This document shows positions 1 through 64,000 of a DNA stretch of 64,000 nt, one piece after another (position 1 is the first letter of the stretch; each line of letters begins with the position of its first letter). Location of the stretch: the sequence record DRR723986_646; one strand, given 5' to 3'. The position numbers and the translations under genes were made by a program. The notes under the pieces were generated by a model, which was given only the letters and a program-made list of their open reading frames with translations, made no database searches and was not told where the DNA came from.

Positions 1-162
1 CATCCAGTCAGCCGCTGTCGCCATGCCATTGGAAATCGGGTGAATACCCCCGCCGGCCACGTAAAAGTCCTTGGTCGAGCCTGCGCGAGCCCAGATGGCA
101 ATGCCGATATACAGGGCAAACGTGGCGCCAACCACGATATAAGTCAAGGTTTGCAGTTCCAT
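1..162 (-). CDS. Sodium:solute symporter family protein (ActP-like cation/acetate symporter), 5' part only; runs off the window edge
   Basis: Manual translation from ATG at 162: [54 protein letters not shown]. The FYVAG and [10 protein letters not shown] motifs are typical of SSS proteins. GGAG RBS upstream; directly downstream of DUF4212. Confidence 0.9.
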
Positions 163-172
163 CACAGGGCTC

Positions 173-442
173 CTATTCGTCTTCTTCTACACCGAACTCA
201 CGGTCCAGTGCCGCCATCTTCCTGGCGTAGTAGAAAATAAGGACGACAAATACATAGATCGAACCTTGCTGGGCAAACCAGAAGCCGAGCTTGTAGCCGC
301 CGATCTGGATCTGGTTGAGCAGGTCGACCAGCATAATGCCGCAGCCGAAACTGACGACGAACCAGATGACCAGCAACTTGATCATCAGTGAGAGGTTGCG
401 ACGCCAGTAGGCTTTCGCTTGCTCTTCAGATAAATGGGACAT
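173..442 (-). CDS. DUF4212 small membrane protein (putative solute:sodium symporter small subunit)
   Basis: [17 protein letters not shown] and [14 protein letters not shown] motifs; two TM helices; standard position upstream of an SSS gene. Confidence 0.9.
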
Positions 443-512
443 ATCACACCTCCAGCGGTGTTGTTATTGTGGCCGCGACCCAGACTCTAACAAGATCGCG
501 GAACACAGGCTG

Positions 513-528
513 TTGGACTTTGGTCGAG
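513..528. promoter_or_regulatory. Putative CrbR/ErdR binding box (GAC-N4-GTC)
   Basis: TTGGACTTTGGTCGAG, core GACTTTGGTC at 516-525, upstream of DUF4212-SSS; the same core occurs twice upstream of dcaP. Confidence 0.7.
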
Positions 529-535
529 TGCACCA

Positions 536-1873
536 TCAGAACGCATACTTGACGGCAAACTGCAGGCGACTAAGGTCACCCTCCCTACCATCCTCGAGTT
601 CCTTGGTGGCATAGAGCAACTCACCCCCTATCGACAGGTTGGGTGCGGGGAGATAGTTGAGATTGGCGTGGAAAGACTCGTAGCTCTTGGCCAGCAAATC
701 AGCATGGATGAAATCATCCACGCCCGGGTTGCTGGCGCTGGCGCTGGCCACTGAGAACGTGCTGCGCCACTGGGGGCTCCAGAAGTGACGGTAGGCAAGA
801 ACCGCGCCCCACTGGTCGATGGTATCGATCTTGCCGGCAGCATCAACATAGCCGTCATTGAAAGCATTGAGGCCCAGATAGCGGCCCAGGCCGTCACCGT
901 AGCTGAACATTAACCGCAGATCGTTGTCGCCAAGCATCCACTTACCGGACAGGCTAAGACCGTAGGCGTACTGCGAATCAGCGGCGCCACCGGCGTCCTT
1001 GTAATCAAGCTCCCTGCCGATACCGGCAATGGACCAGTTGAGTGATCCGGTCTTGCCGTTGTAGCGCGCCACGAGATCCGGCAGGCCATCGTGAAAATCA
1101 TCCACTGGGCTCGACAGGGAACCGCCGACGTCCCGGTTCAAACGGGTTGTGGCATTCTCTACCGCAAGCTGCAATCCCCCGCTGGTCCAGCGAATTTGTG
1201 GCTGGCGCTCGAAAATCGTGCCCACGGGACCGACGAAATCGATCAGGTCAGGCAGCGCACTCACATTGAAAAACGTCGACCAGCTCTGCCCGGCAAGCAG
1301 GGAGCTGTCCTTGTCGTAGTCCCACTTCACATAGGCGTGGCGCAGGCGAGAGTTCCAGGAGTTGGAAATGCGCTCGTCCCCGTCATTACCTGAGAGGATG
1401 AAGTCCAGCTCAATGTGCGTCGACAGTTTGCCGGCATCTGTATCGGTGTCGGTCTTGAAATAGAAACGGGAAGATTTGGCATGCAGGTTGGTGGACTTGT
1501 AGGAGCTGGAGCGCCCCGACGCGGGCTCCACCGGAATCAGCGAGCCGACCAGCAAGTCATCGATGATCGTGCTCGACGGCTTACCCTCACTGTAGTTGGA
1601 TGCCAGGGCATCCATCTGGACAAAGCCCCCGTACTGGAAGCGCGTGCCTTTCTTCGACGGCCTGACTTCCTCGATTTGCTGTTCGTTACTGCTGATCTGC
1701 ACTGTGTTACTGCTGATCACACTCTGGTTACCGACGACTTCCGCCTTGAGCGCCTCCAACTGGCGCTCCAGTTCGGCGATGCGATCTTCCAGCTCACCAG
1801 CCAGTGCCGGAAAACTTGCGGTTGTTGCTCCCAGTGCCAGCAATGCCGCTGCGATGGGTGTTCTATTAATCAT
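536..1873 (-). CDS. dcaP: DcaP family trimeric outer-membrane porin
   Basis: Signal peptide, N-terminal coiled coil (LEDRIAELERQLEALKAE), RLRHAY and LLAGQSWSTF motifs, C-terminal Phe (KYAF). Confidence 0.88.
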   Translation of the reverse strand: MINRTPIAAALLALGATTASFPALAGELEDRIAELERQLEALKAEVVGNQSVISSNTVQISSNEQQIEEVRPSKKGTRFQYGGFVQMDALASNYSEGKPSSTIIDDLLVGSLIPVEPASGRSSSYKSTNLHAKSSRFYFKTDTDTDAGKLSTHIELDFILSGNDGDERISNSWNSRLRHAYVKWDYDKDSSLLAGQSWSTFFNVSALPDLIDFVGPVGTIFERQPQIRWTSGGLQLAVENATTRLNRDVGGSLSSPVDDFHDGLPDLVARYNGKTGSLNWSIAGIGRELDYKDAGGAADSQYAYGLSLSGKWMLGDNDLRLMFSYGDGLGRYLGLNAFNDGYVDAAGKIDTIDQWGAVLAYRHFWSPQWRSTFSVASASASNPGVDDFIHADLLAKSYESFHANLNYLPAPNLSIGGELLYATKELEDGREGDLSRLQFAVKYAF

Positions 1874-1940
1874 GAGCTGCTCCTACCGTGGTTATTTTGT
1901 TGAGCAGGCCCTTTGTACGCTTACATGCGCTGGCATCCCA

Positions 1941-1984
1941 TTAGACTTTGGTCAAATTGGGACCCTGATTAGACCAAAGTCGAA
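1941..1984. promoter_or_regulatory. Two putative CrbR/ErdR binding boxes in inverted orientation
   Basis: TTAGACTTTGGTCAAA (1941-1956) and TTAGACCAAAGTCGAA (1969-1984); the cores are reverse complements; they lie in the dcaP/crbR divergent intergenic region. Confidence 0.75.
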
Positions 1985-2098
1985 TACGGCAGGCAGCGCT
2001 CAGCAGGCTTTCACCGCAGCCCGGGCATCGGGATGCCCCTTTACAGCGGCAGTCGTGGGGGCAACAATGAACAAATAACTATAATGTGAGCGAGAATC

Positions 2099-2779
2099 GT
2101 GATTACCCAGCTGCCCGGCTTGCTGATAGCAGATGACCATCCGCTGTACCGTACGGCGTTGACCCAGGTTATCTCCCAGCAGTTCCCGGACACCGTCGTA
2201 CACACGGCTGCCGATGTCGCGGGCTTACAGCTTTCGGTTGAGCGCAATCCGGATATCGCGCTACTCCTGCTCGACCTGCACATGCCCGGCGCAATTGGTT
2301 TCTCTGCCCTCTCCTGGCTGGTTGCCCATCATCCCGATAAACCGGTGATCATGGTTTCCGCCAATGCGCATCCCGACACCGTCCGCCGGGCTATCGACCA
2401 CGGCGCCGCAGGCTTCCTGTCCAAGTCGGCCGAGGCCGGCACCATGATCGACTGCATTGAACAGGTGCTGGCAGGAGCAAGGGGGCTGCACCCGGGACTG
2501 GAAATCGGTGCTGCCGGAGCCAGCCTGCAGGCACTGGATGTGGCAGACGGTCTCGCGAGCCTGACACCCCAGCAGTTTCGCGTCGCATCGATGCTGGTCG
2601 AGGGCTTGCTGAACAAGCAGATCGCCTACGAGCTGGAGGTCAAGGAGGCGACGATCAAGGCACACATGACAGAAATCTTTCGCAAACTCGGGGTGCATTC
2701 CCGAACCCAGGCGGTGCTGGCTATGGGCAGCCTGGCCGTGGACCCACCGGAGGCCCTGGCCAGCCCACCCCAGAACTGA
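2099..2779 (+). CDS. crbR: NarL/LuxR-family response regulator (CrbR/ErdR-like)
   Basis: REC domain (IADDHP, LLDLHMPG) plus LuxR HTH (LTPQQ..GLLNKQIAYEL..EATIKAH); convergent with a CrbS-like kinase. Confidence 0.85.
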   Translation: MITQLPGLLIADDHPLYRTALTQVISQQFPDTVVHTAADVAGLQLSVERNPDIALLLLDLHMPGAIGFSALSWLVAHHPDKPVIMVSANAHPDTVRRAIDHGAAGFLSKSAEAGTMIDCIEQVLAGARGLHPGLEIGAAGASLQALDVADGLASLTPQQFRVASMLVEGLLNKQIAYELEVKEATIKAHMTEIFRKLGVHSRTQAVLAMGSLAVDPPEALASPPQN

Positions 2780-5700
2780 CTAGCGGCTGTCGACCAGCGC
2801 AACCAGCAGGGCCCGCAGACGGGCCGGATTGACCGGTTTCGGCAGGAAGCGAAAACCCGCTTCCCGGGCGCGATCGCGGGTTGCCGTCGAGTCGTCTGCG
2901 CTCACCACCAGAACCGGGCATGGCACCTCGTCGGGGGCAAAATACTCCTGCACAACATCGATACCCGTGTCGCCCCCGTCCAGGTGACAGTCGATCAGCA
3001 GGATATCCGGCGGCATACCCGTCTGCAGAGCACGGCTGAATTCCTCCCGGTCGGCAACACCGGTCACCGTGCAATTCATTGAGCCCAAAAGCTGTACCAG
3101 CCCCTCCCGCACCAGGGGCTCGTTGTCCAGGCACAGCACCCGCAGGCCGGCCAGCTCCCCATGCTCGGCGGGCAGTGTTTCCTGCGCCACCGATACCGGT
3201 TTGCCATAGGGAATCTGGAGAGAAAACAGTGAGCCGCGACCCTGGGCTGACTGCAAGCGCAAGGGCAGGTCAAGCAACTGCGCATACCGTTGCACTATGG
3301 CCAGACCAAGGCCCAGGCCTTCCTCGCCCGCACTGTTGTGCCGATCCAGGCGCTCGAACTCCTCAAATATCCGGACCTGTTCGGATTCCGGAATCCCGGG
3401 CCCCGTATCCAGAACCTGGATTTCCAGACCCCCAGCGCGCCGCCTGGCGCCCAGCAGTACCCGGCCCTCCTGGGTGTACTTGATAGCGTTGGATAACAGG
3501 TTCTGCAAGACCCGACGAACCAGTGACGCATCCGAACAAATCCAGGCCGAGGAGTCGACACAGGCCAAACCCAGGCCTTTCTGCGCGGCCTGGGGAGAGA
3601 ATTCCTCCACCAGGGTCGCCAACATCTCCCCGGCGCTGAAATCCTGCAGGGAAGGTTCCTGCCGACCCGAATCCAGACGGGCAATCTCCCGCAGTTCAGC
3701 GATCAATTGCTCAGCCCGGGTCAGGGATGCGTCGATTCGGGTAACAGTCGTCTTCGCCTGATCCGCGTCGCTGCCTTCCAGCTCCGAGCTCAGGGCTGCC
3801 ACAAAGAGGCGCGCGGCATTGATCGGCTGCAGCAGATCGTGGCTGGTAGCCGACATGAAACGACTCTTGCTGCGATTGGCATCGCGCAGGCGAGCCTCTA
3901 CCTGGGCGCGAAGCCGGTTCTCCTGACGCAGCAGCGCGTTGGTTTCGCTCAAGGTCTGGGTACCGGATTCGACTTTGGCTTCCAGTTCCTGCTTGGCTTC
4001 CTCCAACTGGGTCACCACCTCACGGTAATCACTGATATCGATGTAGGTGGATACGAAACCGCCGTTGGGCATCGGGATACCGCGGATATCAAACACACTG
4101 CCATCGGGCATAACCCGCTCCAGCCGGTGAGGACTGCCCTCCCGCAGCCAGGTCAGGCGACGTTCCACCTCCTCGTCAATGGGCCGCCCACTGCTGCCGA
4201 GAATGCCGCGCTGGGCGTTGAACCGGTAAACCCGCTCGATCGGGCATCCCACGTAAAGGAAGCGCTCGGGGTAATCGAACATTTCCTCATAGCGCTTATT
4301 CCAGGCCACCAGGCGCAATTCCCGGTCGACCACCGAGACACCCTGGATCAGGCTCTCGACCGTGGTCTCCAGCAACTCCCGATTGAAGGTCTGTAGCTTA
4401 CTGGCCTCGCTGACCATGCCAGCCAGGTCGCTGTAGGCGAGCTGCTGCGACCGTTCCAGTTGCTCCATCACCGTATGGGCGGAGGTCGCGCCAATAATGC
4501 CGGCGAGCGCGGACTCAACCTGCTCGACCACAAATCGGGGTGCCCGGTCAGCCGGCAGCAGGCGTTGCTGGTAGGCATCCTCAAAATCGCGCCACATGCG
4601 GCTCAGCGGCTCGCTCTCGATGAAGGGGGGCAACAGGGCCTGCAACTGGCTGACCCGGACCAGGGTGAGATCAAAATCCCGGTTATCCGAACGCGCGAGA
4701 TCATCCGCCGGATCCATGAAAATGCGCGCCTGCCGAACATCTGCAGCGGATGGCCGCAGCAGCAACGACACCGAGACCAGCAACAGGCAATTGAGCCCGA
4801 GACTCCAGACCGTGGCATAGGCCAGGCGGCTTTGCGCCGGGATGCCCAGCAGCTTACCGGGGCTGAGCCAGGCAATGTCCAGCGGGCCAGCGGCCATCAG
4901 CCAGTGAACGGGATTAAGCACCGCAGGCAGAAGACTGCAGTAAAACCACAGCGCAAGGCCTGCGACAAGACCCAGAATCACCCCGACACCGTGCGCCCGG
5001 CGCCAGTACAGACCCGCGATAACCGCAGGTGCCAGCTGCGCTGCGGCCAGGAACGAGATGAAGCCGATCTCGGTCAGCCAGGAAATGCTCATCAGCTGGC
5101 GCGTTACCAGCCAGGCGGCGAGCAGGATTGCGGCGATGGTGAACTGACGCACCCGTCGCAGGTTGTCTCCCAGGCGCAGGATAGCGCCGGGGGAGTCGGC
5201 ACTCGCACGCATGATAAAGGGCGCGATCACCTCGTTGGTAATCATGATCGCGAGACTGACGGTGGCCACAATAACCATGCCCGTGGCCGCGGAAATGCCA
5301 CCGATAAATGCCGCTACCGTGACCCAGCTCGACTCCAGGGCGATCGGCAGAAGCTGGACATAGGTATCGGGATTCACCCCCGAGGTTGTGGCAAACATCC
5401 TGGAGCCCGCGAGACTGATTGGCACTACCAGTAACATGAACAGCAGCAGGTAGAGCGGGAATAGCCAGCGGGCGATACGGGTATCGGTGGATGCCTGGGC
5501 CTCAACCACCATCACGTGAAACTGGCGCGGCAGGCAGAGTATCGCCAGTGCGCTGATCAGGGTTTGCGCCAGGAAATCCGCCGACAGGTCCACTTGCCCC
5601 AGGGCCTCGCTTTCCCCGGCCGTCACATAGCCGCCGGACTCGCTGGTGAGGTAGACCAGGGCGATCCCCGCCACCGCGACAAAGGCCAGCAGCTTCACCA

Positions 5701-6316
5701 CGGACTCTACCGCGATTGCGGTCATCATCCCCTGGTGACGCTCTCGCCCATCCAGGCGGCGGGTGCCGAACAGGATCGTGAACACCGCCAGAATAATCGC
5801 GGCAAGCAAGGCCGTGTCACCGCCAATGGCCTCCACCTCCTCTACGCTGCCGCCCACGATCATCCAGGCCTGCGCCAGGGCCTTGAACTGGAGCGCGATG
5901 TAGGGCAACACGGCCGCTGTCGCCACCGCTGTCACGAGGACTGCAAGGGACTGCCGCTTGCCGAATCGGGCACCGATGTAATCCGCGATGGAGGTGACCC
6001 GATGGCGCGCGCCTACAGCCATAAGCCGGCGAACCAGCGGCCAGGCAAGCAGGAACAGCAATATGGGCCCGAGGTAGATGGGCGCATGACTCCAGGCCGA
6101 GGCCGTAGCGCTACCCACCGCGCCGTAAAACGTCCAGGAGCTGCAGTAGACCGCCAGGGTAAGCGCATAAATGAGGCCGCGCCAGGCAGGACTGCGCTCG
6201 CCTTCGCCGCGATCGGAGCTGCGATCCGCATACCAGGCTACCGCGAACAAAACGCAGACGTAGAGCAGTGCCAGGCTGAGCAGGTTGGAGGGAGACAGCA
6301 TTGTTGTTATCGCCAT
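2780..6316 (-). CDS. crbS: Hybrid sensor histidine kinase, SLC5-like transporter domain + PAS + HisKA/HATPase + REC (CrbS/MxtR-like)
   Basis: N-terminal SSS-like region (AVYCSSWTFYGAVG, PYIALQ, CLPRQFHV), PAS (LVAWNKRY), H-box SHDLLQP, N/G boxes (NLLSNAIKYT, DTGPGI, GLGLGLAIV), C-terminal REC. Confidence 0.9.
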   Translation of the reverse strand: MAITTMLSPSNLLSLALLYVCVLFAVAWYADRSSDRGEGERSPAWRGLIYALTLAVYCSSWTFYGAVGSATASAWSHAPIYLGPILLFLLAWPLVRRLMAVGARHRVTSIADYIGARFGKRQSLAVLVTAVATAAVLPYIALQFKALAQAWMIVGGSVEEVEAIGGDTALLAAIILAVFTILFGTRRLDGRERHQGMMTAIAVESVVKLLAFVAVAGIALVYLTSESGGYVTAGESEALGQVDLSADFLAQTLISALAILCLPRQFHVMVVEAQASTDTRIARWLFPLYLLLFMLLVVPISLAGSRMFATTSGVNPDTYVQLLPIALESSWVTVAAFIGGISAATGMVIVATVSLAIMITNEVIAPFIMRASADSPGAILRLGDNLRRVRQFTIAAILLAAWLVTRQLMSISWLTEIGFISFLAAAQLAPAVIAGLYWRRAHGVGVILGLVAGLALWFYCSLLPAVLNPVHWLMAAGPLDIAWLSPGKLLGIPAQSRLAYATVWSLGLNCLLLVSVSLLLRPSAADVRQARIFMDPADDLARSDNRDFDLTLVRVSQLQALLPPFIESEPLSRMWRDFEDAYQQRLLPADRAPRFVVEQVESALAGIIGATSAHTVMEQLERSQQLAYSDLAGMVSEASKLQTFNRELLETTVESLIQGVSVVDRELRLVAWNKRYEEMFDYPERFLYVGCPIERVYRFNAQRGILGSSGRPIDEEVERRLTWLREGSPHRLERVMPDGSVFDIRGIPMPNGGFVSTYIDISDYREVVTQLEEAKQELEAKVESGTQTLSETNALLRQENRLRAQVEARLRDANRSKSRFMSATSHDLLQPINAARLFVAALSSELEGSDADQAKTTVTRIDASLTRAEQLIAELREIARLDSGRQEPSLQDFSAGEMLATLVEEFSPQAAQKGLGLACVDSSAWICSDASLVRRVLQNLLSNAIKYTQEGRVLLGARRRAGGLEIQVLDTGPGIPESEQVRIFEEFERLDRHNSAGEEGLGLGLAIVQRYAQLLDLPLRLQSAQGRGSLFSLQIPYGKPVSVAQETLPAEHGELAGLRVLCLDNEPLVREGLVQLLGSMNCTVTGVADREEFSRALQTGMPPDILLIDCHLDGGDTGIDVVQEYFAPDEVPCPVLVVSADDSTATRDRAREAGFRFLPKPVNPARLRALLVALVDSR

Positions 6317-6444
6317 GTCGCTGACTGGTCTAGCCTATCATAGCTCGCCCGGCGTCCACCCTTAAGCGGCAGTGGCTTGAGATAACGGCACTTTCCTCTA
6401 ACATGGTGCCTGTTGCCATTCAGCCCCTGCGGGAGCCCGTCGTG

Positions 6445-7473
6445 ATGCCCAACCGTTATCCGGTGCTTTGCGCCCTACTCTGCCTGTTATTCGCAGCCGG
6501 CAGTGCGGCCAGTACCCGCAAGACAGATATCGTCACTCTCTACAACGGGGACAAGATCACCGGCGAGATTGTGTCGCTGTTCGCCGGCATACTGGAGTAC
6601 AAGACAGATGCCATGGGGACTCTCAGGATCGAATGGAAGGAGATCGCCAGGATTGAGAGCAACTACAACTATGAAATCCGCCTATCGGACGGCGAACGCC
6701 TGTACGGCTCGTTTCCCAAATCGGAACTTGCCGGGCAGGTCCTGGTAGAGGATCTCTATGGCGAGCAGGCGCGGGAGTCCCTGGCGGTGGTGGAACTGCG
6801 ACCGATTGAAGACAACTGGTACGACAGAATCGATGTCTACCTGTCTGCCGGTTACTCCTATACCAAGGCGAGTTCCGTCGCGCAGACCACCTTCAACACA
6901 GAAATATCCTACGAGGACGAGAAAACCCGTAGCGCACTCAACTCACGGGTCGTAAACACCGTCACCGATACCGGCGAATCCAATAGCAGCAAGGTGGACC
7001 TGTCACGTCGCGTCTGGACCGACCGGGCGAGGCTGTTCCGGCTGTTCTACGGCAACTACGAGCGCAATGACGAGCTCGGACTGGACAACCGGGTAGCTTT
7101 CGGCCTCGGCTGGGGACGTTACTGGATCGACACCAACAGGATGCGCTTCGCCGGCACCATGGGCATCCAGGGCACCACGGAGCAAAGCGTGGACGATTCC
7201 AACAGACGGGAAAGCGCCGAACTGTTTGTCTCAGCCGACTTTGCAACCTGGCAGTTTGACTCGCCAGAGATGGATATCACCATCACCAGCAACCTCTACC
7301 CCAGCCTGACCGAAGGGGGCCGGGTCCGGGCCGACACCGATATCCGGATTCGCTGGGAGCTGTTGCACGACCTGTTCTGGGATGTGACCGCCTTCGGCAC
7401 CTACGATAACGAGTCCGCCCAGGGCAGCGAATTCGACTACGGCATCACCACCGGCGTCGGCTGGAAATACTAG
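6445..7473 (+). CDS. DUF481 (YdiY-like) outer-membrane beta-barrel protein
   Basis: Signal peptide, DIVTLYNGDKITG N-domain, amphipathic beta strands ending GVGWKY; ATG 6445 chosen for the GGGAG RBS. Confidence 0.7.
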   Translation: MPNRYPVLCALLCLLFAAGSAASTRKTDIVTLYNGDKITGEIVSLFAGILEYKTDAMGTLRIEWKEIARIESNYNYEIRLSDGERLYGSFPKSELAGQVLVEDLYGEQARESLAVVELRPIEDNWYDRIDVYLSAGYSYTKASSVAQTTFNTEISYEDEKTRSALNSRVVNTVTDTGESNSSKVDLSRRVWTDRARLFRLFYGNYERNDELGLDNRVAFGLGWGRYWIDTNRMRFAGTMGIQGTTEQSVDDSNRRESAELFVSADFATWQFDSPEMDITITSNLYPSLTEGGRVRADTDIRIRWELLHDLFWDVTAFGTYDNESAQGSEFDYGITTGVGWKY

Positions 7474-9146
7474 GTACTCTGCTGGTAAACGTGAACATCC
7501 CGCTGTGGGAACGGTATCGAGATACCCTCACGGTCAAACCGCAGTTTGACCTCTCGGGTTATCTCCCAGTAAACCGACCAGTAATCCTCGGTCTTGACCC
7601 ACGGCCTGACGATCAGGTTCACCGAGGAGTCCGCGAGCTGGTGTACCTTAATCAGTGCCTCCGGCTTGGAGAGCGTTTTCTCGTGGCTGTCGACGATGTC
7701 ACGCAGCACACGCTCGGCGTGCTCGATATCGGCGTCGTAGCCAATCCCGAACTCCATATCGACCCGCCTGACATGCTGCGCCGTGACGTTCTTGATAACG
7801 TCGCCCCATATCTTGCTGTTGGGAATGACCAGGGTCTGGTTATCAAAGGTCACGATAGTGGTTGAAACCAGCGTCATCTTCTTCACCAGGCCTGCCGCGC
7901 CCGCCACCTCGACGTAGTCATTCACGTCATAGGGTCGGTAAATCAGGATCATGCCGCCCGCGGCAAAATTGCCCAGGGTATCCTGCAGCGCAAAACCGAC
8001 GATAAAGCCCGCAACACCGAGGCCGGCGAGCATTGGCCCGAGGGAAATACCGACCTGCGACAAGGCCACGAGAATACCGAACACCATCACGGTGCCACCG
8101 GAGGCGGATACCAGGATATCCTGCAGCAGTGCAGAAATGTCTGAGTGACTGCGTTCAATGGCCATTTTTACCAGCCGGCGAACAAAGCGCGCCAGAGCCC
8201 TGAAGGCCAGCACGATTAACAGGAAGACCAGGAGCTGGATCAGGAGATCCGGGGCATTCTTGGACAGCACACTTTTCAACCACGCGAAGGCCTCTTCAGA
8301 CATCTGCGCGAGCACACCGCGATCGAAGAGTCCGACTGACACCACGCTGCTTTCCCGCACCACGACGGTTCGATACATTGCAGTATCCAGTGCCAGACGA
8401 TCCATAAGCCCGACCAGCGAGCGCAGAACCTCGAGATAGAACTCATGGGACAGCCTTGACTGGTCTGCGGCAGCCTTCAAGTCGGTGTTGGTCCGATCCA
8501 GGGCCAGGCGACTGTCTATTTCTCGCAGCCCGGCGGCAACCAGTTCAAGCCTGGCAACGGTGCGCTCCGCATTGCGGCGCAACATCGTCCGCGCCTGGGT
8601 CTCGAGCTCATCGACAGCCAGCCCCAGTTCCCGGCGACTCTCGATCACCGAAACGATCGCGCCAAAGTAACGAATGCGCAGACTTCGCAGGCTGTGGGTA
8701 TAAGCCTGCTCCCTCACCTGGTCAGCTCCGCTAGCCGACCCGGCTCGCTGCTCACTGGCTGTTATGCGTTCATTGAGTTCATCAATGCGGACAAAAATTA
8801 CCTTGTCCACCCCCATCAGGCCGTCTCGCAGGCGCTGTTCCACAGCCAGGCGTGAGGCATTGTCCGACTCCAGCTTGCTCACCGTTCGCGACAGCTCATC
8901 CATAAGCGTGAGAGCGCGGATACCCAGCTCATCGCGCCGATACAGCAGGGACTCCGCGTCACCCGTGGCCGTGGATTCAAGGGCCGGAGTTAGTTCCTCG
9001 ATCAGCGCAATCAGCTGTTCTAGCTGCGCCACTTTCTTCTGGAACTGCTCCGGGTCAAGCTCGTCCTGGGCATGCGCCAGCGGGCTGAGCAAAAGTAGCA
9101 ACAGGAGGAGAACTCGGGAAACGATCAGGGAAAGACTCTTCGACAT
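7470..9146 (-). CDS. MscS-family mechanosensitive channel with large periplasmic N-terminal domain
   Basis: GVAGFIVGFALQDTLGNFAAG, IPNSKIW, LADSSVN and GISIPFPQRDVH motifs. Confidence 0.92.
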   Translation of the reverse strand: MSKSLSLIVSRVLLLLLLLLSPLAHAQDELDPEQFQKKVAQLEQLIALIEELTPALESTATGDAESLLYRRDELGIRALTLMDELSRTVSKLESDNASRLAVEQRLRDGLMGVDKVIFVRIDELNERITASEQRAGSASGADQVREQAYTHSLRSLRIRYFGAIVSVIESRRELGLAVDELETQARTMLRRNAERTVARLELVAAGLREIDSRLALDRTNTDLKAAADQSRLSHEFYLEVLRSLVGLMDRLALDTAMYRTVVVRESSVVSVGLFDRGVLAQMSEEAFAWLKSVLSKNAPDLLIQLLVFLLIVLAFRALARFVRRLVKMAIERSHSDISALLQDILVSASGGTVMVFGILVALSQVGISLGPMLAGLGVAGFIVGFALQDTLGNFAAGGMILIYRPYDVNDYVEVAGAAGLVKKMTLVSTTIVTFDNQTLVIPNSKIWGDVIKNVTAQHVRRVDMEFGIGYDADIEHAERVLRDIVDSHEKTLSKPEALIKVHQLADSSVNLIVRPWVKTEDYWSVYWEITREVKLRFDREGISIPFPQRDVHVYQQST

Positions 9147-9356
9147 TCACTCAGGCTCAATTGCCCGATATCGAGCTCGGCGTGCATCAACATTACCGGG
9201 CCCCGCCATACCGGGACTGCTTGGATAGTGGAATTTCAGGGTAGCTCCCGGTGACCCTGAACTGCAACGGTGTAATGACGCGCGGGCTTCGGCTACACTG
9301 GCGCGAATAACAACACGCAGTCTCCCGCTGCCCCGATCAACCAGGAGCCCCTCCCC

Positions 9357-11519
9357 ATGGCCGCAGGCGGTAACGCCGGCGTTGGCGACTTCAGTGGCGC
9401 AGCGCCCGCACTGCTTTCTCCAAATGCCCGCTATGCCATCAAGACGGCACTTAGCCTGACCCTGGCCTATCTGCTGCCCATGGCCATGGGCTGGCCACAG
9501 CCCCAGACGGCGGCAACCACGGTGATGCTGATCGCCGCAACAGGTGCCGCTTCTGAATCCCTGCAAAAGGGTGTCATGCGCCTGCTCGGCACCGTGGCGG
9601 GGGCAATCATCGGCCTTACCATGATCGCCCTGTTTCCGCAGGAGCGGATGACCTACCTGCTGCTGGTATCGCTAGTCGTCGCCCTGGTTATCTACCTGTA
9701 CAACGCTTACCAGGGTGATAGCACGATTTTCATGCTCACCGCCGTGGTCACCCTCATGGTCTTCAACGGGGGCGATGCCGAGGGCGCCTTCCTCTATGGG
9801 GTCGACCGGGCCTTTATGACCGCGTTCGGTGTGCTCGTCTATACGGTTGTTGCCAGCATGCTCTGGCCGGTAACCGAAGAGAACGATATTCGCGGGCTCG
9901 CGCGCGAGGTAAGCCACAGCCTGGGGGCATCACTCGAGCTACTCAGGGACGAAAACCCACCGACGGAGGACAGGGCGGAGAAGCTGCTGGCAGGGCTCAT
10001 TGCCAGCCGGGAAGCCTTCACAGCCCGCCTGAAGGCCGGCAGATCGGACTCAGAGAGCATTAAGGCCTATGCAGCGGAGTGGCGAACCATCAACGCCTGC
10101 TACCGCGAACTGGAAGAAATCGTGGTCCCGGGAATGCGCAACCGGATACATGAACTGCCCGACTTCCATCGTTATCTCGATAATCACGATGCAGCCGTTG
10201 CCAATCTTGGCAGGCTCATCCAGTACCTTGATGACAGCTGGGATAAGCACAGCGCCCCACTCAAGCCGGGGCTGGTGGCAGTCAGTCCCCGCGAGGCGCA
10301 GCTGGCGCAGGCCAGCCACCGCACCACTGCCATTGTCCTTACCCGGGCCGAAGCCCTGAACCAGGCCCAGCAACGGCTACTGCAGCTGATCGCCGCAGTA
10401 GGAAGCCTGGTATCGGGGGGCGGTGAGTTCACCGCGAGCGAACCGGAACCCGCGGAATCCCGCTTTATCTGGCGCGATCTGGAAGCGGGAAAAACGGCCG
10501 TCAGGGCATTCGTAACCTTCTGGGTGGCAACTGCCATCTGGATTGCCTACAACCCGCCAGGTGGCTTCATGTTCGTCACCCTCTGCACCATACTGATACC
10601 GCTGGTTTCCTACACCCCGGTGACCCCTAAATTGCTGATCATTCTCCTTTCATTCGGCTTTTTCTTCGCGTTGCCCGTCTACGTTTTCCTGCTGCCGGCA
10701 ATGACCCACTGGCTGCAGCTGGCCACGTTCATTTTTCTCTATGCGCTGGCCGGCTACCTGCTCTTCCAGGGACCGGTGGCGATTTTTTACCTGCTGGGAC
10801 TGTTCACCCTCGGCATCCAGAATGAGATGAGCTATCACTTCAACGCGATCCTGCTCATCATGCTCATGTTCTACATCGTCTGTGCCGTGCTGGTTATTTC
10901 TATCTACGTGCCGTTCACCAGTAACCCGGCGCGCCTTTTTGCCAGCCTGCGAGAGCGTTTCTTCTCCAACGTCAGCCATATCCTGCGGCTTCTGCAAAGC
11001 GCGGACAGGGTGCCGGCAGCACGACTGCGCAGCAGGCTGCAATTAAGCGCTGCACTCATTGCGAAAATGCGCGCCTTCGGCGAGCGGATCCCGGCCGACA
11101 GCTACCGGGGCACGTCTGCCGACGCCATTGCCCGCTTTATTGACGCCTGTGAAACCCTGCAGGGCGAACTAGAGATCCTCGCGGCCCGCGATGCAAGGGC
11201 CCGCGGCAACCCGTTGGTTCAACGGGCGAGACGACGAGATAGCGGGCAACTGCTGGCCGGACTGAGTGATGCGCTCGCCAGCGCACCCGCCAGTGCACTG
11301 GATCAGCGCTTCGATCGGGCACAGCGCGAGATAGAGAGCGTGGAACAGCGCCTGGACAGGTTCCTGAAGCAGGAGCAAGGTCGCACCGTACTGGGCGACA
11401 CGCTGAGCGGCTTCTACCTGTATCTCAACCTGCGCGCCCTGCTACTCGGTGCCCTGTTCCGCTGCCGGGACGCAGCGAGCGAGATAAACTGGCGCGAACT
11501 GAGGGAGAATCGCTTTTGA
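9357..11519 (+). CDS. FUSC family (AaeB/FusC-like) efflux membrane protein
   Basis: YAIKTALSLTLAY..GWPQP..AATTV and RLLGTVAGA motifs; two hydrophobic blocks; start uncertain. Confidence 0.85.
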   Translation: MAAGGNAGVGDFSGAAPALLSPNARYAIKTALSLTLAYLLPMAMGWPQPQTAATTVMLIAATGAASESLQKGVMRLLGTVAGAIIGLTMIALFPQERMTYLLLVSLVVALVIYLYNAYQGDSTIFMLTAVVTLMVFNGGDAEGAFLYGVDRAFMTAFGVLVYTVVASMLWPVTEENDIRGLAREVSHSLGASLELLRDENPPTEDRAEKLLAGLIASREAFTARLKAGRSDSESIKAYAAEWRTINACYRELEEIVVPGMRNRIHELPDFHRYLDNHDAAVANLGRLIQYLDDSWDKHSAPLKPGLVAVSPREAQLAQASHRTTAIVLTRAEALNQAQQRLLQLIAAVGSLVSGGGEFTASEPEPAESRFIWRDLEAGKTAVRAFVTFWVATAIWIAYNPPGGFMFVTLCTILIPLVSYTPVTPKLLIILLSFGFFFALPVYVFLLPAMTHWLQLATFIFLYALAGYLLFQGPVAIFYLLGLFTLGIQNEMSYHFNAILLIMLMFYIVCAVLVISIYVPFTSNPARLFASLRERFFSNVSHILRLLQSADRVPAARLRSRLQLSAALIAKMRAFGERIPADSYRGTSADAIARFIDACETLQGELEILAARDARARGNPLVQRARRRDSGQLLAGLSDALASAPASALDQRFDRAQREIESVEQRLDRFLKQEQGRTVLGDTLSGFYLYLNLRALLLGALFRCRDAASEINWRELRENRF

Positions 11520-13123
11520 GCGCGCGGCGCATTAATCCGATAGCACGACGCTTACTTGGCGGCACACTGCTTGCCGCCCTGTCGGCCTGTACCGTGGTAG
11601 GCCCTGACTACAGTGCGCCAACCGCACCGACCCTGCCGAGCGCCTGGGAGACGGAACAGCGTGTCGCACAAACGTCTTCGGAAGCCGCCTGGTGGCGACT
11701 GTTCAATGACCCGGTGCTGGACGAACTGATTGACCGCGGGGCCGGCCAAAACCTGTCACTGCAGGCGGCTGGCCTGCGGATCGTGCAGGCTCGCGCTGCT
11801 TTGGGTATCAGCGACGCGCTGGTTTTCCCACAGCAGCAGCAACTGAATGGCAACCTGACCCGGCTCTACCAGAACGAGACCAGCTTCAACAATGCCGGTA
11901 TCGGCCTGGACGTGGGCTGGGAGATGGATATCTGGGGCAAATATGCGCGTGGCATCGAGGCAGCCGAGGCCGGCCTCTACGCGTCGATTGCCTCTTACCG
12001 GGACGTACTGGTGACCCTGACTGCGGAAATCGCGCGCAACTACATCAGTTACCGGACGGCGCAGGAACGGGCCTTCCTCTCGCAACAGAATATCGCCATC
12101 CAGGAGCGGGTGGTCGACATGACCCAGGTGCAGTACGAGTCCGGCAATGTCTCGGAACTGGATGTCCAGCAGGCGCGGACCCAACTCTACGCAACCCAGT
12201 CAGCCCTTCCGGGACTGAGCATTGCCCGGCAGCAATCGGTGAATGCATTGGCGGTCCTGCTCGGCACCCTGCCCGAGGAGATCGAGCCAATCCTGGCCCG
12301 CGGCAAACAGCGTCAATCCAGCACCTATGACGAGCGCATGCGGGAAGTCACCGGCAGCGACCGAGCAAGCCAGCAGTTCATAGCGGATTACCAGGCCAAC
12401 TCGATCATCCCCGAGGCCCCGGCGCTGCAGCCGGGGATCGACCCGGCGCTGGTCCTGCGACGACCCGACCTGCAGGTGGCGGAACTGCAGGCAAGGGCAC
12501 AGAGCGCACGCATCGGCCAGGCAGAAAGCAATCTCTACCCGCAGTTTTTCCTGTTCGGCTCAATCGGCCTCAACGAGACGGTACGCAGTGGCGAAGGCTT
12601 CAGCGCCAGCAATGCGGTGACCGCGGCGCTTGGCCCCGGCCTCAGCTGGAACATCTTCCAGTACGACAGGATTCGCAATCAGGTGCGCATTGAAGACGCG
12701 CGCTTCCAGGAAAGCCTGAGTAACTATAACCAGCGCGTGCTGCTGGCAGTGCAAGAGGTATCCAATGCGCTGGTCGCCTACCAGTACAACCTTGAACGCG
12801 CGGACTACGAATGGAACGCTGTACAGGCGTCCATTCGTGCATTCGATATTTCCGCCAGCCAGTACAACAACGGCCTGGTAACCTACCAGCGGCTGCTCAG
12901 CACCGTCGAGAAAATGACGCTCAGGGAAGACACCTATGCACAAACTCGCGGCAGCATCGCCAGCCAGGTCGTGGCCCTGTACAAGGCACTGGGCGGCGGC
13001 TGGGAGCCCTATGCGGAACTGCCACTGGTAGCGCCTGACACGATCCGGGAGATGCAGGAGCGCACCAACTGGGGGGACTACCTGGAGCCAGACACCGTGA
13101 TTGGAGAGGACCGCAATGAGTGA
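11516..13123 (+). CDS. Efflux transporter outer-membrane lipoprotein (TolC/NodT family)
   Basis: Lipobox LSAC, WWRLFNDPVL, WEMDIWG, RRPDL and LYKALGGGW motifs. Confidence 0.92.
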   Translation: MSARRINPIARRLLGGTLLAALSACTVVGPDYSAPTAPTLPSAWETEQRVAQTSSEAAWWRLFNDPVLDELIDRGAGQNLSLQAAGLRIVQARAALGISDALVFPQQQQLNGNLTRLYQNETSFNNAGIGLDVGWEMDIWGKYARGIEAAEAGLYASIASYRDVLVTLTAEIARNYISYRTAQERAFLSQQNIAIQERVVDMTQVQYESGNVSELDVQQARTQLYATQSALPGLSIARQQSVNALAVLLGTLPEEIEPILARGKQRQSSTYDERMREVTGSDRASQQFIADYQANSIIPEAPALQPGIDPALVLRRPDLQVAELQARAQSARIGQAESNLYPQFFLFGSIGLNETVRSGEGFSASNAVTAALGPGLSWNIFQYDRIRNQVRIEDARFQESLSNYNQRVLLAVQEVSNALVAYQYNLERADYEWNAVQASIRAFDISASQYNNGLVTYQRLLSTVEKMTLREDTYAQTRGSIASQVVALYKALGGGWEPYAELPLVAPDTIREMQERTNWGDYLEPDTVIGEDRNE

Positions 13124-13328
13124 GTTCCCCCATGAACTGGCGCTCGGCGATGTGTACCTGTCGCCCATGTTGCCGGTGTTCGTGCTGGCACTGCTCGGTG
13201 CCTGGATCAGTGTCGGCCTGCTCAACAAGCTGCGCCTGTCGCGCTACATCGTGTTTCCCAATACCACCTTTCTCGCCCTGATGGTGGCCTACATTCTGTT
13301 GATGAACGCTTTCTGGATACGGATATAA
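13116..13328 (+). CDS. DUF1656 (AaeX-like) small membrane protein
   Basis: PHELALGDVYLSP motif, two TM helices, sits between TolC and HlyD genes; ATG 13116 has a GAGGA RBS. Confidence 0.85.
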   Translation: MSEFPHELALGDVYLSPMLPVFVLALLGAWISVGLLNKLRLSRYIVFPNTTFLALMVAYILLMNAFWIRI

Positions 13329-13341
13329 GGTGCTCACAGTC

Positions 13342-14241
13342 ATGAAATCGCTTAAAAAACTCGGCCTGGGCATCATTAATCTCACCCTGATCGGTATTGT
13401 CGCCTGGTACGCCTACGCCGCTTTTGAGGACTACCTGACCAATCCCTGGACCCGCAATGGCCAGGTACGCGGACAGGTAATCCAGGTAGCGCCACGCGTA
13501 TCGGGTATGGTGACGCGCATTGCGGTTATTGATAACCAGCGTGTCGCCACCGGCGACCTGCTGTTCGAAATCGACCCCGAGCCCTTCGAGATCGCCATCG
13601 CCCAGGCGGAAGCCAACCTGAAGCGCACCCGGATCAGCTCCCAGGCGGCGAAGCTCGAGTTCGACCGCCTGCAGGAGATCTATGACCGCGATGCGGGAGC
13701 GGTTTCGCAGAAAGAGTTGAGTCGGCGCGAAGCCAACTACCTGCAATCGCTCAGCCAGATCGACGTTGCCCAGGAGTCGCTGCGCGCCGCGCGCCTGAAT
13801 CTCAGCTATACGCAGGTCCATGCCGCTCTTGAGGGCTACGTGTCCAATATCGACTTCCAGGTCGGCACCCAGGCTGTCGCCAACCAGCCGCTGGTGGCCC
13901 TCGTGGACAGCAACAGCTTCTGGGTATTCGGCTACTTCCGCGAGAGCCAGATCGGTGAATTTGCCATCGGTGACCCCGCTCGGGTGACGCTCATGGCCTA
14001 CCCTGACCAGCCCTTGCGCGGCACGGTGGAATCCCTGGGCTGGGGTATCGCCCCTTCCGATGGCACTACCGGTTATAAGCTGCTACCGAGTATCAAACCG
14101 GTATTCCAATGGATTCGTCTGGCCCAGCGGGTACCGGTAAGAATAAAACTGGATCCGGTTCCGGCGGAGGTCGAATTGCGCTTCGGCCTGACGGCATCGG
14201 TAATGGTATTGAACAACAAGGGGGAGAAGGGCCGTGACTGA
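13342..14241 (+). CDS. HlyD family secretion protein (AaeA-like membrane fusion protein)
   Basis: PWTRNGQV, VAPRVSG, GDLLFEIDP and WIRLAQRVPVRI motifs. Confidence 0.92.
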   Translation: MKSLKKLGLGIINLTLIGIVAWYAYAAFEDYLTNPWTRNGQVRGQVIQVAPRVSGMVTRIAVIDNQRVATGDLLFEIDPEPFEIAIAQAEANLKRTRISSQAAKLEFDRLQEIYDRDAGAVSQKELSRREANYLQSLSQIDVAQESLRAARLNLSYTQVHAALEGYVSNIDFQVGTQAVANQPLVALVDSNSFWVFGYFRESQIGEFAIGDPARVTLMAYPDQPLRGTVESLGWGIAPSDGTTGYKLLPSIKPVFQWIRLAQRVPVRIKLDPVPAEVELRFGLTASVMVLNNKGEKGRD

Positions 14242-14908
14242 GCCGCGCATTCACCAGCAGAACAATTTCCTGTATCTCACCTGTGCCCTGGTACTGCTGA
14301 TCGTCTCGGCGGCGGTGCAGGAGGCCATCCCTCGCGGCTGGGGACACGGATTCCTCAGCCTCGTCCTCCTGGGCACCTTGCTGGTGGCCTTCCTCAGCCT
14401 GAATTTCGGCACGGCATGGCGCAAGCTGGTCGCGGTTCTGGCACTCGCCTGGCTTGTCCTCGCCCTGCTGGCAGATGGCTTGCAACTGTTCGAGCGCGGC
14501 CTGCCGAACCTGGTGATCCTGCTGGTGTTCTTTCTCGGCGAAGCCTACTATGCCGCGCGACAGGTGCTGCTGTCCGGTCGTCAGATCGACCAGAACCTGA
14601 TGTTTGGTGCCCTGGCGCTATACCTGCTCATCGGGCTGATCTGGGCGATGATCTTCCTGATCATTCTGGTTTTCTCGCCCGAGGCGTTCCGGGGCATCGA
14701 CAGTGCCGACTACGCCGACAACCTGCTGACGGCGATCTATTTCAGCTTCGTCACCATGACCAGCCTGGGCTACGGTGACATAAGCCCGGCCCAGCCTATG
14801 GCCAAGGTAGCCACCATTCTGTCTGCCATATCCGGCGCTTTCTACATGGCCGTCGTCGTCGCCAGTATGGTCGGCGCGCGTTCCGCTACCCGACATCAAC
14901 AGGATTAA
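14234..14908 (+). CDS. Potassium channel family protein (Ion_trans_2)
   Basis: Pore signature YFSFVTMTSLGYGDISP, preceded by several TM helices. Confidence 0.88.
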   Translation: MTEPRIHQQNNFLYLTCALVLLIVSAAVQEAIPRGWGHGFLSLVLLGTLLVAFLSLNFGTAWRKLVAVLALAWLVLALLADGLQLFERGLPNLVILLVFFLGEAYYAARQVLLSGRQIDQNLMFGALALYLLIGLIWAMIFLIILVFSPEAFRGIDSADYADNLLTAIYFSFVTMTSLGYGDISPAQPMAKVATILSAISGAFYMAVVVASMVGARSATRHQQD

Positions 14909-14928
14909 TCCACATTGGAGCTACCCGC

Positions 14929-16041
14929 ATGAACACAGAATCTGAAACCAAACTACAGGTGGCCGGTTACGACCCCCAGTTCATTCGCAATATGGTTGAA
15001 TCCGCGCTGCGCATCGGCCTGCTGCTCGTGCTACTCGCGTGGACTTACGACATCATCCGCCCCTTCATTGTCCCGATCGTCTGGGGTGCAATCATCGGCA
15101 TAGCCGCCTTCCCGCTGGTTAAGTGGCTGGAGAACAAGATCGGGGGCCGCCGGGGTCTCGCTGCCACCCTGGTGAGCCTCACCTTTATTATCCTGCTGGT
15201 GGTTCCAACCTGGAGCGTCACCGAGGCGCTGGTCTCCAGTGCCAGGAACCTGGTCAACGCATTGGAAACCCAGACCCTGGATGTGCCACCTCCCCCAGCC
15301 AAGATCGCCGACTGGCCAGTGGTCGGTGAAAAGATCCATACCGCCTGGGAAACCGCCAGTAACGACCTGGAGAGCCTGTTGGAAAAATCCGGGCCACAGA
15401 TCAAGGAGGCGACTGCTACAGTGTTCAAGCGAATCGGAAGCGGTCTTGTCGGCGTGCTGGTATTCGTCGCATCGATCGCCATCGCCGGCGGCTTCATGGC
15501 CTATGCCGAGAGCTGCGGCACCATGGCCCACCGCCTGTTCGTTCGTATCGGCGGGCTGCAGCCTGGCGGTGAGTGGGCCAACCTGACCGTCGCCACCGTA
15601 CGTTCAGTACTCAAGGGCGTTATCGGGGTTGCGTTCATCCAGGCCGTACTGGTCGGTGTCGGCTTCATGGTCATGGGAATTCCCGGAACGCCAATCTGGA
15701 CCGCCCTGGTGTTGTTCCTGGCTATCGCCCAGCTGCCGGCCCTGATCGTCGTGCTGCCAGTGATTGCCTACGCCTTCTCCGCCTACGATACGACCCCGGC
15801 GGTGATCTTCTCCGTCTGGTCCCTGCTCGCCGGTGCGAGCGATAACATCCTGAAGCCGATTCTCATGGGGCGCGGCGTTGATATTCCGATGCCGGTTATC
15901 CTCATCGGCGCGATTGGCGGCATGGTCCTGTCGGGCATCATCGGGCTTTTTGTGGGCGCGGTGGTGCTGTCAATCTGGTACAAACTGTTCACCCTTTGGC
16001 TCGAACAGGAAGCCAGCGCGGCAACCCCGGCGCAGCAGTGA
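14929..16041 (+). CDS. AI-2E family transporter (YdiK-like)
   Basis: Multi-TM protein with DNILKPILMGRG..IGAIGG..GIIGLFVG motif. Confidence 0.9.
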   Translation: MNTESETKLQVAGYDPQFIRNMVESALRIGLLLVLLAWTYDIIRPFIVPIVWGAIIGIAAFPLVKWLENKIGGRRGLAATLVSLTFIILLVVPTWSVTEALVSSARNLVNALETQTLDVPPPPAKIADWPVVGEKIHTAWETASNDLESLLEKSGPQIKEATATVFKRIGSGLVGVLVFVASIAIAGGFMAYAESCGTMAHRLFVRIGGLQPGGEWANLTVATVRSVLKGVIGVAFIQAVLVGVGFMVMGIPGTPIWTALVLFLAIAQLPALIVVLPVIAYAFSAYDTTPAVIFSVWSLLAGASDNILKPILMGRGVDIPMPVILIGAIGGMVLSGIIGLFVGAVVLSIWYKLFTLWLEQEASAATPAQQ

Positions 16042-16045
16042 TGAA

Positions 16046-16073
16046 TTGGCCGGCTGCCCGGGCAGCCGGCCAA
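16046..16073. repeat. Perfect 28-bp GC-rich palindrome, probable terminator or stabilising hairpin
   Basis: TTGGCCGGCTGCCC|GGGCAGCCGGCCAA just after the AI-2E stop; no poly-U tail. Confidence 0.55.
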
Positions 16074-16309
16074 AGTACAGCCTGATATACCAGGCCATGT
16101 ATTACCCCGAAAAACTGTGATTTTTGACCCATTTCGTCATCTACCCGTAGCTGATCGAAATTTACTCTCTCCGGGATATCGGTATTATCTAGCGACAGAG
16201 ACCCGGGGTAGCACCAGCTCCGGGGCCAATTAGAATAATTAATGCGTGCTGACGACTCAGGGACGAATCGCCCCACGCCAAAGCTCTACAATAAGATGAG
16301 GTGTCACAC

Positions 16310-18685
16310 ATGAGTAAAGCAAGGCTCGCTCCGGCTTCAATCCGCAAGACCGCTATCGCCGCTGCTCTGGCGATGGCTACCCCGGCTTTTGGCCAGCAGA
16401 TGATGCTGGAAGAGGTCATTGTGACCGCCCAGAAACGTCAACAAACGATCCAGGACGTACCGGCATCGGTGGCCGCCATCTCCGCTGAGATGCTGGAGCG
16501 CACCAATACCACCAACTTCTCAGATCTGGCCAAGATCACCCCCGGGGTTACCATCGTCGGCGGGCAGGACGGGTTCGGTAACATCGTGCGCATCCGCGGT
16601 GTGGGCAATAACTCCTTTGCTCCGGCTATCCGTCCGGCAGTGGGCATCTTCATCGACGACGTTCCGCTGGCGCAGATGGACTCGGCGTTCAACAACCTCG
16701 CCGATATCGAACGCATCGAAATCCTCAAAGGCCCCCAGTCCACCCTGTTCGGTAAGGAAGTCTCCTCGGGTGCGATTGTGCTGACCACCCGCCGTCCGGA
16801 CACCGCTGGCGTCGACGCCTATGTAGAAGGCAATTTCGGCAATCTGGGCCTGCAGGAATACCGGGTTGGCGGCAACATCCCGCTGGGTGAGATGTTTGCC
16901 GTTCGGGCCAGCCTCTACCACAACGAACGGGATGCCATCCTGGACAATATCGTCACCGGCGGTAAGGAAGGCGAGTACGAGAAGGATGGCGGGCGTATCC
17001 GGCTCCTGTTTGAACCGAGTGATAGCTTCAATGCGATCCTGACCTACGAGTATCACGAGAGCGAGGTGATCGGGGCAACCGCGGTGGCGCAGGAGTACGG
17101 CGACCTCTACCAGACCCTGGATGCCATCTACAATCCCGGCGGACCCACGCAACTCAACATCCTCAGCCCCTACGGCGGTAAAACCGACCACTCCAACCCG
17201 CCTGTGCGTGATGCTGAAACCGAGTTCCTGTTCCTGAACATGGAATGGACCCTGAACGACGAGTGGACAGTCACCTCGGTGAGCAGCAAGCAGGACTGGG
17301 AGAGCACCGTCAAGGGACAGGTGCCACCTGACCCGACGCAGCCCGACATCTTGACCGCAGACACCACCTACGGCCCGTTCTACCTGAACGACTTCATCAC
17401 CCAGCCGGCGGCGGAAAGCTTCACCCAGGAATTGCGCTTCAGCTATGACAGCGACAACTGGTCATCCATCGTCGGCGCTTTCTACGCCGATACGGATATC
17501 CCCAACTACACGCCCTTCGCGCAAACCCTGGGTGTGTTCCCGCTGCCCAGCGGCCCGCTGATCATCAAAGCTGCCGGCCTGTCGGATATCCGTGAGAACA
17601 ACGAAGAGTTCGCGATCTTCACTCACAACATCTACACCATCCGTGACGGCCTCGAGGCGACTTTCGGCCTGCGCTATTCGGACGTCGAAAAGACCTCCAC
17701 CAAGGGGCAGCTGACGGGGGTCGGACCGATCGCCGAGTTAAACAGCCCATTCGTACCAGTCACCCCCTGGGCGGATGACATCCCCACCCGGACTGACAGC
17801 TGGGATGAGGTAACCGGCACCCTGAAGCTGAATTACTACCTGACCGATGACATTGCGGTCTACGGCGGCTGGGATCGCGGCTTCAAAGCAGGCGGTCACG
17901 ACGTGTGCAAAAACGTCGATAACGAACCGTCATGCAAAAACTTCGACTCGGAAATCGCCGACAACTTCGAAGTGGGCTTCAAGGGCCGTTTCGGCGGCAG
18001 CCTGATCTGGAACGGCGCGGTCTTCTACCAGACCTTCGATGACTACCAGGTAGAGGTCCAGGATGAGGAAGGCATCGGCAACACCATCCTCAACGCGGCT
18101 TCCGCGGAAATCACCGGCTTCGAGACCGACATCCAGTGGCTTGCCAGCGAGCAGCTGCTGATCGACGCTAACCTGTCGTACGTCAACGCCACCTGGGATG
18201 ACTTCTCGGATGCTGAGTGCCTGCGGGCCCAGTACCAGCGCGAGGCCTGCGACCCGGTAACCGGTACCCAGGACCTCTCCGGCGAAGACCTGAACTACAA
18301 CAGCCCCTGGACTGCCAACCTCAACGCCACCTGGTCCGATAATTTTGCCAATGGCATGGGCTGGTGGGTACGCGGCGAAGTAGCCTACAAGGATGAGATG
18401 TATTTCTTCCCCGACCTGGATCCGGATCTGGTCGCCGAGGACTACACCCTGGTCAATGCCAGCATCGGCATCCGGGCTGCGGATGACAGCTGGGAGATCA
18501 TGCTCTGGGGCAAGAACATCTTCGACGAGGAGTACCTGCAGAGCGGTTCCCGTAACCGGGATAACGGTGACTCAGGCTTCGCTGCCGCTACGGGCGGCCC
18601 GCTGCCATCCGAGGGCTACCGGGTGACTGCGGGGGCAGAAGCAACTTACGGTGTGAGCCTCAAGTACCGCTTCGGCGGCGGCTGA
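16310..18685 (+). CDS. TonB-dependent receptor (substrate unknown)
   Basis: Signal peptide, TonB-box region LEEVIVTAQKR, plug motif ERIEILKGPQSTLFG, C-terminal barrel strand YGVSLKYRF; GAGG RBS. Confidence 0.93.
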   Translation: MSKARLAPASIRKTAIAAALAMATPAFGQQMMLEEVIVTAQKRQQTIQDVPASVAAISAEMLERTNTTNFSDLAKITPGVTIVGGQDGFGNIVRIRGVGNNSFAPAIRPAVGIFIDDVPLAQMDSAFNNLADIERIEILKGPQSTLFGKEVSSGAIVLTTRRPDTAGVDAYVEGNFGNLGLQEYRVGGNIPLGEMFAVRASLYHNERDAILDNIVTGGKEGEYEKDGGRIRLLFEPSDSFNAILTYEYHESEVIGATAVAQEYGDLYQTLDAIYNPGGPTQLNILSPYGGKTDHSNPPVRDAETEFLFLNMEWTLNDEWTVTSVSSKQDWESTVKGQVPPDPTQPDILTADTTYGPFYLNDFITQPAAESFTQELRFSYDSDNWSSIVGAFYADTDIPNYTPFAQTLGVFPLPSGPLIIKAAGLSDIRENNEEFAIFTHNIYTIRDGLEATFGLRYSDVEKTSTKGQLTGVGPIAELNSPFVPVTPWADDIPTRTDSWDEVTGTLKLNYYLTDDIAVYGGWDRGFKAGGHDVCKNVDNEPSCKNFDSEIADNFEVGFKGRFGGSLIWNGAVFYQTFDDYQVEVQDEEGIGNTILNAASAEITGFETDIQWLASEQLLIDANLSYVNATWDDFSDAECLRAQYQREACDPVTGTQDLSGEDLNYNSPWTANLNATWSDNFANGMGWWVRGEVAYKDEMYFFPDLDPDLVAEDYTLVNASIGIRAADDSWEIMLWGKNIFDEEYLQSGSRNRDNGDSGFAAATGGPLPSEGYRVTAGAEATYGVSLKYRFGGG

Positions 18686-18704
18686 TACGCTTCCCCAGAA
18701 CCAG

Positions 18705-18733
18705 AAAGGGCGGCCATTGGCCGCCCTTTTTTT
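18705..18733 (+). terminator. Rho-independent terminator
   Basis: AAAGGGCGGCCA-T-TGGCCGCCCTTT followed by a T-tract. Confidence 0.9.
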
Positions 18734-18795
18734 ATCCCGCAAACTGATTCTGGACGTTACGCGCCCACCCCCATCATCGATCGATGGGGCGCAGC

Positions 18796-19653
18796 CTAGA
18801 GTTGAGGAATCAACCGGGAGAACTGCTCGATCATCGGCATGACAATCTCGGGCTTGTCCCAGTTTTCCATGCCCACCCCGATATTGCAGCGGTGAATGCC
18901 CATATCCCGATAGGACTTGAGCAGGTCCGCGGTGACCGGCGCCATGACCACCAGGGTGATCTCGACCTTGTCCGGATCGCGACCAAACTCGCTGACCTGA
19001 CGACGGAAGTCCGCGATGCCCGAGGGGATGTCGCCCATCGCCACATCAACCGGCATCCAGCCATCGGCCCACTCCGCTGTGTGGCGCACGCCCAGAGGAC
19101 CCATCGCACCGAAAATCACCGGAGGACCGCCCGCCTGAACCGGTTTGGGCTCAAACCAGACCTTGTCGAAGTCGATCAGTTCGCCGTGGTACTCCGGCTC
19201 GGGATCTGTGAACAGGGCACGCTGGGCCGCAACAGTCTCCTTCAGGGCCAGGTAACGCCGCTTCCAGGGCAGGCTGGTGACGTTCTCGAATTCTTCCTCA
19301 TTCCAGCCCACGCCGCAGCCAATCAGTACCCGTCCACCCGACAGGCGATCCAGGGTGCCGATCGTCTTGGCCTGGGAAAACAGTTCCCGCTCCATCAACA
19401 GCGCGATCCCGGTGCCCACCTTCAGCGTCGTGGTACTGGCGGCAGCGGCCATCAGTGACACATACGGATCCATCATCTTCTTGTAGGGTTCCGGCAGGTC
19501 GCCACCGGGCGGGTAAGGCGTGCGCCGCGACATGGGGATATGACTGTGCTCGCCATACCAGAGGGATTCGAAACCCGCCTCTTCCAGGGTCCTGGCGAGT
19601 TGGTCTGGCGCCGGATCGTCGGCGGTGTTCATCGAGGTAAATCCGAGGTGCAT
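18796..19653 (-). CDS. LLM class (luciferase-like, putative F420-dependent) oxidoreductase
   Basis: GFESLWYGEHSHIP, DPYVSL, TLDRLSGGR..GVGWNEEEF and PKPVQ motifs. Confidence 0.88.
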   Translation of the reverse strand: MHLGFTSMNTADDPAPDQLARTLEEAGFESLWYGEHSHIPMSRRTPYPPGGDLPEPYKKMMDPYVSLMAAAASTTTLKVGTGIALLMERELFSQAKTIGTLDRLSGGRVLIGCGVGWNEEEFENVTSLPWKRRYLALKETVAAQRALFTDPEPEYHGELIDFDKVWFEPKPVQAGGPPVIFGAMGPLGVRHTAEWADGWMPVDVAMGDIPSGIADFRRQVSEFGRDPDKVEITLVVMAPVTADLLKSYRDMGIHRCNIGVGMENWDKPEIVMPMIEQFSRLIPQL

Positions 19654-19761
19654 GACCTGTCCCTAATCAGCCTGTATCAGAGACGCACGTTACCCCGCAC
19701 GGCCGGGAGCCGCCAGCAAGGTGACGGCCAAGCGTGCCGGCGGTTTAGAAAGACAGACGGG

Positions 19762-20817
19762 TCAGCCGCCGCGCCGCTGGCGGGCGGCCTGGGCCAATTC
19801 TGCCAGCACGGTCTCCGTGTCCTTCCAGCTGATGCAGGAATCGGTAATGCTCTGGCCATAGGTCAGGGACTGCCCCGCGACCACGTCCTGGCGTCCTTCC
19901 ACCAGGTTGCTTTCGAGCATGATGCCGAAAATGCTACGGCTGCCCCGTGCCACCTGGGTGGCGATGTCGTTAGCTACATCAACCTGGCGCGCCGGGATCT
20001 TGCGACTGTTGGCATGACTGGCGTCGATCATGATGCGGCTCGGCAGGCCGGCGCGGGTCAGCATGTCACTGGCGTCGTCGACCGAAAACATATCGTAGTT
20101 CGGGTGCTTGCCGCCGCGCAGGATGATGTGGCAATCCTCGTTCCCGGTTGTCTGGAAAATCGCTGAATGCCCCTGCTTGGTGACCGACAGAAAGTGGTGC
20201 GGCTGTGAGGCCGACTTGATGGCATCGATCGCAACCTGGATATCGCCGTCGGTGGCATTTTTGAACCCAACCGGGCAGGACAGCCCCGAAGACAGTTCGC
20301 GATGGGTCTGGCTCTCGGTCGTGCGGGCGCCGATCGCGCCCCAGGAGATCAGGTCGGCATAGTACTGGGGGCTGATGAGATCGAGGTACTCAGTACCGGC
20401 AGGCAGACCCATGTCGGCGAGGTCCAGCAACAGCTGCCGGGCCAGGTGCAGTCCCTTGTTGATCTGGAACGTGTTGTTCAGGTCCGGGTCATTGATCAAC
20501 CCCTTCCAGCCTACCGTGGTGCGGGGCTTCTCGAAGTAAACCCGCATAACGATGAACAGGTTCTCCGACAGGCGCGCCGCCGCTTCCTTCAAGCGCCCGG
20601 CATAATCCCGGGCCGCCACCGGATCGTGGATCGAACAGGGTCCCACGATAACGAGGAGGCGATCGTCCTCACCGGTCAAGATGCGGTGTATCGTCTGTCT
20701 CGCGACCGAGACGGTCTCAGCGGCCGCGTCACTGACAGCTATGTCGCTGATCAGCTGCTCCGGCGCAATCAGTTCATTGGTCTTCTGGATCCGGAGATCA
20801 TCGGTGTTCAACAGCAT
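19762..20817 (-). CDS. aroG: 3-deoxy-7-phosphoheptulonate (DAHP) synthase, class I-alpha
   Basis: GPCSIHD, MRVYFEKPRTTVGWKG, IGARTTESQ, GFKN, DASHANS and YGQSITD motifs. The aroF/G/H isoform cannot be resolved. Confidence 0.93.
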   Translation of the reverse strand: MLLNTDDLRIQKTNELIAPEQLISDIAVSDAAAETVSVARQTIHRILTGEDDRLLVIVGPCSIHDPVAARDYAGRLKEAAARLSENLFIVMRVYFEKPRTTVGWKGLINDPDLNNTFQINKGLHLARQLLLDLADMGLPAGTEYLDLISPQYYADLISWGAIGARTTESQTHRELSSGLSCPVGFKNATDGDIQVAIDAIKSASQPHHFLSVTKQGHSAIFQTTGNEDCHIILRGGKHPNYDMFSVDDASDMLTRAGLPSRIMIDASHANSRKIPARQVDVANDIATQVARGSRSIFGIMLESNLVEGRQDVVAGQSLTYGQSITDSCISWKDTETVLAELAQAARQRRGG

Positions 20818-21116
20818 GTCGTTGCCCTTTCCCTACACTGGCCGGCGGGACAGGTCGCCGGCGGGCGCGTAATATAGCATGCAGCGGGCCTCCCGGTCAC
20901 AGCCAAACAGCAGCGTAAACAGCGGCTGTCGGAGCCGGCTGGACGCCCGGCGGACCGGCACTCAGATTTCCGTGAACTGATGCAATACTGTCGATTTACC
21001 GGGATATTGGCAGCAATATAGTCCATGTAAATAGCAAGATAGTGACTATGGGCGAACGCCCGCCAGTGCTATGATTCCGCTGCTTTTTTGACCAATAATG
21101 AGATCCGAGGTGGACC

Positions 21117-22520
21117 ATGTCAGAGCAAATGACCCCGCAACAGGAAATAGCGATCCTGATCGAGCGCTCCCGCAAGGCGCAGCAGCAGATCGCCGACTAC
21201 ACCCAGGAACAGGTCGACAACCTGATCCGTGCCATGGTCTACGCGGTGGCCCGCGAGGACCGCGCCGAGGAAATCGCCCAGTTTACGGTCGAGGAAACGC
21301 AGCTCGGTAACTACGAGGGCAAATACCTCAAGATCCACCGTAAAACGCGTGCGACCCTGCTCGACATCATCCACGACAAATCGGTCGGCATCATTGAAGA
21401 GGACGCGGAGCGCAACCTGGTGAAGATCGCCAAGCCGGTCGGTGTCATCGGTGCCCTGTCGCCGTCCACCAACCCGGAAGCAACCCCGGTCATCAAGGCC
21501 ATCTCCGCGGTCAAGGGCCGCAACTCGATCATCATCGCGCCGCACCCCCGGGCGAAGCTGACCAACAAGAAAATTGTCGACTACATGCGCGATGCTATCG
21601 AGCGCTGCGGCGGCCCGGCGGACCTGGTCATCGGCATCGAGACGCCGTCTATCGAGTCCACCAACGAACTGATGCGCCAGTGCGATCGTATTCTCGCCAC
21701 CGGCGGCGGTGCGATGGTCAATGCCGCCTACTCCAGCGGCACCCCAGCGCTGGGCGTGGGTGTGGGCAACGCCTGTATCTGTGTGGATGAGAGCGCGAAT
21801 CTTGATGAGGCCGCCGACAAGATCCGGGTGTCGAAAACCCTGGACCTCGCGGCCTCCTGTTCCTCCGATAACTCGGTGCTGGTATTCGAATCCATTTATG
21901 ACGAGTTCCTCGAGAAACTGAAGCACGAGGGCGGCTACGTGGTAAACGAGGAGGAGAAGGCCAAACTGCAGGCAGCCCTGTGGAAAGACGGCGCACTCAA
22001 CGTGAATATCGTCGCCCAGCCGGCCTACAAGATCGCTGGCATGGCCGGTATCGAAATGCCCGAGGGCAAGCAGTTCATCATCGTCCCGGAAACTGGGGCG
22101 GGCCCTGACCACCCCTTCTCCGGCGAAAAGCTGTCGGTGACCATGGCACTGTACAAGGTCAAGGATATTGAGCACGCGGTGCGCCTGACCAACGAGATCC
22201 AGGCCTACCAGGGCCAGGGCCACTCCTGTGGCATCTACTCGTACAATGATGACAACATCATGACCTTCGCCAACGGCACCAAGACCTCACGGGTCATGGT
22301 CAACCAGCCCCAGGCCGCCTCCAATAGCGGCAACCTGTGGAACGGTATGCGCCAGACTTTCTCCCTGGGCTGTGGTTCCTGGGGCAATAACTCGGTCAAC
22401 CACAACATCACCTGGCGCGACCTGATCAACGAGACCTGGGTGTCCCGCCCGTTGGCCACAACCAAGGTGATTCCAAGCGACGAGGAATTGTTCGGCGAGG
22501 TCATGGCCAGGTTCGACTAG
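21117..22520 (+). CDS. CoA-acylating aldehyde dehydrogenase (AdhE-N/EutE/SucD/SauS family)
   Basis: KPVGVIGALSPSTNP, KGRNSIIIAPHPRA, ATGGGAMVNAAYSSGTPALGVGVGN, catalytic-Cys region KTLDLAASCSSDNS, GEKLS, GHS and SLGCGSWG motifs. Confidence 0.88.
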   Translation: MSEQMTPQQEIAILIERSRKAQQQIADYTQEQVDNLIRAMVYAVAREDRAEEIAQFTVEETQLGNYEGKYLKIHRKTRATLLDIIHDKSVGIIEEDAERNLVKIAKPVGVIGALSPSTNPEATPVIKAISAVKGRNSIIIAPHPRAKLTNKKIVDYMRDAIERCGGPADLVIGIETPSIESTNELMRQCDRILATGGGAMVNAAYSSGTPALGVGVGNACICVDESANLDEAADKIRVSKTLDLAASCSSDNSVLVFESIYDEFLEKLKHEGGYVVNEEEKAKLQAALWKDGALNVNIVAQPAYKIAGMAGIEMPEGKQFIIVPETGAGPDHPFSGEKLSVTMALYKVKDIEHAVRLTNEIQAYQGQGHSCGIYSYNDDNIMTFANGTKTSRVMVNQPQAASNSGNLWNGMRQTFSLGCGSWGNNSVNHNITWRDLINETWVSRPLATTKVIPSDEELFGEVMARFD

Positions 22521-22530
22521 ACTCGCCGCC

Positions 22531-23691
22531 ATGGATTTCTCCCTGACTGATGATCAGCAGGCGTTCGTAGAGAGCGCCCGCGCATTCTCCCTGGGCGCGC
22601 TCGCGCCCCACGCGGCAGAGTGGGACGAGAAGGCCCACTTTCCGAAAGACGTTCTCGCCGAAGCCGGTGCACTTGGCTTCATGGGCATGTACACCCCCGA
22701 ATCGGCGGGCGGCCTGGGGCTGCCCCGGCTGGACGCAAGCCTGATTGTCGAGGAACTGGCCCGGGGTTGCACCACGACCACGGCTTTCCTGACGATCCAC
22801 AATATGGCCACCAGCATGATCGGCAAGTACTGCAGTGAGGCAGCCGTCGAGCAGTGGTGTCCCGACCTGGTCGCCGGCAGCAAGCTCGCCTCCTACTGCC
22901 TCACAGAACCCGGCGCAGGTTCCGATGCCGGTTCCCTGCGCACCTCCGCGGTGCTGGAGGGTGACCACTATGTGGTGAATGGCAGCAAGGTGTTCATCTC
23001 CGGCGCCGGAGAGACCGATGTACTGGTCGTGATGACCCGCACCGGCGACGCAGGACCCAAGGGCGTGACCGCGCTGCTGATCCCTGCGGACGCCGAGGGC
23101 GTCGGTTACGGGAAGAAAGAAGCCAAGATGGGCTGGAATGCACAACCCACCCGCATGGTGACCTTTGACAACGTCCGGGTGCCGGTTGGCAACCGACTGG
23201 GCAGCGAGGGTCAGGGTTTTGCGATCGCGATGGAAGGACTGGACGGCGGGCGGATCAATATCGCCACCTGCAGTATCGGCACCGCCCAGCAGGCGCTGGA
23301 AGAAGCAACCGCCTATGTCCAGGAGCGCAAGCAGTTCGGTAGCAGCATCGCCGAATTCCAGGCTACCCAGTTCAAGCTGGCCGACATGCTCACCGAACTG
23401 GTGGCGGCGCGACAGATGGTGCGCCTGGCCGCCAGCAAGCTGGACCAGGGTGATCCCCAGGCCACCACCTATTGCGCCATGGCCAAGCGTTTCGCCACCG
23501 ACGTCGGTTTCGATGTCTGCAACGATGCACTGCAGCTGTTCGGCGGTTACGGCTATATCAAGGAATACCCCATGGAGCGCCATGTGCGCGACACCCGGGT
23601 GCACCAGATTCTCGAGGGCACCAACGAAATCATGCGGGTTATCATTTCCCGCCGTCTGCTGATGGACGGCGCACTGGAGGTTATTAAATGA
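22531..23691 (+). CDS. Acyl-CoA dehydrogenase (isobutyryl-CoA dehydrogenase-like)
   Basis: SYCLTEPGAGSDA, NGSKVFISG, KMGWNAQPT, GGRINIATCS, GGYGY and HQILEGTNEIMR motifs. Confidence 0.92.
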   Translation: MDFSLTDDQQAFVESARAFSLGALAPHAAEWDEKAHFPKDVLAEAGALGFMGMYTPESAGGLGLPRLDASLIVEELARGCTTTTAFLTIHNMATSMIGKYCSEAAVEQWCPDLVAGSKLASYCLTEPGAGSDAGSLRTSAVLEGDHYVVNGSKVFISGAGETDVLVVMTRTGDAGPKGVTALLIPADAEGVGYGKKEAKMGWNAQPTRMVTFDNVRVPVGNRLGSEGQGFAIAMEGLDGGRINIATCSIGTAQQALEEATAYVQERKQFGSSIAEFQATQFKLADMLTELVAARQMVRLAASKLDQGDPQATTYCAMAKRFATDVGFDVCNDALQLFGGYGYIKEYPMERHVRDTRVHQILEGTNEIMRVIISRRLLMDGALEVIK

Positions 23692-24476
23692 GCCTGAGTA
23701 CATCCGACAAGCTGAAAGTTGAGATCAGGGGACACACCGCGCTGGTCACTATCGACAATCCCGCAGCGAACACCTGGGACACGGAGAGCCTGCCGGCCCT
23801 CAAGGACCTGGTGGAAAAGCTCAACGCCGATCGCTCCATCTTCGCTCTGGTGCTGACCGGCGCCGGCGACAAATTTTTCTCCGCGGGCGCTGATCTCAAA
23901 CTGTTTGCAGACGGCGACCCGGAAACGGCCCGGGCGATGGCCGAGTACTTTGGTGCGGGCTTTGAGTGCCTGGCGGATTTCCGCGGGGTCTCCATCGCCG
24001 CGATTAACGGCTTCGCTATGGGTGGCGGCTTGGAAGTCGCCCTCGCCTGTGACATCCGCATCGCCGAGGAACAGGCGCAGATGGCGCTGCCGGAAGCGAA
24101 AGTTGGCCTGTTGCCCTGCGCCGGCGGCACCCAGCGCCTTGCCTGGCTGGTTGGCGAAGGCTGGGCCAAGAAAATGATCATGTGTGGTGAGCGGGTCAAG
24201 GCCGACACCGCGGAGCGTATCGGGCTGGTGGAAGAAGTCGTCCCCACCGGCACGGCGCTGGAGCGGGCGCTGGCGCTGGCCGAACAGGTCGGCGAGCAGA
24301 GCCCGATCTCGGTAACCTTCTGCAAGGAACTGGTACACCGGGCACGGGATTCCGCGATGGAGGGCGCCCTGCCCCTGGAGCGGCAAAAGTTTGTCGACCT
24401 GTTTGGCACTGAAGACCAGAAGGAAGGTGTGAATGCCTTCCTTGAGAAGCGCAAGCCGGTATGGAAGAACTGCTGA
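23688..24476 (+). CDS. Enoyl-CoA hydratase (methacrylyl-CoA hydratase-like)
   Basis: FFSAGADL, AMGGGLE and LPEAKVGLLP motifs; ATGA overlap with the upstream gene. Confidence 0.9.
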   Translation: MSLSTSDKLKVEIRGHTALVTIDNPAANTWDTESLPALKDLVEKLNADRSIFALVLTGAGDKFFSAGADLKLFADGDPETARAMAEYFGAGFECLADFRGVSIAAINGFAMGGGLEVALACDIRIAEEQAQMALPEAKVGLLPCAGGTQRLAWLVGEGWAKKMIMCGERVKADTAERIGLVEEVVPTGTALERALALAEQVGEQSPISVTFCKELVHRARDSAMEGALPLERQKFVDLFGTEDQKEGVNAFLEKRKPVWKNC

Positions 24477-25591
24477 TGAGTTCACCTGTTGTCTTTGCAG
24501 AAGTCGCGGCCGCTGGCGGCAAACTCGGACGCATAAGCCTCAACGTCCCGGAGACGCTGAACTCCCTGACCCTGGAAATGGTAGACCTGCTCCAGGCGCA
24601 GCTCGACGCGTGGCGCGACGACGAGACCATTGGCGCGATCTTCATCGACGGGGCGACTGACAAGGCATTCTGCGCCGGTGGTGACGTGCAGGCCCTGCAC
24701 GCCTCCGCCGTGGCAACGCCAGGCGGGCCCTGCGAATATGCCGAGACGTTTTTCGCCCGGGAATACCGGATGAACTACAGCCTGCATACCTACCCCAAGC
24801 CGTTGATCTGCTGGGGTCATGGCATCGTCATGGGCGGCGGCCTAGGCGTCATGGCCGGCTGTTCCCATCGCATTGTTACTGAGAAAACCCGCATTGCCAT
24901 GCCCGAGGTGACCATCGCCCTGTTCCCGGATGTGGGCGGCAGCTGGTTCCTCAATCACATGCCGGGCAGCGCCGGTGAATTCCTGGCCCTGACCGGGGCA
25001 TCGATCAACGCTGCAGACGCTATCTATACCGGTATCGCCGATCGTTTCATTGCCAGCGAGCACAAGGATGAGGTGCTGGCTGGCCTGCTGGCGCAGAATT
25101 TCAGCAGTGACGACGAGCATAACCACGCCCTGGTTCACCATACCCTGCGTCCCTTCGCCGAACGCAGCAGCGCGAGCTGCCCGCCGGGGCAGGTCGAAGC
25201 GCACATGGCGACGATCAACACACTATGCGATGGCGACAACGTGCACGACATTATCGATAACATTGTCGGACAGGACACGGAAGACCCCTGGCTCGCCCGG
25301 GCCCGGGACAGCCTTGCCCATGGGTCGAGCTTTGCGGCACGCTGGATTCATCGCCAGCTCTGGGAAACGCGACACGCGTCACTGCGGGAAGTGTTCCAGG
25401 CTGAGATTCAGCTGGTGACCAACGTGGTACGCGATCCGGAATTCGCGGAAGGCGTGCGTGCCCTGCTGATCGACAAGGATCGCAATCCCCAGTGGCAGTA
25501 CCCGAGCTCGCGCGACGTGCCGGATGTGGTGCTGGATAAGTTTTTCACAGCGCCCTGGCCAAAGAACCCGCTGGCCGATCTGGGCAGCTAA
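24476..25591 (+). CDS. 3-hydroxyisobutyryl-CoA hydrolase-like crotonase
   Basis: AFCAGGDV, EYRMNY, GIVMGGG, AMPEVTIALFPDVG and FAEGVRALLIDKD motifs; TGATG coupling at 24474-24478. Confidence 0.88.
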   Translation: MSSPVVFAEVAAAGGKLGRISLNVPETLNSLTLEMVDLLQAQLDAWRDDETIGAIFIDGATDKAFCAGGDVQALHASAVATPGGPCEYAETFFAREYRMNYSLHTYPKPLICWGHGIVMGGGLGVMAGCSHRIVTEKTRIAMPEVTIALFPDVGGSWFLNHMPGSAGEFLALTGASINAADAIYTGIADRFIASEHKDEVLAGLLAQNFSSDDEHNHALVHHTLRPFAERSSASCPPGQVEAHMATINTLCDGDNVHDIIDNIVGQDTEDPWLARARDSLAHGSSFAARWIHRQLWETRHASLREVFQAEIQLVTNVVRDPEFAEGVRALLIDKDRNPQWQYPSSRDVPDVVLDKFFTAPWPKNPLADLGS

Positions 25592-25619
25592 CGACAATAA
25601 CCGCAACGAGGACACAGAC

Positions 25620-26504
25620 ATGGCGAAGGTAGCCTTTATCGGCCTGGGGAACATGGGCGGGCCTATGGCCAAGAACCTGGTAAAGGCGGGTCACCAGGTG
25701 ACCGTCTTCGACCTGGTGGCAGAAGCCTGTGCCGACCTGGAGCGTGCCGGAGCCAGCGTCGCCGCCAGCACTGGGGCCGCGGCCCAGGGCGCGGACTACG
25801 TAATTTCCATGTTGCCCGCCGGCAAACACGTCGCCGGGGTTTACCTCGGCGATGACGGCCTGCTGGCCAGTTTAGAGAGCCACGTGACCGTGCTGGATTG
25901 CAGCACGATCGATGCCGCTACGTCCCGTGAGGTCGGTGCAGCTGCTGCCGCCGCAGGTATCGGCTTCATGGACTCGCCGGTATCCGGCGGCGTGGCGGCT
26001 GCGGCCGCCGGCACCCTCGCCTTCATGTGCGGCGGCAGCGCCGACACCTTCGAGAAGGCCCGGCTGATCCTTAAGGACATGGGCAAGAATATATTTCACG
26101 CGGGACCACACGGCGCCGGTCAGGTGGCCAAGGGCTGTAATAACATGCTGTTGGCCATCCACATGATTGGTACCTGCGAAGCACTGGAGATGGGAGCTCG
26201 CAACGGCCTGGACCCAAAGGTGTTATCGGAGATCATGCTCGCCAGTTCCGGGCGCAACTGGTCGCTGGAGGTTTACAACCCCTACCCCGGCGTCATGGAA
26301 AATGCGCCTGCCAGCAACGACTACAAACCCGGCTTCATGGTTGACCTGATGGTCAAGGACCTTGGCCTGGCGATGGGTATTGCCGACAGCTCCGGCGTCG
26401 AGAACCAGATGGGCAAGCTGGCCCAGGCGCTCTTCGAGAAACACCAGCAGGCCGGCAACGGCCAGCGCGATTTTTCCAGCGTGCTGCAGCAATTGCAGGA
26501 CTAG
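25620..26504 (+). CDS. mmsB: 3-hydroxyisobutyrate dehydrogenase
   Basis: FIGLGNMGGPMA, DSPVSGG..AAAGTLAFMCGG, GQVAKGCNNMLL and SSGRNWSLE.YNPYPG motifs; GAGG RBS before ATG 25620. Confidence 0.93.
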   Translation: MAKVAFIGLGNMGGPMAKNLVKAGHQVTVFDLVAEACADLERAGASVAASTGAAAQGADYVISMLPAGKHVAGVYLGDDGLLASLESHVTVLDCSTIDAATSREVGAAAAAAGIGFMDSPVSGGVAAAAAGTLAFMCGGSADTFEKARLILKDMGKNIFHAGPHGAGQVAKGCNNMLLAIHMIGTCEALEMGARNGLDPKVLSEIMLASSGRNWSLEVYNPYPGVMENAPASNDYKPGFMVDLMVKDLGLAMGIADSSGVENQMGKLAQALFEKHQQAGNGQRDFSSVLQQLQD

Positions 26505-26506
26505 GC

Positions 26507-27376
26507 ATGCTGTCGCCCGCGGCGCGACTCGCTGAGCTGGCGGCGCAATCGCGCGTACATTCTACGCCGCTGGGCTCTGGCGCGCTGGTCTGGCGTGAAT
26601 GGCAGGGTCCGGCGTCAGCAAAGAACGCCCCTCCCCTTCTGCTCCTGCACGGCGGCTTCGGCAGCTGGACCCACTGGGCGGCCAACCTACCCGGACTAAT
26701 GCACCAGCGCACTGTGTGGACCCTGGACCTGCCTGGCCTGGGTGAATCCACAGACCTGCCACCGCCGTTCACCACCGAACACTTTGCGGAAGTCATTGCA
26801 GACAGTCTCGACCAGATACTCGGGCAACAGTCGGCGTTTGAACTCGCGGGTTTCAGCTTTGGTGGCATGCTGGGCGCGCACCTTGCGTTACTGGTCGGCG
26901 ACCGCTGTGAAAAACTCGTGCTTATAGGCGCTGCCGGCTGTGGCACCTTGCATCACCAGGTCAGCCTCCTGACCCCACCCGATGACACCACCCCTCCGAT
27001 GGAAGCAGCGGCCATTCACCGGGAGAATCTTGCCCGCTTGATGATCGCCGACCCGGCGAGGATCGACGACCTGGCCATCTACATTCACGCTGATAACCTT
27101 GCCCGACACCGATTCCGCAGCCGCAAGCTGGCTGGCAGCGATGACCTGCTACGCGTGTTGCCTAACATCACGGCGCCGCTGCTCGGAATCTGGGGAGCCC
27201 TGGACCCAACCGCCGGCGGGCAGGCGGACCTGCAAGCCCGCCGGGCGCTGTTCAGTGAGGCGCAGGCTGACAGCGCATTTCATATCCTACCGGGCATCGG
27301 CCACTGGGCGATGTACGAGGCACCTGAGACGGTGAATGCGCTGTTGCTGGGCGAGGCTAGGACAGAAGCCGGGTAA
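26507..27376 (+). CDS. Alpha/beta fold hydrolase
   Basis: LLLHGGFGSWTHW, DLPGLG, nucleophile elbow GFSFGG and GHWAMYE motifs. Confidence 0.87.
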   Translation: MLSPAARLAELAAQSRVHSTPLGSGALVWREWQGPASAKNAPPLLLLHGGFGSWTHWAANLPGLMHQRTVWTLDLPGLGESTDLPPPFTTEHFAEVIADSLDQILGQQSAFELAGFSFGGMLGAHLALLVGDRCEKLVLIGAAGCGTLHHQVSLLTPPDDTTPPMEAAAIHRENLARLMIADPARIDDLAIYIHADNLARHRFRSRKLAGSDDLLRVLPNITAPLLGIWGALDPTAGGQADLQARRALFSEAQADSAFHILPGIGHWAMYEAPETVNALLLGEARTEAG

Positions 27377-28706
27377 CACTGCGCGAGGCCGATATCCTGC
27401 CCTCGTCGAAGAACGCCTCGTGGTTGACTTCAATCCGTGAGAGGTCGTACAGGTAGTTCACCATGATACCGGCAGACTGCTTGCGGCCCTTGGGAGAGAG
27501 ATCCGCGCCACCGTGAATTCTGTGCAGGCGCGCGCCGTTGCCCAGATGGAACCGCGCGACCGGGTCCCGGGGCAGCTCACCGGACTTCACGTTAAGCAGG
27601 TAATGGGCGCACAGGCGGATGTGGGCCTCGTAGACTTCAGAACGAATCACGCTGCCTACCGGCTCCCGCACCGCCGCATCGAGATGCTCTGGGACCAGCT
27701 CACTGAGATCTGCATCCTGCAACCAGCGACAGAACCCGGGCACCGGTGACAGGGTCACGAAGGTCCGCAACCACGGCATCTCACGGCTCAACTCCTCTAC
27801 CACGTTCTTGATCAGGAAGTTGCCAAAGGATACGCCGGCCAGACCGGGATGGCAGTTACTGATGGAGTAGAACACAACCGTTGTCGGTTTATGAGTGACC
27901 GACATGTCTCGCTCCTGCTGCAACAGCGGGGCTATGGCACCAGGCAGCGCGTCAGTGAGCGCAATTTCAACAAACACCAGTGGGTCGTCGTCCAGGGCAG
28001 GATGGAAGAATGCAAAACAGCGGCGGTCCTCGCGCAGCCGGTTACGCAGGTCATCCCAGCCATTAATCTGGTGGACCGCCTCGTAATCAATAATCTTCTC
28101 CAGTACCGATGCCGGCGAATCCCAACTGATCTGCCGCAGCTCAAGAAAGCCCTTGTTGAACCAGGAGATAAACAGGTGCTTCAGATCGCTGTCCACCGGG
28201 CGCAGCTCGGGCATGGTTTTCAGGTGGGGTAGCAGGTCTCCACGCATGGCTACCAGGCAGGCAGTGCCGTCAGGTGCCATATTGATCCGGCGAAACAGTT
28301 TCTGCCTGGGCGCCTCAACGCTCCGGGCAATGCTGGCCAGGGCCTCCGCTCCACCCTCATCACGGTAGCGTTCCGCCGCAGCCAGAACCTGCTCCCGATC
28401 GACGTCGAAATCGTTCAGCAAGTGATCAAAAAACGCGGTTCGCTCGCCTTCCGGCAACTCGCGGTACGCGCGGGTCACCTCGCTGGCCAATGCCAGGCCG
28501 GAAGCCTCGCCACGATGATCCAGAAGTTCGCGGCACTGCGATACCAGTCGGTCGAGACAACCGGCCATACCGGCTGACGCCGAACGGCGCCGGGCGAGGA
28601 TTTCCCGGCCGGCGTCCAGCACCGAGTTAAACGTCCTCTCGAGCGCGGTGAAGCGCGACGGCGCCTGCTCCCGCGCAGGGTCTATTTCGGGCAATTCCGA
28701 AGACAT
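27357..28706 (-). CDS. Malonyl-CoA decarboxylase
   Basis: WFNKGFL, LEKIIDYEAVH, DRRCFAFFHP, FYSISNC, GVSFGNFLIK, FVTLSPVPGF and DPVARFHLGNGA motifs. Confidence 0.93.
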   Translation of the reverse strand: MSSELPEIDPAREQAPSRFTALERTFNSVLDAGREILARRRSASAGMAGCLDRLVSQCRELLDHRGEASGLALASEVTRAYRELPEGERTAFFDHLLNDFDVDREQVLAAAERYRDEGGAEALASIARSVEAPRQKLFRRINMAPDGTACLVAMRGDLLPHLKTMPELRPVDSDLKHLFISWFNKGFLELRQISWDSPASVLEKIIDYEAVHQINGWDDLRNRLREDRRCFAFFHPALDDDPLVFVEIALTDALPGAIAPLLQQERDMSVTHKPTTVVFYSISNCHPGLAGVSFGNFLIKNVVEELSREMPWLRTFVTLSPVPGFCRWLQDADLSELVPEHLDAAVREPVGSVIRSEVYEAHIRLCAHYLLNVKSGELPRDPVARFHLGNGARLHRIHGGADLSPKGRKQSAGIMVNYLYDLSRIEVNHEAFFDEGRISASRSVTRLLS

Positions 28707-28935
28707 GAAACAATCCTTCGTTAAACACAAGCGTGCGCGTCATCTGCGCGTCCAAGGGTCTAACATAACCCAAGCATGACCCCCCAGCCACTAACACGGG
28801 AGGGTTAGGCCCCTCCCCCGGACTACCGTCGCGCTGGCCGCGGGAGCATGATCAAGCACCAGTCGTCGCGGCGACAGGTGTGACACCTTGATCTAAACTG
28901 AAGCCGGGTGAAACCTCGTGAGTTATGAATAAAAA

Positions 28936-29490
28936 ATGAACACCTTAAGAACCAGCGATTCATCCCCCCTTGTTATCTCAGAGCTGTCTCTCGCACCTTG
29001 GCCGGGCTACCTCGGATTGACGATCTGTCCCGGTAAAAAGGACCGTGATAGGCACTGGGATCGTGATCTGACCACAGACATTACTGTAATTCAGGGCTGG
29101 GGCGCGTCAACAGTAGTCACATTGATCGAGGATCACGAGCTTACGTTTCTAAAGGTCCAGGGACTTGGAGAAGCCGTGCGCGCTGCCGGTATGACTTGGC
29201 ATCACCTGCCAATAGTGGATGTAAGTATTCCTGACCAGCGCTTCAAGCAAGGCTGGCAGTACAATCGAGCCAGGCTTTATGAGCAGCTAAGTGAGAATCG
29301 TCGGATACTGATTCACTGTCGAGGCGGTCTCGGGCGGACTGGTTTGGTTGCCGGCGTAATCATGGTAGAGCTCGGATTCTCACCCGAGGAAGCCATTCAT
29401 CGGGTGCGTATGGCCCGCCCCCATGCGATAGAAACCTTCGATCAGGAAGAATATGTACGCAGTACGCGGAGGCTAGCTTCACATGAATGA
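28936..29490 (+). CDS. Dual-specificity/PTP-like phosphatase (CDKN3 family)
   Basis: CPGKK, WHHLPIVD, P-loop HCRGGLGRTG and AIET..QE motifs. Confidence 0.9.
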   Translation: MNTLRTSDSSPLVISELSLAPWPGYLGLTICPGKKDRDRHWDRDLTTDITVIQGWGASTVVTLIEDHELTFLKVQGLGEAVRAAGMTWHHLPIVDVSIPDQRFKQGWQYNRARLYEQLSENRRILIHCRGGLGRTGLVAGVIMVELGFSPEEAIHRVRMARPHAIETFDQEEYVRSTRRLASHE

Positions 29491-30418
29491 GCTCTCTCGG
29501 TATAGCGGTGCGCTGACCGGACTAGCGGTAGGAGATGCGCTCGGCACAGCGCTGGAGTTTAAGCAGCCAGGGACCTTTGAGCCCATCGAAGACATCATCG
29601 GGGGTGGGCCATTCGGCTTGCAGCCAGGAGAGTGGACAGACGATACATCTATGGCCCTCTGCCTCGCCAAGAGCTTGGTGGAAAAGCAAGGATTCGACGC
29701 CAACGACCAGATGGCGCGCTACGTGCGTTGGTGGAAGCAAGGCTACATGAGCTCCAATGGCAGATGCTTTGATATCGGAGTCACAACATCACAGGCATTA
29801 TCGAGATTTTTGAAAAGTGGAGACCCTTTCTCGGGAGACACAGAAACTTTTTCAGCTGGCAACGGCTCTCTCATGCGATTGGCACCAATTCCCATGGCAT
29901 TTGCGTCAATGGAAAACACTTTGTGGGAGATTGCCGCGAAAAGTTCAGCAACAACCCATGCCACACGTACCTGTCTGGATGCCTGCAGCTTTTATGCTTC
30001 ACTGATTGCAATGGCTCTAAAGGGTATCGATAAGGCGGCTATCCTCGATCCCACCGCAATCCCTGCCAAGCTACGTATACCGGAGGCCGCCAGTGAAGTA
30101 TTGGCGGTTGCTGAGGGAAGCTATAAGCACAAAAAGCCACCAGAGATTCGAGGATCGGGCTACGTGGTTGATTCTTTGGAAGCGTCTCTCTGGGCTTTCT
30201 ATCACTCGGATACCTTTGAGCAGGGAGCTCTAATGGCTGTTAACCTGGGCGATGACGCCGATACGACCGGCGCAATCTACGGTCAACTTGCTGGCGCTTA
30301 CTATGGAATTGAAGGCATACCTGAAAAGTGGAGGAATATCATCGTAAACAACGCCTTAATGAAAGAACTCGCTGAATCCTTATTCACGCTTTCTCAAGGT
30401 ATTGTTGATTCTCGGTAA
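29483..30418 (+). CDS. ADP-ribosylglycohydrolase family protein
   Basis: GDALG, WTDDTSM, CFDIG, GNGSLMRLAP, TTH and VNLGDDADTTGAIYGQLAGA motifs; overlaps the phosphatase stop. Confidence 0.93.
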   Translation: MNELSRYSGALTGLAVGDALGTALEFKQPGTFEPIEDIIGGGPFGLQPGEWTDDTSMALCLAKSLVEKQGFDANDQMARYVRWWKQGYMSSNGRCFDIGVTTSQALSRFLKSGDPFSGDTETFSAGNGSLMRLAPIPMAFASMENTLWEIAAKSSATTHATRTCLDACSFYASLIAMALKGIDKAAILDPTAIPAKLRIPEAASEVLAVAEGSYKHKKPPEIRGSGYVVDSLEASLWAFYHSDTFEQGALMAVNLGDDADTTGAIYGQLAGAYYGIEGIPEKWRNIIVNNALMKELAESLFTLSQGIVDSR

Positions 30419-30453
30419 AAGGGGTCAGCGGTAAAAGGGGTCAGAGCCCTTTT
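30413..30453. repeat. Tandem 16-bp duplication plus hairpin at the end of the ARH gene
   Basis: CGGTAAAAGGGGTCAG at 30413-30428 and 30429-30444; the second copy forms the hairpin AAAAGGG-GTCAGAG-CCCTTTT. Confidence 0.8.
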
Positions 30454-30527
30454 ATGGAGCCCTTTCATGCTGAACCCTTTTTTCACTTTTGTTCTTTTTT
30501 TCAGTCCGTCCCGCGCCACTGGTGCGG

Positions 30528-30866
30528 TTAGCTTTCGGAACCACCTGGAACTTGAGGCGGTGATTCCAAGGCGCGTTTTACAACGTCTGCAATGCTGTCC
30601 CTAGTTATCGACTTTCGCTCGCAGTAACTGGAATCCAGCCAATCTACCATGTCCTTTGCGCCCTTGCTGGCATTACAGGAAGAACAGCAGCGTGCGATAT
30701 TTTCACGGGTAACTATTCGGGCATCGTTGACGATGTGCTCCCAAGTCGGGATCGTCTTGCGGGAGGTGTGCTCAATAGCAAAATCGACGTGACAGTAAAC
30801 ACACACTTGGTCGCGTTCGATTACTTCGCGCTCAAGCCAGTCCGGTATGTTCCAACTGTTTGCCAT
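30528..30866 (-). CDS. Small HNH endonuclease
   Basis: RDQVCVYC..TWEHIV..NIARCCSSCNASKG (CxxC, H, N, CxxCN). Confidence 0.85.
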   Translation of the reverse strand: MANSWNIPDWLEREVIERDQVCVYCHVDFAIEHTSRKTIPTWEHIVNDARIVTRENIARCCSSCNASKGAKDMVDWLDSSYCERKSITRDSIADVVKRALESPPQVPGGSES

Positions 30867-31135
30867 GACGCGACTATAGCAAAGGCGTTGTAGCGTTGCT
30901 CCCCTGCTCGTCTATCGGCTTAGTAAGCCCGTTCTGCTCCACTGGTGGGTAAACCCCGCAGGACGTAGGCAGATGCCCCAGGCGCAGGGTCATAGTGGCT
31001 CGGTGGGACAATCAGGGGAACATCAGAAGTGTCCGCTTTCACGTCATAGTCGACATATTGATGCTTGCATGAAATTACTTATATGCATGGAGTTCCGGCT
31101 CAGCTATTTTTAATAGCTATAACTAAAAAATTTTT

Positions 31136-31206
31136 GTTGACTCGGGTCAACCTTTTAGCAAGTGCATTCGATAGGCCTTGAAAGATTTTTGCCGGATTTC
31201 TATTGT
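31136..31206 (+). promoter_or_regulatory. Sigma70-type promoter with upstream palindromic operator
   Basis: -35 TTGAAA (31178-31183), 17-nt spacer, -10 TATTGT (31201-31206); palindrome GTTGAC-TCGG-GTCAAC at 31136-31151. Confidence 0.6.
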
Positions 31207-31211
31207 TTTAA

Positions 31212-31290
31212 CCGTCAAAGGCACAACCGACGCGAGTCGGTGTCGCAAAGCTGCGGGTCTTTCTTAACAGAAGATAGCCGGGCTTCCATA
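31212..31290 (+). ncRNA. Cyclic di-GMP-I (GEMM) riboswitch
   Basis: AAAGGCACAACC-GAC-GCGA-GTC-GGTGTCGCAAAGCTGCGGGTCT...AGATAGCCGGGCTTCC: P2 with a GNRA tetraloop, GCAAAG junction, GGTCT/GATAGCC receptor in P3, terminal CC. Lies 5' of a secreted-protein gene. Confidence 0.85.
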
Positions 31291-31353
31291 CTCGTAATAT
31301 TCACTCAATTGGACAGTCTTTCTCTTGAAAGACACGATATGGGAAACATGCCA

Positions 31354-31890
31354 ATGAAGAAATTATCAGGAGCGTTAGCGGCGGGAACAATCGCGATAGC
31401 AAGTACTCAGGCACTGGCTATGGGTGCTATTAGTGGGGGCGGTCAGCTCATCGAAGACGGCAACAAAATTAGCTTCGGTGTCTGGGCAAACGATGTGCCT
31501 GGAGTAAGTGTCGAGGGCGAGATTCAGGTGAATTTTCATAGTACATCAACGTTCAGCAAGAAGAAGTTTCATGGAACTATGGTCGGCACCCCGAACTTCT
31601 TCCCACCCAACAGTGAGACGTGCAATTCGGCAGCCAACGTTACCTTTGCGGGAACGTTTGATGGCGAGCCGGGTTGGGAAGTAATCCTTCGAGTCGGTGA
31701 AGCGGGGCCTCCCGGCCAGGCTACAATGACGGCCTTCGACACTGTACGAATAGAATTATTCGATCCTGCTTCAGCTAAATGGTATGACACCGATGGGGGA
31801 GATTTTTTACGACAAAGCTCATGTGTTGGATCTGCCAGAACTGGGCTAGATCGCGGTAACGTTACTATAGAAATCGCGGAGCCGATCTAG
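31354..31890 (+). CDS. Hypothetical secreted beta-rich protein (~178 aa)
   Basis: Signal peptide MKKLSGALAAGTIAIASTQALA, two Cys, terminator downstream. Alternative ATGs at 31339 and 31348. The 31162 ORF start would run through the riboswitch. Confidence 0.75.
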   Translation: MKKLSGALAAGTIAIASTQALAMGAISGGGQLIEDGNKISFGVWANDVPGVSVEGEIQVNFHSTSTFSKKKFHGTMVGTPNFFPPNSETCNSAANVTFAGTFDGEPGWEVILRVGEAGPPGQATMTAFDTVRIELFDPASAKWYDTDGGDFLRQSSCVGSARTGLDRGNVTIEIAEPI

Positions 31891-31921
31891 CTTCGGTTTT
31901 GCTTAACCGTCGATTCCAATG

Positions 31922-31950
31922 AAGGGGGCGTTTGCGCCCCCTTTTTATTT
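31922..31950 (+). terminator. Rho-independent terminator
   Basis: AAGGGGGCG-TTTG-CGCCCCCTT followed by TTTATTT. Confidence 0.9.
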
Positions 31951-32073
31951 GTGATGCTGCCATACAGACCGATGGTAGGCGAAAGCCGACCATTGGCCAG
32001 AATTAACCCCGGCAGGCTGAAAAGGGACCGCTTTCACCTCTTTTGAGTCGTTATGGAGAATCTTTGCAATCCT

Positions 32074-32373
32074 CTAATCAGTACTTGCGGTATCACAGGC
32101 CCGCAGTATTCCGCCTCCGCGTTTCTGTAGGTACATCTCAATAGCACCGACGATCACAACGCCTGGCCATAACGCGAATGGTCCCGCCTCTACCGATTCA
32201 ATGAAAATCATTAAGATTGGCATTAGCCAAACAGTAATTGGTAGGGCGACCATCGTACCGATTGCTCCGACTATTCCCATCCAGTCATCTGCCACCCGCC
32301 ACATAATCCAGATGTTGTAGCCCAGAGCAGTCATTGCCAAAACTCTGATGACTGTGTGCAGTATTACCGTCAC
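32074..32373 (-). CDS. Hypothetical membrane protein
   Basis: About three hydrophobic segments; AAGGAG RBS before GTG. Confidence 0.65.
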   Translation of the reverse strand: MTVILHTVIRVLAMTALGYNIWIMWRVADDWMGIVGAIGTMVALPITVWLMPILMIFIESVEAGPFALWPGVVIVGAIEMYLQKRGGGILRACDTASTD

Positions 32374-32518
32374 AAAATCTCCTTGATTTTCCTAACAAAT
32401 TCGAAAGAGGGTCAACGCATCCAGAGTCGCGCTGAATATACGCTTAGTGAGGGGTGTCCGCTTTCACCTCAAAGGGGAACTGATCTCAAGGGGTAAGTTA
32501 ACCCCGTTGCCAAGAAAT

Positions 32519-33187
32519 CTAATCGAAATCAGTTAGCTGTCTAGCATCAACATACGCATGATAGACACCGAATTTTTCGAGGTTCTTGGGTAATCCCAAC
32601 ACTGCATGAATCATCCGCGTAGCACCTTGCCATTCCTGCTCCGTGGCAGGGCCGTCCATGTCTGCAGCATTCGTAAAATCAAGAAAAACCAAAGCACTAC
32701 CTATGCCATTCAGCTTGGTCAGCCAATACTGGTAAGCCAGCCTATTTGCATATTGGTAGAACGTGCTAGACCAAACGGCCTTACTGCGAGGTGCCAAGTG
32801 TTTCCTCGTAGCGTTTAAGCTCTTTTCTATCAATGCGAATGACTTAGGGGAAGCCTTTGACCCTGGTGAGGCGGCCTCAGGTATGTGGGCCTTGGCCTCC
32901 AATATGATTCGTTTACCCTTTGAAGTGATGCCCAGCCCATCCCAGACAGCACCTCGTGGCGGCCAGAATTCACTCAATGGCACCCTCAGGTCGCTCGGGG
33001 AGATATCAAGCTTGCGTAGGGCTGCGGTATCTCGATATTCGATATAATCATCTTCCGAAAGGGGTGATATCCAAGAGACACTCTCCCTCCTTTCAAGGGC
33101 TCCAGCCTTCTTCAACGCAAGCCTGAGCAGTTCAGGTCTTTCGTTTACTGCCAATTGCAGCAATCGCTGACTACCTAGGGTTTCCAT
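32519..33187 (-). CDS. Hypothetical protein, probable PD-(D/E)xK nuclease fold
   Basis: FWPPRGAVWDGLG..IILEAKAH..E pattern and YQYANRLA; AGGTG RBS. Confidence 0.65.
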   Translation of the reverse strand: METLGSQRLLQLAVNERPELLRLALKKAGALERRESVSWISPLSEDDYIEYRDTAALRKLDISPSDLRVPLSEFWPPRGAVWDGLGITSKGKRIILEAKAHIPEAASPGSKASPKSFALIEKSLNATRKHLAPRSKAVWSSTFYQYANRLAYQYWLTKLNGIGSALVFLDFTNAADMDGPATEQEWQGATRMIHAVLGLPKNLEKFGVYHAYVDARQLTDFD

Positions 33188-33274
33188 TCACCTGACCTAA
33201 ATGAGCGCATCCATTTACAATGTAGTTCAAATACCGTTTCTAGGCGAAAGCGGACGTTCGGTTGTAACGTCCGA

Positions 33275-33703
33275 TTATTCCCGCTGACTTGAGTCAACTT
33301 GCTGACTTATGTAACGCCATATGGCGTAAACGATAGTAGATAGGGTAACCAGCCAATATGTCCCATGCATCGCAGGAATCATCAGGCTCGCCAATGGGCC
33401 CTCCGCCTGCTCCGCCAACCAGATACCCATAAAGCTCAACTCCTCGCCCTGCTCAGCCATTGAATGTAACTGACTTATCCCGGCTAAAAGAATATGCATC
33501 TCACTTATCGTCATAGAAAAATTGAGGTAGCCGTATGTGAGATACGAGCCAAGCAAGATAGACAATAGAGCAACATTCAGCCGAATTAGCTGAATAGAGC
33601 AGATTACTAGAACACCAACCGTTATCGTGATGAACACTTCAATTCTCATCACAGATATTTCATTCCCTGACTGAATGATCTGCCATATCTCGGACTCACC
33701 CAT
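33275..33703 (-). CDS. Hypothetical membrane protein
   Basis: Three TM segments; GGAG RBS before ATG 33703. Confidence 0.7.
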   Translation of the reverse strand: MGESEIWQIIQSGNEISVMRIEVFITITVGVLVICSIQLIRLNVALLSILLGSYLTYGYLNFSMTISEMHILLAGISQLHSMAEQGEELSFMGIWLAEQAEGPLASLMIPAMHGTYWLVTLSTIVYAIWRYISQQVDSSQRE

Positions 33704-34134
33704 CTCATAGACTCCAGGCTCATACTCCAAGTAAGAATAGACCGACTTTCGCTAACAGGCGAAAGCGGATCCATCGGGCCATCTCAGCATCAGGATGGAG
33801 ACAACTTCAGGCTTTACTTCATACCGGTATTCCAATCGCACTCCTTGGGATTCATGCAACCACGCGCCACAAACCAGCGAATGTCGCGCACAGCCACTCG
33901 TTTGGCGCAAAGGGCCATGCCTAAAAGAATCGCGAGACGTGACAATAGGCACATCAAGGAACGACGTCATGGATGACGGGTCAGGGATGGCCCATCTTAT
34001 CTAATCGACATCGCATAAGACGATCCCAACCACCGCAATACAGTCACGCTTAGCCCGACTGGACCATCAAGCAAGGCTCGTATAGCCTGCTGCTTTTGCA
34101 GCATGCATGTATCTGTGTGATGGGGGTTAGTACG

Positions 34135-34977
34135 TTGGAATACTGGTTGGCCTGGTTTCATGAGACCCATACAGGGGGCGAAGCCACGGCGATTGCCCGT
34201 GCTGCGGAGAAAATGGGCTTTACCGGGATTGCTCTGTCTGACCACGTGGCTCTTCCCAAGCAACAGCAGGCCCGACATCCAATGCTGGGAATACCCTACG
34301 ACCCCCAGATTCCAATCATTGAGCCCATTACCACTGCGGCGACGATGGCAGCGGTTACCGAGAACCTGTGCTTTATGACCTATGCCTACGTCATGGGTAT
34401 GCGTGAGCCCTTCTCGGTAGCCAAACAGGCTGCTGCCCTGGCTGACCTGAGCAATAACCGCTTCAATCTCGGGATCACTCCGGGTTGGAATAGCGACGAG
34501 ATCGCGCTCCTCGGGCACGATCCCGATACGCGCGGGCCGCGTTTCACTGAATCCATCGACGTGATACGAGGATTATGGACCCACGACCTTTTCTCCTATT
34601 CAGGGAAGCACTACAACTTTGAAGACGTGGGGATTGCGCCCCGCCCGCAACAAGCACCGCCTATCCTGGTGGGTGGCCATACGCCTGCCGCAATTCGGCG
34701 AGCAGCAGAACAAGCTGGCTGGATCGGCATGAACCACAGTCGCGAGGAGTTGCGTCCCCTGCTGGGCAAACTGTCGGAGCTATCCGAAGGCCTTGCGCTG
34801 AGCTACGTCATAGCGGCGGAGCCACCCAGTCACGAGTATCTGGGTGCACTGGAGGAAATGGGTGTTAACGGCGTGGTGTTTATGCCCTGGCCCGTAATGC
34901 AGCAGGAACCGGTACCGCTCGCCAGCAAGCTCGCTGCTATGGAGGCGCTGGCGAGAAAACTGGAGAGCTTCTCCTAG
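34135..34977 (+). CDS. LLM class (putative F420-dependent) oxidoreductase
   Basis: AEKMGFTGIALSDHV, EPITT, LSNNRFNLG..GW..E, PPILVGG..AIRRAA motifs; start is TTG 34135 or ATG 34120. Confidence 0.85.
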   Translation: MEYWLAWFHETHTGGEATAIARAAEKMGFTGIALSDHVALPKQQQARHPMLGIPYDPQIPIIEPITTAATMAAVTENLCFMTYAYVMGMREPFSVAKQAAALADLSNNRFNLGITPGWNSDEIALLGHDPDTRGPRFTESIDVIRGLWTHDLFSYSGKHYNFEDVGIAPRPQQAPPILVGGHTPAAIRRAAEQAGWIGMNHSREELRPLLGKLSELSEGLALSYVIAAEPPSHEYLGALEEMGVNGVVFMPWPVMQQEPVPLASKLAAMEALARKLESFS

Positions 34978-35070
34978 ATATTGCTATGCCAGGCTTGCCC
35001 TACGAGCCCCAGTGAGGACACAAGAATTCTCATCCCTGAGCCTGAAATCGGTCTTGATGCCTATGTGCGA

Positions 35071-35814
35071 CTAGGGCACCCATCGGTCATTCAGCAAAAC
35101 GACTATTTCTCCCGACGCTGCAACAAGACTTTCACGTACCGCCTGTTCAAGCTTTCCCGATTCGGTGTCCAACCAGTCGTCAATGGCATAAACGCCTGAT
35201 TTTCCTGTAAAACTCCTGTATCCGTAATGCGGCACGCGATCGGGCTCTGTGCTCTCGAAATTAGCGCCAATCGTTGTCAGTAGCTGCGCGCCGCCACTTA
35301 CCTTTTGGAACTCAATGTTGTCTATGTAGAGTACAGCCTGCATGGCAGTCGATTCAGGTTCAACGATCATCCCGGGGGGCAGTTTCTCCGAGATTTGTTC
35401 AATCAGAGCCGCTGAAAAATCATGCTTTGCGCTCAAAGAAGCGACCTGCTTCTCCAACTCACGCGCTTCGTCTTCAGGAAATCCTGACAAGCCGTATAGT
35501 ATCCCTGTGGCCCCGCCGGCAATTAGACCACCGCTCATGAGCGCTGTAATGCACAAGCCGTAAAGAAATGGCCCACACGCAATAGCGCCGATCGCAGCCC
35601 CACCTATCGTGCCTGCTGCTGCACCCTTGCCAGCGCCATCCAGGGCTTTCTCTCCCTGGGTCTCAATCTCAACAAAGTTCATGACAGTTCTTGGACTGAC
35701 AAGCGCTATGTTTCCAAACGATCGATCAAATTCTTTCTTTTTGGGTGCCGGCGTACTGCAGGCAGTTATTGATACAGCTATTATGCAGACTACAAATATT
35801 TTGGCTGATCGCAT
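35071..35814 (-). CDS. Hypothetical lipoprotein with glycine-zipper-like segment
   Basis: Lipobox ITAC after a hydrophobic leader; GAGKGAAAGTIGGAAIG..GLIAGGATG segment. Confidence 0.7.
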   Translation of the reverse strand: MRSAKIFVVCIIAVSITACSTPAPKKKEFDRSFGNIALVSPRTVMNFVEIETQGEKALDGAGKGAAAGTIGGAAIGAIACGPFLYGLCITALMSGGLIAGGATGILYGLSGFPEDEARELEKQVASLSAKHDFSAALIEQISEKLPPGMIVEPESTAMQAVLYIDNIEFQKVSGGAQLLTTIGANFESTEPDRVPHYGYRSFTGKSGVYAIDDWLDTESGKLEQAVRESLVAASGEIVVLLNDRWVP

Positions 35815-36159
35815 CGAACCCCCCGTAATACAGTAACTAAGCTGCATTGATTGAAAGTTGAATCGGCCTGGCACCTGGTATCGTTGTTCCTCTTAAGACT
35901 ATAGCTCGTCATATCCGATTGAGACAGACGCCCAATTAAGAAAGACCTCTGACACAAGACGAAGAGCCGGGGTGGTAAATCTGACGAGATATTTTTACCT
36001 CAGAGCCGTCATTCCATCGTAGCAATCAATGCGTCAATTCTCTGGTAGATCGAATTGGCCCCCAGCCGTTTGGATTCGTTGAGGCATGGAGTAATGCAAC
36101 GAATACTTGTAGCCTTGGGAATCTAACGACACGTAAGCCGAGTATCAGAGGAGAATCAC

Positions 36160-36597
36160 ATGAGCCCCGACACGTTATTTCTGGTATGCAATTATGCCGT
36201 TCTACCAGCCTGGTTCCTGCTCTTCCTGGCGCCTCACCACCGCGTCACACAGGTTCTGGTGCATGCGGTATGGGTACCCCTGCTATTGGGCCCATTCTAT
36301 ATATGGGCACTGTTTTTTGGAGACCCTTCACCGGAAGGGGCAGGATTTGGATCGCTTGAAGCAGTCATGCTGCTATTCCAAAGCCCCACAGCAGTGTTAG
36401 GAGGCTGGATTCACTATTTGGTGTTTGACCTGTTTATCGGCGCCTGGATCGTCCGTGACGCCCGACGCCATGGCATAAATCACTGGCTAACGACCCCCCT
36501 GCTGTTCGCCACCCTCATGGCGGGCCCAGCAGGCCTGATGCTCTACTTGCTGCTGCGACTGGCATTAACAAAAACAACCACTCTGCTTGAGTGCTAA
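36160..36597 (+). CDS. ABA4-like (DUF4281) membrane protein
   Basis: LPAWFLL..AP, GWIHYLVFDLFIG.WI..D and TLMAGPAG motifs; GAGGAG RBS. Confidence 0.88.
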   Translation: MSPDTLFLVCNYAVLPAWFLLFLAPHHRVTQVLVHAVWVPLLLGPFYIWALFFGDPSPEGAGFGSLEAVMLLFQSPTAVLGGWIHYLVFDLFIGAWIVRDARRHGINHWLTTPLLFATLMAGPAGLMLYLLLRLALTKTTTLLEC

Positions 36598-36756
36598 GCC
36601 CCTGGGAGGAAAAGGTCCTGTAACCCAGCCCTCTGATCTGTTCGCTTTCATATCGAAGTGGCAGTTTCAGCCAGGCGAAAGCTCGGGAATCAAACCTGTC
36701 TATCACTGCCGATATAGCCGGGCCCGCTATAGCGACAAGTGACTGAAGTCAGACCG

Positions 36757-37332
36757 TCAATTCAGGGCGTCATCAGGCCAGAATTTGGTTCCCTGAAGAG
36801 TAGCCTGCAAAGCGATTCCAGCCTCCGTCAACTGATATACCCTTGTGCCTGGCATTGCCGTAACCGCAGTCTCAACGCCATCGCCCTGCGACTCCGATTC
36901 CAGGTTCATATCAGCCTGGGCTGAAAAGTCCCATCCTTCTGATTCAAACTGTTGCAGGGCTGCATCGGTGTCAAAGACGAAGATCACGGCGAACTGTTTA
37001 ACGCCCATGCCCCAACCGCCACCCGCCGAGAACATTTTGTAATAGGTGTCCTGTCCGTCGCCGTTATCCCGCAAGATGCCTCCCCCGCGCTGGGTCGATA
37101 CCAGCAAGACGTTAATACCGATATTCGAAAACACGGCATAGCCTTTCGCATCCTTAAGCTGCTGTTCCGAACCGGGTTTTTCCTTGAACAACTTTGCCAG
37201 GGCTGCATCTCGCGCCTCCTGAAGTTCCTGCCTTTTGTCTTCAGGGTCCTTCTTGTCCCAGGGCGCCGCATGGGCACCCAGAGCAAAGATGCAAAATGCC
37301 AATAGGAAATATGTTCTTACAAGATTGGACAT
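36757..37332 (-). CDS. YSC84/SYLF lipid-binding domain protein, secreted
   Basis: AKGYAVF, GGGWGMG..VIFVF and LTEAGIALQATLQGTKF motifs; signal peptide. Confidence 0.82.
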   Translation of the reverse strand: MSNLVRTYFLLAFCIFALGAHAAPWDKKDPEDKRQELQEARDAALAKLFKEKPGSEQQLKDAKGYAVFSNIGINVLLVSTQRGGGILRDNGDGQDTYYKMFSAGGGWGMGVKQFAVIFVFDTDAALQQFESEGWDFSAQADMNLESESQGDGVETAVTAMPGTRVYQLTEAGIALQATLQGTKFWPDDALN

Positions 37333-37619
37333 AGAAACCTCTGTTCAGGTGGATCGATAACCCTAATGGTATCCAGATGGCGTCACGGGTGGAAGCAGAC
37401 CATAGGCTCAGCACCATAGATTTGCGCTGACTCGACAAGCTGGCGACATCATCCGCCAAAAAACCTCACTCTATTATCGATTCAGTCGGGGTTTATGATC
37501 CAGTCTGCCATGAGTACGGGCTCGTGCTATTACGAGCCCGCAGGGGCCGCCGGCGGCCTACGACCATTCGATTATGAATAAGGACGCCGCCTGCCCTATA
37601 CTCCTGCAAAAACTACAGG

Positions 37620-38036
37620 ATGCCCCCAATGATCGACACCGATATCCCGCGCCTTCTCGCACTGAAATACGCCCAGATAGTTGATGATCGCCAGTTTGAC
37701 CGGATGCGCGAGATCATGGTGCCCGAATTCACTCAGAGTGGTCCTGGCTTCGCGGCGGAGTCGCTTGACGTGTTCATCAGCAACCTGCAAATCCTTCACA
37801 ACTACAGCGCAACCTTCCACCTCGTGGGCAACCAGCTCGGCGAATGGCAGAACGACCGCTATACCGGCGAAACCTGGTGCGTCGCCTCTCACCTGTATGA
37901 AAAAGACGGGCAACAGCGCAAACTGGATATGGGTATTCGCTACCAGGACGTCATTGAGACGGAAGGCAGCAGCTCGCGCTATCTGTCCCGCGATCTCATT
38001 ATCGTATGGACCCAGGACTTGCCCACCGAGGGCTGA
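37620..38036 (+). CDS. Nuclear transport factor 2 / SnoaL-like protein
   Basis: YAQIVDDRQFD, TFHLVGNQ, CVASHL and IRYQD motifs. Confidence 0.82.
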   Translation: MPPMIDTDIPRLLALKYAQIVDDRQFDRMREIMVPEFTQSGPGFAAESLDVFISNLQILHNYSATFHLVGNQLGEWQNDRYTGETWCVASHLYEKDGQQRKLDMGIRYQDVIETEGSSSRYLSRDLIIVWTQDLPTEG

Positions 38037-38051
38037 ACAACGGGGAGACGC

Positions 38052-39476
38052 TCAAGCCCGACCGAGGGCGCGCACATTATCCTCATGCTGAGCGCGACTG
38101 ATGGTGTACAGCGACAGGCACAGGATCATCAACAACCAGGGTATAACCAGCCCCGGCACATAGGCGATGCCGAGGTAGCTAATCACATCCGCAGGCACCG
38201 AGCCGGGCTCGCTACCCTGAGGAAAATCAATCGCAGTGAGCAGGATGGACGCCAGCACCAGGCCAATACCCTGGTTGATCTTGCGGGCGAAGGTGGTTGC
38301 TGCGAAGAACACCCCCTCGGACCGGCGTTTGGTTTTCAGCTCACTGGCTTCAACCATGTCGGCCACCATGGACCCCATCAGGGTCTGGAAGGCGATTATC
38401 ATGGTTACATCGAAGATCTGTAAGACCAGGATGATGGGGAACAACAGTGGATCCCCGTTTTCAGGTAGCAGCCCCAGCAGGCGCAGCAGCACCGGCGCCG
38501 GTGCCAGCAGTATCGCCGCCAGGCCGACTATAAACGCGCCTCGTTTCTTGCCAAAGCGCAGAGACAGGGTCGGGGCGATCAGAAAGCTGCCCAGCGCGGA
38601 GAGCAACAGACACACCGTGAGCAGACTAATCTGCTGGGAACTGAACTCCCAGAAAAACGTACTCAGGTAAAAGCTCAAGCCCGAACTGAGGCCGGCGGCA
38701 ATCGCACCAAAGACAGTGGCCAGCAGGATGCCAGCCATGGAGCGCGTGGCGAGCGTCTCCCAGAGCTCCGCGTAGATCATTCGCAGGGACATCTGCCGGG
38801 TCGTGGTGACCTTGTGCAGGCGCGGAATCTGGCTGTGGGTGCCCAGGGCGCAGACGAGAATCGACACCACGATGAGCAACGAGGCCGCCAGGCCCATATG
38901 CCCGTAGCCCTCGATATTGAACATACCGTTGGCCACCCCGTCCTCGGGGACCAGCAGGAAACCCAGGGTGAAGGTGGCAAACAGGATGCCGCCCGACCAG
39001 CCGAAGGCATAGCGGTAGCTCATCAGCCTGGTGCGCTCGTTGTAATCGGTGGTCAGCTCCGCCACCAGCGCCGAACTGGGAATTTCATACAGCGTAATCA
39101 GGGTCCTGACCAGGATCGCCATGGCCAGCATATAAGGGAATAACGCATTACCTTCCAGGCTGGTGGGTGGATTCCAGACAAAGTAATAGCTCAGCGCGAT
39201 GGGCAGTGCGGCGGCATACATCAGGGGGTGCCGCCGGCCCCAGCGGCCGCGCAGATTATCGGAAAAGTAGCCAATCAGCGGATCGCTGAAGGCGTCGAAC
39301 ACCAGGGCCAACAGCAGCACCAGCCCAACCAGGGTGGCGTCCACCCCCATGACCTGGCTGTAGAAGATCAGGAAGAAGTAACCGAAGCCATTGTCCTTGG
39401 TGCCATAGGCCACGGAGCCAAAGCCATAGGCCAGCTTATTGCGCGTCCTCAGCGACCCCTCCGATGGTGATGCCAT
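38052..39476 (-). CDS. MFS transporter, glycoside-pentoside-hexuronide (MelB-like) family
   Basis: KLAYGFG, DAFSDPLIG..SD..RWGRRHP, ELTTDYNERT and RSEGVFF motifs. Confidence 0.9.
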   Translation of the reverse strand: MASPSEGSLRTRNKLAYGFGSVAYGTKDNGFGYFFLIFYSQVMGVDATLVGLVLLLALVFDAFSDPLIGYFSDNLRGRWGRRHPLMYAAALPIALSYYFVWNPPTSLEGNALFPYMLAMAILVRTLITLYEIPSSALVAELTTDYNERTRLMSYRYAFGWSGGILFATFTLGFLLVPEDGVANGMFNIEGYGHMGLAASLLIVVSILVCALGTHSQIPRLHKVTTTRQMSLRMIYAELWETLATRSMAGILLATVFGAIAAGLSSGLSFYLSTFFWEFSSQQISLLTVCLLLSALGSFLIAPTLSLRFGKKRGAFIVGLAAILLAPAPVLLRLLGLLPENGDPLLFPIILVLQIFDVTMIIAFQTLMGSMVADMVEASELKTKRRSEGVFFAATTFARKINQGIGLVLASILLTAIDFPQGSEPGSVPADVISYLGIAYVPGLVIPWLLMILCLSLYTISRAQHEDNVRALGRA

Positions 39477-39530
39477 TATGCGCCTTCGACTCTCTTCGTT
39501 TGTGCATGCAGCATAACAGGCTCGTAAGCG

Positions 39531-40106
39531 TCAGGTCTGGCTCAAAGCGCGCAGCGCGGCCTCGGTATCGATATCAAGGAAAATCCCCGGATCGTCCAGA
39601 TCCAGCCAATGAATCGCCTGGGGATGTCGGTCGATCACCCATCGTGCACCGTGGTCGCCGTCACACTGTGCCAGCTCGTCGCGAAACGCCGCACCAAACG
39701 CCACCGGGTGGCCTCGCTTGCCGTCCCTGCGCGGAACGCAGATTCGGTCACGGCTGGCGCAGGCTGCCACCTGGGAGTAGCTTTCCGGGCGGATAAGCGG
39801 CATATCCGCGAGCGCAACAAGAATCGCATCCCAGGCCGGGAGTCCTGCCACGCCCTCGGCAAGCGTCGCACCCATTCCCTCCCCCGCCCGGAGGCAAACC
39901 CGCGTCTCGATTCCGCGCCCCAGCAAGGCGCGAGCCAGGGTTTCGTCCGCCGCCGCCACACACACCTGCAATGGCAGGCCACTGGCCTGGATAGCGGTAA
40001 TGCTTGTTTCCAGCAGGCTCAAGCCACCGGGAAGGAGCGCCTGTCGCTTGTCACTGCCAAAGCGCCGGCTGACACCGGCGGCAAGCAGCAGCACACCGGC
40101 CGTCAA
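39531..40106 (-). CDS. mocA: Molybdenum cofactor cytidylyltransferase-like nucleotidyltransferase
   Basis: LLAAGVSRRFGSDK, LADMP, GHPVAF, GDHGAR and DIDT motifs. Confidence 0.85.
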   Translation of the reverse strand: MTAGVLLLAAGVSRRFGSDKRQALLPGGLSLLETSITAIQASGLPLQVCVAAADETLARALLGRGIETRVCLRAGEGMGATLAEGVAGLPAWDAILVALADMPLIRPESYSQVAACASRDRICVPRRDGKRGHPVAFGAAFRDELAQCDGDHGARWVIDRHPQAIHWLDLDDPGIFLDIDTEAALRALSQT

Positions 40107-41065
40107 ACCTGTCGTTCCCGGGCGCGGCGCAGGCTGGTCAGCTCTGCCATGATGGATACGGCGATCTCGATTGGTGTCTTGCTGCCGATCGGCAGCCCTA
40201 CCGGCGCATGCAGGCGCTCAATCCGGGCGGCATCGATACCGAGCTCCCGCAGGCGTTGCAGGCGCTTGTCGGTCGTACGCCGGGAGCCAAGCGCACCCAC
40301 GTACCATGCACGACTTTCAAGCGCTTCCATCAGGGCCATATCGTCGATCCGCGGATCGTGGGTGAGAGTGATGATCACGCTGTGTTCGTCGTCTGCATGG
40401 GCGCGCACCGCGTCGTCCGGCATCCCTGGCACCAGTTGCACGCCGGGACCCTCCCACTGGTCGAGCATGCGCTGGCGCGGGTCGGTGACCAGCACCTCGT
40501 AGTCCATGGCCTGGCCAAGTTCAGCCAATGACTGGCTCAACTGCCCCGCCCCCACCAGCAGCATGCGCTGCTGCGGTCCGAAACTCTGGGCCAGTTGACC
40601 GGCATCCCGGCTCAGCGCGCTAAACCCCGCCGTCATATCAACCCGGGTCTGGCCCGTGGCCAGGTCCAGGTGACGCCGGGTACAGCGGCGCTGGTCCAAG
40701 GCCGTCAGCACGGTATGAACCCAGGGACCATCGCGGTCAGCCTGCAATTGCTGCAACAGCACATACAGGCGCCCGCCACAAGGCAGGCCCAGCCGCTCGT
40801 TTTCCTGCGCCGAAACGCCGTACTCGATAATCTCAGGTGCCTCCGAGGCCAGCTCGCCGGCCGCCAGGCGCTGCAGCAAGTCCTCCTCGACACAGCCACC
40901 GGAAAGCGAGCCCACCTGTTCCGCCCGCTCACTCAGGGCGAGCAGGGAGCCCACGGGCCGAGGGGAGGAACCGACGGTTTCCACAATGGTGCAGAGCCAG
41001 ACCGACTCCCCGGCGGCCAGCCAGCTGGCGGTATGGCGCAGCACCTCCTGTTCGATTGTCCGCAT
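40103..41065 (-). CDS. xdhC: XdhC/CoxI family molybdoenzyme maturation factor
   Basis: GSSPRPVGS, GSLSGGCVE, GLPCGG, THDPRIDD, YVGALGSRR and PVGLPIGSKTP.EIAVSI motifs. Confidence 0.92.
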   Translation of the reverse strand: MRTIEQEVLRHTASWLAAGESVWLCTIVETVGSSPRPVGSLLALSERAEQVGSLSGGCVEEDLLQRLAAGELASEAPEIIEYGVSAQENERLGLPCGGRLYVLLQQLQADRDGPWVHTVLTALDQRRCTRRHLDLATGQTRVDMTAGFSALSRDAGQLAQSFGPQQRMLLVGAGQLSQSLAELGQAMDYEVLVTDPRQRMLDQWEGPGVQLVPGMPDDAVRAHADDEHSVIITLTHDPRIDDMALMEALESRAWYVGALGSRRTTDKRLQRLRELGIDAARIERLHAPVGLPIGSKTPIEIAVSIMAELTSLRRARERQV

Positions 41066-41080
41066 ATCAGCTCTGGACCA

Positions 41081-41611
41081 TTACCCGGCGGGGCCTGCCG
41101 GGGACGGGCGGTCATCCTGTACAGCCTGGGCCCAGTGCGCCTCAAGCAGCCTGCCTATGGTGTTGGCTTGCACCAGGTGTGCCGCGTACCAGGTGTGCAG
41201 GCAGCGGATTCGCTTGAAATCGGCAATACCACCGATGCCACGCTGGGCCAGGACCTCAGCGAAGCCCTGTTCGCCGAGTGCGCGGCGCTCATCGTCGCTG
41301 AGAAACTCGTCGCGCTGGCGGATATGGGCGAGGTGATCCTGCTGCATTGCAGCCTGCAGCTCAGGCTCATGATCTACCCTGTGTTGCAGCTTTTTGATGA
41401 GGCCGCTCGCCTCGACCTGATCGATGCGGTAGTTGAGCTCCGGGTCCACCAGCCAGTACAGGGTGGGAAACGGCTTGCCGTCAACCAAAGACGCCACCCG
41501 GATGACCTGGGGCATACCGTCGGCACGCGCTACCGCGATGGCCCGCAGCCCACGGGGCTTGCGGCCCAGCAGCTCGGTCACCTGCGCCACCATGTCGGAA
41601 TCCAGTTTCAA
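41081..41611 (-). CDS. DUF501 domain protein
   Basis: LGRKPRG, PFPTLYWL and GIGG..RCLH motifs; GGAGGAGG RBS before TTG. Confidence 0.87.
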   Translation of the reverse strand: MKLDSDMVAQVTELLGRKPRGLRAIAVARADGMPQVIRVASLVDGKPFPTLYWLVDPELNYRIDQVEASGLIKKLQHRVDHEPELQAAMQQDHLAHIRQRDEFLSDDERRALGEQGFAEVLAQRGIGGIADFKRIRCLHTWYAAHLVQANTIGRLLEAHWAQAVQDDRPSPAGPAG

Positions 41612-41719
41612 CCCGCCTCCTCCGATGGGCTAAACCCACGATTTTAACCAAAGCGCCCCCGGCAAGCAGCTTTTTGCCAGTTTGACATTAGTTGGACAGC
41701 GCCCTACAGTCCTCGCCGG

Positions 41720-41880
41720 TGCCAGGTGCCTGCCGGTCCAGCTGATGGACCTGGGCAGGTTAAATGGGAAGTGTGGTGAGGCCAGAGCCGAAGCCACCGC
41801 TGCCCCCGCAACGGTATACAGCATAGCTGTGAGCCCGATACCTGCCTGGCATGTCGCAACGATGGAGCGGAGGGCTTCAT
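41720..41880 (+). ncRNA. Cobalamin riboswitch (compact form)
   Basis: P1 TGCCAGG/CCTGGCA, AAATGGGAAGTGTGGTG, GCTGCCCCCGCAACGGTA, B12 box GAGCCCGATACCTGCC, downstream P13 hairpin ATGGAGC-GGAGG-GCTTCAT; sits upstream of btuB. Confidence 0.92.
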
Positions 41881-41963
41881 ACAAGGTTGCCCGGTGCACG
41901 CGTGCACCGCGTTCCCTGATTCCCTCCCTCGATCGCCACCTGTTCGGCAATTGGGGACTACTC

Positions 41964-43817
41964 ATGCCACGCACTCATTCCGCAACCCTGGCCGCGTTCG
42001 TCCTGGCGTGTTCTGCTACCGCCGCGGCGGAGCCCGCACTCGAGGAGATCGTTGTGACCTCCTCCCGGGTAGCCATGCCACTGCGCGAGGTCGGCACATC
42101 TATCTCCGTGCTGGACCAACAGCAGATCGAACAACTCGGTTTCAACTCGCTATACGAGGTGTTGCGCACCCAACCTTCCGTTTCCGTGAGTAATACCGGG
42201 GGGCCCGGCAAGGCAGCCACCCTCAGAATCCGCGGCGAAGAGGGCTACCGCACCCTGGTGTTGCTCGACGGCATCGATATCTCGGATACCTCAGGTCCGC
42301 AGGTCAGTCCACGAATGGAACAGCTGCTCAGTAGCGGGATCGAGCGGGTCGAAATCCTGCGCGGGCCTCAGGGCCTGGTGTACGGGGCTGACGCAGGTGG
42401 CGTGGTGAATATTCGCACCCAGGCCAGTGGTGACGGCCTCGGTGGGCGGCTGTCAGCCGAAGGCGGACGCTACGGCACCCGCCAGTATGCAGCGAGTATC
42501 GGCGCTGCCGGCGAGATTGGCGACTTCCACCTGTCGGCAACCGACTACGAAACCGACGGCTTTAACTCCCGCAGTACCGACACCAGTCCCGGGGATAACG
42601 ACGGTTTCGACAACACCACCTTACACGGGCGGGCCCGCTGGCAACTGTCAGAGCAGTTGGACCTGGAGTTCGTGCTGCGCGACGTGGAGGGGCAGAACCA
42701 GTTCGACGACTGCTTCACCGTCGACAGCTTCGCGCCGACCAACGACTGCGCCGATGACTACGAACAGCAGGCCTGGCGCCTGGGCCTGGGTTATCGCGCC
42801 GGCGAACTCCAGCACCAGCTCGATTACAGCCGCAGCAGCACCGAGCGCAGATTCTTTTCCGAAGGGCAGCCCAGCTTCATGACCGAAGGTGAGCTCGAGC
42901 GGGTCAGCTACGTGGGTGCCTTCGGCAGCGGAGACGCCTTGCGCCTGGTCTACGGCGCTGACCTGGAAAAGGAATCCATCGATGACGGTACCTTTGACGA
43001 GGAGCGAGACCAGGCCGGGTACTTCCTGGAATGGCAGGGCAACTTCGGTAATGCGCTCTACCTGACCGCCGGCGCCCGCTACGATGACAACGATGACTTC
43101 GGCACCCACCTGTCCTACCGCAGCAGCCTGGCCTATCTGGTCCCGCTTACCGGCGGAGAGCTGAAGTTCAAGGGTAGCTGGGGAACCGGATTCCGGGCAC
43201 CCAGCCTGTATGAGATAGCCTACAACCGCGGCTTCTTCGCCTTCCCACCGGCATCGGAGACTGCGCTGACTGAGGAAGAAAGCGAGGGTTACGATCTGGG
43301 ACTGGCCTGGACCGGCGAGCGCGGGCTCTATCTTGAAGCCACCTACTTCGATCAATCGGTCAGCGATGAGATATTTTTCGACCTGGCAGGTTTCTCGGGT
43401 TACCTCCAGGGCAGCGGCGAAGCCAGTTCCTCCGGTCTCGAGCTCGCCGCGAGCTGGCCACTGCTGGCGAGCCTGTCGTTAAGCGGCAACTATACCTATA
43501 ACGACAGCGACACCAGCGACGGATCCGCGCGCGCGTTCCGCCCCCGCCACCTCGGCAATCTGGGCATCAGCTGGCTGGCGCCCGGCGAGCGGTTCAGCCT
43601 CGGACTGAATCTAAGACTGGCGCGCGACGCAGACAATACCGACGGCACCGCGCTGGATGACTACGAGGTGGTGGATCTGAACGCGCGGTTCACCCTGCTG
43701 GCTGGCCTGGAAATTTACGGCAGAATCGAGAACGCGCTGGACGAGGACTACCAGGAAGTTCCCACCTACAATACAGCCAAACGCGCCGCCTATGCCGGCC
43801 TGCGCTACAGCTTTTGA
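41964..43817 (+). CDS. btuB: TonB-dependent vitamin B12 receptor
   Basis: LEEIVVTSSR, ERVEILRGPQ, GFRAPSL motifs and terminal RYSF; follows a B12 riboswitch and precedes cobO-btuCDF. Confidence 0.88.
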   Translation: MPRTHSATLAAFVLACSATAAAEPALEEIVVTSSRVAMPLREVGTSISVLDQQQIEQLGFNSLYEVLRTQPSVSVSNTGGPGKAATLRIRGEEGYRTLVLLDGIDISDTSGPQVSPRMEQLLSSGIERVEILRGPQGLVYGADAGGVVNIRTQASGDGLGGRLSAEGGRYGTRQYAASIGAAGEIGDFHLSATDYETDGFNSRSTDTSPGDNDGFDNTTLHGRARWQLSEQLDLEFVLRDVEGQNQFDDCFTVDSFAPTNDCADDYEQQAWRLGLGYRAGELQHQLDYSRSSTERRFFSEGQPSFMTEGELERVSYVGAFGSGDALRLVYGADLEKESIDDGTFDEERDQAGYFLEWQGNFGNALYLTAGARYDDNDDFGTHLSYRSSLAYLVPLTGGELKFKGSWGTGFRAPSLYEIAYNRGFFAFPPASETALTEEESEGYDLGLAWTGERGLYLEATYFDQSVSDEIFFDLAGFSGYLQGSGEASSSGLELAASWPLLASLSLSGNYTYNDSDTSDGSARAFRPRHLGNLGISWLAPGERFSLGLNLRLARDADNTDGTALDDYEVVDLNARFTLLAGLEIYGRIENALDEDYQEVPTYNTAKRAAYAGLRYSF

Positions 43818-43827
43818 GGAACAGTAA

Positions 43828-44445
43828 ATGAGTGATGGCGACGAAACCAGGAAGGCAGCCAAACACAAGGCGGCGATGGAAAAGCAGAAAGCGTCTGTAG
43901 ACGCGAGCATCGCGGCCGCCGACCTGGAACGTGGCGTCGCCATCCTGCTCACCGGCAATGGCAAGGGTAAAACGAGTTCCGCCTTCGGGATGATCATGCG
44001 TGCGCTGGGTTACGGGCACAAGGTCGGCGTTGTGCAATTCATCAAGGGCGAACAGCTCTCCGGCGAAGAACTGTACCTGCGCGATCATTGTCCGCAGGTC
44101 GAGTTTCACCAGATGGGCACCGGCTTCACCTGGGATACCCAGGACCGTAGCGGTGATATCGCGGCCGCCCGGCGCACCTGGGACCTGGCGAAGCCCATGC
44201 TCGCCGACCCCAGCTTTGACCTGGTTGTAATGGATGAAATCACCTACATGATCGCCTACGACTACCTGCCGGAAGACGAAATCCTGGACGCGATCAGTAG
44301 CCGACCCCGCGAGCAGAGTGTGGTGGTAACCGGGCGCGGTGGCGGTGCGGCGCTGCAGGCCATCATGGACACGGTGTCCGAGGTAAAGGACGTCAAACAT
44401 GCCTTCAACGTCGGGATCAAGGCGCGCAAGGGCGTTGACTATTAA
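43828..44445 (+). CDS. cobO: Cob(I)yrinic acid a,c-diamide adenosyltransferase
   Basis: TGNGKGKTSSAFG, VQFIKG, GFTW, DE, TGR and KHAF..GIKARKGVDY motifs. Confidence 0.95.
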   Translation: MSDGDETRKAAKHKAAMEKQKASVDASIAAADLERGVAILLTGNGKGKTSSAFGMIMRALGYGHKVGVVQFIKGEQLSGEELYLRDHCPQVEFHQMGTGFTWDTQDRSGDIAAARRTWDLAKPMLADPSFDLVVMDEITYMIAYDYLPEDEILDAISSRPREQSVVVTGRGGGAALQAIMDTVSEVKDVKHAFNVGIKARKGVDY

Positions 44446-45481
44446 GCAGCGCACAGAGGGGCGCCCGCTGACCCCGCGGGGGCTGCTGATCCTGCAACTG
44501 GTATTGTTACCGGCCGTTATCCTGGTGGGCCTGGCCAGTGGCGCGGTAGCAATTCCCTGGCAGGACGTGATCGCAGCGCTGGCCGGCAGCGACAGTGACA
44601 GCCAGGCCGAACTCATCGTTCGCCAGATCCGCCTGCCAAGGGTCCTGCTCGCCGGCATTATGGGTGCGAGCCTCGCGATCTGTGGCGCGGCAACGCAAGG
44701 CCTGTTCCGCAACCCCCTGGCTGACCCGTCGCTGATCGGTGTTACTGCGGGAGCATCACTGGGCGCGGCGGCCGTGATCGTTGGCGGTGCCCAGCTACTG
44801 CCAGGCTTCCTCGCCCTCGGTGTGGTATCAGCGGGCGCGTTCATCGGCGGCGTGGTTGCAGTGCTGGTGGTCTACCGGCTTGCTACCGGCAGCAGCGGCA
44901 CGTCGGTGGCGACCATGCTGCTGGCCGGTATTGCGATTACGGCCCTTGCCGGGGCCTGCAGCAGCCTGCTCGAGTTCTATGCGGACAATGCCATGCTGCG
45001 CCGGATCAGCCTGTGGAAAATGGGCGGACTGGACGGCGCCAGTGTGCCTGCGCTGGCACTCGGCGGCGCTGTCACCCTGCTGCTGTGCACTACGTTGCCG
45101 CGCTATGCGCCTGCCCTCGATGCGCTGCTGCTGGGTGAATCCGAAGCCCGGCACCTGGGGATAGATGTGGGTCGCACCAAACTGATGCTGGTGCTGCTGG
45201 TCGCCGTGGGCGTGGGTACATCGGTTGCCCTGGTTGGCACCATCGCTTTCGTTGGCCTGGTGGTACCACATATCGTACGCCTGCTCATCGGGCCCAACCA
45301 TCAGGCCCTGCTGCCACTCTCCGCGCTGGCCGGCGCCATCTTACTGGTGCTTGCAGACACCCTGTCGCGGGTCGTGATGGCACCCACCGAGCTGCCGGTC
45401 GGCATCGTTACTGCCATCCTCGGGTTTCCCTTCTTTATCTCCCTGCTGCGTCAGCGCCATCACTACGGGATGCAGTCATGA
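44435..45481 (+). CDS. btuC: Cobalamin/iron-chelate ABC permease (FecCD family)
   Basis: IRLPRV, QGLFRNPLADP, LLGESEARHLG, FVGLVVPH and ELPVG motifs; start uncertain (TTG 44435 chosen). Confidence 0.85.
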   Translation: MTIKQRTEGRPLTPRGLLILQLVLLPAVILVGLASGAVAIPWQDVIAALAGSDSDSQAELIVRQIRLPRVLLAGIMGASLAICGAATQGLFRNPLADPSLIGVTAGASLGAAAVIVGGAQLLPGFLALGVVSAGAFIGGVVAVLVVYRLATGSSGTSVATMLLAGIAITALAGACSSLLEFYADNAMLRRISLWKMGGLDGASVPALALGGAVTLLLCTTLPRYAPALDALLLGESEARHLGIDVGRTKLMLVLLVAVGVGTSVALVGTIAFVGLVVPHIVRLLIGPNHQALLPLSALAGAILLVLADTLSRVVMAPTELPVGIVTAILGFPFFISLLRQRHHYGMQS

Positions 45482-46257
45482 GCCTGCTGGCGATCAACAA
45501 TGCGCAGGCCAGTCCCTGGGGCGAACCCCTGCTACAGGGTATCGACCTGCATCTGGACAGCGGCCAGATCGCCGGCGTCATCGGCCCCAATGGCGCCGGC
45601 AAGACCAGCCTGCTGCGGCTGGCTGCCGGTGACTTCGCAGTCGACAGTGGCACAGCCCTGTTTGCCGGACAGCGGCTCTGTGACTGGCCTGCCAATGCGC
45701 GCGCCCAGCGCATGGCTTACCTGCCCCAGCTGTCGCTGCTCAACTTTCCCTACACGGTAGAGGAAGTCATCCTGCTTGGCCGCACGCCCCACGCCAGCGG
45801 ACGGGCAGTGGATCTGGCCATCGTCGAAGAGCTGCTGGTGCTGACAGATATCGTCCATCTGCGCCACCGGCTCTATACCCGGCTGTCAGGCGGAGAGCGC
45901 CAGCGCGTGCAACTCGCCCGGGTGCTCGCCCAGATCTGGCGCCCCGATTCCCTCGCCGGCCAGTTGTTGCTGCTCGATGAACCGACAGCAGCGCTCGACC
46001 TTACCCATCAACAGCAATTGTTGTGCATTCTGGAGCTGATCGCGGGACGTGGCTGTGCCGTACTGTTGGTGATGCACGACTTCAACCTGGTAGCGGCAAT
46101 TGCCGATCAGGTGCTCGTACTTCAGGGCGGCCGCCAGGTGATGTCGGGCAGCACAGCTGACGTGATCCGCCCGGAACTCTTCCAACAGGTATTTGCCACC
46201 GAGGTAACGATCCAGGCTCACCCGGGCAAAGGCTACCCCGTGGTCATCCCGAGCTAG
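45478..46257 (+). CDS. btuD: ABC transporter ATP-binding protein (BtuD/HmuV-like)
   Basis: Walker A GPNGAGKT, signature LSGGERQRV, Walker B LLLDEPT. Confidence 0.85.
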   Translation: MSLLAINNAQASPWGEPLLQGIDLHLDSGQIAGVIGPNGAGKTSLLRLAAGDFAVDSGTALFAGQRLCDWPANARAQRMAYLPQLSLLNFPYTVEEVILLGRTPHASGRAVDLAIVEELLVLTDIVHLRHRLYTRLSGGERQRVQLARVLAQIWRPDSLAGQLLLLDEPTAALDLTHQQQLLCILELIAGRGCAVLLVMHDFNLVAAIADQVLVLQGGRQVMSGSTADVIRPELFQQVFATEVTIQAHPGKGYPVVIPS

Positions 46258-46260
46258 CCA

Positions 46261-47160
46261 GTGATGCTGCGTGCCCTCCTCCTCGCCTGCCTCTGGCTGC
46301 TGTCCCTCAGCGCGCTGGGGCAAGTGCTGACGGTTACCGATTCAATAGGACGGGAAATCACCCTGCCGACTCCGGCGCGGCGCATCGTCACCCTCGCACC
46401 ACATCTTGCCGAGAACGTGTTCAGCGCCGGGGCCGGGCATTACCTTGTCGGCGTCGCCAGCTACAGCGACTTCCCCGAGTCTGCCCGTGAACTGCCGGAA
46501 GTCGGGGATTTCAACGCCTTCAGCCTCGAACGTATCGCCGAGTTACAACCAGACCTTATTCTGCTCTGGGCATCGGGCAATGGCCTCGCTGCACTCGAGC
46601 GACTTGCTCCCCTGGGTGTACCGGTCTACGTCGATGAAATTCGCGAGTTGGACCAGATCCCGCAAAGCATCAGGGCAATCGGGCTTCTGGCAGGAACTCA
46701 GGCATCCAGTGCTTCCGCCGCCCAGGCGTTCGAACGGGACATTGGGCAGCTGCAGCAGGCCCATAGCGACCTCACCCGCCTGTCAGTGTTCTACCAGATC
46801 TGGCACCAACCCCTGCAGACCGTGGGCGGTGAGCATCTCATCAGCCAGTTGATCGCACTGTGCGGGGGGCAGAACCTGTTTCAGGAATCGACCAGCCTCG
46901 CCCCGAGGATTACCCTGGAAGCGGTGCTCGCCGGTGACCCGGAAGTCATCATCGGCAGCGGCATGGCCGGGCAGCGACCACCCTGGCTGGACGACTGGCG
47001 GCGATTCCCGTCCCTGCGAGCTGTGGCTGGTGACCAACTGCGTTATATCCACGCTGACGTGATCCAACGGCCAACCCTGCGCATACTGGAGGGAGCCAGG
47101 GCCATGTGCGCAATACTGGATCAGGCGCGCGCACAACAGGCTTTATCCTCCAGCGACTGA
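46261..47160 (+). CDS. btuF: Cobalamin-binding periplasmic protein
   Basis: RIVTLAPH..E, VGVASYSDFP, FYQIW..PLQT, CGGQN and RPTLR motifs. Confidence 0.88.
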   Translation: MMLRALLLACLWLLSLSALGQVLTVTDSIGREITLPTPARRIVTLAPHLAENVFSAGAGHYLVGVASYSDFPESARELPEVGDFNAFSLERIAELQPDLILLWASGNGLAALERLAPLGVPVYVDEIRELDQIPQSIRAIGLLAGTQASSASAAQAFERDIGQLQQAHSDLTRLSVFYQIWHQPLQTVGGEHLISQLIALCGGQNLFQESTSLAPRITLEAVLAGDPEVIIGSGMAGQRPPWLDDWRRFPSLRAVAGDQLRYIHADVIQRPTLRILEGARAMCAILDQARAQQALSSSD

Positions 47161-47215
47161 GCGCTCATCGCCGGGGCCACACCCACTGATCCTGCGAGGT
47201 ATGGCGGGTGACCCG

Positions 47216-47779
47216 TCAATCCGAGTAGAAACCCACCTCTCGAACATCGACCTCAGCTTCGTGATCCCGACCGAAAGCCACCACGGCTAGCGATGTCACG
47301 CTCTCGGGCTTTGGCGTATCACGCAACAGCCACCCTGAAGAAGAGAAATCCGTGAACGGCAGGCGCACTTCAGTCCATTCCCGGGAGACTGGGAACCCTG
47401 CCTGGTAATACTGCCAGGGCAACAGCGTGCCGGTGGTGCGCAAGTGCACAAAGTACGTCTGCTCGTTACCGCGAACAAGCAGCCGGACACCGCGAGCATC
47501 GGGCGGCAGTCGCGTTGCCAGTTCAGTTCGGACCTGGATGAAGCCGCCGTTATTTGCCGTGCTCACCTTGCCCGTCAGGTGCACGTACGCTCCGCTCTGG
47601 TCTTCGAGAAACGCTGCCTGACCGGTGGATTCTCCACCCATGACCGTATCAGAGAAAAAGCGCCAGCGTGATTCTGGCTGATTGCTAAAATCCTCTATGA
47701 CCGGTTCGCTGGCGTTCACATTCGGGGCGCTCCAGAGTACAAGCATCGCCATAAGGCCCAGGGTGGCTAGCCATTGCAT
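47216..47779 (-). CDS. CIA30 family protein, secreted
   Basis: WRFFSDTVMGGES and VSTANNGGFIQVR motifs. Confidence 0.88.
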   Translation of the reverse strand: MQWLATLGLMAMLVLWSAPNVNASEPVIEDFSNQPESRWRFFSDTVMGGESTGQAAFLEDQSGAYVHLTGKVSTANNGGFIQVRTELATRLPPDARGVRLLVRGNEQTYFVHLRTTGTLLPWQYYQAGFPVSREWTEVRLPFTDFSSSGWLLRDTPKPESVTSLAVVAFGRDHEAEVDVREVGFYSD

Positions 47780-47808
47780 AGAGTAGTCTCTTCTACAAGG
47801 AAAAGGAG

Positions 47809-49035
47809 TTACACAGCCGTGTCGACCTGATCCGAGGTAAGCGCCTGGTGCCGACCCACCCGGTCCACGGCATAGGTGTAAATCACATCAGTAGAGGAGT
47901 TGAGCGCGGTCTCCGCCGAATCCTGGATCACGCTGATAATAAAGCCCACCGCCACCACCTGCATCGCAACATCCAGAGAAATACCGAACAGGGAACAGGC
48001 CAGGGGAACCAACAGCAGGCTGCCGGAGGGCACACCACTGGCACCACAGGCCGACAGCGCCGCGATCACGCAGAGCACCAGCGCGGTGCCAAGCGAGACC
48101 TCAATACCCAGAGTATTGGCGGCGGCCAGGCTAAGCACCGTGATGGTGATCGCCGCACCGGCCATGTTCACCGTGGCGCCAATAGGGATAGTGACCGAAT
48201 ACAGTTCTTCACTGATACCCAGCTTTTTCGCCAGGTTCAGGTTCACCGGTATGTTGGCCGCGGAGCTGCGGGTAAAGAAGGCGGTGACTCCCGATTCCTG
48301 CAGGCAGCGCAACACCACCGGGTAGGGATTGGCACCGGTTACCACGAAGACGATCAGCGGATTGACCAGCAGCGCCATTACCAGCATCGCAGCGACCAGC
48401 AGGCCGGCCAGGCTGGCGTAGCCCGCCAAAGACTCAATGCCGGTCGTCGCCACCGTTACACAGACCAGTCCGAAGATACCCAGGGGAGCGAGGCGGATCA
48501 CATAGCGCACGATGGCGCTAACCCCGTCCGCGAGGGTTTGCAGACCGGATTTGAAATCCTCTGAGGCCGAACGGAAACTGATACCCAGCAGGATTGCCCA
48601 GGTCAGGCAACCGAGAAAATTTCCCGTCAGTAAGGCATTCACCGGATTATCGATGAGCTTGAACAGCACATCGGTGAGCACAGCGGTCACCGCCACCGGC
48701 GGACTGCCTTCGGCTACGTTGCTCAACACCAGAGTCTGCGGAAAGGCGACACTGAGCAGCAGCGCCACCAGCGCGGCGCTCACTGTTCCAATGAGATAGA
48801 GCAACAGGGTCCCGAGCGTCTTGCGCCCGTCACTACCGCTCTCGTGCCGGTTGGCGATGGCGGCCATGACCAGCAGCATCACCAACAGCGGCGCTACTGA
48901 CTTCAACATGCCCACGAACAGGCTGCCAAGAAGACCGAGATCTACCGCCACTTCCGGCAGGACGACGCCAAGAAGTGCGCCGAGTGCAACGCCGAGAAGA
49001 ATCTGGGGCACCAGGCCCCAATGCAATGGATTCAT
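47809..49035 (-). CDS. sstT: Serine/threonine:Na+ symporter
   Basis: [44 protein letters not shown] and [13 protein letters not shown] motifs. Confidence 0.93.
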
Positions 49036-49071
49036 CGTCCCACCCCGAGACTGGATTGAGGCCTGATTGTA

Positions 49072-51312
49072 CTAGACCCGGTAGACCTTGTTCAGCGGCA
49101 GGCTGCGATGGCGTTTGCCCGTGGCAGCAAAGATCGCGTTGGTGATGCTGGGCGCTACCGGCGGCACCCCCGGCTCCCCGACCCCGGTCGGCAGTTCACT
49201 GGATTCGATAATGTGCGAGCGCATAACCCGGGGTACCTGGTTGATACGGGCAATCGGGTAATCATGGAAGTTGGACTGCTGGGCTTCACCATGGTCAAAG
49301 GTGATCTCTCCCATCAGGGCCAGGCTCAGCCCGAATACCATCGAGCCTTCCATCTGCGCGTGAACCCGGTCGGGATTGACGATCAAACCCGCGTCGATGG
49401 CACTGTGCATCTCGAGAACCGTCAGCTGCTGATCCACAACAGAGACCTTGCAGGCAACGGCCACATAGCTGAGGAAGCTGCGCGCGGCAGCCAGGCCCCA
49501 GCCCTGGTTGGCCGGCAGTTTTTCGCCCCAGGGAATCTGATCGGTCAGCTCGCGAATCACATTCTTGAAGCGCGCCGTGTCGTAGGGATACTCCGCCAGC
49601 GGCTTGCCATAATTACTGAACTCGAAGCCTTCCGGCGCGAAATCCAGCAGACGATCCTCTCCAATCAGCTCGAGCCAGAAATCCCGGGGGTCGCGCCCGG
49701 CGGCATGGGCTACCTCGTCGACAAAACTGCCCATACCAAAGGCAAAGGGAATGTTATAGACCGAGCGCAACCAGCCAATCCGGGTATGAGCCTGCGCAGG
49801 ATGCCGTTCCAGGCGCAAGTTGGGTACCGCAAAGGGCTGGCTGCCGAAGGTCTGGCTCAGGCTGCCGTCACTCATTGTGTCGGCCGAGGGATCAAAGGTT
49901 GCCGATATTGGCGGCGTGGCTTGCCTGGCGAGCCAGCCGCTTACCTTGCCATCACCATCCAGAGCGGCCTCGTAGTACTGGGCACAGCAGGAATGGAAGT
50001 AATCGTGGCGGATATCATCTTCCCGGGTCCATACCACCTGTACCGGCCGCCCCACCTGTTGTGCCAGCAAGGCCGCTTCCACCGCAAAGTCCGGCTTTGA
50101 CTTACGACCGAAACCACCACCGAGCAAGGTCACATGCACGGTGACATGCTCTGGCTCCAGGCCCAGCGCTCGCGCCACTTCAGCCTGGGTCGCCTGGGGT
50201 GTCTGGGTACAGGCCCAGACCTCGCAGGACGTCTCACCCACACGAGCGGTGGCCATTGGTGGCTCCATCGACGCATGGGCCAGGTAGGGCGTGCGATAGG
50301 CTGCGGAAATCCGCTTATCCGCCTTTTCCAGTGCCTCATCCACGTCGCCGCGCTCACGCACGGTGTCGCCCCGAGTGTTAGTTACCCGCGCAAGCAACTC
50401 ATCGAGGTAGGCATCGGCATTGTGACTGCTGTGTTCGCTGTCATCCCAGGTGAGCTTTAGAGCTTCACGCCCGCGCATCGCGGCATAGGTGCCACTCGCC
50501 ACGACGGCCACCCCTTCCAGCGGGTGAAAAGCGGTGGGGGTCTGGCCCGTGATCTTGACCACCGACTTCACCCCGGGGACGGCCAGCGCAGCCGCTTCAT
50601 CGTAAGCCTTTACCGTGGCACCCATGACCGGGCGCCGCTCTATCGAGGCGTAGAGCATGCCCTCCACATGCACATCGACGCCGTAGGTAGTCGCGCCGCT
50701 TGTCATATCGTGCAGGTCGACGATCGGCACACTGTGTCCGATGTAGCGAAAGTCCTTTACCTCCTTCAATGCCAGCGTGGCAAGGTCCGGCAGCGGCAGG
50801 CTGGCTGCCGTTTCGGCCAGCTCGCCAAAACCCAAGGACCTGCCATCGGTATGGTGCACCGCATGATCACGCGCACGGCAGGTCTCAACCGGAACACCCC
50901 AGCGTTGCGCTGCCGCCTGTTCCAACAGGGTTCGGGCGGCCGCGCCCATCTGGCGCATAATCTGGTAGAAGTTTCGAATCGAGCGGGAGCCGTCAGTATT
51001 CTGGCTGCCATAGTCCGCATTGGCCAGGCCCTGGATTACCTTGACCTGCTGCCAGTCAGCCTCCATCTCGTCAGCCACCACCTGCGGCAGACCGGTGCGA
51101 ATCCCGGTACCCATCTCGGAACGGTGGGCAATGATCTCCACGACGCCCGCCGGGGTGACGCTGACAAAAAGGTTGAGTGCCGCTCCCTCGGCTGTATCGA
51201 GTACGCCCGCGAGTGCCGGTGTCGGAGAAAGGCTGCCGGAAAGAAGCAAGCCGCTACCTGAGAGCCCGGTTAACTGCAAAAAACGGCGCCGGGAAAGTTT
51301 GCTGATAGTCAT
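49072..51312 (-). CDS. Xanthine-dehydrogenase-family molybdopterin subunit (isoquinoline 1-oxidoreductase beta, IorB-like), Tat-exported
   Basis: SRRRFLQ Tat motif, [27 protein letters not shown] and [15 protein letters not shown] motifs. Confidence 0.9.
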
Positions 51313-51764
51313 GCCTCGCCCTCCCCGGCCGCCTGGCGCACCGCGGCGCGGATACGCTGGTAGGTTCCGCAACGGCACAGGTTGCCTGCCAGGGCATTGT
51401 CGATTTGTTCATCCGAGGGGCTGGGATTGTCCGCCAGCAGAGCCGCTGCAGTCATGATCTGTCCCGACTGGCAGTAGCCGCACTGGGGCACATTGTGTTC
51501 GCGCCAGGCCTGTTGCAGGGGGTGTGAGCCGTCGCTGGACAGCCCTTCGATGGTGCGTATATCGGCACCTTCCGCCGCCGACAGGGGCAACTGGCAGGAA
51601 CGTACTGCCTTGCCATTGAAGTGAATCGTGCAGGCGCCACACAGGCCCTTGCCGCAGCCAAACTTGGTACCGCGCAGTTGCAGACCATCGCGTAGCACCC
51701 ACAACAGCGGTGTTTCCGCCTCGGCATCCACAGTCCAGCGCTTCCCATTGACGGTCAGTTCCAT
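51309..51764 (-). CDS. (2Fe-2S)-binding subunit (IorA-like)
   Basis: [24 protein letters not shown] and NLCRCGTY motifs. Confidence 0.93.
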
Positions 51765-51910
51765 GTCTTACCTCCTCAATCTGCTGTTCGACTATAGAAG
51801 ATGCCCGGCCCCACCGCCAATGCATTCGCGGTCGTTCAGCGCTGACCGCTGCGTTCGCCCCGACGGGTCAATGTTTCATATACTGTGCGCCTGCCAGCGA
51901 CTTTCAGCCG

Positions 51911-52729
51911 ATGACCGGAACAACAGCTATGCCAACACCACCCCCGGAATTTGTAACCCTCACTGTCGCCGTATCAGGTCGCGAGGGCAAACTCACTCTG
52001 AACCGTCCGGAACGACTTAACCCCCTGTCGACCGAGGCTCTGCTGGAGATAGCGACAGCGGCACGCTGGTTCGATAGCCAGCGTGACGTGCGCGTGGTCA
52101 CCGTCACCGGGGCCGGTCGCGCATTCAGCGCCGGCGCCGATGTCAGCGCCTTCGGCGAATCTACCGAGATCGATCCCCGCGATGCCGCCGACTCGGGCCG
52201 TTTGATGGCCGATGCAGTGGAGGCCATGCGGGCCGTCACCATCGCCCGTATTAACGGTCCCTGCGTGGGCGGCGGCCTGGTACTCGCCGCCGCCTGTGAC
52301 CTGCGCATCTGTGTGGACGACGCTTACCTGTCGATACCGGAGATCGATCTGGGTATACCACTGGCCTGGGGCGGCATACCGCGCCTGGTGCGGGAGATCG
52401 GTCCGGCACTGACCAAGGAACTGGTCATGACCTGCCGACCGTTCTCCGCCGAGGAAGCCAGGGCCGCAGGCTTTATCAACCGGGTGGTCAGCGCGGCTGA
52501 ACTCGATACCGCCGTCGACGAACTCGCTCGCCAGCTCGCCGCCAAGCCGCGGCATCCGGTGCAGCTGACCAAGATCGGGGTCAACGCGGTCACTGCGTCG
52601 ATGGTGGGACCACAGCGGCACTGGTCGGATGCCGACAGCCTGCTCATGGGCCTGCGCGATCCCGAAGGCCAGGCCTCAGCCGCAGCCTATCTCGAGGGTA
52701 TTCGCAAACGGCGGCAAGGCGATCGCTGA
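51911..52729 (+). CDS. Enoyl-CoA hydratase/isomerase family protein
   Basis: LNRPERLN, AFSAGAD, CVGGG..ACDLR and PEIDLG motifs. Confidence 0.88.
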   Translation: MTGTTAMPTPPPEFVTLTVAVSGREGKLTLNRPERLNPLSTEALLEIATAARWFDSQRDVRVVTVTGAGRAFSAGADVSAFGESTEIDPRDAADSGRLMADAVEAMRAVTIARINGPCVGGGLVLAAACDLRICVDDAYLSIPEIDLGIPLAWGGIPRLVREIGPALTKELVMTCRPFSAEEARAAGFINRVVSAAELDTAVDELARQLAAKPRHPVQLTKIGVNAVTASMVGPQRHWSDADSLLMGLRDPEGQASAAAYLEGIRKRRQGDR

Positions 52730-52764
52730 TACTGGCCGACACTACCGGGAGGAGAAGACCCACG

Positions 52765-53181
52765 ATGCCCAGCAAAGACCAACTGAATGCCTTCATGCGG
52801 GAAGAGTTTCCGCAATCCCCGACGATCGTGGAGTCCGTCGAGCCCATGGGCGCGACCGTGCGTTATCCGACCAACGATCAGGACTTGCGTCCCGGCGGCA
52901 CGATCTCTGGCCCGACCATGATGGCGCTTGCGGACACGGCGGCCTACGTGGCGATTCTCGGGGAGATTGGCATCGTCCCGCTCGCGGTAACCACCAGCCT
53001 TAACATCAATTTCCTGCGCAAGCCGGCAGCCAGCGAAGACCTGCTCGGCCGCTGCAAGCTGATCAAGCTGGGCAAGGTACTGGCCGTGGCGGAGGTGGGT
53101 ATCTATTCTGGGGAGCGGGCGGAGCCGGTCGCTCACGCCACGGTCACCTACTCTATCCCGCCGGGTCAGGCGCCTGCCTGA
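52765..53181 (+). CDS. PaaI family thioesterase
   Basis: RPGGTISGPTMMALAD and AVTTSLNINFLRKP motifs. Confidence 0.9.
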   Translation: MPSKDQLNAFMREEFPQSPTIVESVEPMGATVRYPTNDQDLRPGGTISGPTMMALADTAAYVAILGEIGIVPLAVTTSLNINFLRKPAASEDLLGRCKLIKLGKVLAVAEVGIYSGERAEPVAHATVTYSIPPGQAPA

Positions 53182-54316
53182 CAGCCCCGGAGTCGAGCAG
53201 CGTCTCTATCTCCTCGGCGCTGAACCCCTGCTCACTCAGAATATCGCGACTGTGTTGCCCGATAGCGGCTGCCGGGCCGCGCAGGGCTGCCGGAGTGCCG
53301 CTGAACCGGGGAGCGGGTGCCGGTTGCCAGAACTCACCATCGTCAACAAAGGTGCCCCGGGCCTGGTGGTGCGGGTGGCCGCGCAATTCACTGATACCCA
53401 GGACCGGTGCGTAACAGACATCGACACCGTCGAACACAGCATCCCATTCGTCGCGGCTGCGCCGTTTGATAACCGCCGCCAGGCGTTCCTGCATGGCCGG
53501 CCAGCTGGCCATATCCCACTGCGCCTCAAGACCCTCCGCCTCATCGCCGAGTTGCGCCAGCAGGGCGGCATAGAACTGGGGCTCGATTGAGCCCAGGGCA
53601 ATGTATTTGCCATCGGCGGTTTCGTAGACTTCGTAGAAATGGGCCCCACCGTCGAGAAAGTTGGTGCCGCGCTCCTCTGACCAGAATCCGGCCTGGCTGG
53701 CTGCGAAGGTACTGGCCATCAGGGTGGCCGCACCGTCGATCATGGCCGCGTCCACAACCTGGCCCTTGCCTGAGTTTTTCGCGGCTAGCAGGGCGCACAC
53801 CATGCCGTAGGCCAGCAGCAGACCACCGCCGCCAAAGTCGCCCACCAGGTTCAGCGGGATCGTGGGCTTCTGGCCCGCCCGCCCGATCGGGTGCAATGCG
53901 CCGGCAAGGGCGATGTAGTTGATGTCGTGCCCCGCAACGCCCGACCAGGGCCCCTCCTGCCCCCATCCGGTCATCCGCCCGTAGACCAGGGCCGGGTTGC
54001 GGGCCAGGCAGACATCCGGCCCAAGGCCAAGTCGTTCCATAACCCCGGGTCGGTTGCCTTCCAGCAGCGCATCGGCTCCGTCGAGCAGGCGCAGCACCGT
54101 GGCCACGCCTTCCGGGTGCTTCAGGTCGATACTGATACAACGCTTGCCGCGATTCAGCACATCCAGTCGGGGTTCCTGGGCATTGCTGATCGCGCTGCCG
54201 CCGGGACGTTCCACCCGGATCACCTGCGCACCCAGGTCTGCCAGCGACATGGCGGCGAACGGTCCCGGGCCAATCCCGGCGATTTCGATGATCGTCAATC
54301 CCTCAAGTGGACCCAT
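53153..54316 (-). CDS. CaiB/BaiF CoA-transferase family (alpha-methylacyl-CoA racemase-like)
   Basis: GIGPGPF, NRGKR, RPGVMERLGLG, GHDINY and GDFGGG motifs. Confidence 0.9.
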   Translation of the reverse strand: MGPLEGLTIIEIAGIGPGPFAAMSLADLGAQVIRVERPGGSAISNAQEPRLDVLNRGKRCISIDLKHPEGVATVLRLLDGADALLEGNRPGVMERLGLGPDVCLARNPALVYGRMTGWGQEGPWSGVAGHDINYIALAGALHPIGRAGQKPTIPLNLVGDFGGGGLLLAYGMVCALLAAKNSGKGQVVDAAMIDGAATLMASTFAASQAGFWSEERGTNFLDGGAHFYEVYETADGKYIALGSIEPQFYAALLAQLGDEAEGLEAQWDMASWPAMQERLAAVIKRRSRDEWDAVFDGVDVCYAPVLGISELRGHPHHQARGTFVDDGEFWQPAPAPRFSGTPAALRGPAAAIGQHSRDILSEQGFSAEEIETLLDSGAVRQAPDPAG

Positions 54317-54526
54317 GCTACCGCTCCTGTAATAACCCGTTGACGCAAGATGCCTGCTGCCAAACTGCGATGGTCCATTGTGCCGACAGCACTGAGCCCG
54401 GTTAATGACGAAACCGGCCAGCATGGCCAGTCACAGCCTGACCGAAAAAACGCCGCCACAGGCATTCACTCCAGGGCGCTGGCACCGCACAATAGGTGCC
54501 CGGGTACAGCAACGAGACAGAACGCG

Positions 54527-55741
54527 ATGGACATTCGACTGAGCGAACAACCCGAGGGCCCGCTGCAAGGCATCCGTGTGCTGGATATCTCAACCATGCT
54601 CACCGGCCCCCTGTGCAGTCAGCAGTTGGGCGACCTCGGTGCCGACGTGATCAAGATCGAGCCGCTCTACGGCGAAGTCACCCGCTGGCTGTCACCGCCG
54701 GTGCAGGCCGGGCTCACCGGCTTCTTCAGCCAGGCCAACCGCAACAAGCGCGGTCTGGCACTGGACCTGAAGCAGGCCGAGGGCGTCGAAATCATTCGCC
54801 GCCTTGCGAGTACGGCCGATGTGCTGGTGGAAAATTTTCGCGGCGGCGTAGCCGACCGGCTGGGTATTGGCTATGACGACCTGAAACCGCTCAACGAACG
54901 ACTCATCTATGTGTCGATCACCGGCTTCGGGCCCACCGGCCCCTATGCCGAGCGCCCGGCCTACGACCCGCTGGCCCAGGGCCTGGTCGGCATGATGCCG
55001 GTCCAGGGCAAACCCTTCGGCGGCAAACCACAGTTGATCCAGTCTGCGATCGTCGACAAGACCACGGGCACGACAGCGGCCGGCGCGGCACTCGCCGCAC
55101 TGTACGCGCGGGACTCACACAACGGTACCGGGCGCGGCCAGCGGGTCGACGTACCCATGATCGATGCCTATGCTGCCAACTCACTGGTCGACATGCTCTG
55201 CGTTGACAGCTTCGTACCCAATGACATGCCGGACCCCGAACCCCTGGCGGTGTTGCGAACCTTCGCCACCCTGGATGGCCATGTGGTGGGCATGGCCCTG
55301 CAGGACAATCACTTTCAGGGCCTGTGCAGGGCCCTGGACTGCGAGGCGCTATTGGAACGCCCGGGGATGCGCAACATCGGCGAGCGGGTCGCTGATTTCG
55401 ATAACTGGCTCGACGCGATTGAGGCTGAAATCGGCAAGTGGCCGACGGCGGAATTTCTCTCCCGCTGTGATGCCCAGGGGGTCCCCTTCGGCAAGGTGAA
55501 TACTATTCGCGAATTCGTCGAGGACCCGCAGGCCCAACACAACCGGACGATCTTCGACGCGGAACACCCCGAGGCCGGCACGATGCGCTACATACGCTAT
55601 CCGGGGCACCTGTCGGATACTCCCGCCTGCCTGCACCGGCACCCACCGCGGCTAGGGGAGCACACGGCCGAAATCCTGGCAGAGGCGGGTTACAGTGCGA
55701 CCGACATCGAGCAGTTGCAAGGCAAGAAGATCATCGCCTGA
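54527..55741 (+). CDS. CaiB/BaiF CoA-transferase family protein
   Basis: GPLQGIRVLD, LGADVIKIE, NRNKR, ENFRGG, YDP and PRLGEHT motifs. Confidence 0.9.
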   Translation: MDIRLSEQPEGPLQGIRVLDISTMLTGPLCSQQLGDLGADVIKIEPLYGEVTRWLSPPVQAGLTGFFSQANRNKRGLALDLKQAEGVEIIRRLASTADVLVENFRGGVADRLGIGYDDLKPLNERLIYVSITGFGPTGPYAERPAYDPLAQGLVGMMPVQGKPFGGKPQLIQSAIVDKTTGTTAAGAALAALYARDSHNGTGRGQRVDVPMIDAYAANSLVDMLCVDSFVPNDMPDPEPLAVLRTFATLDGHVVGMALQDNHFQGLCRALDCEALLERPGMRNIGERVADFDNWLDAIEAEIGKWPTAEFLSRCDAQGVPFGKVNTIREFVEDPQAQHNRTIFDAEHPEAGTMRYIRYPGHLSDTPACLHRHPPRLGEHTAEILAEAGYSATDIEQLQGKKIIA

Positions 55742-55752
55742 GGCTCAGCGCA

Positions 55753-57237
55753 TCAGTTGCCCGCGGCGGGCGTAAACCGCCCGCCACTGCACTCAACCGC
55801 CCGGCCGCAGTACTCCTGCTGCTGCATGTCCGCCATCAGCGGCGGATCGTCATTCCAGGCGACTGTTCGCCGACCATCGGCCAGATCCAGCATGGCCACT
55901 GCGCGCCGCTCGGCGCCGGACTCGTGGATGACCGTGTAGCCGGCAATTGTCGCCGGACCGGAGCAGTCCGTGACCACCTCCAGCGGCGGATTGTCCGCCG
56001 CGACTTCACCGGTCACATCAATGAACTGGAAACCCGCGGGACCGGGTTCGGTCGACCACAGCCCGATCGCCTGTTTGGTCATCAGTCCAGACACCGAACT
56101 GGTAAGACCCCGGCTACCGGGTCGCTGACGCATCAGTTCGGCAAGACGGCAGGTGGACTGCAGCACGTAGTTATTCAACGGTCCACCGGCGAAAGGCATG
56201 CCGCCGGTAACGGTCAGTTCACGCTCAAGGTCCAGGCCGATCTCAACGGCATAACTCTCCACCGCCACCGGGAAACAGCTGTACAGGTCAATGAAATCCA
56301 GCTGTTCAACCGAGCAGTCGGCAGCCGCCAGCGCTCGCCGCGCGGCAGCGGCGGCACCCGGTGTACGCGACAGGTCTGCGCGCTGGGCAACGCTGAGCAT
56401 CTGGTTGCACTCAGCGCTGGCGACCGGGAACAGCCAGCGCTCGCGGGGAATCCCCAGGGCTCTGGCCCGCTCGGCACTGCACAGCAGCAGCGCTCCCGCC
56501 TGATCCACATTCCAGGAGGTGTTGTGCAGCTTGGTATAGGGGAAAGCGAGCATCGGGTTACGCGAACCAGGATTACGGATCGTCTCCGGCTCCATTGGCG
56601 AGCGCTTCCAGGCGTGGGGATTGTTGGCAGCGATGGCGCTGAACCGTGCATACAAGGCTGCTATATGATCCCGGTGTGCTTCTATGGATAAGCCTCGGCT
56701 GGCACGAAACGCGCTCTCGATAATCGCATAGTAGTTAACCGGCATGTAGCCCAGCCCCGAGTTGACCTCGGCGTCCAGATAAAGGTCTGCCTCAGCTGTG
56801 CGGGTGACATCAGGACTAGCCGCGTCTTCCCGCTCAGTCGCCTGTTCGCCGGCGATCTGCGCCTGCAGCCAGCGATAGCGCGCCTCGCCTCCCACCACCA
56901 GGCCCGCCTCGATGGTGCCATCCGCTATCAACTGGCAGGTTTCGCCAATCGGAGTCTGCTGCAGCACGCCGATTTCAGCCAGTACTGAGGTCGCCTGCGG
57001 CGCAGCGATGGCATCTGCGATAAGGCGCGCCGGGTCGCCGTAGTGCCACAGCCCCCTGGGAACGCTGATCCGCCCAAGCGCGGTGCGCAGCTCGTCAGCA
57101 CCCGCATCGGCCAGCGCCGCCAGGGCGGCGTCCACCATCAATTCCACCGGCTCTTTCGCCGCCCGCCAGTCGCCCAGTCGCTGCTCGATGATGCCGATGC
57201 CAACCAGCACCGGTGTCTTGTCGGGTATAGCGTCCAT
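55753..57237 (-). CDS. Thiolase-like (acetyl-CoA acetyltransferase-like) protein
   Basis: PVLVGIG, PYTK..VDQAGA, DLYSCFP and TVTGGMPFAGGPLNNY motifs. Confidence 0.8.
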   Translation of the reverse strand: MDAIPDKTPVLVGIGIIEQRLGDWRAAKEPVELMVDAALAALADAGADELRTALGRISVPRGLWHYGDPARLIADAIAAPQATSVLAEIGVLQQTPIGETCQLIADGTIEAGLVVGGEARYRWLQAQIAGEQATEREDAASPDVTRTAEADLYLDAEVNSGLGYMPVNYYAIIESAFRASRGLSIEAHRDHIAALYARFSAIAANNPHAWKRSPMEPETIRNPGSRNPMLAFPYTKLHNTSWNVDQAGALLLCSAERARALGIPRERWLFPVASAECNQMLSVAQRADLSRTPGAAAAARRALAAADCSVEQLDFIDLYSCFPVAVESYAVEIGLDLERELTVTGGMPFAGGPLNNYVLQSTCRLAELMRQRPGSRGLTSSVSGLMTKQAIGLWSTEPGPAGFQFIDVTGEVAADNPPLEVVTDCSGPATIAGYTVIHESGAERRAVAMLDLADGRRTVAWNDDPPLMADMQQQEYCGRAVECSGGRFTPAAGN

Positions 57238-57241
57238 CAGC

Positions 57242-58048
57242 TCATTCCCCCTTGAATTCCGGCATGCGCTTCTCCTTGAAGGCTCGCGGCCCCTCACGCG
57301 CATCACGACTCATCATTACGGCACCCGCCTGTTCCATCTCGAACCGAAACGCGTCCTGCCAGGGCAAGGTGTGGGTCTCCAGCGCAGTGCGCTTGATCGC
57401 CTGCAGGGCCAGGGGTGCCTGCCGACAGATATTGTCAGCCAGCTCCGCGGCACGAGCCAGCAGACGCTCCCGGGGCACTACTTCAGAAATCAGGCCCATC
57501 GCCTGGGCCTCGGCGGCAGCTACCGGTTCACCGGCAAGCAGGATCTTCATCGCATGAGCCCAGGGCAGCTGGCGGGCCAGGCGCACCATCGAACCCGCGC
57601 CGGGCACCACGCCGGACAGCGGCTCCGGCAGGGAAAAACTGGCGTTTTCCGCGGCGACACGGATATCCGTGGCCTGCAGCAGCTCGGTGCCGCCACCCAG
57701 GGCCCGGCCGTTGATTGCCGCGATCACTGGCTTGTACATGGGCCGGTCCTTGAGCATCACCCTGTCGATGATGAGCGGGTCATCGAGCAGCCGTTGTTCG
57801 ACCGCATTCTGCGGCTGGCGCGCACCGGTCCACAGGGGGATCACCTCGCCCAGGTCTCCGCCGCAGCAGAAGTCCTCGTCACCCGCTGCCGTGATTACCG
57901 CCACCCTGATTGCGTCATCGTCGCGCACCCGCTCCCAGGCATCCGCAAGCGCTACAAACATCTCGCCATTCATAAGATTGCGGCGTTCTGGCCGGTTGAG
58001 GGTGATCCAGGCCTGCTGGCCACGGATTTCGAACAACACTGCGCCCAT
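57242..58048 (-). CDS. Enoyl-CoA hydratase/crotonase
   Basis: LNRPERRN, FCCGGDL, KPVIAAING.ALGGGTE and DAREGPRAFKEKR motifs. Confidence 0.9.
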   Translation of the reverse strand: MGAVLFEIRGQQAWITLNRPERRNLMNGEMFVALADAWERVRDDDAIRVAVITAAGDEDFCCGGDLGEVIPLWTGARQPQNAVEQRLLDDPLIIDRVMLKDRPMYKPVIAAINGRALGGGTELLQATDIRVAAENASFSLPEPLSGVVPGAGSMVRLARQLPWAHAMKILLAGEPVAAAEAQAMGLISEVVPRERLLARAAELADNICRQAPLALQAIKRTALETHTLPWQDAFRFEMEQAGAVMMSRDAREGPRAFKEKRMPEFKGE

Positions 58049-58150
58049 AGGGGTCCTCCTGTCGCGCTGGCAGGTATTCGTATCTTGTGCAGGAGCAGAA
58101 GATACGCTGCGCCCTGCCATTTTGCACGGCGGCATGTTTAGATAGCGTGC

Positions 58151-58891
58151 ATGTCGACCCTGTCGCTGCAATCGGTCAGCAAAACCTTTGGTGCCACTAC
58201 TGCCCTGGATACGGTCAGCCTGGAGATACCGGCAGCCGGTATCACCGCGCTTATCGGCCGCAGCGGCTGCGGTAAATCCACCTTACTACGCCTGTGTAAC
58301 GGCCTGCTTACCCCGGACCGGGGAACAGTAACCATCCTCGGCGAACCCCTGGCCTACGATGACCTGCCCCGCCAGCGCCGTCGCATCGGCTATGCCGTGC
58401 AAGGGACGGGTCTATTCCCGCACCTGACGGTGCGCGGCAACATCGCGTTGCTCGCTGAACTGACCGGCTGGTCGGCCGAGTTGATCGACCAGCGTCTGGC
58501 CGAGCTGCTATCGCTCACCCACCTTGAAGAGGAGTTGCTGGACCGTCACCCGCACCAGCTCAGCGGTGGACAGCAGCAGCGGGTCGGACTGTGCCGGGCA
58601 ATGATGCTGCGCCCGCAGGTACTGCTGCTGGACGAACCCTTTGCCGCCATCGACCCCATTACCCGCGCGGACATCCACCAGGCACTGCTCGACCTGTACC
58701 AGGCCGAGCCGACGACCGTACTGCTGGTGACCCATGACATCCGCGAGGCGCTGCGCCTGGCTGACCGCATCGTGCTGCTGGAGTCCGGCCAGATCGTGCT
58801 GGACCAGGAAACCCCAACCTTGCTCGCGGCGCACCCGGGTCTCGACCCGGACCAGCTGTTGCAAGAACTGATGTCGACGGCGGCGGCATGA
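58151..58891 (+). CDS. Osmoprotectant-type ABC transporter ATP-binding protein
   Basis: [30 protein letters not shown] and [14 protein letters not shown] motifs. Confidence 0.9.
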
Positions 58892-60366
58892 GAACCCTGC
58901 TGCGACGCAGCTGCTGTGCCCTGCTGCTGCTCTTGCTGCTGCCTCGGGTAGCCGGTGCCGAAGCGCTGGTCATTGGTTCCAAGACCTTCACCGAAAGCCA
59001 CGTCCTGGCGGAGCTCGCGGCACAGCTGCTGGAGGCGGAAGGTCTACCCGTGGAGCGTCGCCTGGGCCTCGGCGGAACCCTGGTGGCCTTCGAGGCGCTC
59101 AAGGCCGGCGCTATCGATCTGTACCCGGAGTACACCGGAACGCTCAGCCAGGCGGTGTTCCAACGGCCCGGTATGCGGCGCGATGCCCTGCTGAGCAGCC
59201 TCTCCTCGCGCGAGCTAAAGGCAGCGGCCTGGCTGGGTTTCAATAACAGCTATGCCATTGCGCTGGGTGAAGCCACAGCGGTGTCACTGGCCATCACCAC
59301 CATCAGCGAGCTGGCGGCCCACCCGGACCTCGACCTGGCTTTCTCCCATGAATTCCTCCAGCGCGGCGACGGCTGGCCTGCGCTGAGCGCGCATTACGGT
59401 CTGAGTCAGCAGCCACGCGGCATTGAGCACGCGCTGGCCTACCGCGCGATCGAATCCGGCGCCCTGCAGGGCACCGACGCCTATACTACCGATGGGGAAC
59501 TGGACGCCTACAGCCTGCGCCTGCTGGAGGATGATCGCGACTTTTTCCCGCAGTACGACGCCCTGCTGTTGGCTCGCACGGATCTTCCGGCTACCGCCGC
59601 CGCGGTGCTGGCACGTCTGCAAGGGCTGATCGATGAGCCAGCGATGCGGGCCATGAATCGCCGGGTCGCCAACGAGGGGGTCGATCCTGCCATCGTCGCC
59701 GGGGATTTCCTGCGAGACCGCGGCCTGGCGATGGACGCCAGGCACAGCGCGCCCACCTGGTATAAGAACGTACTGGACAATACCGCGACACATCTCAAGC
59801 TGACCTTCAGCGCGCTGGTCCTGGCCTGCCTGTTCGCCATCCCGACCGCGCTACTGCTCGCCCGCCACGAGCGGATAGCCCGCGGCTTGCTGTATACCAC
59901 CGGCTTGCTGCAAACCGTGCCCGCGCTCGCCCTGCTGGCCCTGCTTATCCCCCTGGTGGGGCTGGGCCAGGCGCCGGCGATCATCGCGTTGTTCCTCTAC
60001 TCGCTGCTGCCCATCGTCCGCAATACGCTGACCGGGATCTTCGCCATCGATCCGCTGCTGCGCGAGGTAGCTGAGGGCATCGGCCTGACGCCGGGACAAC
60101 AGCTCTGGCGGGTGGAGCTACCGCTTGCTGCCCCGATGATCCTCGCCGGCGTTAAAACTGCCGCGATCATCAGTATCGGCACAGCGACCCTGGCTGCCTT
60201 TGTCGGTGCGGGTGGTCTCGGGGAACCGATCATCACCGGGCTGACCCTGAGCGACAATGGGCTCATCCTGCAGGGCGCCATTCCCGCCGCCCTGCTGGCG
60301 ATCCTGGTTGAACTGCTCTTTGAGCTGGTGGAGCGGGGCCTGATACCCGCCCATCTGCGCAATTAA
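58888..60366 (+). CDS. Fused betaine-type substrate-binding protein + ABC permease
   Basis: Signal peptide; SBP motifs [42 protein letters not shown]-terminal permease motifs [23 protein letters not shown]. Confidence 0.9.
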
Positions 60367-60468
60367 GGGCATTGTCATGGAGCCATCCGGGAAAGCTGTT
60401 ACCCTATACCAAAAACAAGCCAGCCTTCAGCAAAACGGACAGCCAATCCCATCTCAAACGCAGCCCAC

Positions 60469-61245
60469 ATCAGTGCGTTCTCAGCATTCTGCTCAGCGGC
60501 CCGGCCACAGGCAGCCGGCAACCCCTGTCGCGTGCACCGGTTCGCGTATGAGCCGGATTTCGCACCGCAACCATCGGACATGGCGCAGTGCGCCACCTGG
60601 CCTGCGGGCGATTTCCGCGCCGGCGTTCGCTGCTGGACGGCCAGTGGCCACGCCATCCAGTGCTGCGGTCACGGCCTGCTGTCCGCGGCAGCCAGCTGGC
60701 AGCCGGAATGGCCAGGGCATGGCGAATTGCTGATGAACGGCTCGACCATCCTCTGCGAGTACGATGCCCGGGACATCTGGCTCGGCTTTTCACGCGTCAG
60801 CTGCCACAGTTGTTCGGTTCCATCCTGGGCAACAGCCCTGTTCGGCACCGCGCCAGTTACAGCGGCACAGGCCAGCGGCGACGATGGCTACCTGATCCTG
60901 GCCTGGCCGGACAACACGGTGCTTGACACCCTGGCAGCGCCCGGTGCCGCACTGGCTAAGCACACCCATCGCGCCCTTATCGCCACCTGTGCCACCACTC
61001 CCGGCGAAAGCCGCTTCGGCGAGTCGATACGCTATCGCTACTTTGCCCCGCAGCACGGTGTAGACGAGGACTGCGCAACCGGCTCGGCCCTGCGCATCCT
61101 GGCCGACTACTGGGAATCGCGCGGAATAGGTGCCCAGCTTAGCGCCTGGCAGCAGTCACCGCGTGGAGGCTGGCTGCATAGCCGGATAAGCGGCGACCAG
61201 GTATGGATCGGCGGCGCTGTTGCCGAACAGGTGCCGGTCGCATGA
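60469..61245 (+). CDS. PhzF family isomerase/epimerase-like protein (start codon unresolved)
   Basis: AF..GNP N-terminal motif upstream of GTG 60532, CGHG, RYFAP..GVDEDCATGSA and QSPRGG motifs. Confidence 0.78.
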   Translation: MSAFSAFCSAARPQAAGNPCRVHRFAYEPDFAPQPSDMAQCATWPAGDFRAGVRCWTASGHAIQCCGHGLLSAAASWQPEWPGHGELLMNGSTILCEYDARDIWLGFSRVSCHSCSVPSWATALFGTAPVTAAQASGDDGYLILAWPDNTVLDTLAAPGAALAKHTHRALIATCATTPGESRFGESIRYRYFAPQHGVDEDCATGSALRILADYWESRGIGAQLSAWQQSPRGGWLHSRISGDQVWIGGAVAEQVPVA

Positions 61246-62498
61246 GCAGCCAGAGCCTGCTCGAATCGTTTCAGGAGACCCGCCAGCAGTCGGTCAGCTT
61301 CTGTAACGCACTGGCCATTGAAGACTATGGCCTGCAGGCAGCAGACTTCGTAAGCCCGCCCAAGTGGCATCTCGCGCATACCAGCTGGTTCTTCGAAACC
61401 TTTATCCTCAAACCGTTCTGCAGTGACTACCGGGCCAGCGAACCGTTGTTTGAGGTGCTGTTCAATTCCTACTACAACGGCATCGGCGAACAGTTCCCGC
61501 GCCCCAAACGTGGCCTATTATCGCGGCCGACCGTCGCGGAAGTACTCGCCTACCGGGCGGAAATCGATGCCGCTATGATTCAGCTCCTCGACAGCCCCGG
61601 TAGCAACACGGAGGAAATCGCTGCTCGCACCCGGCTGGGTATCGAACACGAGCGCCAGCACCAGGAGCTGTTCTTCACTGACCTGAAGTACTCCCTGTTC
61701 GTGAATCCACTGTACCCGGCGTATTCGACCGCAGTCCCCGAGGATAGCCCTCAACCTGCGCCGGTGAGCTGGCTGGAGTTTGATGGCGGGCTGGTTGAAA
61801 CGGGATTTGCGGGCGACGGTTTCTGCTTCGACAACGAGTTACCGCGGCACAAGACCTACCTCGAACCCTTTGCCCTTGCAGACCGGTTGGTGAGCAACGG
61901 CGAATACCAGACATTTATCGATGACGGCGGCTACCATCGTCCCGAACTCTGGCTCGCCGACGGCTGGACCCAGGTAGTGGCTGAAAAATGGCAGGCTCCA
62001 CTGTACTGGATCGACCGGGACGGGGAACAACTGGCGTTTACCCTGGCCGGACTGCAGCCACGGCGCGCAGCGCAGCCTGTGTGCCATATCAGCGGCTATG
62101 AGGCCGACGCCTTCGCGCGCTGGGCCAATGCGCGACTTCCCACCGAGCATGAATGGGAACATGCCGCCAACACGGCAGCCGCACCTGTCGGCGGTGTCGA
62201 CGAGCTGGTCTTCCATCCCGGCCCTGCCACGGGTGAGGGCTTGCGCCAGCTGTACGGTGCCTGCTGGCAATGGACCCAGAGCGCCTACAGCCCCTACCCC
62301 GGCTACCAGGCGTCGGCCGGCGCCATTGGTGAATACAACGGTAAGTTCATGAGTAACCAGTGGGTGCTGCGCGGCGGCTCCTGCGTGTCAAAGGCAGCCC
62401 ACCTGCGCCCCAGTTACCGGAACTTCTTCTACCCACCGGATCGCTGGCAGTTCTCAGGTATTCGCCTGGCGCAGTCTATCCGGGACACTCATTCCTAA
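61242..62498 (+). CDS. egtB: Ergothioneine biosynthesis sulfoxide synthase
   Basis: SPPKWHLAHTSWFFE, FNSYY, HERQHQE iron ligands, FDNE, EYNGKFM and RNFF..RWQFSGIRLA motifs. Confidence 0.93.
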   Translation: MSSQSLLESFQETRQQSVSFCNALAIEDYGLQAADFVSPPKWHLAHTSWFFETFILKPFCSDYRASEPLFEVLFNSYYNGIGEQFPRPKRGLLSRPTVAEVLAYRAEIDAAMIQLLDSPGSNTEEIAARTRLGIEHERQHQELFFTDLKYSLFVNPLYPAYSTAVPEDSPQPAPVSWLEFDGGLVETGFAGDGFCFDNELPRHKTYLEPFALADRLVSNGEYQTFIDDGGYHRPELWLADGWTQVVAEKWQAPLYWIDRDGEQLAFTLAGLQPRRAAQPVCHISGYEADAFARWANARLPTEHEWEHAANTAAAPVGGVDELVFHPGPATGEGLRQLYGACWQWTQSAYSPYPGYQASAGAIGEYNGKFMSNQWVLRGGSCVSKAAHLRPSYRNFFYPPDRWQFSGIRLAQSIRDTHS

Positions 62499-63485
62499 GT
62501 GGACAAACGGATGCACAAAGCGAGAGCAATTACCAATAACGTCACGTTTCGCGACCTTCACCCCGCGCACGGGGACAGCCGCAGCGAGATCATTGCCGGC
62601 TTGCAACAAGACGCCAAGACAATTGACCCAAAGTGGTTCTACGATGAGCGCGGCTCACAGCTGTTCGACCAGATCACCCGAGTCCCGGAGTACTATCCGA
62701 CGCGCACGGAGAAACAGATACTGCAGGACAACGCGGAGTCAATCAGCAGCTACTGCGAGACCGGTTGCGTGTTCATCGAACCCGGCAGCGGCAGCTGCGA
62801 GAAAGTCCAGCTGCTGCTCGACGAGCTGCAGCCGAGCAGCTATGTGCCCGTGGATATTTCCGCCGACTTCCTGCTCAACGCCGCCCATGCGCTGGGGGAA
62901 GACTACCCATGGCTGGACATCCAGGCGGTCTGTGCCGACTTCAACCGGGACTGGTCATTCGCCGAGACCCTGCCCGAAGGCAAACGCGTCGTGTTCTATC
63001 CTGGCTCTACCATCGGCAACCTGGAGCCGGCAGCGGCGGTCGAATTCCTGCGCAAGGTGCGCGACATCCTGGCGGAATCAGGCGGCGCGGTCATCGGCGT
63101 CGACCTGCACAAGTCCAGTGACCAGCTTAACAGCGCCTACAATGACAGCGCCGGGCTGACGGCCGCTTTCAATCTCAATGTGCTGACCAGGCTAAATTCC
63201 CTGCTGGACGCGGACTTTGACGTAGCAGCTTTCCGCCACCACGCCTTCTACAATACCGACCTGCGGCGCATAGAAATGCACCTGGTCAGTGAGCGCAGCC
63301 AGACGGTTAGCTGCGCCGGCGAGAAGATTCATTTCGAGCAGGGCGAGAGTATTCACACCGAGAGTTCCTACAAATACACGGTGGAGGATTTCACCGAGCT
63401 GGCCGCGGAGGCAAACCTGGCACTGCAACACAGCTGGATCGATGCCGAACAGCTGTTCAGCGTACACTACCTCGCCGCCGCCTGA
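62499..63485 (+). CDS. egtD: L-histidine N-alpha-methyltransferase
   Basis: PKWFYDERGS.LFD, EYYPTRTE, PGSTIGN, AYND..G.TAAFNLN, RIEMHL and IHTESSYKY motifs; ATG 62511 is an alternative start. Confidence 0.95.
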   Translation: MDKRMHKARAITNNVTFRDLHPAHGDSRSEIIAGLQQDAKTIDPKWFYDERGSQLFDQITRVPEYYPTRTEKQILQDNAESISSYCETGCVFIEPGSGSCEKVQLLLDELQPSSYVPVDISADFLLNAAHALGEDYPWLDIQAVCADFNRDWSFAETLPEGKRVVFYPGSTIGNLEPAAAVEFLRKVRDILAESGGAVIGVDLHKSSDQLNSAYNDSAGLTAAFNLNVLTRLNSLLDADFDVAAFRHHAFYNTDLRRIEMHLVSERSQTVSCAGEKIHFEQGESIHTESSYKYTVEDFTELAAEANLALQHSWIDAEQLFSVHYLAAA

Positions 63486-63566
63486 ACGAACTGCCCTATT
63501 TGCCGAGCGGCCACACTTTGCTAGGCTGCGGGAGATAATTCACTGCGTCTACTACACGGAAAGACT

Positions 63567-64000
63567 ATGAAACCTGAAACTATCGCACTGCATACCGGCT
63601 ACGACGGTGATCCAACCAGCCACGCGGCCACGACGCCGATTTACCAGACCACGTCCTTTACCTTCGATGATACGCAACACGGTGCGGACCTGTTCGACCT
63701 CAAGGTGCCGGGCAATATCTATAGCCGGATCATGAATCCCACCAATGCGGTGCTCGAGGCGCGCCTGGCCGCACTGGAAGGTGGCGTCGGTGCACTCTGT
63801 GTCGCCTCGGGTATGGCAGCGATCCGCTACTCAATCGAAGCGATAGCAGCGACGGGTGACAATATCGTCAGCACCTCGCAGTTGTATGGCGGTACCTATA
63901 ACCTGTTCGCCCACACCTTCCCGCGCCAGGGCATCGAAACCCGTTTCACCAAGGCCGACGACTTCGAGCGAGCCCGCTCACTGATTGACGACAAGACCCG
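63567..64000 (+). CDS. metY: O-acetylhomoserine aminocarboxypropyltransferase / cysteine synthase family, 5' part only
   Basis: Manual translation MKPETIALHTGY..PIYQTTSF.FDDTQHGADLF..GNIYSRIMNPT..LEGG..ASGMAA..LYGGTYNLF. Confidence 0.9.
   Translation, partial: MKPETIALHTGYDGDPTSHAATTPIYQTTSFTFDDTQHGADLFDLKVPGNIYSRIMNPTNAVLEARLAALEGGVGALCVASGMAAIRYSIEAIAATGDNIVSTSQLYGGTYNLFAHTFPRQGIETRFTKADDFERARSLIDDKT

Follow-up and report, generated by a model that had tools for sequence, protein, structure and literature searches.

The nearest characterised relatives of the CoA-acylating aldehyde dehydrogenase (ALDH) described here, SauS and SucD, are non-decarboxylating enzymes. In the solved complex of the Clostridium kluyveri SucD (CkSucD), Lys70 and Ser243 coordinate the distal carboxylate and the His364/Thr365 pair protonates the leaving CoA, according to the structural account in PMC10249356. 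Conversion between malonyl-CoA and malonate semialdehyde without decarboxylation is also described in PMC12041015 for the malonyl-CoA reductases (EC 1.2.1.75), which are of the SDR type in Chloroflexus and of the aspartate-semialdehyde-dehydrogenase type in Sulfolobales. We compared these systems with an operon found in a 64,000-nucleotide stretch of DNA (the window). The results, all of them comparative, support the core of an earlier, sequence-only reading of the window, in which a non-decarboxylating ALDH would replace mmsA and its product would pass to malonyl-CoA decarboxylase (MCD) or to a B12-dependent mutase.

Organization of the valine operon

The first gene of the operon (21117..22520, + strand) encodes a CoA-acylating ALDH of the SauS/SucD/AdhE class (P0001, 467 aa; Pfam Aldedh, 82 bits). 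It is followed on the + strand by an isobutyryl-CoA dehydrogenase-like acyl-CoA dehydrogenase (ACAD, 22531..23691) with matches to all three Pfam ACAD domains, an enoyl-CoA hydratase in the methacrylyl-CoA hydratase role (ECH, 23688..24476; ECH_1 201 bits, PRK09076 435 against a cut-off of 286), a 3-hydroxyisobutyryl-CoA hydrolase-type ECH_2 protein (HIBCH, 24461..25591; ECH_2 378.7 bits, PRK05617 349.6 against a cut-off of 274), the 3-hydroxyisobutyrate dehydrogenase MmsB (25620..26504; TIGR01692 401 against a cut-off of 291.6) and an alpha/beta-fold hydrolase (26507..27376; Abhydrolase_1 and Abhydrolase_6 matches). Gaps and overlaps between these genes were, in order, +10, -4, -16, about +28 and +2 nt. 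The open reading frame of MmsB runs from 25524 and the N-terminus MAKVAFIGLG starts at its residue 33; the true start is likely to be 25620. On the - strand, a convergent MCD gene (27357..28730; Pfam MCD 313.6 bits, MCD_N 92.2 bits) shares 20 nt with the hydrolase gene (27357-27376). Open reading frames and family profiles thus confirmed the gene run, the convergent MCD and the overlap as first read.

The profile search found no above-cut-off NCBIfam model for the alpha/beta hydrolase. The hydrolase gene adjoined mmsB at 24 of 67 ALDH-type loci versus 0 of 23 mmsA-type loci, a difference that was not significant on independent pairs. The btuB/cobO genes said to lie nearby were located at 41.7-47.2 kb of the window, 13 kb from the operon. 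This region contains a cobalamin riboswitch (41707-41863) and genes for a TonB-dependent receptor, CobO (PF02572) and FecCD/ABC/binding proteins.

Exchange of mmsA and ALDH at the head of the operon

All 26 of the mmsA-headed Halieaceae loci examined had the order mmsA-ACAD-ECH-HIBCH-mmsB, with downstream genes 62-87% identical to those of the window. Orthologues of ACAD, 63-89% identical, stood behind ALDH heads and mmsA heads alike. The order ALDH-ACAD-ECH-HIBCH-mmsB was complete in 64 of the best 80 related genome loci, so the arrangement is not due to chance. Among the other 16 loci, 12 were cut by contig ends, 2 had no ECH match, 1 had no operon and 1 ended too early to tell. The same ALDH-headed order was present at 22 of 31 further loci of the order sample (17/20 and 5/11). 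On the tree of ACAD and ECH (100 rows) the head gene switched 8 times or more, with well-supported branches forcing 5 or more of the switches.

The 121 Halieaceae genomes divided into 78 with ALDH only, 35 with mmsA only, 5 with both and 3 with neither. Of five relatives with a name or a complete genome, four gave top MMSDH scores of 257-285 bits (cut-off 448.5). Within the 64-kb window, tblastn with an operon mmsA as query (E <= 1e-5) found no mmsA-like sequence; the absence of mmsA refers to the genomes of the relatives and to this window. Some members of the ALDH clade (L137, L138, L139, L144 and L035) did not adjoin valine genes.

The ALDH therefore occupies the slot of mmsA, which is a functional slot and not homology. 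This position in an otherwise orthologous operon, together with the near-complementary presence of the two genes, agrees with the replacement of mmsA that had been claimed. We put the probability that the ALDH took over the job of MmsA in the valine operon, jointly with the carboxyl-keeping pathway proposed below, at roughly 0.6. The operon slot and the complementary distribution are equally compatible with an ALDH that replaced MmsA yet decarboxylates, in which the thioacyl-enzyme would lose CO2 before the attack of CoA and yield propionyl-CoA or acetyl-CoA. We regard such an enzyme as unlikely, and its further evidence is given with the residues and with MCD.

Family and tree placement of the ALDH

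Among the NCBIfam models the ALDH matched SauS (NF047625) best, but its 514 bits did not reach the cut-off of 600; the N-terminal half of AdhE came next with 446 bits, then the EutE type with 376 bits. All matches of P0001 from the fifth rank down scored below 75 bits, and TIGR01722 (MMSDH, cut-off 448.5) was absent among the best 25 of 30 NCBIfam matches. An AptA-linked relative of the ALDH, from locus L196, scored 502.6 bits with the SauS model (cut-off 600).

In a quick IQ-TREE search, SauS formed a clade of 25 rows (SH-aLRT 97) and the window ALDH fell in a separate clade of 24 rows (SH-aLRT 100), which lies within the sister group of the SauS clade; both are inside one group with an SH-aLRT of 100. 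The comparison with SauS and SucD that had been suggested thus placed the ALDH outside the clade of context-verified SauS, and SucD outside the SauS-like group. The window ALDH was 34-43% identical to 14 proteins above the SauS cut-off, 13 of which lie in a sulfoacetate gene context. Around these 14 proteins, 11 loci adjoin an AMP-ligase, 12 adjoin TctC and some an Xsc-like TPP enzyme. Such a context (ligase, transporter, Xsc) was not found at the window or at any valine-type locus. The alignment showed 32 positions that discriminate the window clade from the SauS clade, including D251/E, R78/L, Q399/H and R412/P. By its tree placement the ALDH is a member of a distinct CoA-acylating ALDH clade, sister to SauS. 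Identity with SauS itself was rejected on the score below 600, the separate sister clade and the lack of sulfoacetate gene context.

Genes of this clade carry the public names 'sulfoacetaldehyde dehydrogenase' (JGI) or 'aldehyde dehydrogenase family protein'. The former name, and SauS as the best NCBIfam model, would fit an enzyme that acts on sulfoacetaldehyde, or on isobutyraldehyde to feed isobutyryl-CoA, while a generic ALDH oxidises methylmalonate semialdehyde. Every genome has many ALDH paralogues, and an acylating enzyme that makes isobutyryl-CoA would suit the position upstream of ACAD. However, the score is below the cut-off, the clade stands apart (SH-aLRT 100) from all 13 SauS with ligase/TctABC/Xsc context, the 32 positions separate it from SauS, and no valine-type locus has a sulfoacetate context. 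In addition, Lys76 and Ser249 favour an acidic substrate over isobutyraldehyde, and the AptA-ALDH-MCD clusters described below offer neither aldehyde a place. We therefore consider a role on either aldehyde decidedly improbable.

Conserved residues of the ALDH

The motifs PSTNP, AAYSSGTPALGVGVGN, SLGCGSWG and CSSD noted earlier were all present in the ALDH translation. The catalytic Cys248 was invariant in all 73 aligned rows and aligned to Cys242 of CkSucD (8cei). Lys76 and Ser249 aligned to Lys70 and Ser243 of CkSucD and were found together in 23/23 rows of the window clade and 19/19 SauS rows, while all four AdhE rows had Ala at the position of Lys76. By analogy, we propose that the substrate's carboxylate is held by Lys76 and Ser249. 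His369 and Ser370 aligned to CkSucD His364 and Thr365 in a by-hand mapping on the alignment.

The Asp reported at the CSSD position (D251), where Glu is usual, was present in 23/23 clade members, in contrast to Glu in 19/19 rows of the SauS clade and 4/4 AdhE rows. Asp251 is thus a signature of the clade. When 17 signature positions were compared, one AptA-linked ALDH matched at 16 of them and the other at all 17. The changes of the clade near the catalytic Cys (D251 for E; Q399, R412 and R78) could serve a new step such as decarboxylation. However, no characterised member of this class of acylating ALDH is known to decarboxylate, which counts against that explanation.

Association with malonyl-CoA decarboxylase and AptA

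Among the Halieaceae genomes, MCD was found in 71 of the 78 with ALDH only versus 4 of the 35 with mmsA only (Fisher p = 8e-17 without a correction for kinship). The association is confounded by kinship, with only 4 independent pairs on supported branches, of which about 3 went the same way and 0 the opposite way (sign test p 0.125-0.6). In the order-wide sample, MCD was present in 16/35 genomes with the ALDH versus 32/216 without it. A MatB-like ligase lay beside 3 of 18 MCD loci away from the operon, which indicates that some MCDs serve malonate use.

The beta-alanine transaminase AptA (NF052567; score 692.9, cut-off 500) was followed by a decarboxylating MmsA paralogue at 11 of 30 loci, by ALDH and then MCD at 2 loci, and by MCD alone at 2 loci, the last in genomes with an ALDH-headed valine operon. 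With a DNA identity of 84.5%, the two AptA-MCD loci were treated as a single lineage.

The co-occurrence with MCD and the AptA loci suggest that the product of the ALDH may keep its carboxyl group, as (methyl)malonyl-CoA. A decarboxylating ALDH would make MCD pointless directly behind AptA-ALDH or AptA, and the tracking of the ALDH by MCD in Halieaceae would not be expected; the 19 of 35 ALDH-bearing genomes of the order sample without MCD fit such an enzyme. In the sequence-only reading the product could be decarboxylated by the adjacent MCD. This stood in so far as MCD tracks the ALDH in Halieaceae and clusters with it behind AptA, but the adjacency itself was not conserved, being found at 11 of 63 assessable ALDH-type loci and also at 1 of 23 mmsA-type loci (L096), and order-wide fewer than half of the ALDH-bearing genomes had MCD.

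Proposed pathway

The gene identities, the exchange of the head gene in place, the phyletic patterns and the conserved residues are observed, whereas the substrate and cofactor of the ALDH, the survival of the carboxyl group and what becomes of the product are inferred. Isobutyryl-CoA derived from valine would be converted to methylmalonate semialdehyde by ACAD, the hydratase, the hydrolase and MmsB. The carboxylate of the semialdehyde would be held by Lys76 and Ser249 of the ALDH, a thiohemiacetal would form on Cys248 and its hydride would pass to NAD(P)+. The intact acyl group would then be handed to CoA, giving methylmalonyl-CoA and not propionyl-CoA and CO2; by the CIP rules the (S)-semialdehyde should give (R)-methylmalonyl-CoA. 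A B12-dependent mutase would convert this product to succinyl-CoA, bypassing the propionyl-CoA carboxylase step and its ATP. The methylmalonyl-CoA mutase invoked in the earlier reading (TIGR00641) was found in 119 of 121 Halieaceae genomes; being universal, it does not discriminate between the routes. The same ALDH would also act on malonate semialdehyde that arises from such sources as beta-alanine and 3-hydroxypropionate, and a separate MCD would turn the resulting malonyl-CoA into acetyl-CoA.

We lean slightly towards an undescribed natural activity, that of a CoA-acylating (methyl)malonate-semialdehyde dehydrogenase that depends on NAD(P)+ and does not decarboxylate, which would descend from a sulfoacetaldehyde-type ancestor and have repeatedly displaced MmsA in a major clade of marine Gammaproteobacteria. 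In this reading the displacement creates a shortcut from valine to succinyl-CoA that leads directly to the mutase substrate and spares the ATP of propionyl-CoA carboxylase, and for C3 substrates the one-step MmsA reaction would be split between the ALDH and MCD.

The ALDH might instead work reductively, as a (methyl)malonyl-CoA reductase that supplies the semialdehyde or 3-hydroxy acids, and SauS and SucD do reduce acyl-CoA physiologically according to PMC10413351 and PMC10249356. However, the partners ACAD, hydratase, hydrolase and MmsB are catabolic, the gene stands in for MmsA, an oxidative enzyme, and MCD downstream of the ALDH in the AptA clusters suits the oxidative direction, which makes a reductive role very improbable.

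If the oxidative, carboxyl-keeping pathway is correct, nature has a second solution for the last step that textbooks give for valine catabolism, with another enzyme class and another product, and so it has for the catabolism of beta-alanine, thymine and 3-hydroxypropionate. Pathway reconstruction would change for Halieaceae (the OM60/NOR5 group), a family abundant in coastal waters; automated tools would call their valine degradation incomplete, with the genes labelled 'sulfoacetaldehyde dehydrogenase' or generic ALDH. Valine use would be bound more tightly to vitamin B12, and malonyl-CoA decarboxylase would gain a catabolic role. Metabolic engineers would have a natural enzyme between methylmalonyl-/malonyl-CoA and the semialdehyde.

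Comparison with known systems

The malonyl-CoA reductases have folds unrelated to the window ALDH, are reductive in CO2 fixation and have no link to valine or beta-alanine catabolism. SauS shares Cys248, Lys76, Ser249 and PSTNP with the window ALDH, and it acts on sulfoacetaldehyde, an isostere of malonate semialdehyde. Partial activity on malonate is reported for the sulfoacetate-CoA ligase SauCD (PMC10413351). However, SauS is found with a SauT-like ligase, TctABC, GntR and an Xsc-like TPP enzyme, in contrast to the valine operon of the window ALDH and the AptA and MCD context also seen in its clade.

Among solved structures the closest match is the C. kluyveri SucD (PDB 8CEI/8CEJ/8CEK; 337.6 bits, E = 1e-99), a succinyl-CoA reductase or acylating succinate-semialdehyde dehydrogenase that does not decarboxylate. 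The window ALDH conserves its catalytic Cys and His, its Thr (as Ser) and both carboxylate-binding residues, Lys70 and Ser243. SucD differs in that it branches outside the SauS-like group, takes a C4 and not a C3 acid, is NADPH-dependent and reductive in vivo, and has no valine context.

MmsA (MSDH; TIGR01722, EC 1.2.1.27) shares with the window ALDH the operon position, the four downstream genes, the bacterial family and the proposed substrate. However, MmsA comes from a different branch of the ALDH superfamily and frees CO2 to give propionyl-CoA, while the window ALDH would leave the carboxyl group in place.

Gene content of the window locus

Window ORFs and family profiles showed six closely packed genes on the + strand followed by one convergent gene, the same run that had been described from the sequence alone. 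The head gene encodes P0001, an acylating aldehyde dehydrogenase (ALDH; 21117-22520, +) that carries the motifs quoted in that sequence-only reading. It is followed by genes for an acyl-CoA dehydrogenase (ACAD; 22531-23691, +), an enoyl-CoA hydratase (ECH; 23688-24476, +), an ECH_2/3-hydroxyisobutyryl-CoA hydrolase (HIBCH; 24461-25591, +; PRK05617, 349.6 bits against a cut-off of 274), MmsB (+; TIGR01692, 401 against 291.6), whose ORF opens at 25524 with the real start probably at 25620, and an alpha/beta hydrolase (26507-27376, +). The convergent malonyl-CoA decarboxylase gene (MCD; 27357-28730, -) overlaps the alpha/beta hydrolase gene by 20 nt. A promoter and terminator scan gave counts no higher than in shuffled sequences.

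The initial observation was confirmed in all particulars, including the btuB/cobO genes said to lie nearby: a cobalamin riboswitch, TonB receptor, CobO and BtuCDF-like genes were found at 41.7-47.2 kb. The riboswitch (RF00174, 59.7 bits) lies 5' of the TonB-dependent receptor, CobO and FecCD/ABC/binding-protein genes (41707-47160, +), together a cluster for the uptake and salvage of B12. The receptor starts later than the listed 41682, because the listed ORF overlaps the riboswitch.

Between these two gene groups, the 28936-30418 (+) region encodes a dual-specificity phosphatase-like protein matching the CDKN3, PTP-SAK and 'polymorphic toxin system DSP-PTPase' families. An ADP-ribosylglycohydrolase gene lies 3' of the phosphatase gene with an 8-nt overlap, and its product is Tri1-like but scores 327.8 against a cut-off of 490. 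Just past this gene the G+C content drops from about 0.62 to 0.49-0.54 (profile of 30-38 kb), which suggests an acquired island. A c-di-GMP-I riboswitch (RF01051) at 31210-31290 (+) scored 61.8 bits (gathering score 35). Its aptamer sits at the beginning of an ORF listed as 31162-31890, with a weak BBP7 porin-like hit as its sole match; the real start codon must lie 3' of the aptamer.

Exchange of the operon head gene among relatives

Genome-level tests were done on relatives of the window. A scan of species-representative genomes gave 544 relatives, the best 80 of which were 78-86% identical and almost all labelled Halieaceae. The cultured species Halioglobus japonicus, Luminiphilus syltensis and Pseudohalioglobus lutimaris are among the carriers of the operon. 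The complete ALDH-ACAD-ECH-HIBCH-mmsB order was present in 64 of these best 80; of the other 16, 12 were cut at contig or locus ends, two had no ECH match, one had no operon and one ended too early to judge.

To call head genes in a family sample of 121 genomes, we used TIGR01722 > 448.5 bits for canonical mmsA, the gene of the decarboxylating methylmalonate-semialdehyde dehydrogenase, and E <= 1e-100 for P0001-like proteins. Canonical mmsA was found in 40 and a P0001-like protein in 83 genomes, with ALDH only in 78, mmsA only in 35, both in five and neither in three. All 26 loci around mmsA in mmsA-only genomes had the order mmsA-ACAD-ECH-HIBCH-mmsB, and their four tail genes shared 62-87% identity with those of the window. 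The ALDH thus occupies exactly the position that mmsA has in an otherwise orthologous operon, and the replacement proposed from the sequence alone stands. In genomes with both, the extra mmsA was a 41-49% identical paralogue elsewhere, or in one case (G058) a lone 75% copy.

On a FastTree phylogeny of concatenated ACAD and ECH (100 rows, 75 ALDH-headed and 25 mmsA-headed), the head gene switched at least eight times, with at least five switches forced by well-supported branches. Exchange between ALDH and mmsA therefore occurred repeatedly, as expected for two genes with the same pathway job.

Across the order, a homologue at least 65% identical was present in 35 of 251 sampled genomes. The full operon was found in 17 of the first 20 order-level loci and in five of 11 further ones, with much more diverged tails. 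Among loci L195, L200, L201 and L178, some order-level genomes had the ALDH followed by a HIBCH-type hydrolase only, and one genome carried two adjoining ALDH copies in opposite orientations, with 77% and 40% identity to P0001. Two MAG loci labelled Alphaproteobacteria (L045 and L079) had an ALDH 79% identical to P0001 heading a far more distant tail (ACAD 58%, HIBCH 32-33%, mmsB 47-50%, no ECH match), which points either to mis-binning or to a move of the ALDH into the operon of another lineage. Clade members that lie away from valine operons (L137, L138, L144, L035 and L139) had as neighbours an ADH_N_2 oxidoreductase, ACAD, RPE65, AraC and TonB receptors, none of them informative.

Distribution of malonyl-CoA decarboxylase and mutase

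MCD (PF05292) was found in 79 of the 121 Halieaceae genomes: 71/78 with ALDH only, 4/35 with mmsA only, 3/5 with both and 1/3 with neither. Fisher's test of MCD against ALDH-only or mmsA-only status gave an odds ratio of 79 (p = 8e-17), kinship not being corrected for. The operon tree offered four independent supported pairs, about three pointing the same way and none the opposite, a number of pairs too low for significance. The link between MCD and the ALDH was weaker across the order than in the family, with MCD in 16/35 ALDH-bearing genomes against 32/216 others by hand comparison.

The sequence-only reading had noted MCD next to the operon. This adjacency is not conserved across Halieaceae: the operon itself was conserved in the best loci, but MCD adjoined it in only 11 of 63 assessable ALDH-type loci (and in one of 23 mmsA-type loci, L096). 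The alpha/beta hydrolase gene followed mmsB in 24/67 assessable ALDH-headed loci versus 0/23 mmsA-headed ones. Covariation of the hydrolase or of MCD adjacency with the head gene, with only four independent pairs, showed no significance. Since a MatB-like ligase adjoins MCD in three of 18 MCD loci away from the operon, some MCDs serve malonate use. At three off-operon loci in Halieaceae (L240, L246 and L258 in G001, G006 and G009), a short-chain dehydrogenase gene lies directly beside MCD; it could encode a 3-hydroxypropionate/malonate-semialdehyde oxidoreductase feeding the proposed ALDH route.

The B12-dependent mutase, on which one branch of the sequence-only reading depends, was present (TIGR00641) in 119 of 121 relatives' genomes and is for that reason uninformative between routes. 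These limiting MCD and mutase results contradict no part of the model.

Gene clusters with beta-alanine transaminase

At one order-level locus (L196, G685), a class-III aminotransferase gene is followed in the same direction by an ALDH gene (product 65% identical to P0001) and MCD. The aminotransferase is an AptA equivalog of the beta-alanine:pyruvate type (NF052567, 692.9 against 500). The trio recurs in another genome, G608 (L202), which also has an ALDH-headed valine operon (L177). AptA was matched in 59 of the 251 order-sample genomes, and the best 30 AptA loci were examined. The next gene was a decarboxylating MmsA paralogue in 11, the ALDH in two and MCD directly in two (G562 and G650, both with an ALDH-headed valine operon); the remaining 15, some of them short loci, had none of the three. 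The ALDH was present in one of the 11 AptA-MmsA genomes.

At these best 30 AptA loci, then, no decarboxylase followed the decarboxylating MmsA, and a decarboxylase followed the ALDH. An ALDH that replaced MmsA but itself decarboxylated would account for the head-gene exchange equally, but set against this pattern we consider it unlikely. Of the 17 signature positions checked, one AptA-linked ALDH has 16 and the other all 17. At 84.5% DNA identity, the two AptA-MCD loci are treated as a single lineage, and both trios may go back to one event. A metagenome scan with the AptA-linked ALDH gave no match beyond its own sequence (L239).

Relation of P0001 to SauS and its acyl pocket

The best NCBIfam model for P0001 was SauS, the acylating sulfoacetaldehyde dehydrogenase, at 514 bits, under the cut-off of 600; next came the AdhE N-terminal half (446) and the EutE type (376). 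The SauS cut-off was also missed by the ten nearest full-length representatives in a library of 1.84 billion proteins (400-565 bits). In public records, proteins of the P0001 type are named either 'aldehyde dehydrogenase family protein' or 'sulfoacetaldehyde dehydrogenase'. In a sample across the class, 20 of 400 genomes had a protein above the cut-off; the 14 of these proteins examined were 34-43% identical to P0001, with an AMP-forming ligase nearby in 11/14; other neighbours were TctC/TctA genes for a transporter and a GntR regulator, plus an Xsc-like TPP enzyme at some loci.

We placed P0001 in a 73-row ALDH tree from a quick IQ-TREE search, with SH-aLRT values as branch support. One SauS-like group held 59 rows (100); it excluded the SucD-like and AdhE rows and contained a SauS clade of 25 rows (97), with all 13 context-verified SauS proteins, and its sister group of 33 rows (93). 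Within that sister group, P0001 and all valine-operon relatives fell in a 24-row clade of their own (100). An identification of P0001 as SauS was rejected on its score, its separate clade and the lack of a sulfoacetate context. The two clades were discriminated by 32 alignment positions, among them (window/SauS) I73/N, R78/L, N100/G, I126/N, H143/S, M200/N, L244/N, D251/E, Y374/H, Q399/H, R412/P and Q413/F. The Asp in CSSD singled out by the sequence-only reading is a true clade signature, since it was D in 23/23 window-clade rows versus E in 19/19 SauS rows.

The nearest solved structure was the Clostridium kluyveri succinyl-CoA reductase CkSucD (8cei, 337.6 bits), with AdhE next. In its solved complex, the acyl group sits on Cys242 in a pocket lined by Thr395, its distal carboxylate is bound by Lys70 and Ser243, and CoA receives a proton from His364/Thr365 (PMC10249356). 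Hand mapping of the printed alignment placed these residues at P0001 Cys248, Lys76, Ser249, His369/Ser370 and Ala400, the last adjoined by the clade-specific Q399. Cys248 was invariant in all rows, and Lys76 and Ser249 in the window clade and SauS; in AdhE the Lys is replaced by Ala. The predicted Lys76/Ser249 pocket fits an acidic C3 substrate, and its residues speak against acetaldehyde or isobutyraldehyde. Malonate semialdehyde is an isostere of sulfoacetaldehyde. The Bilophila sulfoacetate-CoA ligase is reported to be partly active on malonate (PMC10413351). Kinship with SauS leaves some room for an ALDH acting on another substrate, but given the predicted pocket, the separate clade and the AptA-ALDH-MCD clusters we regard this as improbable. 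That P0001 works reductively, as SauS and SucD do physiologically, seems very improbable for the head enzyme of a valine operon.

SauS and SucD, the nearest characterised relatives, hand on the intact acyl group. Beside the AptA gene clusters and the MCD distribution in the family, this is the third comparative line bearing on carboxyl retention.

Proposed route

ACAD, the hydratase, the hydrolase and MmsB would convert valine-derived isobutyryl-CoA to methylmalonate semialdehyde. The ALDH would oxidise this on Cys248 and transfer the acyl group whole to CoA. The methylmalonyl-CoA so formed would be turned into succinyl-CoA by the B12-dependent mutase. Malonate semialdehyde would likewise yield malonyl-CoA through the ALDH, and MCD would convert it to acetyl-CoA. 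For methylmalonyl-CoA the mutase suffices; MCD is needed only on the C3 branch. By CIP priority, the (S)-semialdehyde would correspond to (R)-methylmalonyl-CoA, the mutase substrate, in which case the route would bypass both the epimerase and propionyl-CoA carboxylase, with its one ATP. From sequence and gene context, we put the probability of the whole reading, a non-decarboxylating ALDH in the role of mmsA with its product passing to the mutase or MCD, at about 0.6.

Comparison with known systems

The acylating ALDH class and malonyl-CoA reductase chemistry are already known. Our full-text literature search on (methyl)malonate-semialdehyde enzymes and routes to malonyl-CoA, the one from DMSP/3-HP included, gave no description of the proposed enzyme or route. 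The available text of a 2025 review of the ALDH superfamilies leaves sulfoacetaldehyde unmentioned and names, for the acylating class, only succinyl-CoA and propionyl-CoA reductases (PMC12041015). In C. necator each of the three MmsA enzymes decarboxylates, and mcd was reported to have no part (PMC6572756). Recruitment of the class to the MmsA step, its repeated in-situ displacement of mmsA and the split of the reaction between ALDH and MCD appear to be new. SauS occurs with a ligase, a Tct transporter, GntR and at some loci an Xsc-like enzyme; the context of P0001 and most of its relatives is the valine operon or, at two loci, AptA with MCD.

Follow-up and report, generated by a model that had tools for sequence, protein, structure and literature searches.

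The 30.5–33.8 kb part of the window (the whole 64-kb stretch of marine bacterial DNA analysed here) is probably, with a chance of roughly 55%, a decayed five-cassette piece, carrying small foreign genes, of an integron-like array without integron parts. This reading draws on the anatomy, polarity, and distribution of the palindromic units at the cassette boundaries, on recombinase genes adjacent to such units, on breakpoints at the units, and on their non-membership in known site families, all of which are observed.

The repeated motif and its 30-bp unit

Searching the window for GTCCGCTTTCRCCT with no more than one mismatch unmasked six copies, at 31031(+), 31977(-), 32026(+), 32456(+), 33242(-), and 33757(-). 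All of them fall between 31031 and 33770, packed into 2.7 kb, and the remainder of the window has no others, just as the preliminary description had reported for these six. Enrichment over shuffled sequence, which it had set as a test, was also found: at three mismatches or fewer there are 21 matches in the window compared to 11.6 +/- 3.3 in shuffled sequence (21 was reached in 1 of 100 shuffles), and the 11-mer core has 8 matches compared to 2.85 +/- 1.83, seven of the eight between 31034 and 36683.

The motif corresponds to the inner arm and centre of a 30-bp unit composed of 12-bp arms and an asymmetric 6-bp centre, and the units fall into two classes by their centre, A (CACCTC) and G (CGCCTA). 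The ancestral hairpin had been reconstructed as GTCCGCTTT-CRCCTC-AAAGCGGAC, and the better-kept copies of other genomes, which read TAAT-GTCCGCT-TTCRCCTMAW-AGCGGAC-ATT, agree with it. Uneven decay, with the loop and one arm in better shape than the other arm, had also been claimed and was borne out: of 36 copies, 35 preserve the motif-side arm and 22–30 the far arm. Within the window units, the two arms are complementary at just 4–7 of 12 positions.

Cassettes and junctions in the window

The units lie in a low-GC island (28900..37600) that extends from a malonyl-CoA decarboxylase (MCD) gene to SnoaL/MFS genes. Between 29 and 38 kb, its GC content is 0.48–0.57, compared to about 0.60–0.66 in the flanks, which bears out the AT-richer segment noted previously. 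None of 29 relatives has any of the island genes beside MCD.

We modelled the full junction between cassettes with a covariance model, R1, built from 49 copies from other genomes and excluding the window copy. R1 detected a single intact junction in the window and four or five decayed ones, between 31.0 and 36.0 kb, all of which score best on the minus strand. The array head (33741..33835, minus strand) has a G-type unit with one mismatch at 33744–33773 (13.7 bits, E about 0.04) and a merely vestigial upstream A arm. It is followed by cassette 1, whose ORF (33275..33730, minus strand; this and the other minus-strand cassette ORFs are taken from the ORF list) encodes an orphan membrane-like protein of 151 aa. 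The next junction (33226..33301, minus strand; 13.7 bits, E about 0.04) is decayed: the G unit at 33229–33258 is good and its G arm has no mismatches, the A arm has shrunk to CGGACGTT, and the spacer measures only 7 nt. Cassette 2 (32519..33187, minus strand) encodes an orphan protein of 222 aa with no family match, and it is bounded by a second decayed junction (32383..32485, minus strand; 15.6 bits, E about 0.009) with a good A unit at 32453–32482, no mismatches in the A arm, and a degenerate G arm near 32402–32416. Cassette 3 (32074..32373, minus strand) encodes an orphan of 99 aa, also with no family match, and its stop codon is 21 nt from the A unit of the only intact junction. This junction (31961..32055) runs from A to G on the minus strand, with the A unit at 32023–32052, a spacer, and the G unit at 31964–31993; its R1 score is 49.5 bits (E 5.8e-14) in that direction, compared to 28.1 bits for the opposite strand.

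An inverted cassette follows (31210..31890, plus strand), comprising a c-di-GMP-I riboswitch at 31210–31290 (Rfam RF01051, 61.8 bits), which had been recognized in the preliminary description, and a 183-aa ORF at 31339–31890 that matches no family at the curated cut-offs of Pfam, NCBIfam, and PADLOC. By eye, a GC-rich hairpin with a T run at about 31922–31948, before the unit, is a putative terminator of this cassette. Its 3' boundary is marked by an A-type unit (31028..31057, plus strand) with the centre CACGTC, one mismatch, and arms complementary at 7 of 12 positions. The junction model matches there at 31025–31060 on the minus strand (10.6 bits, E about 0.39), and a degenerate partner G arm at about 30979–30992 was recognized by eye only. 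The last cassette on the minus strand, cassette 5, has an ORF of 112 aa (30528..30866, minus strand). The label of HNH nuclease given to this protein is weakly supported, by a partial PADLOC match to PtuB (E 2.4e-6) and no Pfam match, and the "PD-(D/E)xK-like" label given to another protein found nothing in Pfam, NCBIfam, or PADLOC.

The array had been described as reaching 37.4 kb. Because R1 yields only a weak match at 35941..36016 (minus strand; 10.8 bits, E about 0.33), a possible but unreliable, very decayed junction at the copy reported at 35993, and no match up to E = 10 at 36640, 36673, and 37387, we place the element-bearing array at about 30.5–33.8 kb. The element is thus confined to one part of the island, and the LLM, lipoprotein, ABA4-like, and YSC84-like genes at 33.8–37.4 kb are unsupported as cassettes by the element model. 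Overall, the earlier observation held for the copies, the hairpin, the low GC content, and the riboswitch, and was not confirmed for the sites at 36640, 36673, and 37387. Its "mixed orientations" are misleading: four of the five cassette ORFs are on the minus strand, as are the best matches of all junctions, and the riboswitch gene is the sole inverted one.

As had been stated, no integrase is in view. Phage_integrase has no match in 14 window ORFs, and tblastn with 34 tyrosine recombinases as queries reached no better than E 0.085 in the window and found nothing in 28–40 kb. No relatives of the window cassette proteins turned up in the 45 array or metagenome loci searched (best match 30% identity over 60 aa).

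Polar junctions in arrays of Halieaceae genomes

Scanning related genomes, as had been proposed, revealed that 11 of 301 sampled Halieaceae genomes carry 9–59 exact copies of the motif, compared to 0–2 for the reversed control, always in arrays and clustered between low-GC ORFs. Among five relatives, four have the motif at background level and one (G004) has 39 matches, compared to 18 for the control, in four clusters. In a 401-genome sample of the order, more than one copy occurs only in G004 (19), G054 (5), and G021 (3), which also belong to the Halieaceae sample. The even spread through core genomes that had been named as evidence against gene capture was not seen, and almost all copies sit in a few arrays. 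These arrays are chromosomal, occur at several loci per motif-rich genome, often beside tRNA or tmRNA genes, and comprise mostly single, co-oriented ORFs with a mean GC content of 0.483 (n = 129), compared to 0.529 outside (n = 123). Assembly breaks occur at the motif.

In the 11 motif-rich genomes the units form a polar junction of about 95 nt: an A unit directly at the stop codon of the ORF upstream, then a spacer that puts about 30 nt between the conserved inner arms, and finally an inverted G unit ahead of the next ORF. A and G are paired in 50 of 54 junctions, and the arm starts are 46–49 nt apart in 50 of 54. Spacers diverge in sequence but not in length, and the A/G pairing is maintained. 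The stems are conserved and show no covariation; all 49 junctions have T.G at position 20–86 of the long stem, and double changes in the local hairpins are in weak excess (11 pairs compared to 6.4 in shuffles, with 11 reached in 3 of 500). Between neighbouring junctions we found 36 modules, 22 of which have a single ORF. Their polarity is uniform, with none of the 36 neighbour pairs opposed and 56 of 65 ORFs in sense orientation, which argues against random insertion.

A small tyrosine recombinase between inverted units

In related genomes, a gene for a 208-aa tyrosine recombinase is bracketed by inverted units and occupies the place of the spacer. The protein comprises only a catalytic domain and has no N-terminal domain. 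Of 20 loci of this gene, eight have a (-) arm within 230 nt upstream, seven have a (+) arm downstream, and 11 have at least one of the two; wrong-orientation arms occur in two loci and one locus, respectively. The gene is mostly found on contigs of about 1 kb, and its 3' flank is similar to the junction spacer's right half. Array contigs of G036 and G091 also carry the gene, and G007 has a fragment of it. At E <= 1e-15 it was found in two of the 11 motif-rich genomes (G036 and the G007 fragment) and in 31 of the 290 others. A recombinase co-occurring with copies, which had been suggested as a check, is seen in this unit-bracketed gene, which was not found in nine of the 11 motif-rich genomes. 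Other tyrosine integrases have their 3' end towards a unit, including a full-length one at 75 nt (G142), one at 1.3 kb (G013), and fragments (G007); the integrases next to units represent three or more unrelated families.

FimB/FimE-type invertases and shufflons use tyrosine recombinases of about 200 aa without an arm-binding domain, and short inverted repeats flank the DNA segment. The candidate resembles them in its size, in lacking that domain, and in the short inverted repeats around the segment, yet it falls far under the invertase cut-off (PRK09871, 22.9 bits compared to 222), and the segments here are whole genes in arrays. Inversion should also be disfavoured, because the inverted units differ in their centres.

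Breakpoints at units

Whether gain and loss breakpoints fall at the palindrome had been posed as a check, and homology does break at units, both between genomes and between metagenome strains. G045 and G007 share a sulfatase cassette (96.6% identity) that lies in different contexts, and the homology extends from the G centre to the A unit; three more shared segments terminate at units. At an orthologous tRNA-His site, the same two genomes differ in their cassettes, and homology breaks at AAC|G of the G unit. A clean 1.14-kb indel between them has one end outside any unit, at a 5-nt microhomology.

Cassette 1 of the window recurs at at least 99% identity in contigs of three metagenome runs, in which three other left neighbours replace cassette 2, with breaks at 33238–33241. 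An additional metagenome break lies at 32040, directly 3' of CACCTC. The depth of these contigs is low (2–8), and they may represent other array positions or organisms. Because the inner arm and centre are invariant, breaks at the unit are also expected from homologous recombination between repeats. No joints that would represent recombination products occur in the metagenome contigs; an apparent joint of 33255 to 32453 proved to be a generic junction from elsewhere.

Alternative explanations for the units

REP, BIME, and REPIN elements, which are associated with RAYT transposases, are short extragenic palindromes that form inverted doublets around a spacer and exist in two sequence types. The Halieaceae element shares all of these traits, and a selfish palindrome of this kind, or a MITE-like one, could have spread through the intergenic gaps of acquired islands, with cassettes exchanged only via homologous recombination between copies, for which the invariant 18–20 nt may provide short homology. 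The junction also looks as if the unit-recombinase-unit module had undergone an internal deletion, in the way a MITE resembles its parent element, the small contigs that carry the recombinase are typical of repeated mobile DNA, and the assembly breaks at the motif fit as well. We nevertheless consider this unlikely. The element is confined to a few arrays rather than distributed genome-wide, has no GTAG/GTGG head, as had been noted, and keeps a uniform polarity relative to genes and a fixed length and A/G pairing around divergent spacers. Within a true integron cassette, a separate G unit and A unit flank one ORF. A Y1/RAYT gene was found in only two of five motif-rich genomes and the motif flanks neither copy. 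Very unlikely is a role as an RNA or regulatory signal carried along with acquired genes, i.e., an inter-cistronic hairpin (terminator, mRNA stabiliser, or RNase III site) or an operator pair. Folding does favour the sense strand slightly, in 37 of 50 junctions (by DNA parameters, a mean of -12.2 compared to -10.9 kcal/mol), and in RNA the invariant T.G would pair as a U.G wobble; A units abut stop codons, and the A-unit centre reads GAGGTG on the sense strand, which resembles a Shine-Dalgarno sequence. Yet no T run follows the hairpins in aligned junctions, covariation is absent, the riboswitch cassette seems, by eye, to have its own terminator-like hairpin before the unit, and such a role leaves the breakpoints at units and the unit-bracketed recombinase genes unexplained.

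Closest in layout are integrons, with IntI, attI, and attC-bounded cassettes, and CALINs, which are attC clusters without integrase (Cury et al. 2016; IntegronFinder 2.0). As far as these accounts go, the likeness extends to mostly single, promoterless-looking, co-oriented, low-GC ORFs of uniform polarity, each followed by an imperfect palindrome of 60–110 nt with two inverted "simple sites", to cassettes common to genomes in different contexts, and to the many arrays without a nearby integrase. The junctions could accordingly be an aberrant attC family and the arrays CALINs built and serviced by an integron integrase that is elsewhere or lost: IntI is over the cut-off in 92 of 301 Halieaceae genomes, canonical attC sites lie inside G..A modules (two in locus L122, one in L105, two in L130), a true integron has one G-ORF-A module among its cassettes, and the G centre with its following bases (GCCTAAY) is similar to the Halieaceae left attC box. 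We regard this as quite unlikely, since only one of the 11 motif-rich genomes (G016) has IntI, and its integron has canonical attC sites and no motif, with the motif clusters at other loci. The Halieaceae attC model identified 12 sites in a control integron and none in the window or at the junctions themselves, consistent with the earlier statement that the copies are not canonical attC, and the junction model found nothing in five true integron loci. The RYYYAAC...GTTRRRY boxes are lacking in attC order: the GTT-like and AAC-like triplets are reversed on both strands, and the AAC triplet has not been conserved, with C following CCTAA in just 4 of 36 copies. Junction length is fixed to about +/-2 nt, and the candidate enzyme lacks an N-terminal domain and is encoded inside the junction, not divergently from the array. 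Finally, the host XerC and XerD could act on the units as Xer sites and move the arrays, which would then consist of chromosomal dif modules; these two are the only tyrosine recombinases found in every one of the ten motif-rich genomes searched. The pdif sites of Acinetobacter plasmids, in the account of PMC13141974, likewise are short core sites with a 6-bp centre, one better-conserved arm, and alternating orientation, and excision of dif modules takes two adjacent modules together. Because the units alternate in orientation, there are pdif-like modules of two kinds, bounded by like arms; those bounded by outer arms alternate with those bounded by inner arms, which mirrors the C and D modules there. 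This explanation is highly improbable. Four genomes have one canonical dif each, which the units match at 8–11 of 28 positions and without the XerD arm; moreover, both unit arms are alike, the centres form two fixed classes, one kind of module is nearly always the spacer of about 30 nt, the arrays are chromosomal, and the candidate enzyme is a dedicated small recombinase, not XerCD.

A model for cassette exchange

Returning to the integron-like array, each boundary would be a present or former polar junction of about 95 nt, and we infer that a tyrosine recombinase, most likely the 208-aa catalytic-domain-only enzyme, uses the units as its core sites. Given that the A and G centres differ, A x G recombination would be blocked and only like units would exchange, G with G or A with A. 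Such an exchange could remove a cassette or add one, in either case with a single junction attached, or it could replace what lies between a G and an A unit; outer arms would move with the cassette, and inner arms and centres would be common to all. The proposal of gene-capture sites or scars, with an enzyme acting in trans, is partly supported and fares better than its rivals: single-gene cassettes bounded by units elsewhere, breaks at units, the distinctness from canonical attC and from RAYT systems, and the bracketed recombinase speak for it, and the nine motif-rich genomes in which that recombinase was not found, the mostly decayed state of the window copies, and the unsupported 33.8–37.4 kb part do not. 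The window encodes no such recombinase, and its copies lack the outer arms and most partner arms. The window array is thus most likely a relic, which would be serviceable in trans only.

The repeat unit and its junctions

Judged by sequence, these arrays are built like a site-specific cassette system, with an integron-like layout and a site logic resembling that of dif modules. We read them in this way because the sites are of core type, fall into two centre classes and keep a fixed spacing and a uniform polarity, and because breakpoints lie at the units and recombinase genes are nested in or abut them. The better-kept copies form a hairpin unit, TAAT-GTCCGCT-TTCRCCTMAW-AGCGGAC-ATT, whose consensus parses into 12-bp arms around a 6-bp centre of either of two types, CACCTC (A unit) or CGCCTA (G unit). 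Among 36 copies, 35 retain the motif-side arm and 22–30 the far arm. By this parse, the unit has the form of a tyrosine-recombinase core site, i.e., inverted arms flanking an asymmetric centre of 6–8 bp.

Units occur mostly as junctions, in which the conserved (inner) arms face each other over a spacer. Among 54 junctions from 21 sources, 50 combine an A unit with a G unit, and likewise 50 have arm starts 46–49 nt apart. Site orientation alternates: outer arms enclose the gene modules, and inner arms enclose the spacers. Inner-arm modules occasionally hold genes, namely a 170-aa ORF and the small recombinase described below. In an alignment of 49 junctions that excludes the window copy, arms and centres are strongly conserved, and the spacer varies and frequently carries a small hairpin of its own. 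Since RNAalifold returned only a partial stem, we counted named structures in this alignment: in the long A/G stem 85.6% of cells are paired, one T.G is invariant and covariation is absent, and in the local hairpins 69.5% are paired and double changes are weakly enriched. In the 49 aligned junctions, neither unit is followed by the T run of an intrinsic terminator.

A worn array in the window

The GC content of the window is 0.59–0.67 and drops to 0.48–0.57 in a stretch at ~29–38 kb. Six copies of the motif GTCCGCTTTCRCCT with zero or one mismatch, at 31031(+), 31977(-), 32026(+), 32456(+), 33242(-) and 33757(-), were confirmed where the preliminary description had placed them, and they are the only such sites in the 64 kb. 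The counts also exceed those in shuffled sequence (21 sites with up to three mismatches versus 11.6 ± 3.3 in shuffles; eight sites versus 2.85 for the 11-mer core), and the sequences flanking the copies are mutually unrelated.

The covariance model built from the 49 junctions (R1) found six matches at a reporting bound of E = 1, all with their highest score on the minus strand: an intact junction at 31961–32055 (49.5 bits), a decayed one at 32383–32485 (15.6 bits), and matches at 33741–33835 and 33226–33301 (13.7 bits each), 35941–36016 (10.8 bits) and 31025–31060 (10.6 bits). The window has no other R1 match below this bound, and the further copies suggested at 36640, 36673 and 37387 fell away. 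Read along the minus strand, the array begins with the G unit at 33757 and continues with a 151-aa ORF, a vestigial A arm with the G unit at 33242, a 222-aa ORF, the A unit at 32456 with a degenerate G arm, a 99-aa ORF, the intact junction, an inverted riboswitch cassette, the A unit at 31031 with a degenerate G arm, and an HNH-like ORF. The outer arms of these units are worn (4–7 of 12 positions), and the array is a decayed, probably inactive relic.

The suggested c-di-GMP-I riboswitch is present (31210–31290, 61.8 bits). It belongs to the sole inverted cassette (31210–31948), which is self-contained: beside the riboswitch it has a 183-aa ORF whose start is signal-like and, as read by eye, its own hairpin and T run right before the G unit. 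A riboswitch-controlled gene is unusual as a travelling cassette.

Pfam backed the MCD, luciferase-like monooxygenase, ABA4-like, SnoaL and MFS labels given earlier to genes of the window, weakly backed Ysc84, and added a phosphatase and an ADP-ribosylglycohydrolase. It assigned no family to the five ORFs at 30.5–33.8 kb. The HNH label of the 112-aa ORF among them was blank in Pfam but drew a weak HNH-type match from NCBIfam/PADLOC, the only match of those two resources to the five ORFs. Searched against 45 array, integron and metagenome loci, the island proteins had no match at E 1e-6 and one weak match at E 6.5e-4. Within the window, we found neither an integrase remnant nor IntI (TIGR02249), and it contains no tRNA or tmRNA gene. 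At the edge of the low-GC island (28936–30418), a dual-specificity phosphatase-like gene, which matches polymorphic-toxin-type PTP families, overlaps the ADP-ribosylglycohydrolase gene by 8 nt, with no flanking unit; the two could be a signalling or toxin/antidote pair.

The MCD protein places the organism in Halieaceae (top identity 70%). MCD loci of relatives lack the motif (one chance match, inside the MCD match itself, among 80 loci), and none of 29 relatives has the island or the far flank of the window at this locus. A metagenome contig (run X3, depth 2.4) links 36604 to 37613 with 11 other letters between, so the YSC84/SYLF-like lipoprotein gene (36605–37612) is present or absent between strains; the ends of this variable segment are not at units.

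Junction arrays in Halieaceae

A motif scan of five related genomes, as the preliminary description had proposed, left four at background but gave 39 matches versus 18 in the control in one (G004), ~30 of them inside four clusters. Exact copies occur at least once in 69 of 301 sampled Halieaceae genomes, and 11 motif-rich genomes hold 9–59 (0–2 for the reversed control), clustered in every case. Among 401 genomes of the order, more than one copy was found only in G004 (19), G054 (5) and G021 (3), which also belong to the Halieaceae sample. Import of the islands from a donor with a genome-wide REP motif is unsupported by these counts, the maximum being 59 exact copies among the 301 and 401 genomes. 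We found no junction in viral contigs, and junctions are rare in metagenome contigs (20 stretches, mostly on short contigs, none with a copy of the small recombinase).

Junctions part low-GC ORFs at several loci per genome in G004, G007, G016, G045 and G070. The 36 modules between neighbouring junctions include no neighbouring pair of opposed polarity; 22 hold a single ORF, 56 of their 65 ORFs are in sense, and the stop codon typically falls inside or just 5' of the A unit. Mean GC is 0.483 for ORFs within arrays versus 0.529 for those outside. The cargo includes nucleases, hydrolases, many orphans, a DarT/NADAR pair and a reverse transcriptase; the last two (the latter 343 aa) are cassettes of G004 (at 10696–12192 of locus L101 and 4333–5364 of locus L105, both cut from that genome), and the arrays thus serve partly as defence-gene stores. 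Eight of 20 array loci (L103, L105, L122, L124, L126, L129, L133 and L134) are a few kb or less away from a tRNA or tmRNA gene, the kind of site where integrative islands usually land.

Relation to integrons, REP elements and dif modules

Integrons are the textbook single-gene capture system. Junction arrays are like integrons or CALINs in that mostly single, co-oriented ORFs are each followed by a site; they differ in lacking canonical attC boxes and in that IntI neither adjoins them nor usually occurs in the genome. Strict attC box rules selected no site because Halieaceae boxes include ACATAAC and GTTATGT, and the rule was relaxed; the resulting model (R2, 23 canonical attC sites from two Halieaceae integrons) found 12 sites in a control integron (L141) and none in the window or at the junctions, in keeping with the earlier remark that the copies lack attC ends. 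Conversely, R1 had no match when run on five true integron loci. Only 4 of 36 units retain the AAC triplet, and the GTT-like and AAC-like triplets of the junction stand in reverse order relative to attC. Of the 301 family genomes, 92 have an IntI (TIGR02249) above the cut-off, but of the 11 motif-rich ones only G016 does; its integron carries canonical attC sites without the motif, and its motif clusters are at other loci. With R2 blank at the junctions and IntI in one of 11 motif-rich genomes, we rejected the junction as a canonical attC.

REP/RAYT elements were considered as well, and a Y1 nuclease (PF01797), which had been suggested as a partner, does occur in two of five motif-rich genomes, but neither locus has a motif match; as the copies are also clustered rather than genome-wide, membership in REP/RAYT was rejected. 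The units are likewise not dif-like: G004, G045, G007 and G016 each have one canonical dif site, which the units match at only 8–11 of 28 positions. The likeness to dif modules lies in the arrangement. According to one account (PMC13141974), C and D modules alternate and exchange takes place between sites with like spacers; the units described here alternate in orientation, which yields two module kinds. Our literature search turned up no paper with these sites (motif 14-mers in relevant context), and no account of Halieaceae integrons or of small recombinases of this kind linked to cassettes.

The two systems nest in each other. Canonical attC sites lie inside modules running from a G to an A unit at three loci of G045, G004 and G070, where IntI was not found: two at L122 (11350–11921), one at L105 (7408–7487) and two at L130 (7553–7636 and 9535–9623). 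In the opposite direction, one cassette of a true integron in G037 (L139:1896–2540) consists of a complete module (G unit, ORF and A unit) set between two canonical attC sites, with 12 nt on its G side and 20 nt on its A side, which sum to the length of a junction spacer; this cassette is possibly a snapshot of a gene moving between two cassette systems. The attC sites in modules and the module in the G037 integron mean that the integron and junction systems share genes, yet are distinct. In a region adjoining an integron integrase in another genome, seven tandem copies of a 51-nt repeat (L138:7644–8153, G009) are probably a repetitive protein-coding stretch.

Homology breaks at the units

G045 and G007 share a sulfatase cassette at 96.6% identity, with different neighbours in each; the match runs from the G centre to the A unit, and the spacers resemble each other no more than random ones do. 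Three further segments common to genomes end at units, one of them being a gene between inner arms. At the orthologous tRNA-His locus, the cassettes of the same two genomes differ, with the break between AAC and G of the G unit, and a 1.14-kb indel begins at a junction and has a 5-nt microhomology at its other end.

Four metagenome runs of one study were compared with the window as contigs, in which starts, ends and rare circular forms are invisible. The 151-aa cassette is at least 99% identical in contigs of three of the four runs and has three other left neighbours; the breaks, at 33238–33241, fall immediately past CGCCTA when read in unit orientation. A further contig departs from the window at 32040, right after CACCTC. 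The outer arm thus stays with the cassette. No joints were seen in the contigs of the four runs. A link of 33255 to 32453 across 32 letters looked like one, but its likeness to the window is confined to the conserved arms, and we rejected it as evidence for a circle. The main rival to site-specific exchange is homologous recombination between selfish palindromes, and because the inner arm and centre are invariant, a crossover can be placed only within ~20 nt.

Candidate enzymes

Of the tyrosine recombinases, only XerC and XerD were found in every one of the ten motif-rich genomes searched. Integrase genes or fragments have their 3' ends abutting units in six places; these 3' ends include those of a complete 208-aa ORF in G036 and of three fragments in G007. 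Completing the six are a 356-aa integrase in G142, 75 nt from a perfect G unit, and a 393-aa P4-like integrase in G013, which adjoins a primase gene and is separated from an array by 1.3 kb. The P4-like element (L195:828–7164, on contig C19 of G013), which consists of a primase-polymerase/helicase gene and the integrase with an arm-binding domain, is directly upstream of a three-cassette array, and two G007 arrays are headed by fragments of the same integrase family.

The 208-aa ORF aligns solely to the catalytic domain of Xer-type enzymes; it reached the cut-off of no NCBIfam model, and its top PDB match is XerD (E 2e-4). Its family is very large, with members nearly all of 208 aa and mostly on ~1-kb contigs. 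At 20 Halieaceae loci of this small recombinase, a (-) arm lies at most 230 nt upstream in eight and a (+) arm downstream in seven, with both arms at four loci and at least one at 11; arms in the wrong orientation number two and one, respectively. The flanking inverted repeats match at 15–16 of 16 positions at three loci, and the 3' flank of the gene resembles the right half of the spacer. The gene thus occupies the place where a junction has its spacer. At one locus (L211; G054:C1:3683290–3686877), the small recombinase lies within inverted repeats of ~55 nt that reach well beyond the unit, whose centre is of a third type, CGTCCA.

The preliminary description had proposed looking for a tyrosine recombinase co-occurring with intact copies. 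The small recombinase is found in two of 11 motif-rich genomes, but the association is weak against 31 of 290 others. Its presence in 33 of 301 Halieaceae genomes but so few of the motif-rich ones counts against a simple one-enzyme story, and among array loci it is found only in L197 and L127. The cognate link between recombinases and units is one of adjacency in the sequence, and the likeliest enzyme is this small recombinase, or relatives of it, working in trans.

A tentative joint reading, to which we give a probability of roughly one in three, is that Halieaceae possess a second, IntI-independent capture system. The 208-aa recombinase, little beyond a catalytic domain, would swap single-gene cassettes at paired core sites with two incompatible centres, as a natural counterpart of recombinase-mediated cassette exchange; its own gene would ride in one module, of which the ~95-nt junctions would be miniature, gene-less versions, and through the mutual nesting of integron cassettes and modules the two systems would trade genes.

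Significance

For the window alone the finding is modest. Integron sites set what software detects, and junction arrays escape searches keyed to IntI or canonical attC. These arrays hold defence-type and orphan genes (DarT/NADAR, reverse transcriptase, nucleases) and differ between close relatives. If the small recombinase is the enzyme, it would be among the smallest known site-specific recombinases with a defined heterospecific site pair, which would be of practical interest in genome engineering. Cassette capture would then have arisen more than once, and the nesting of attC sites and modules would be a specific setting in which to follow the entry of genes into the pool of integron cassettes.
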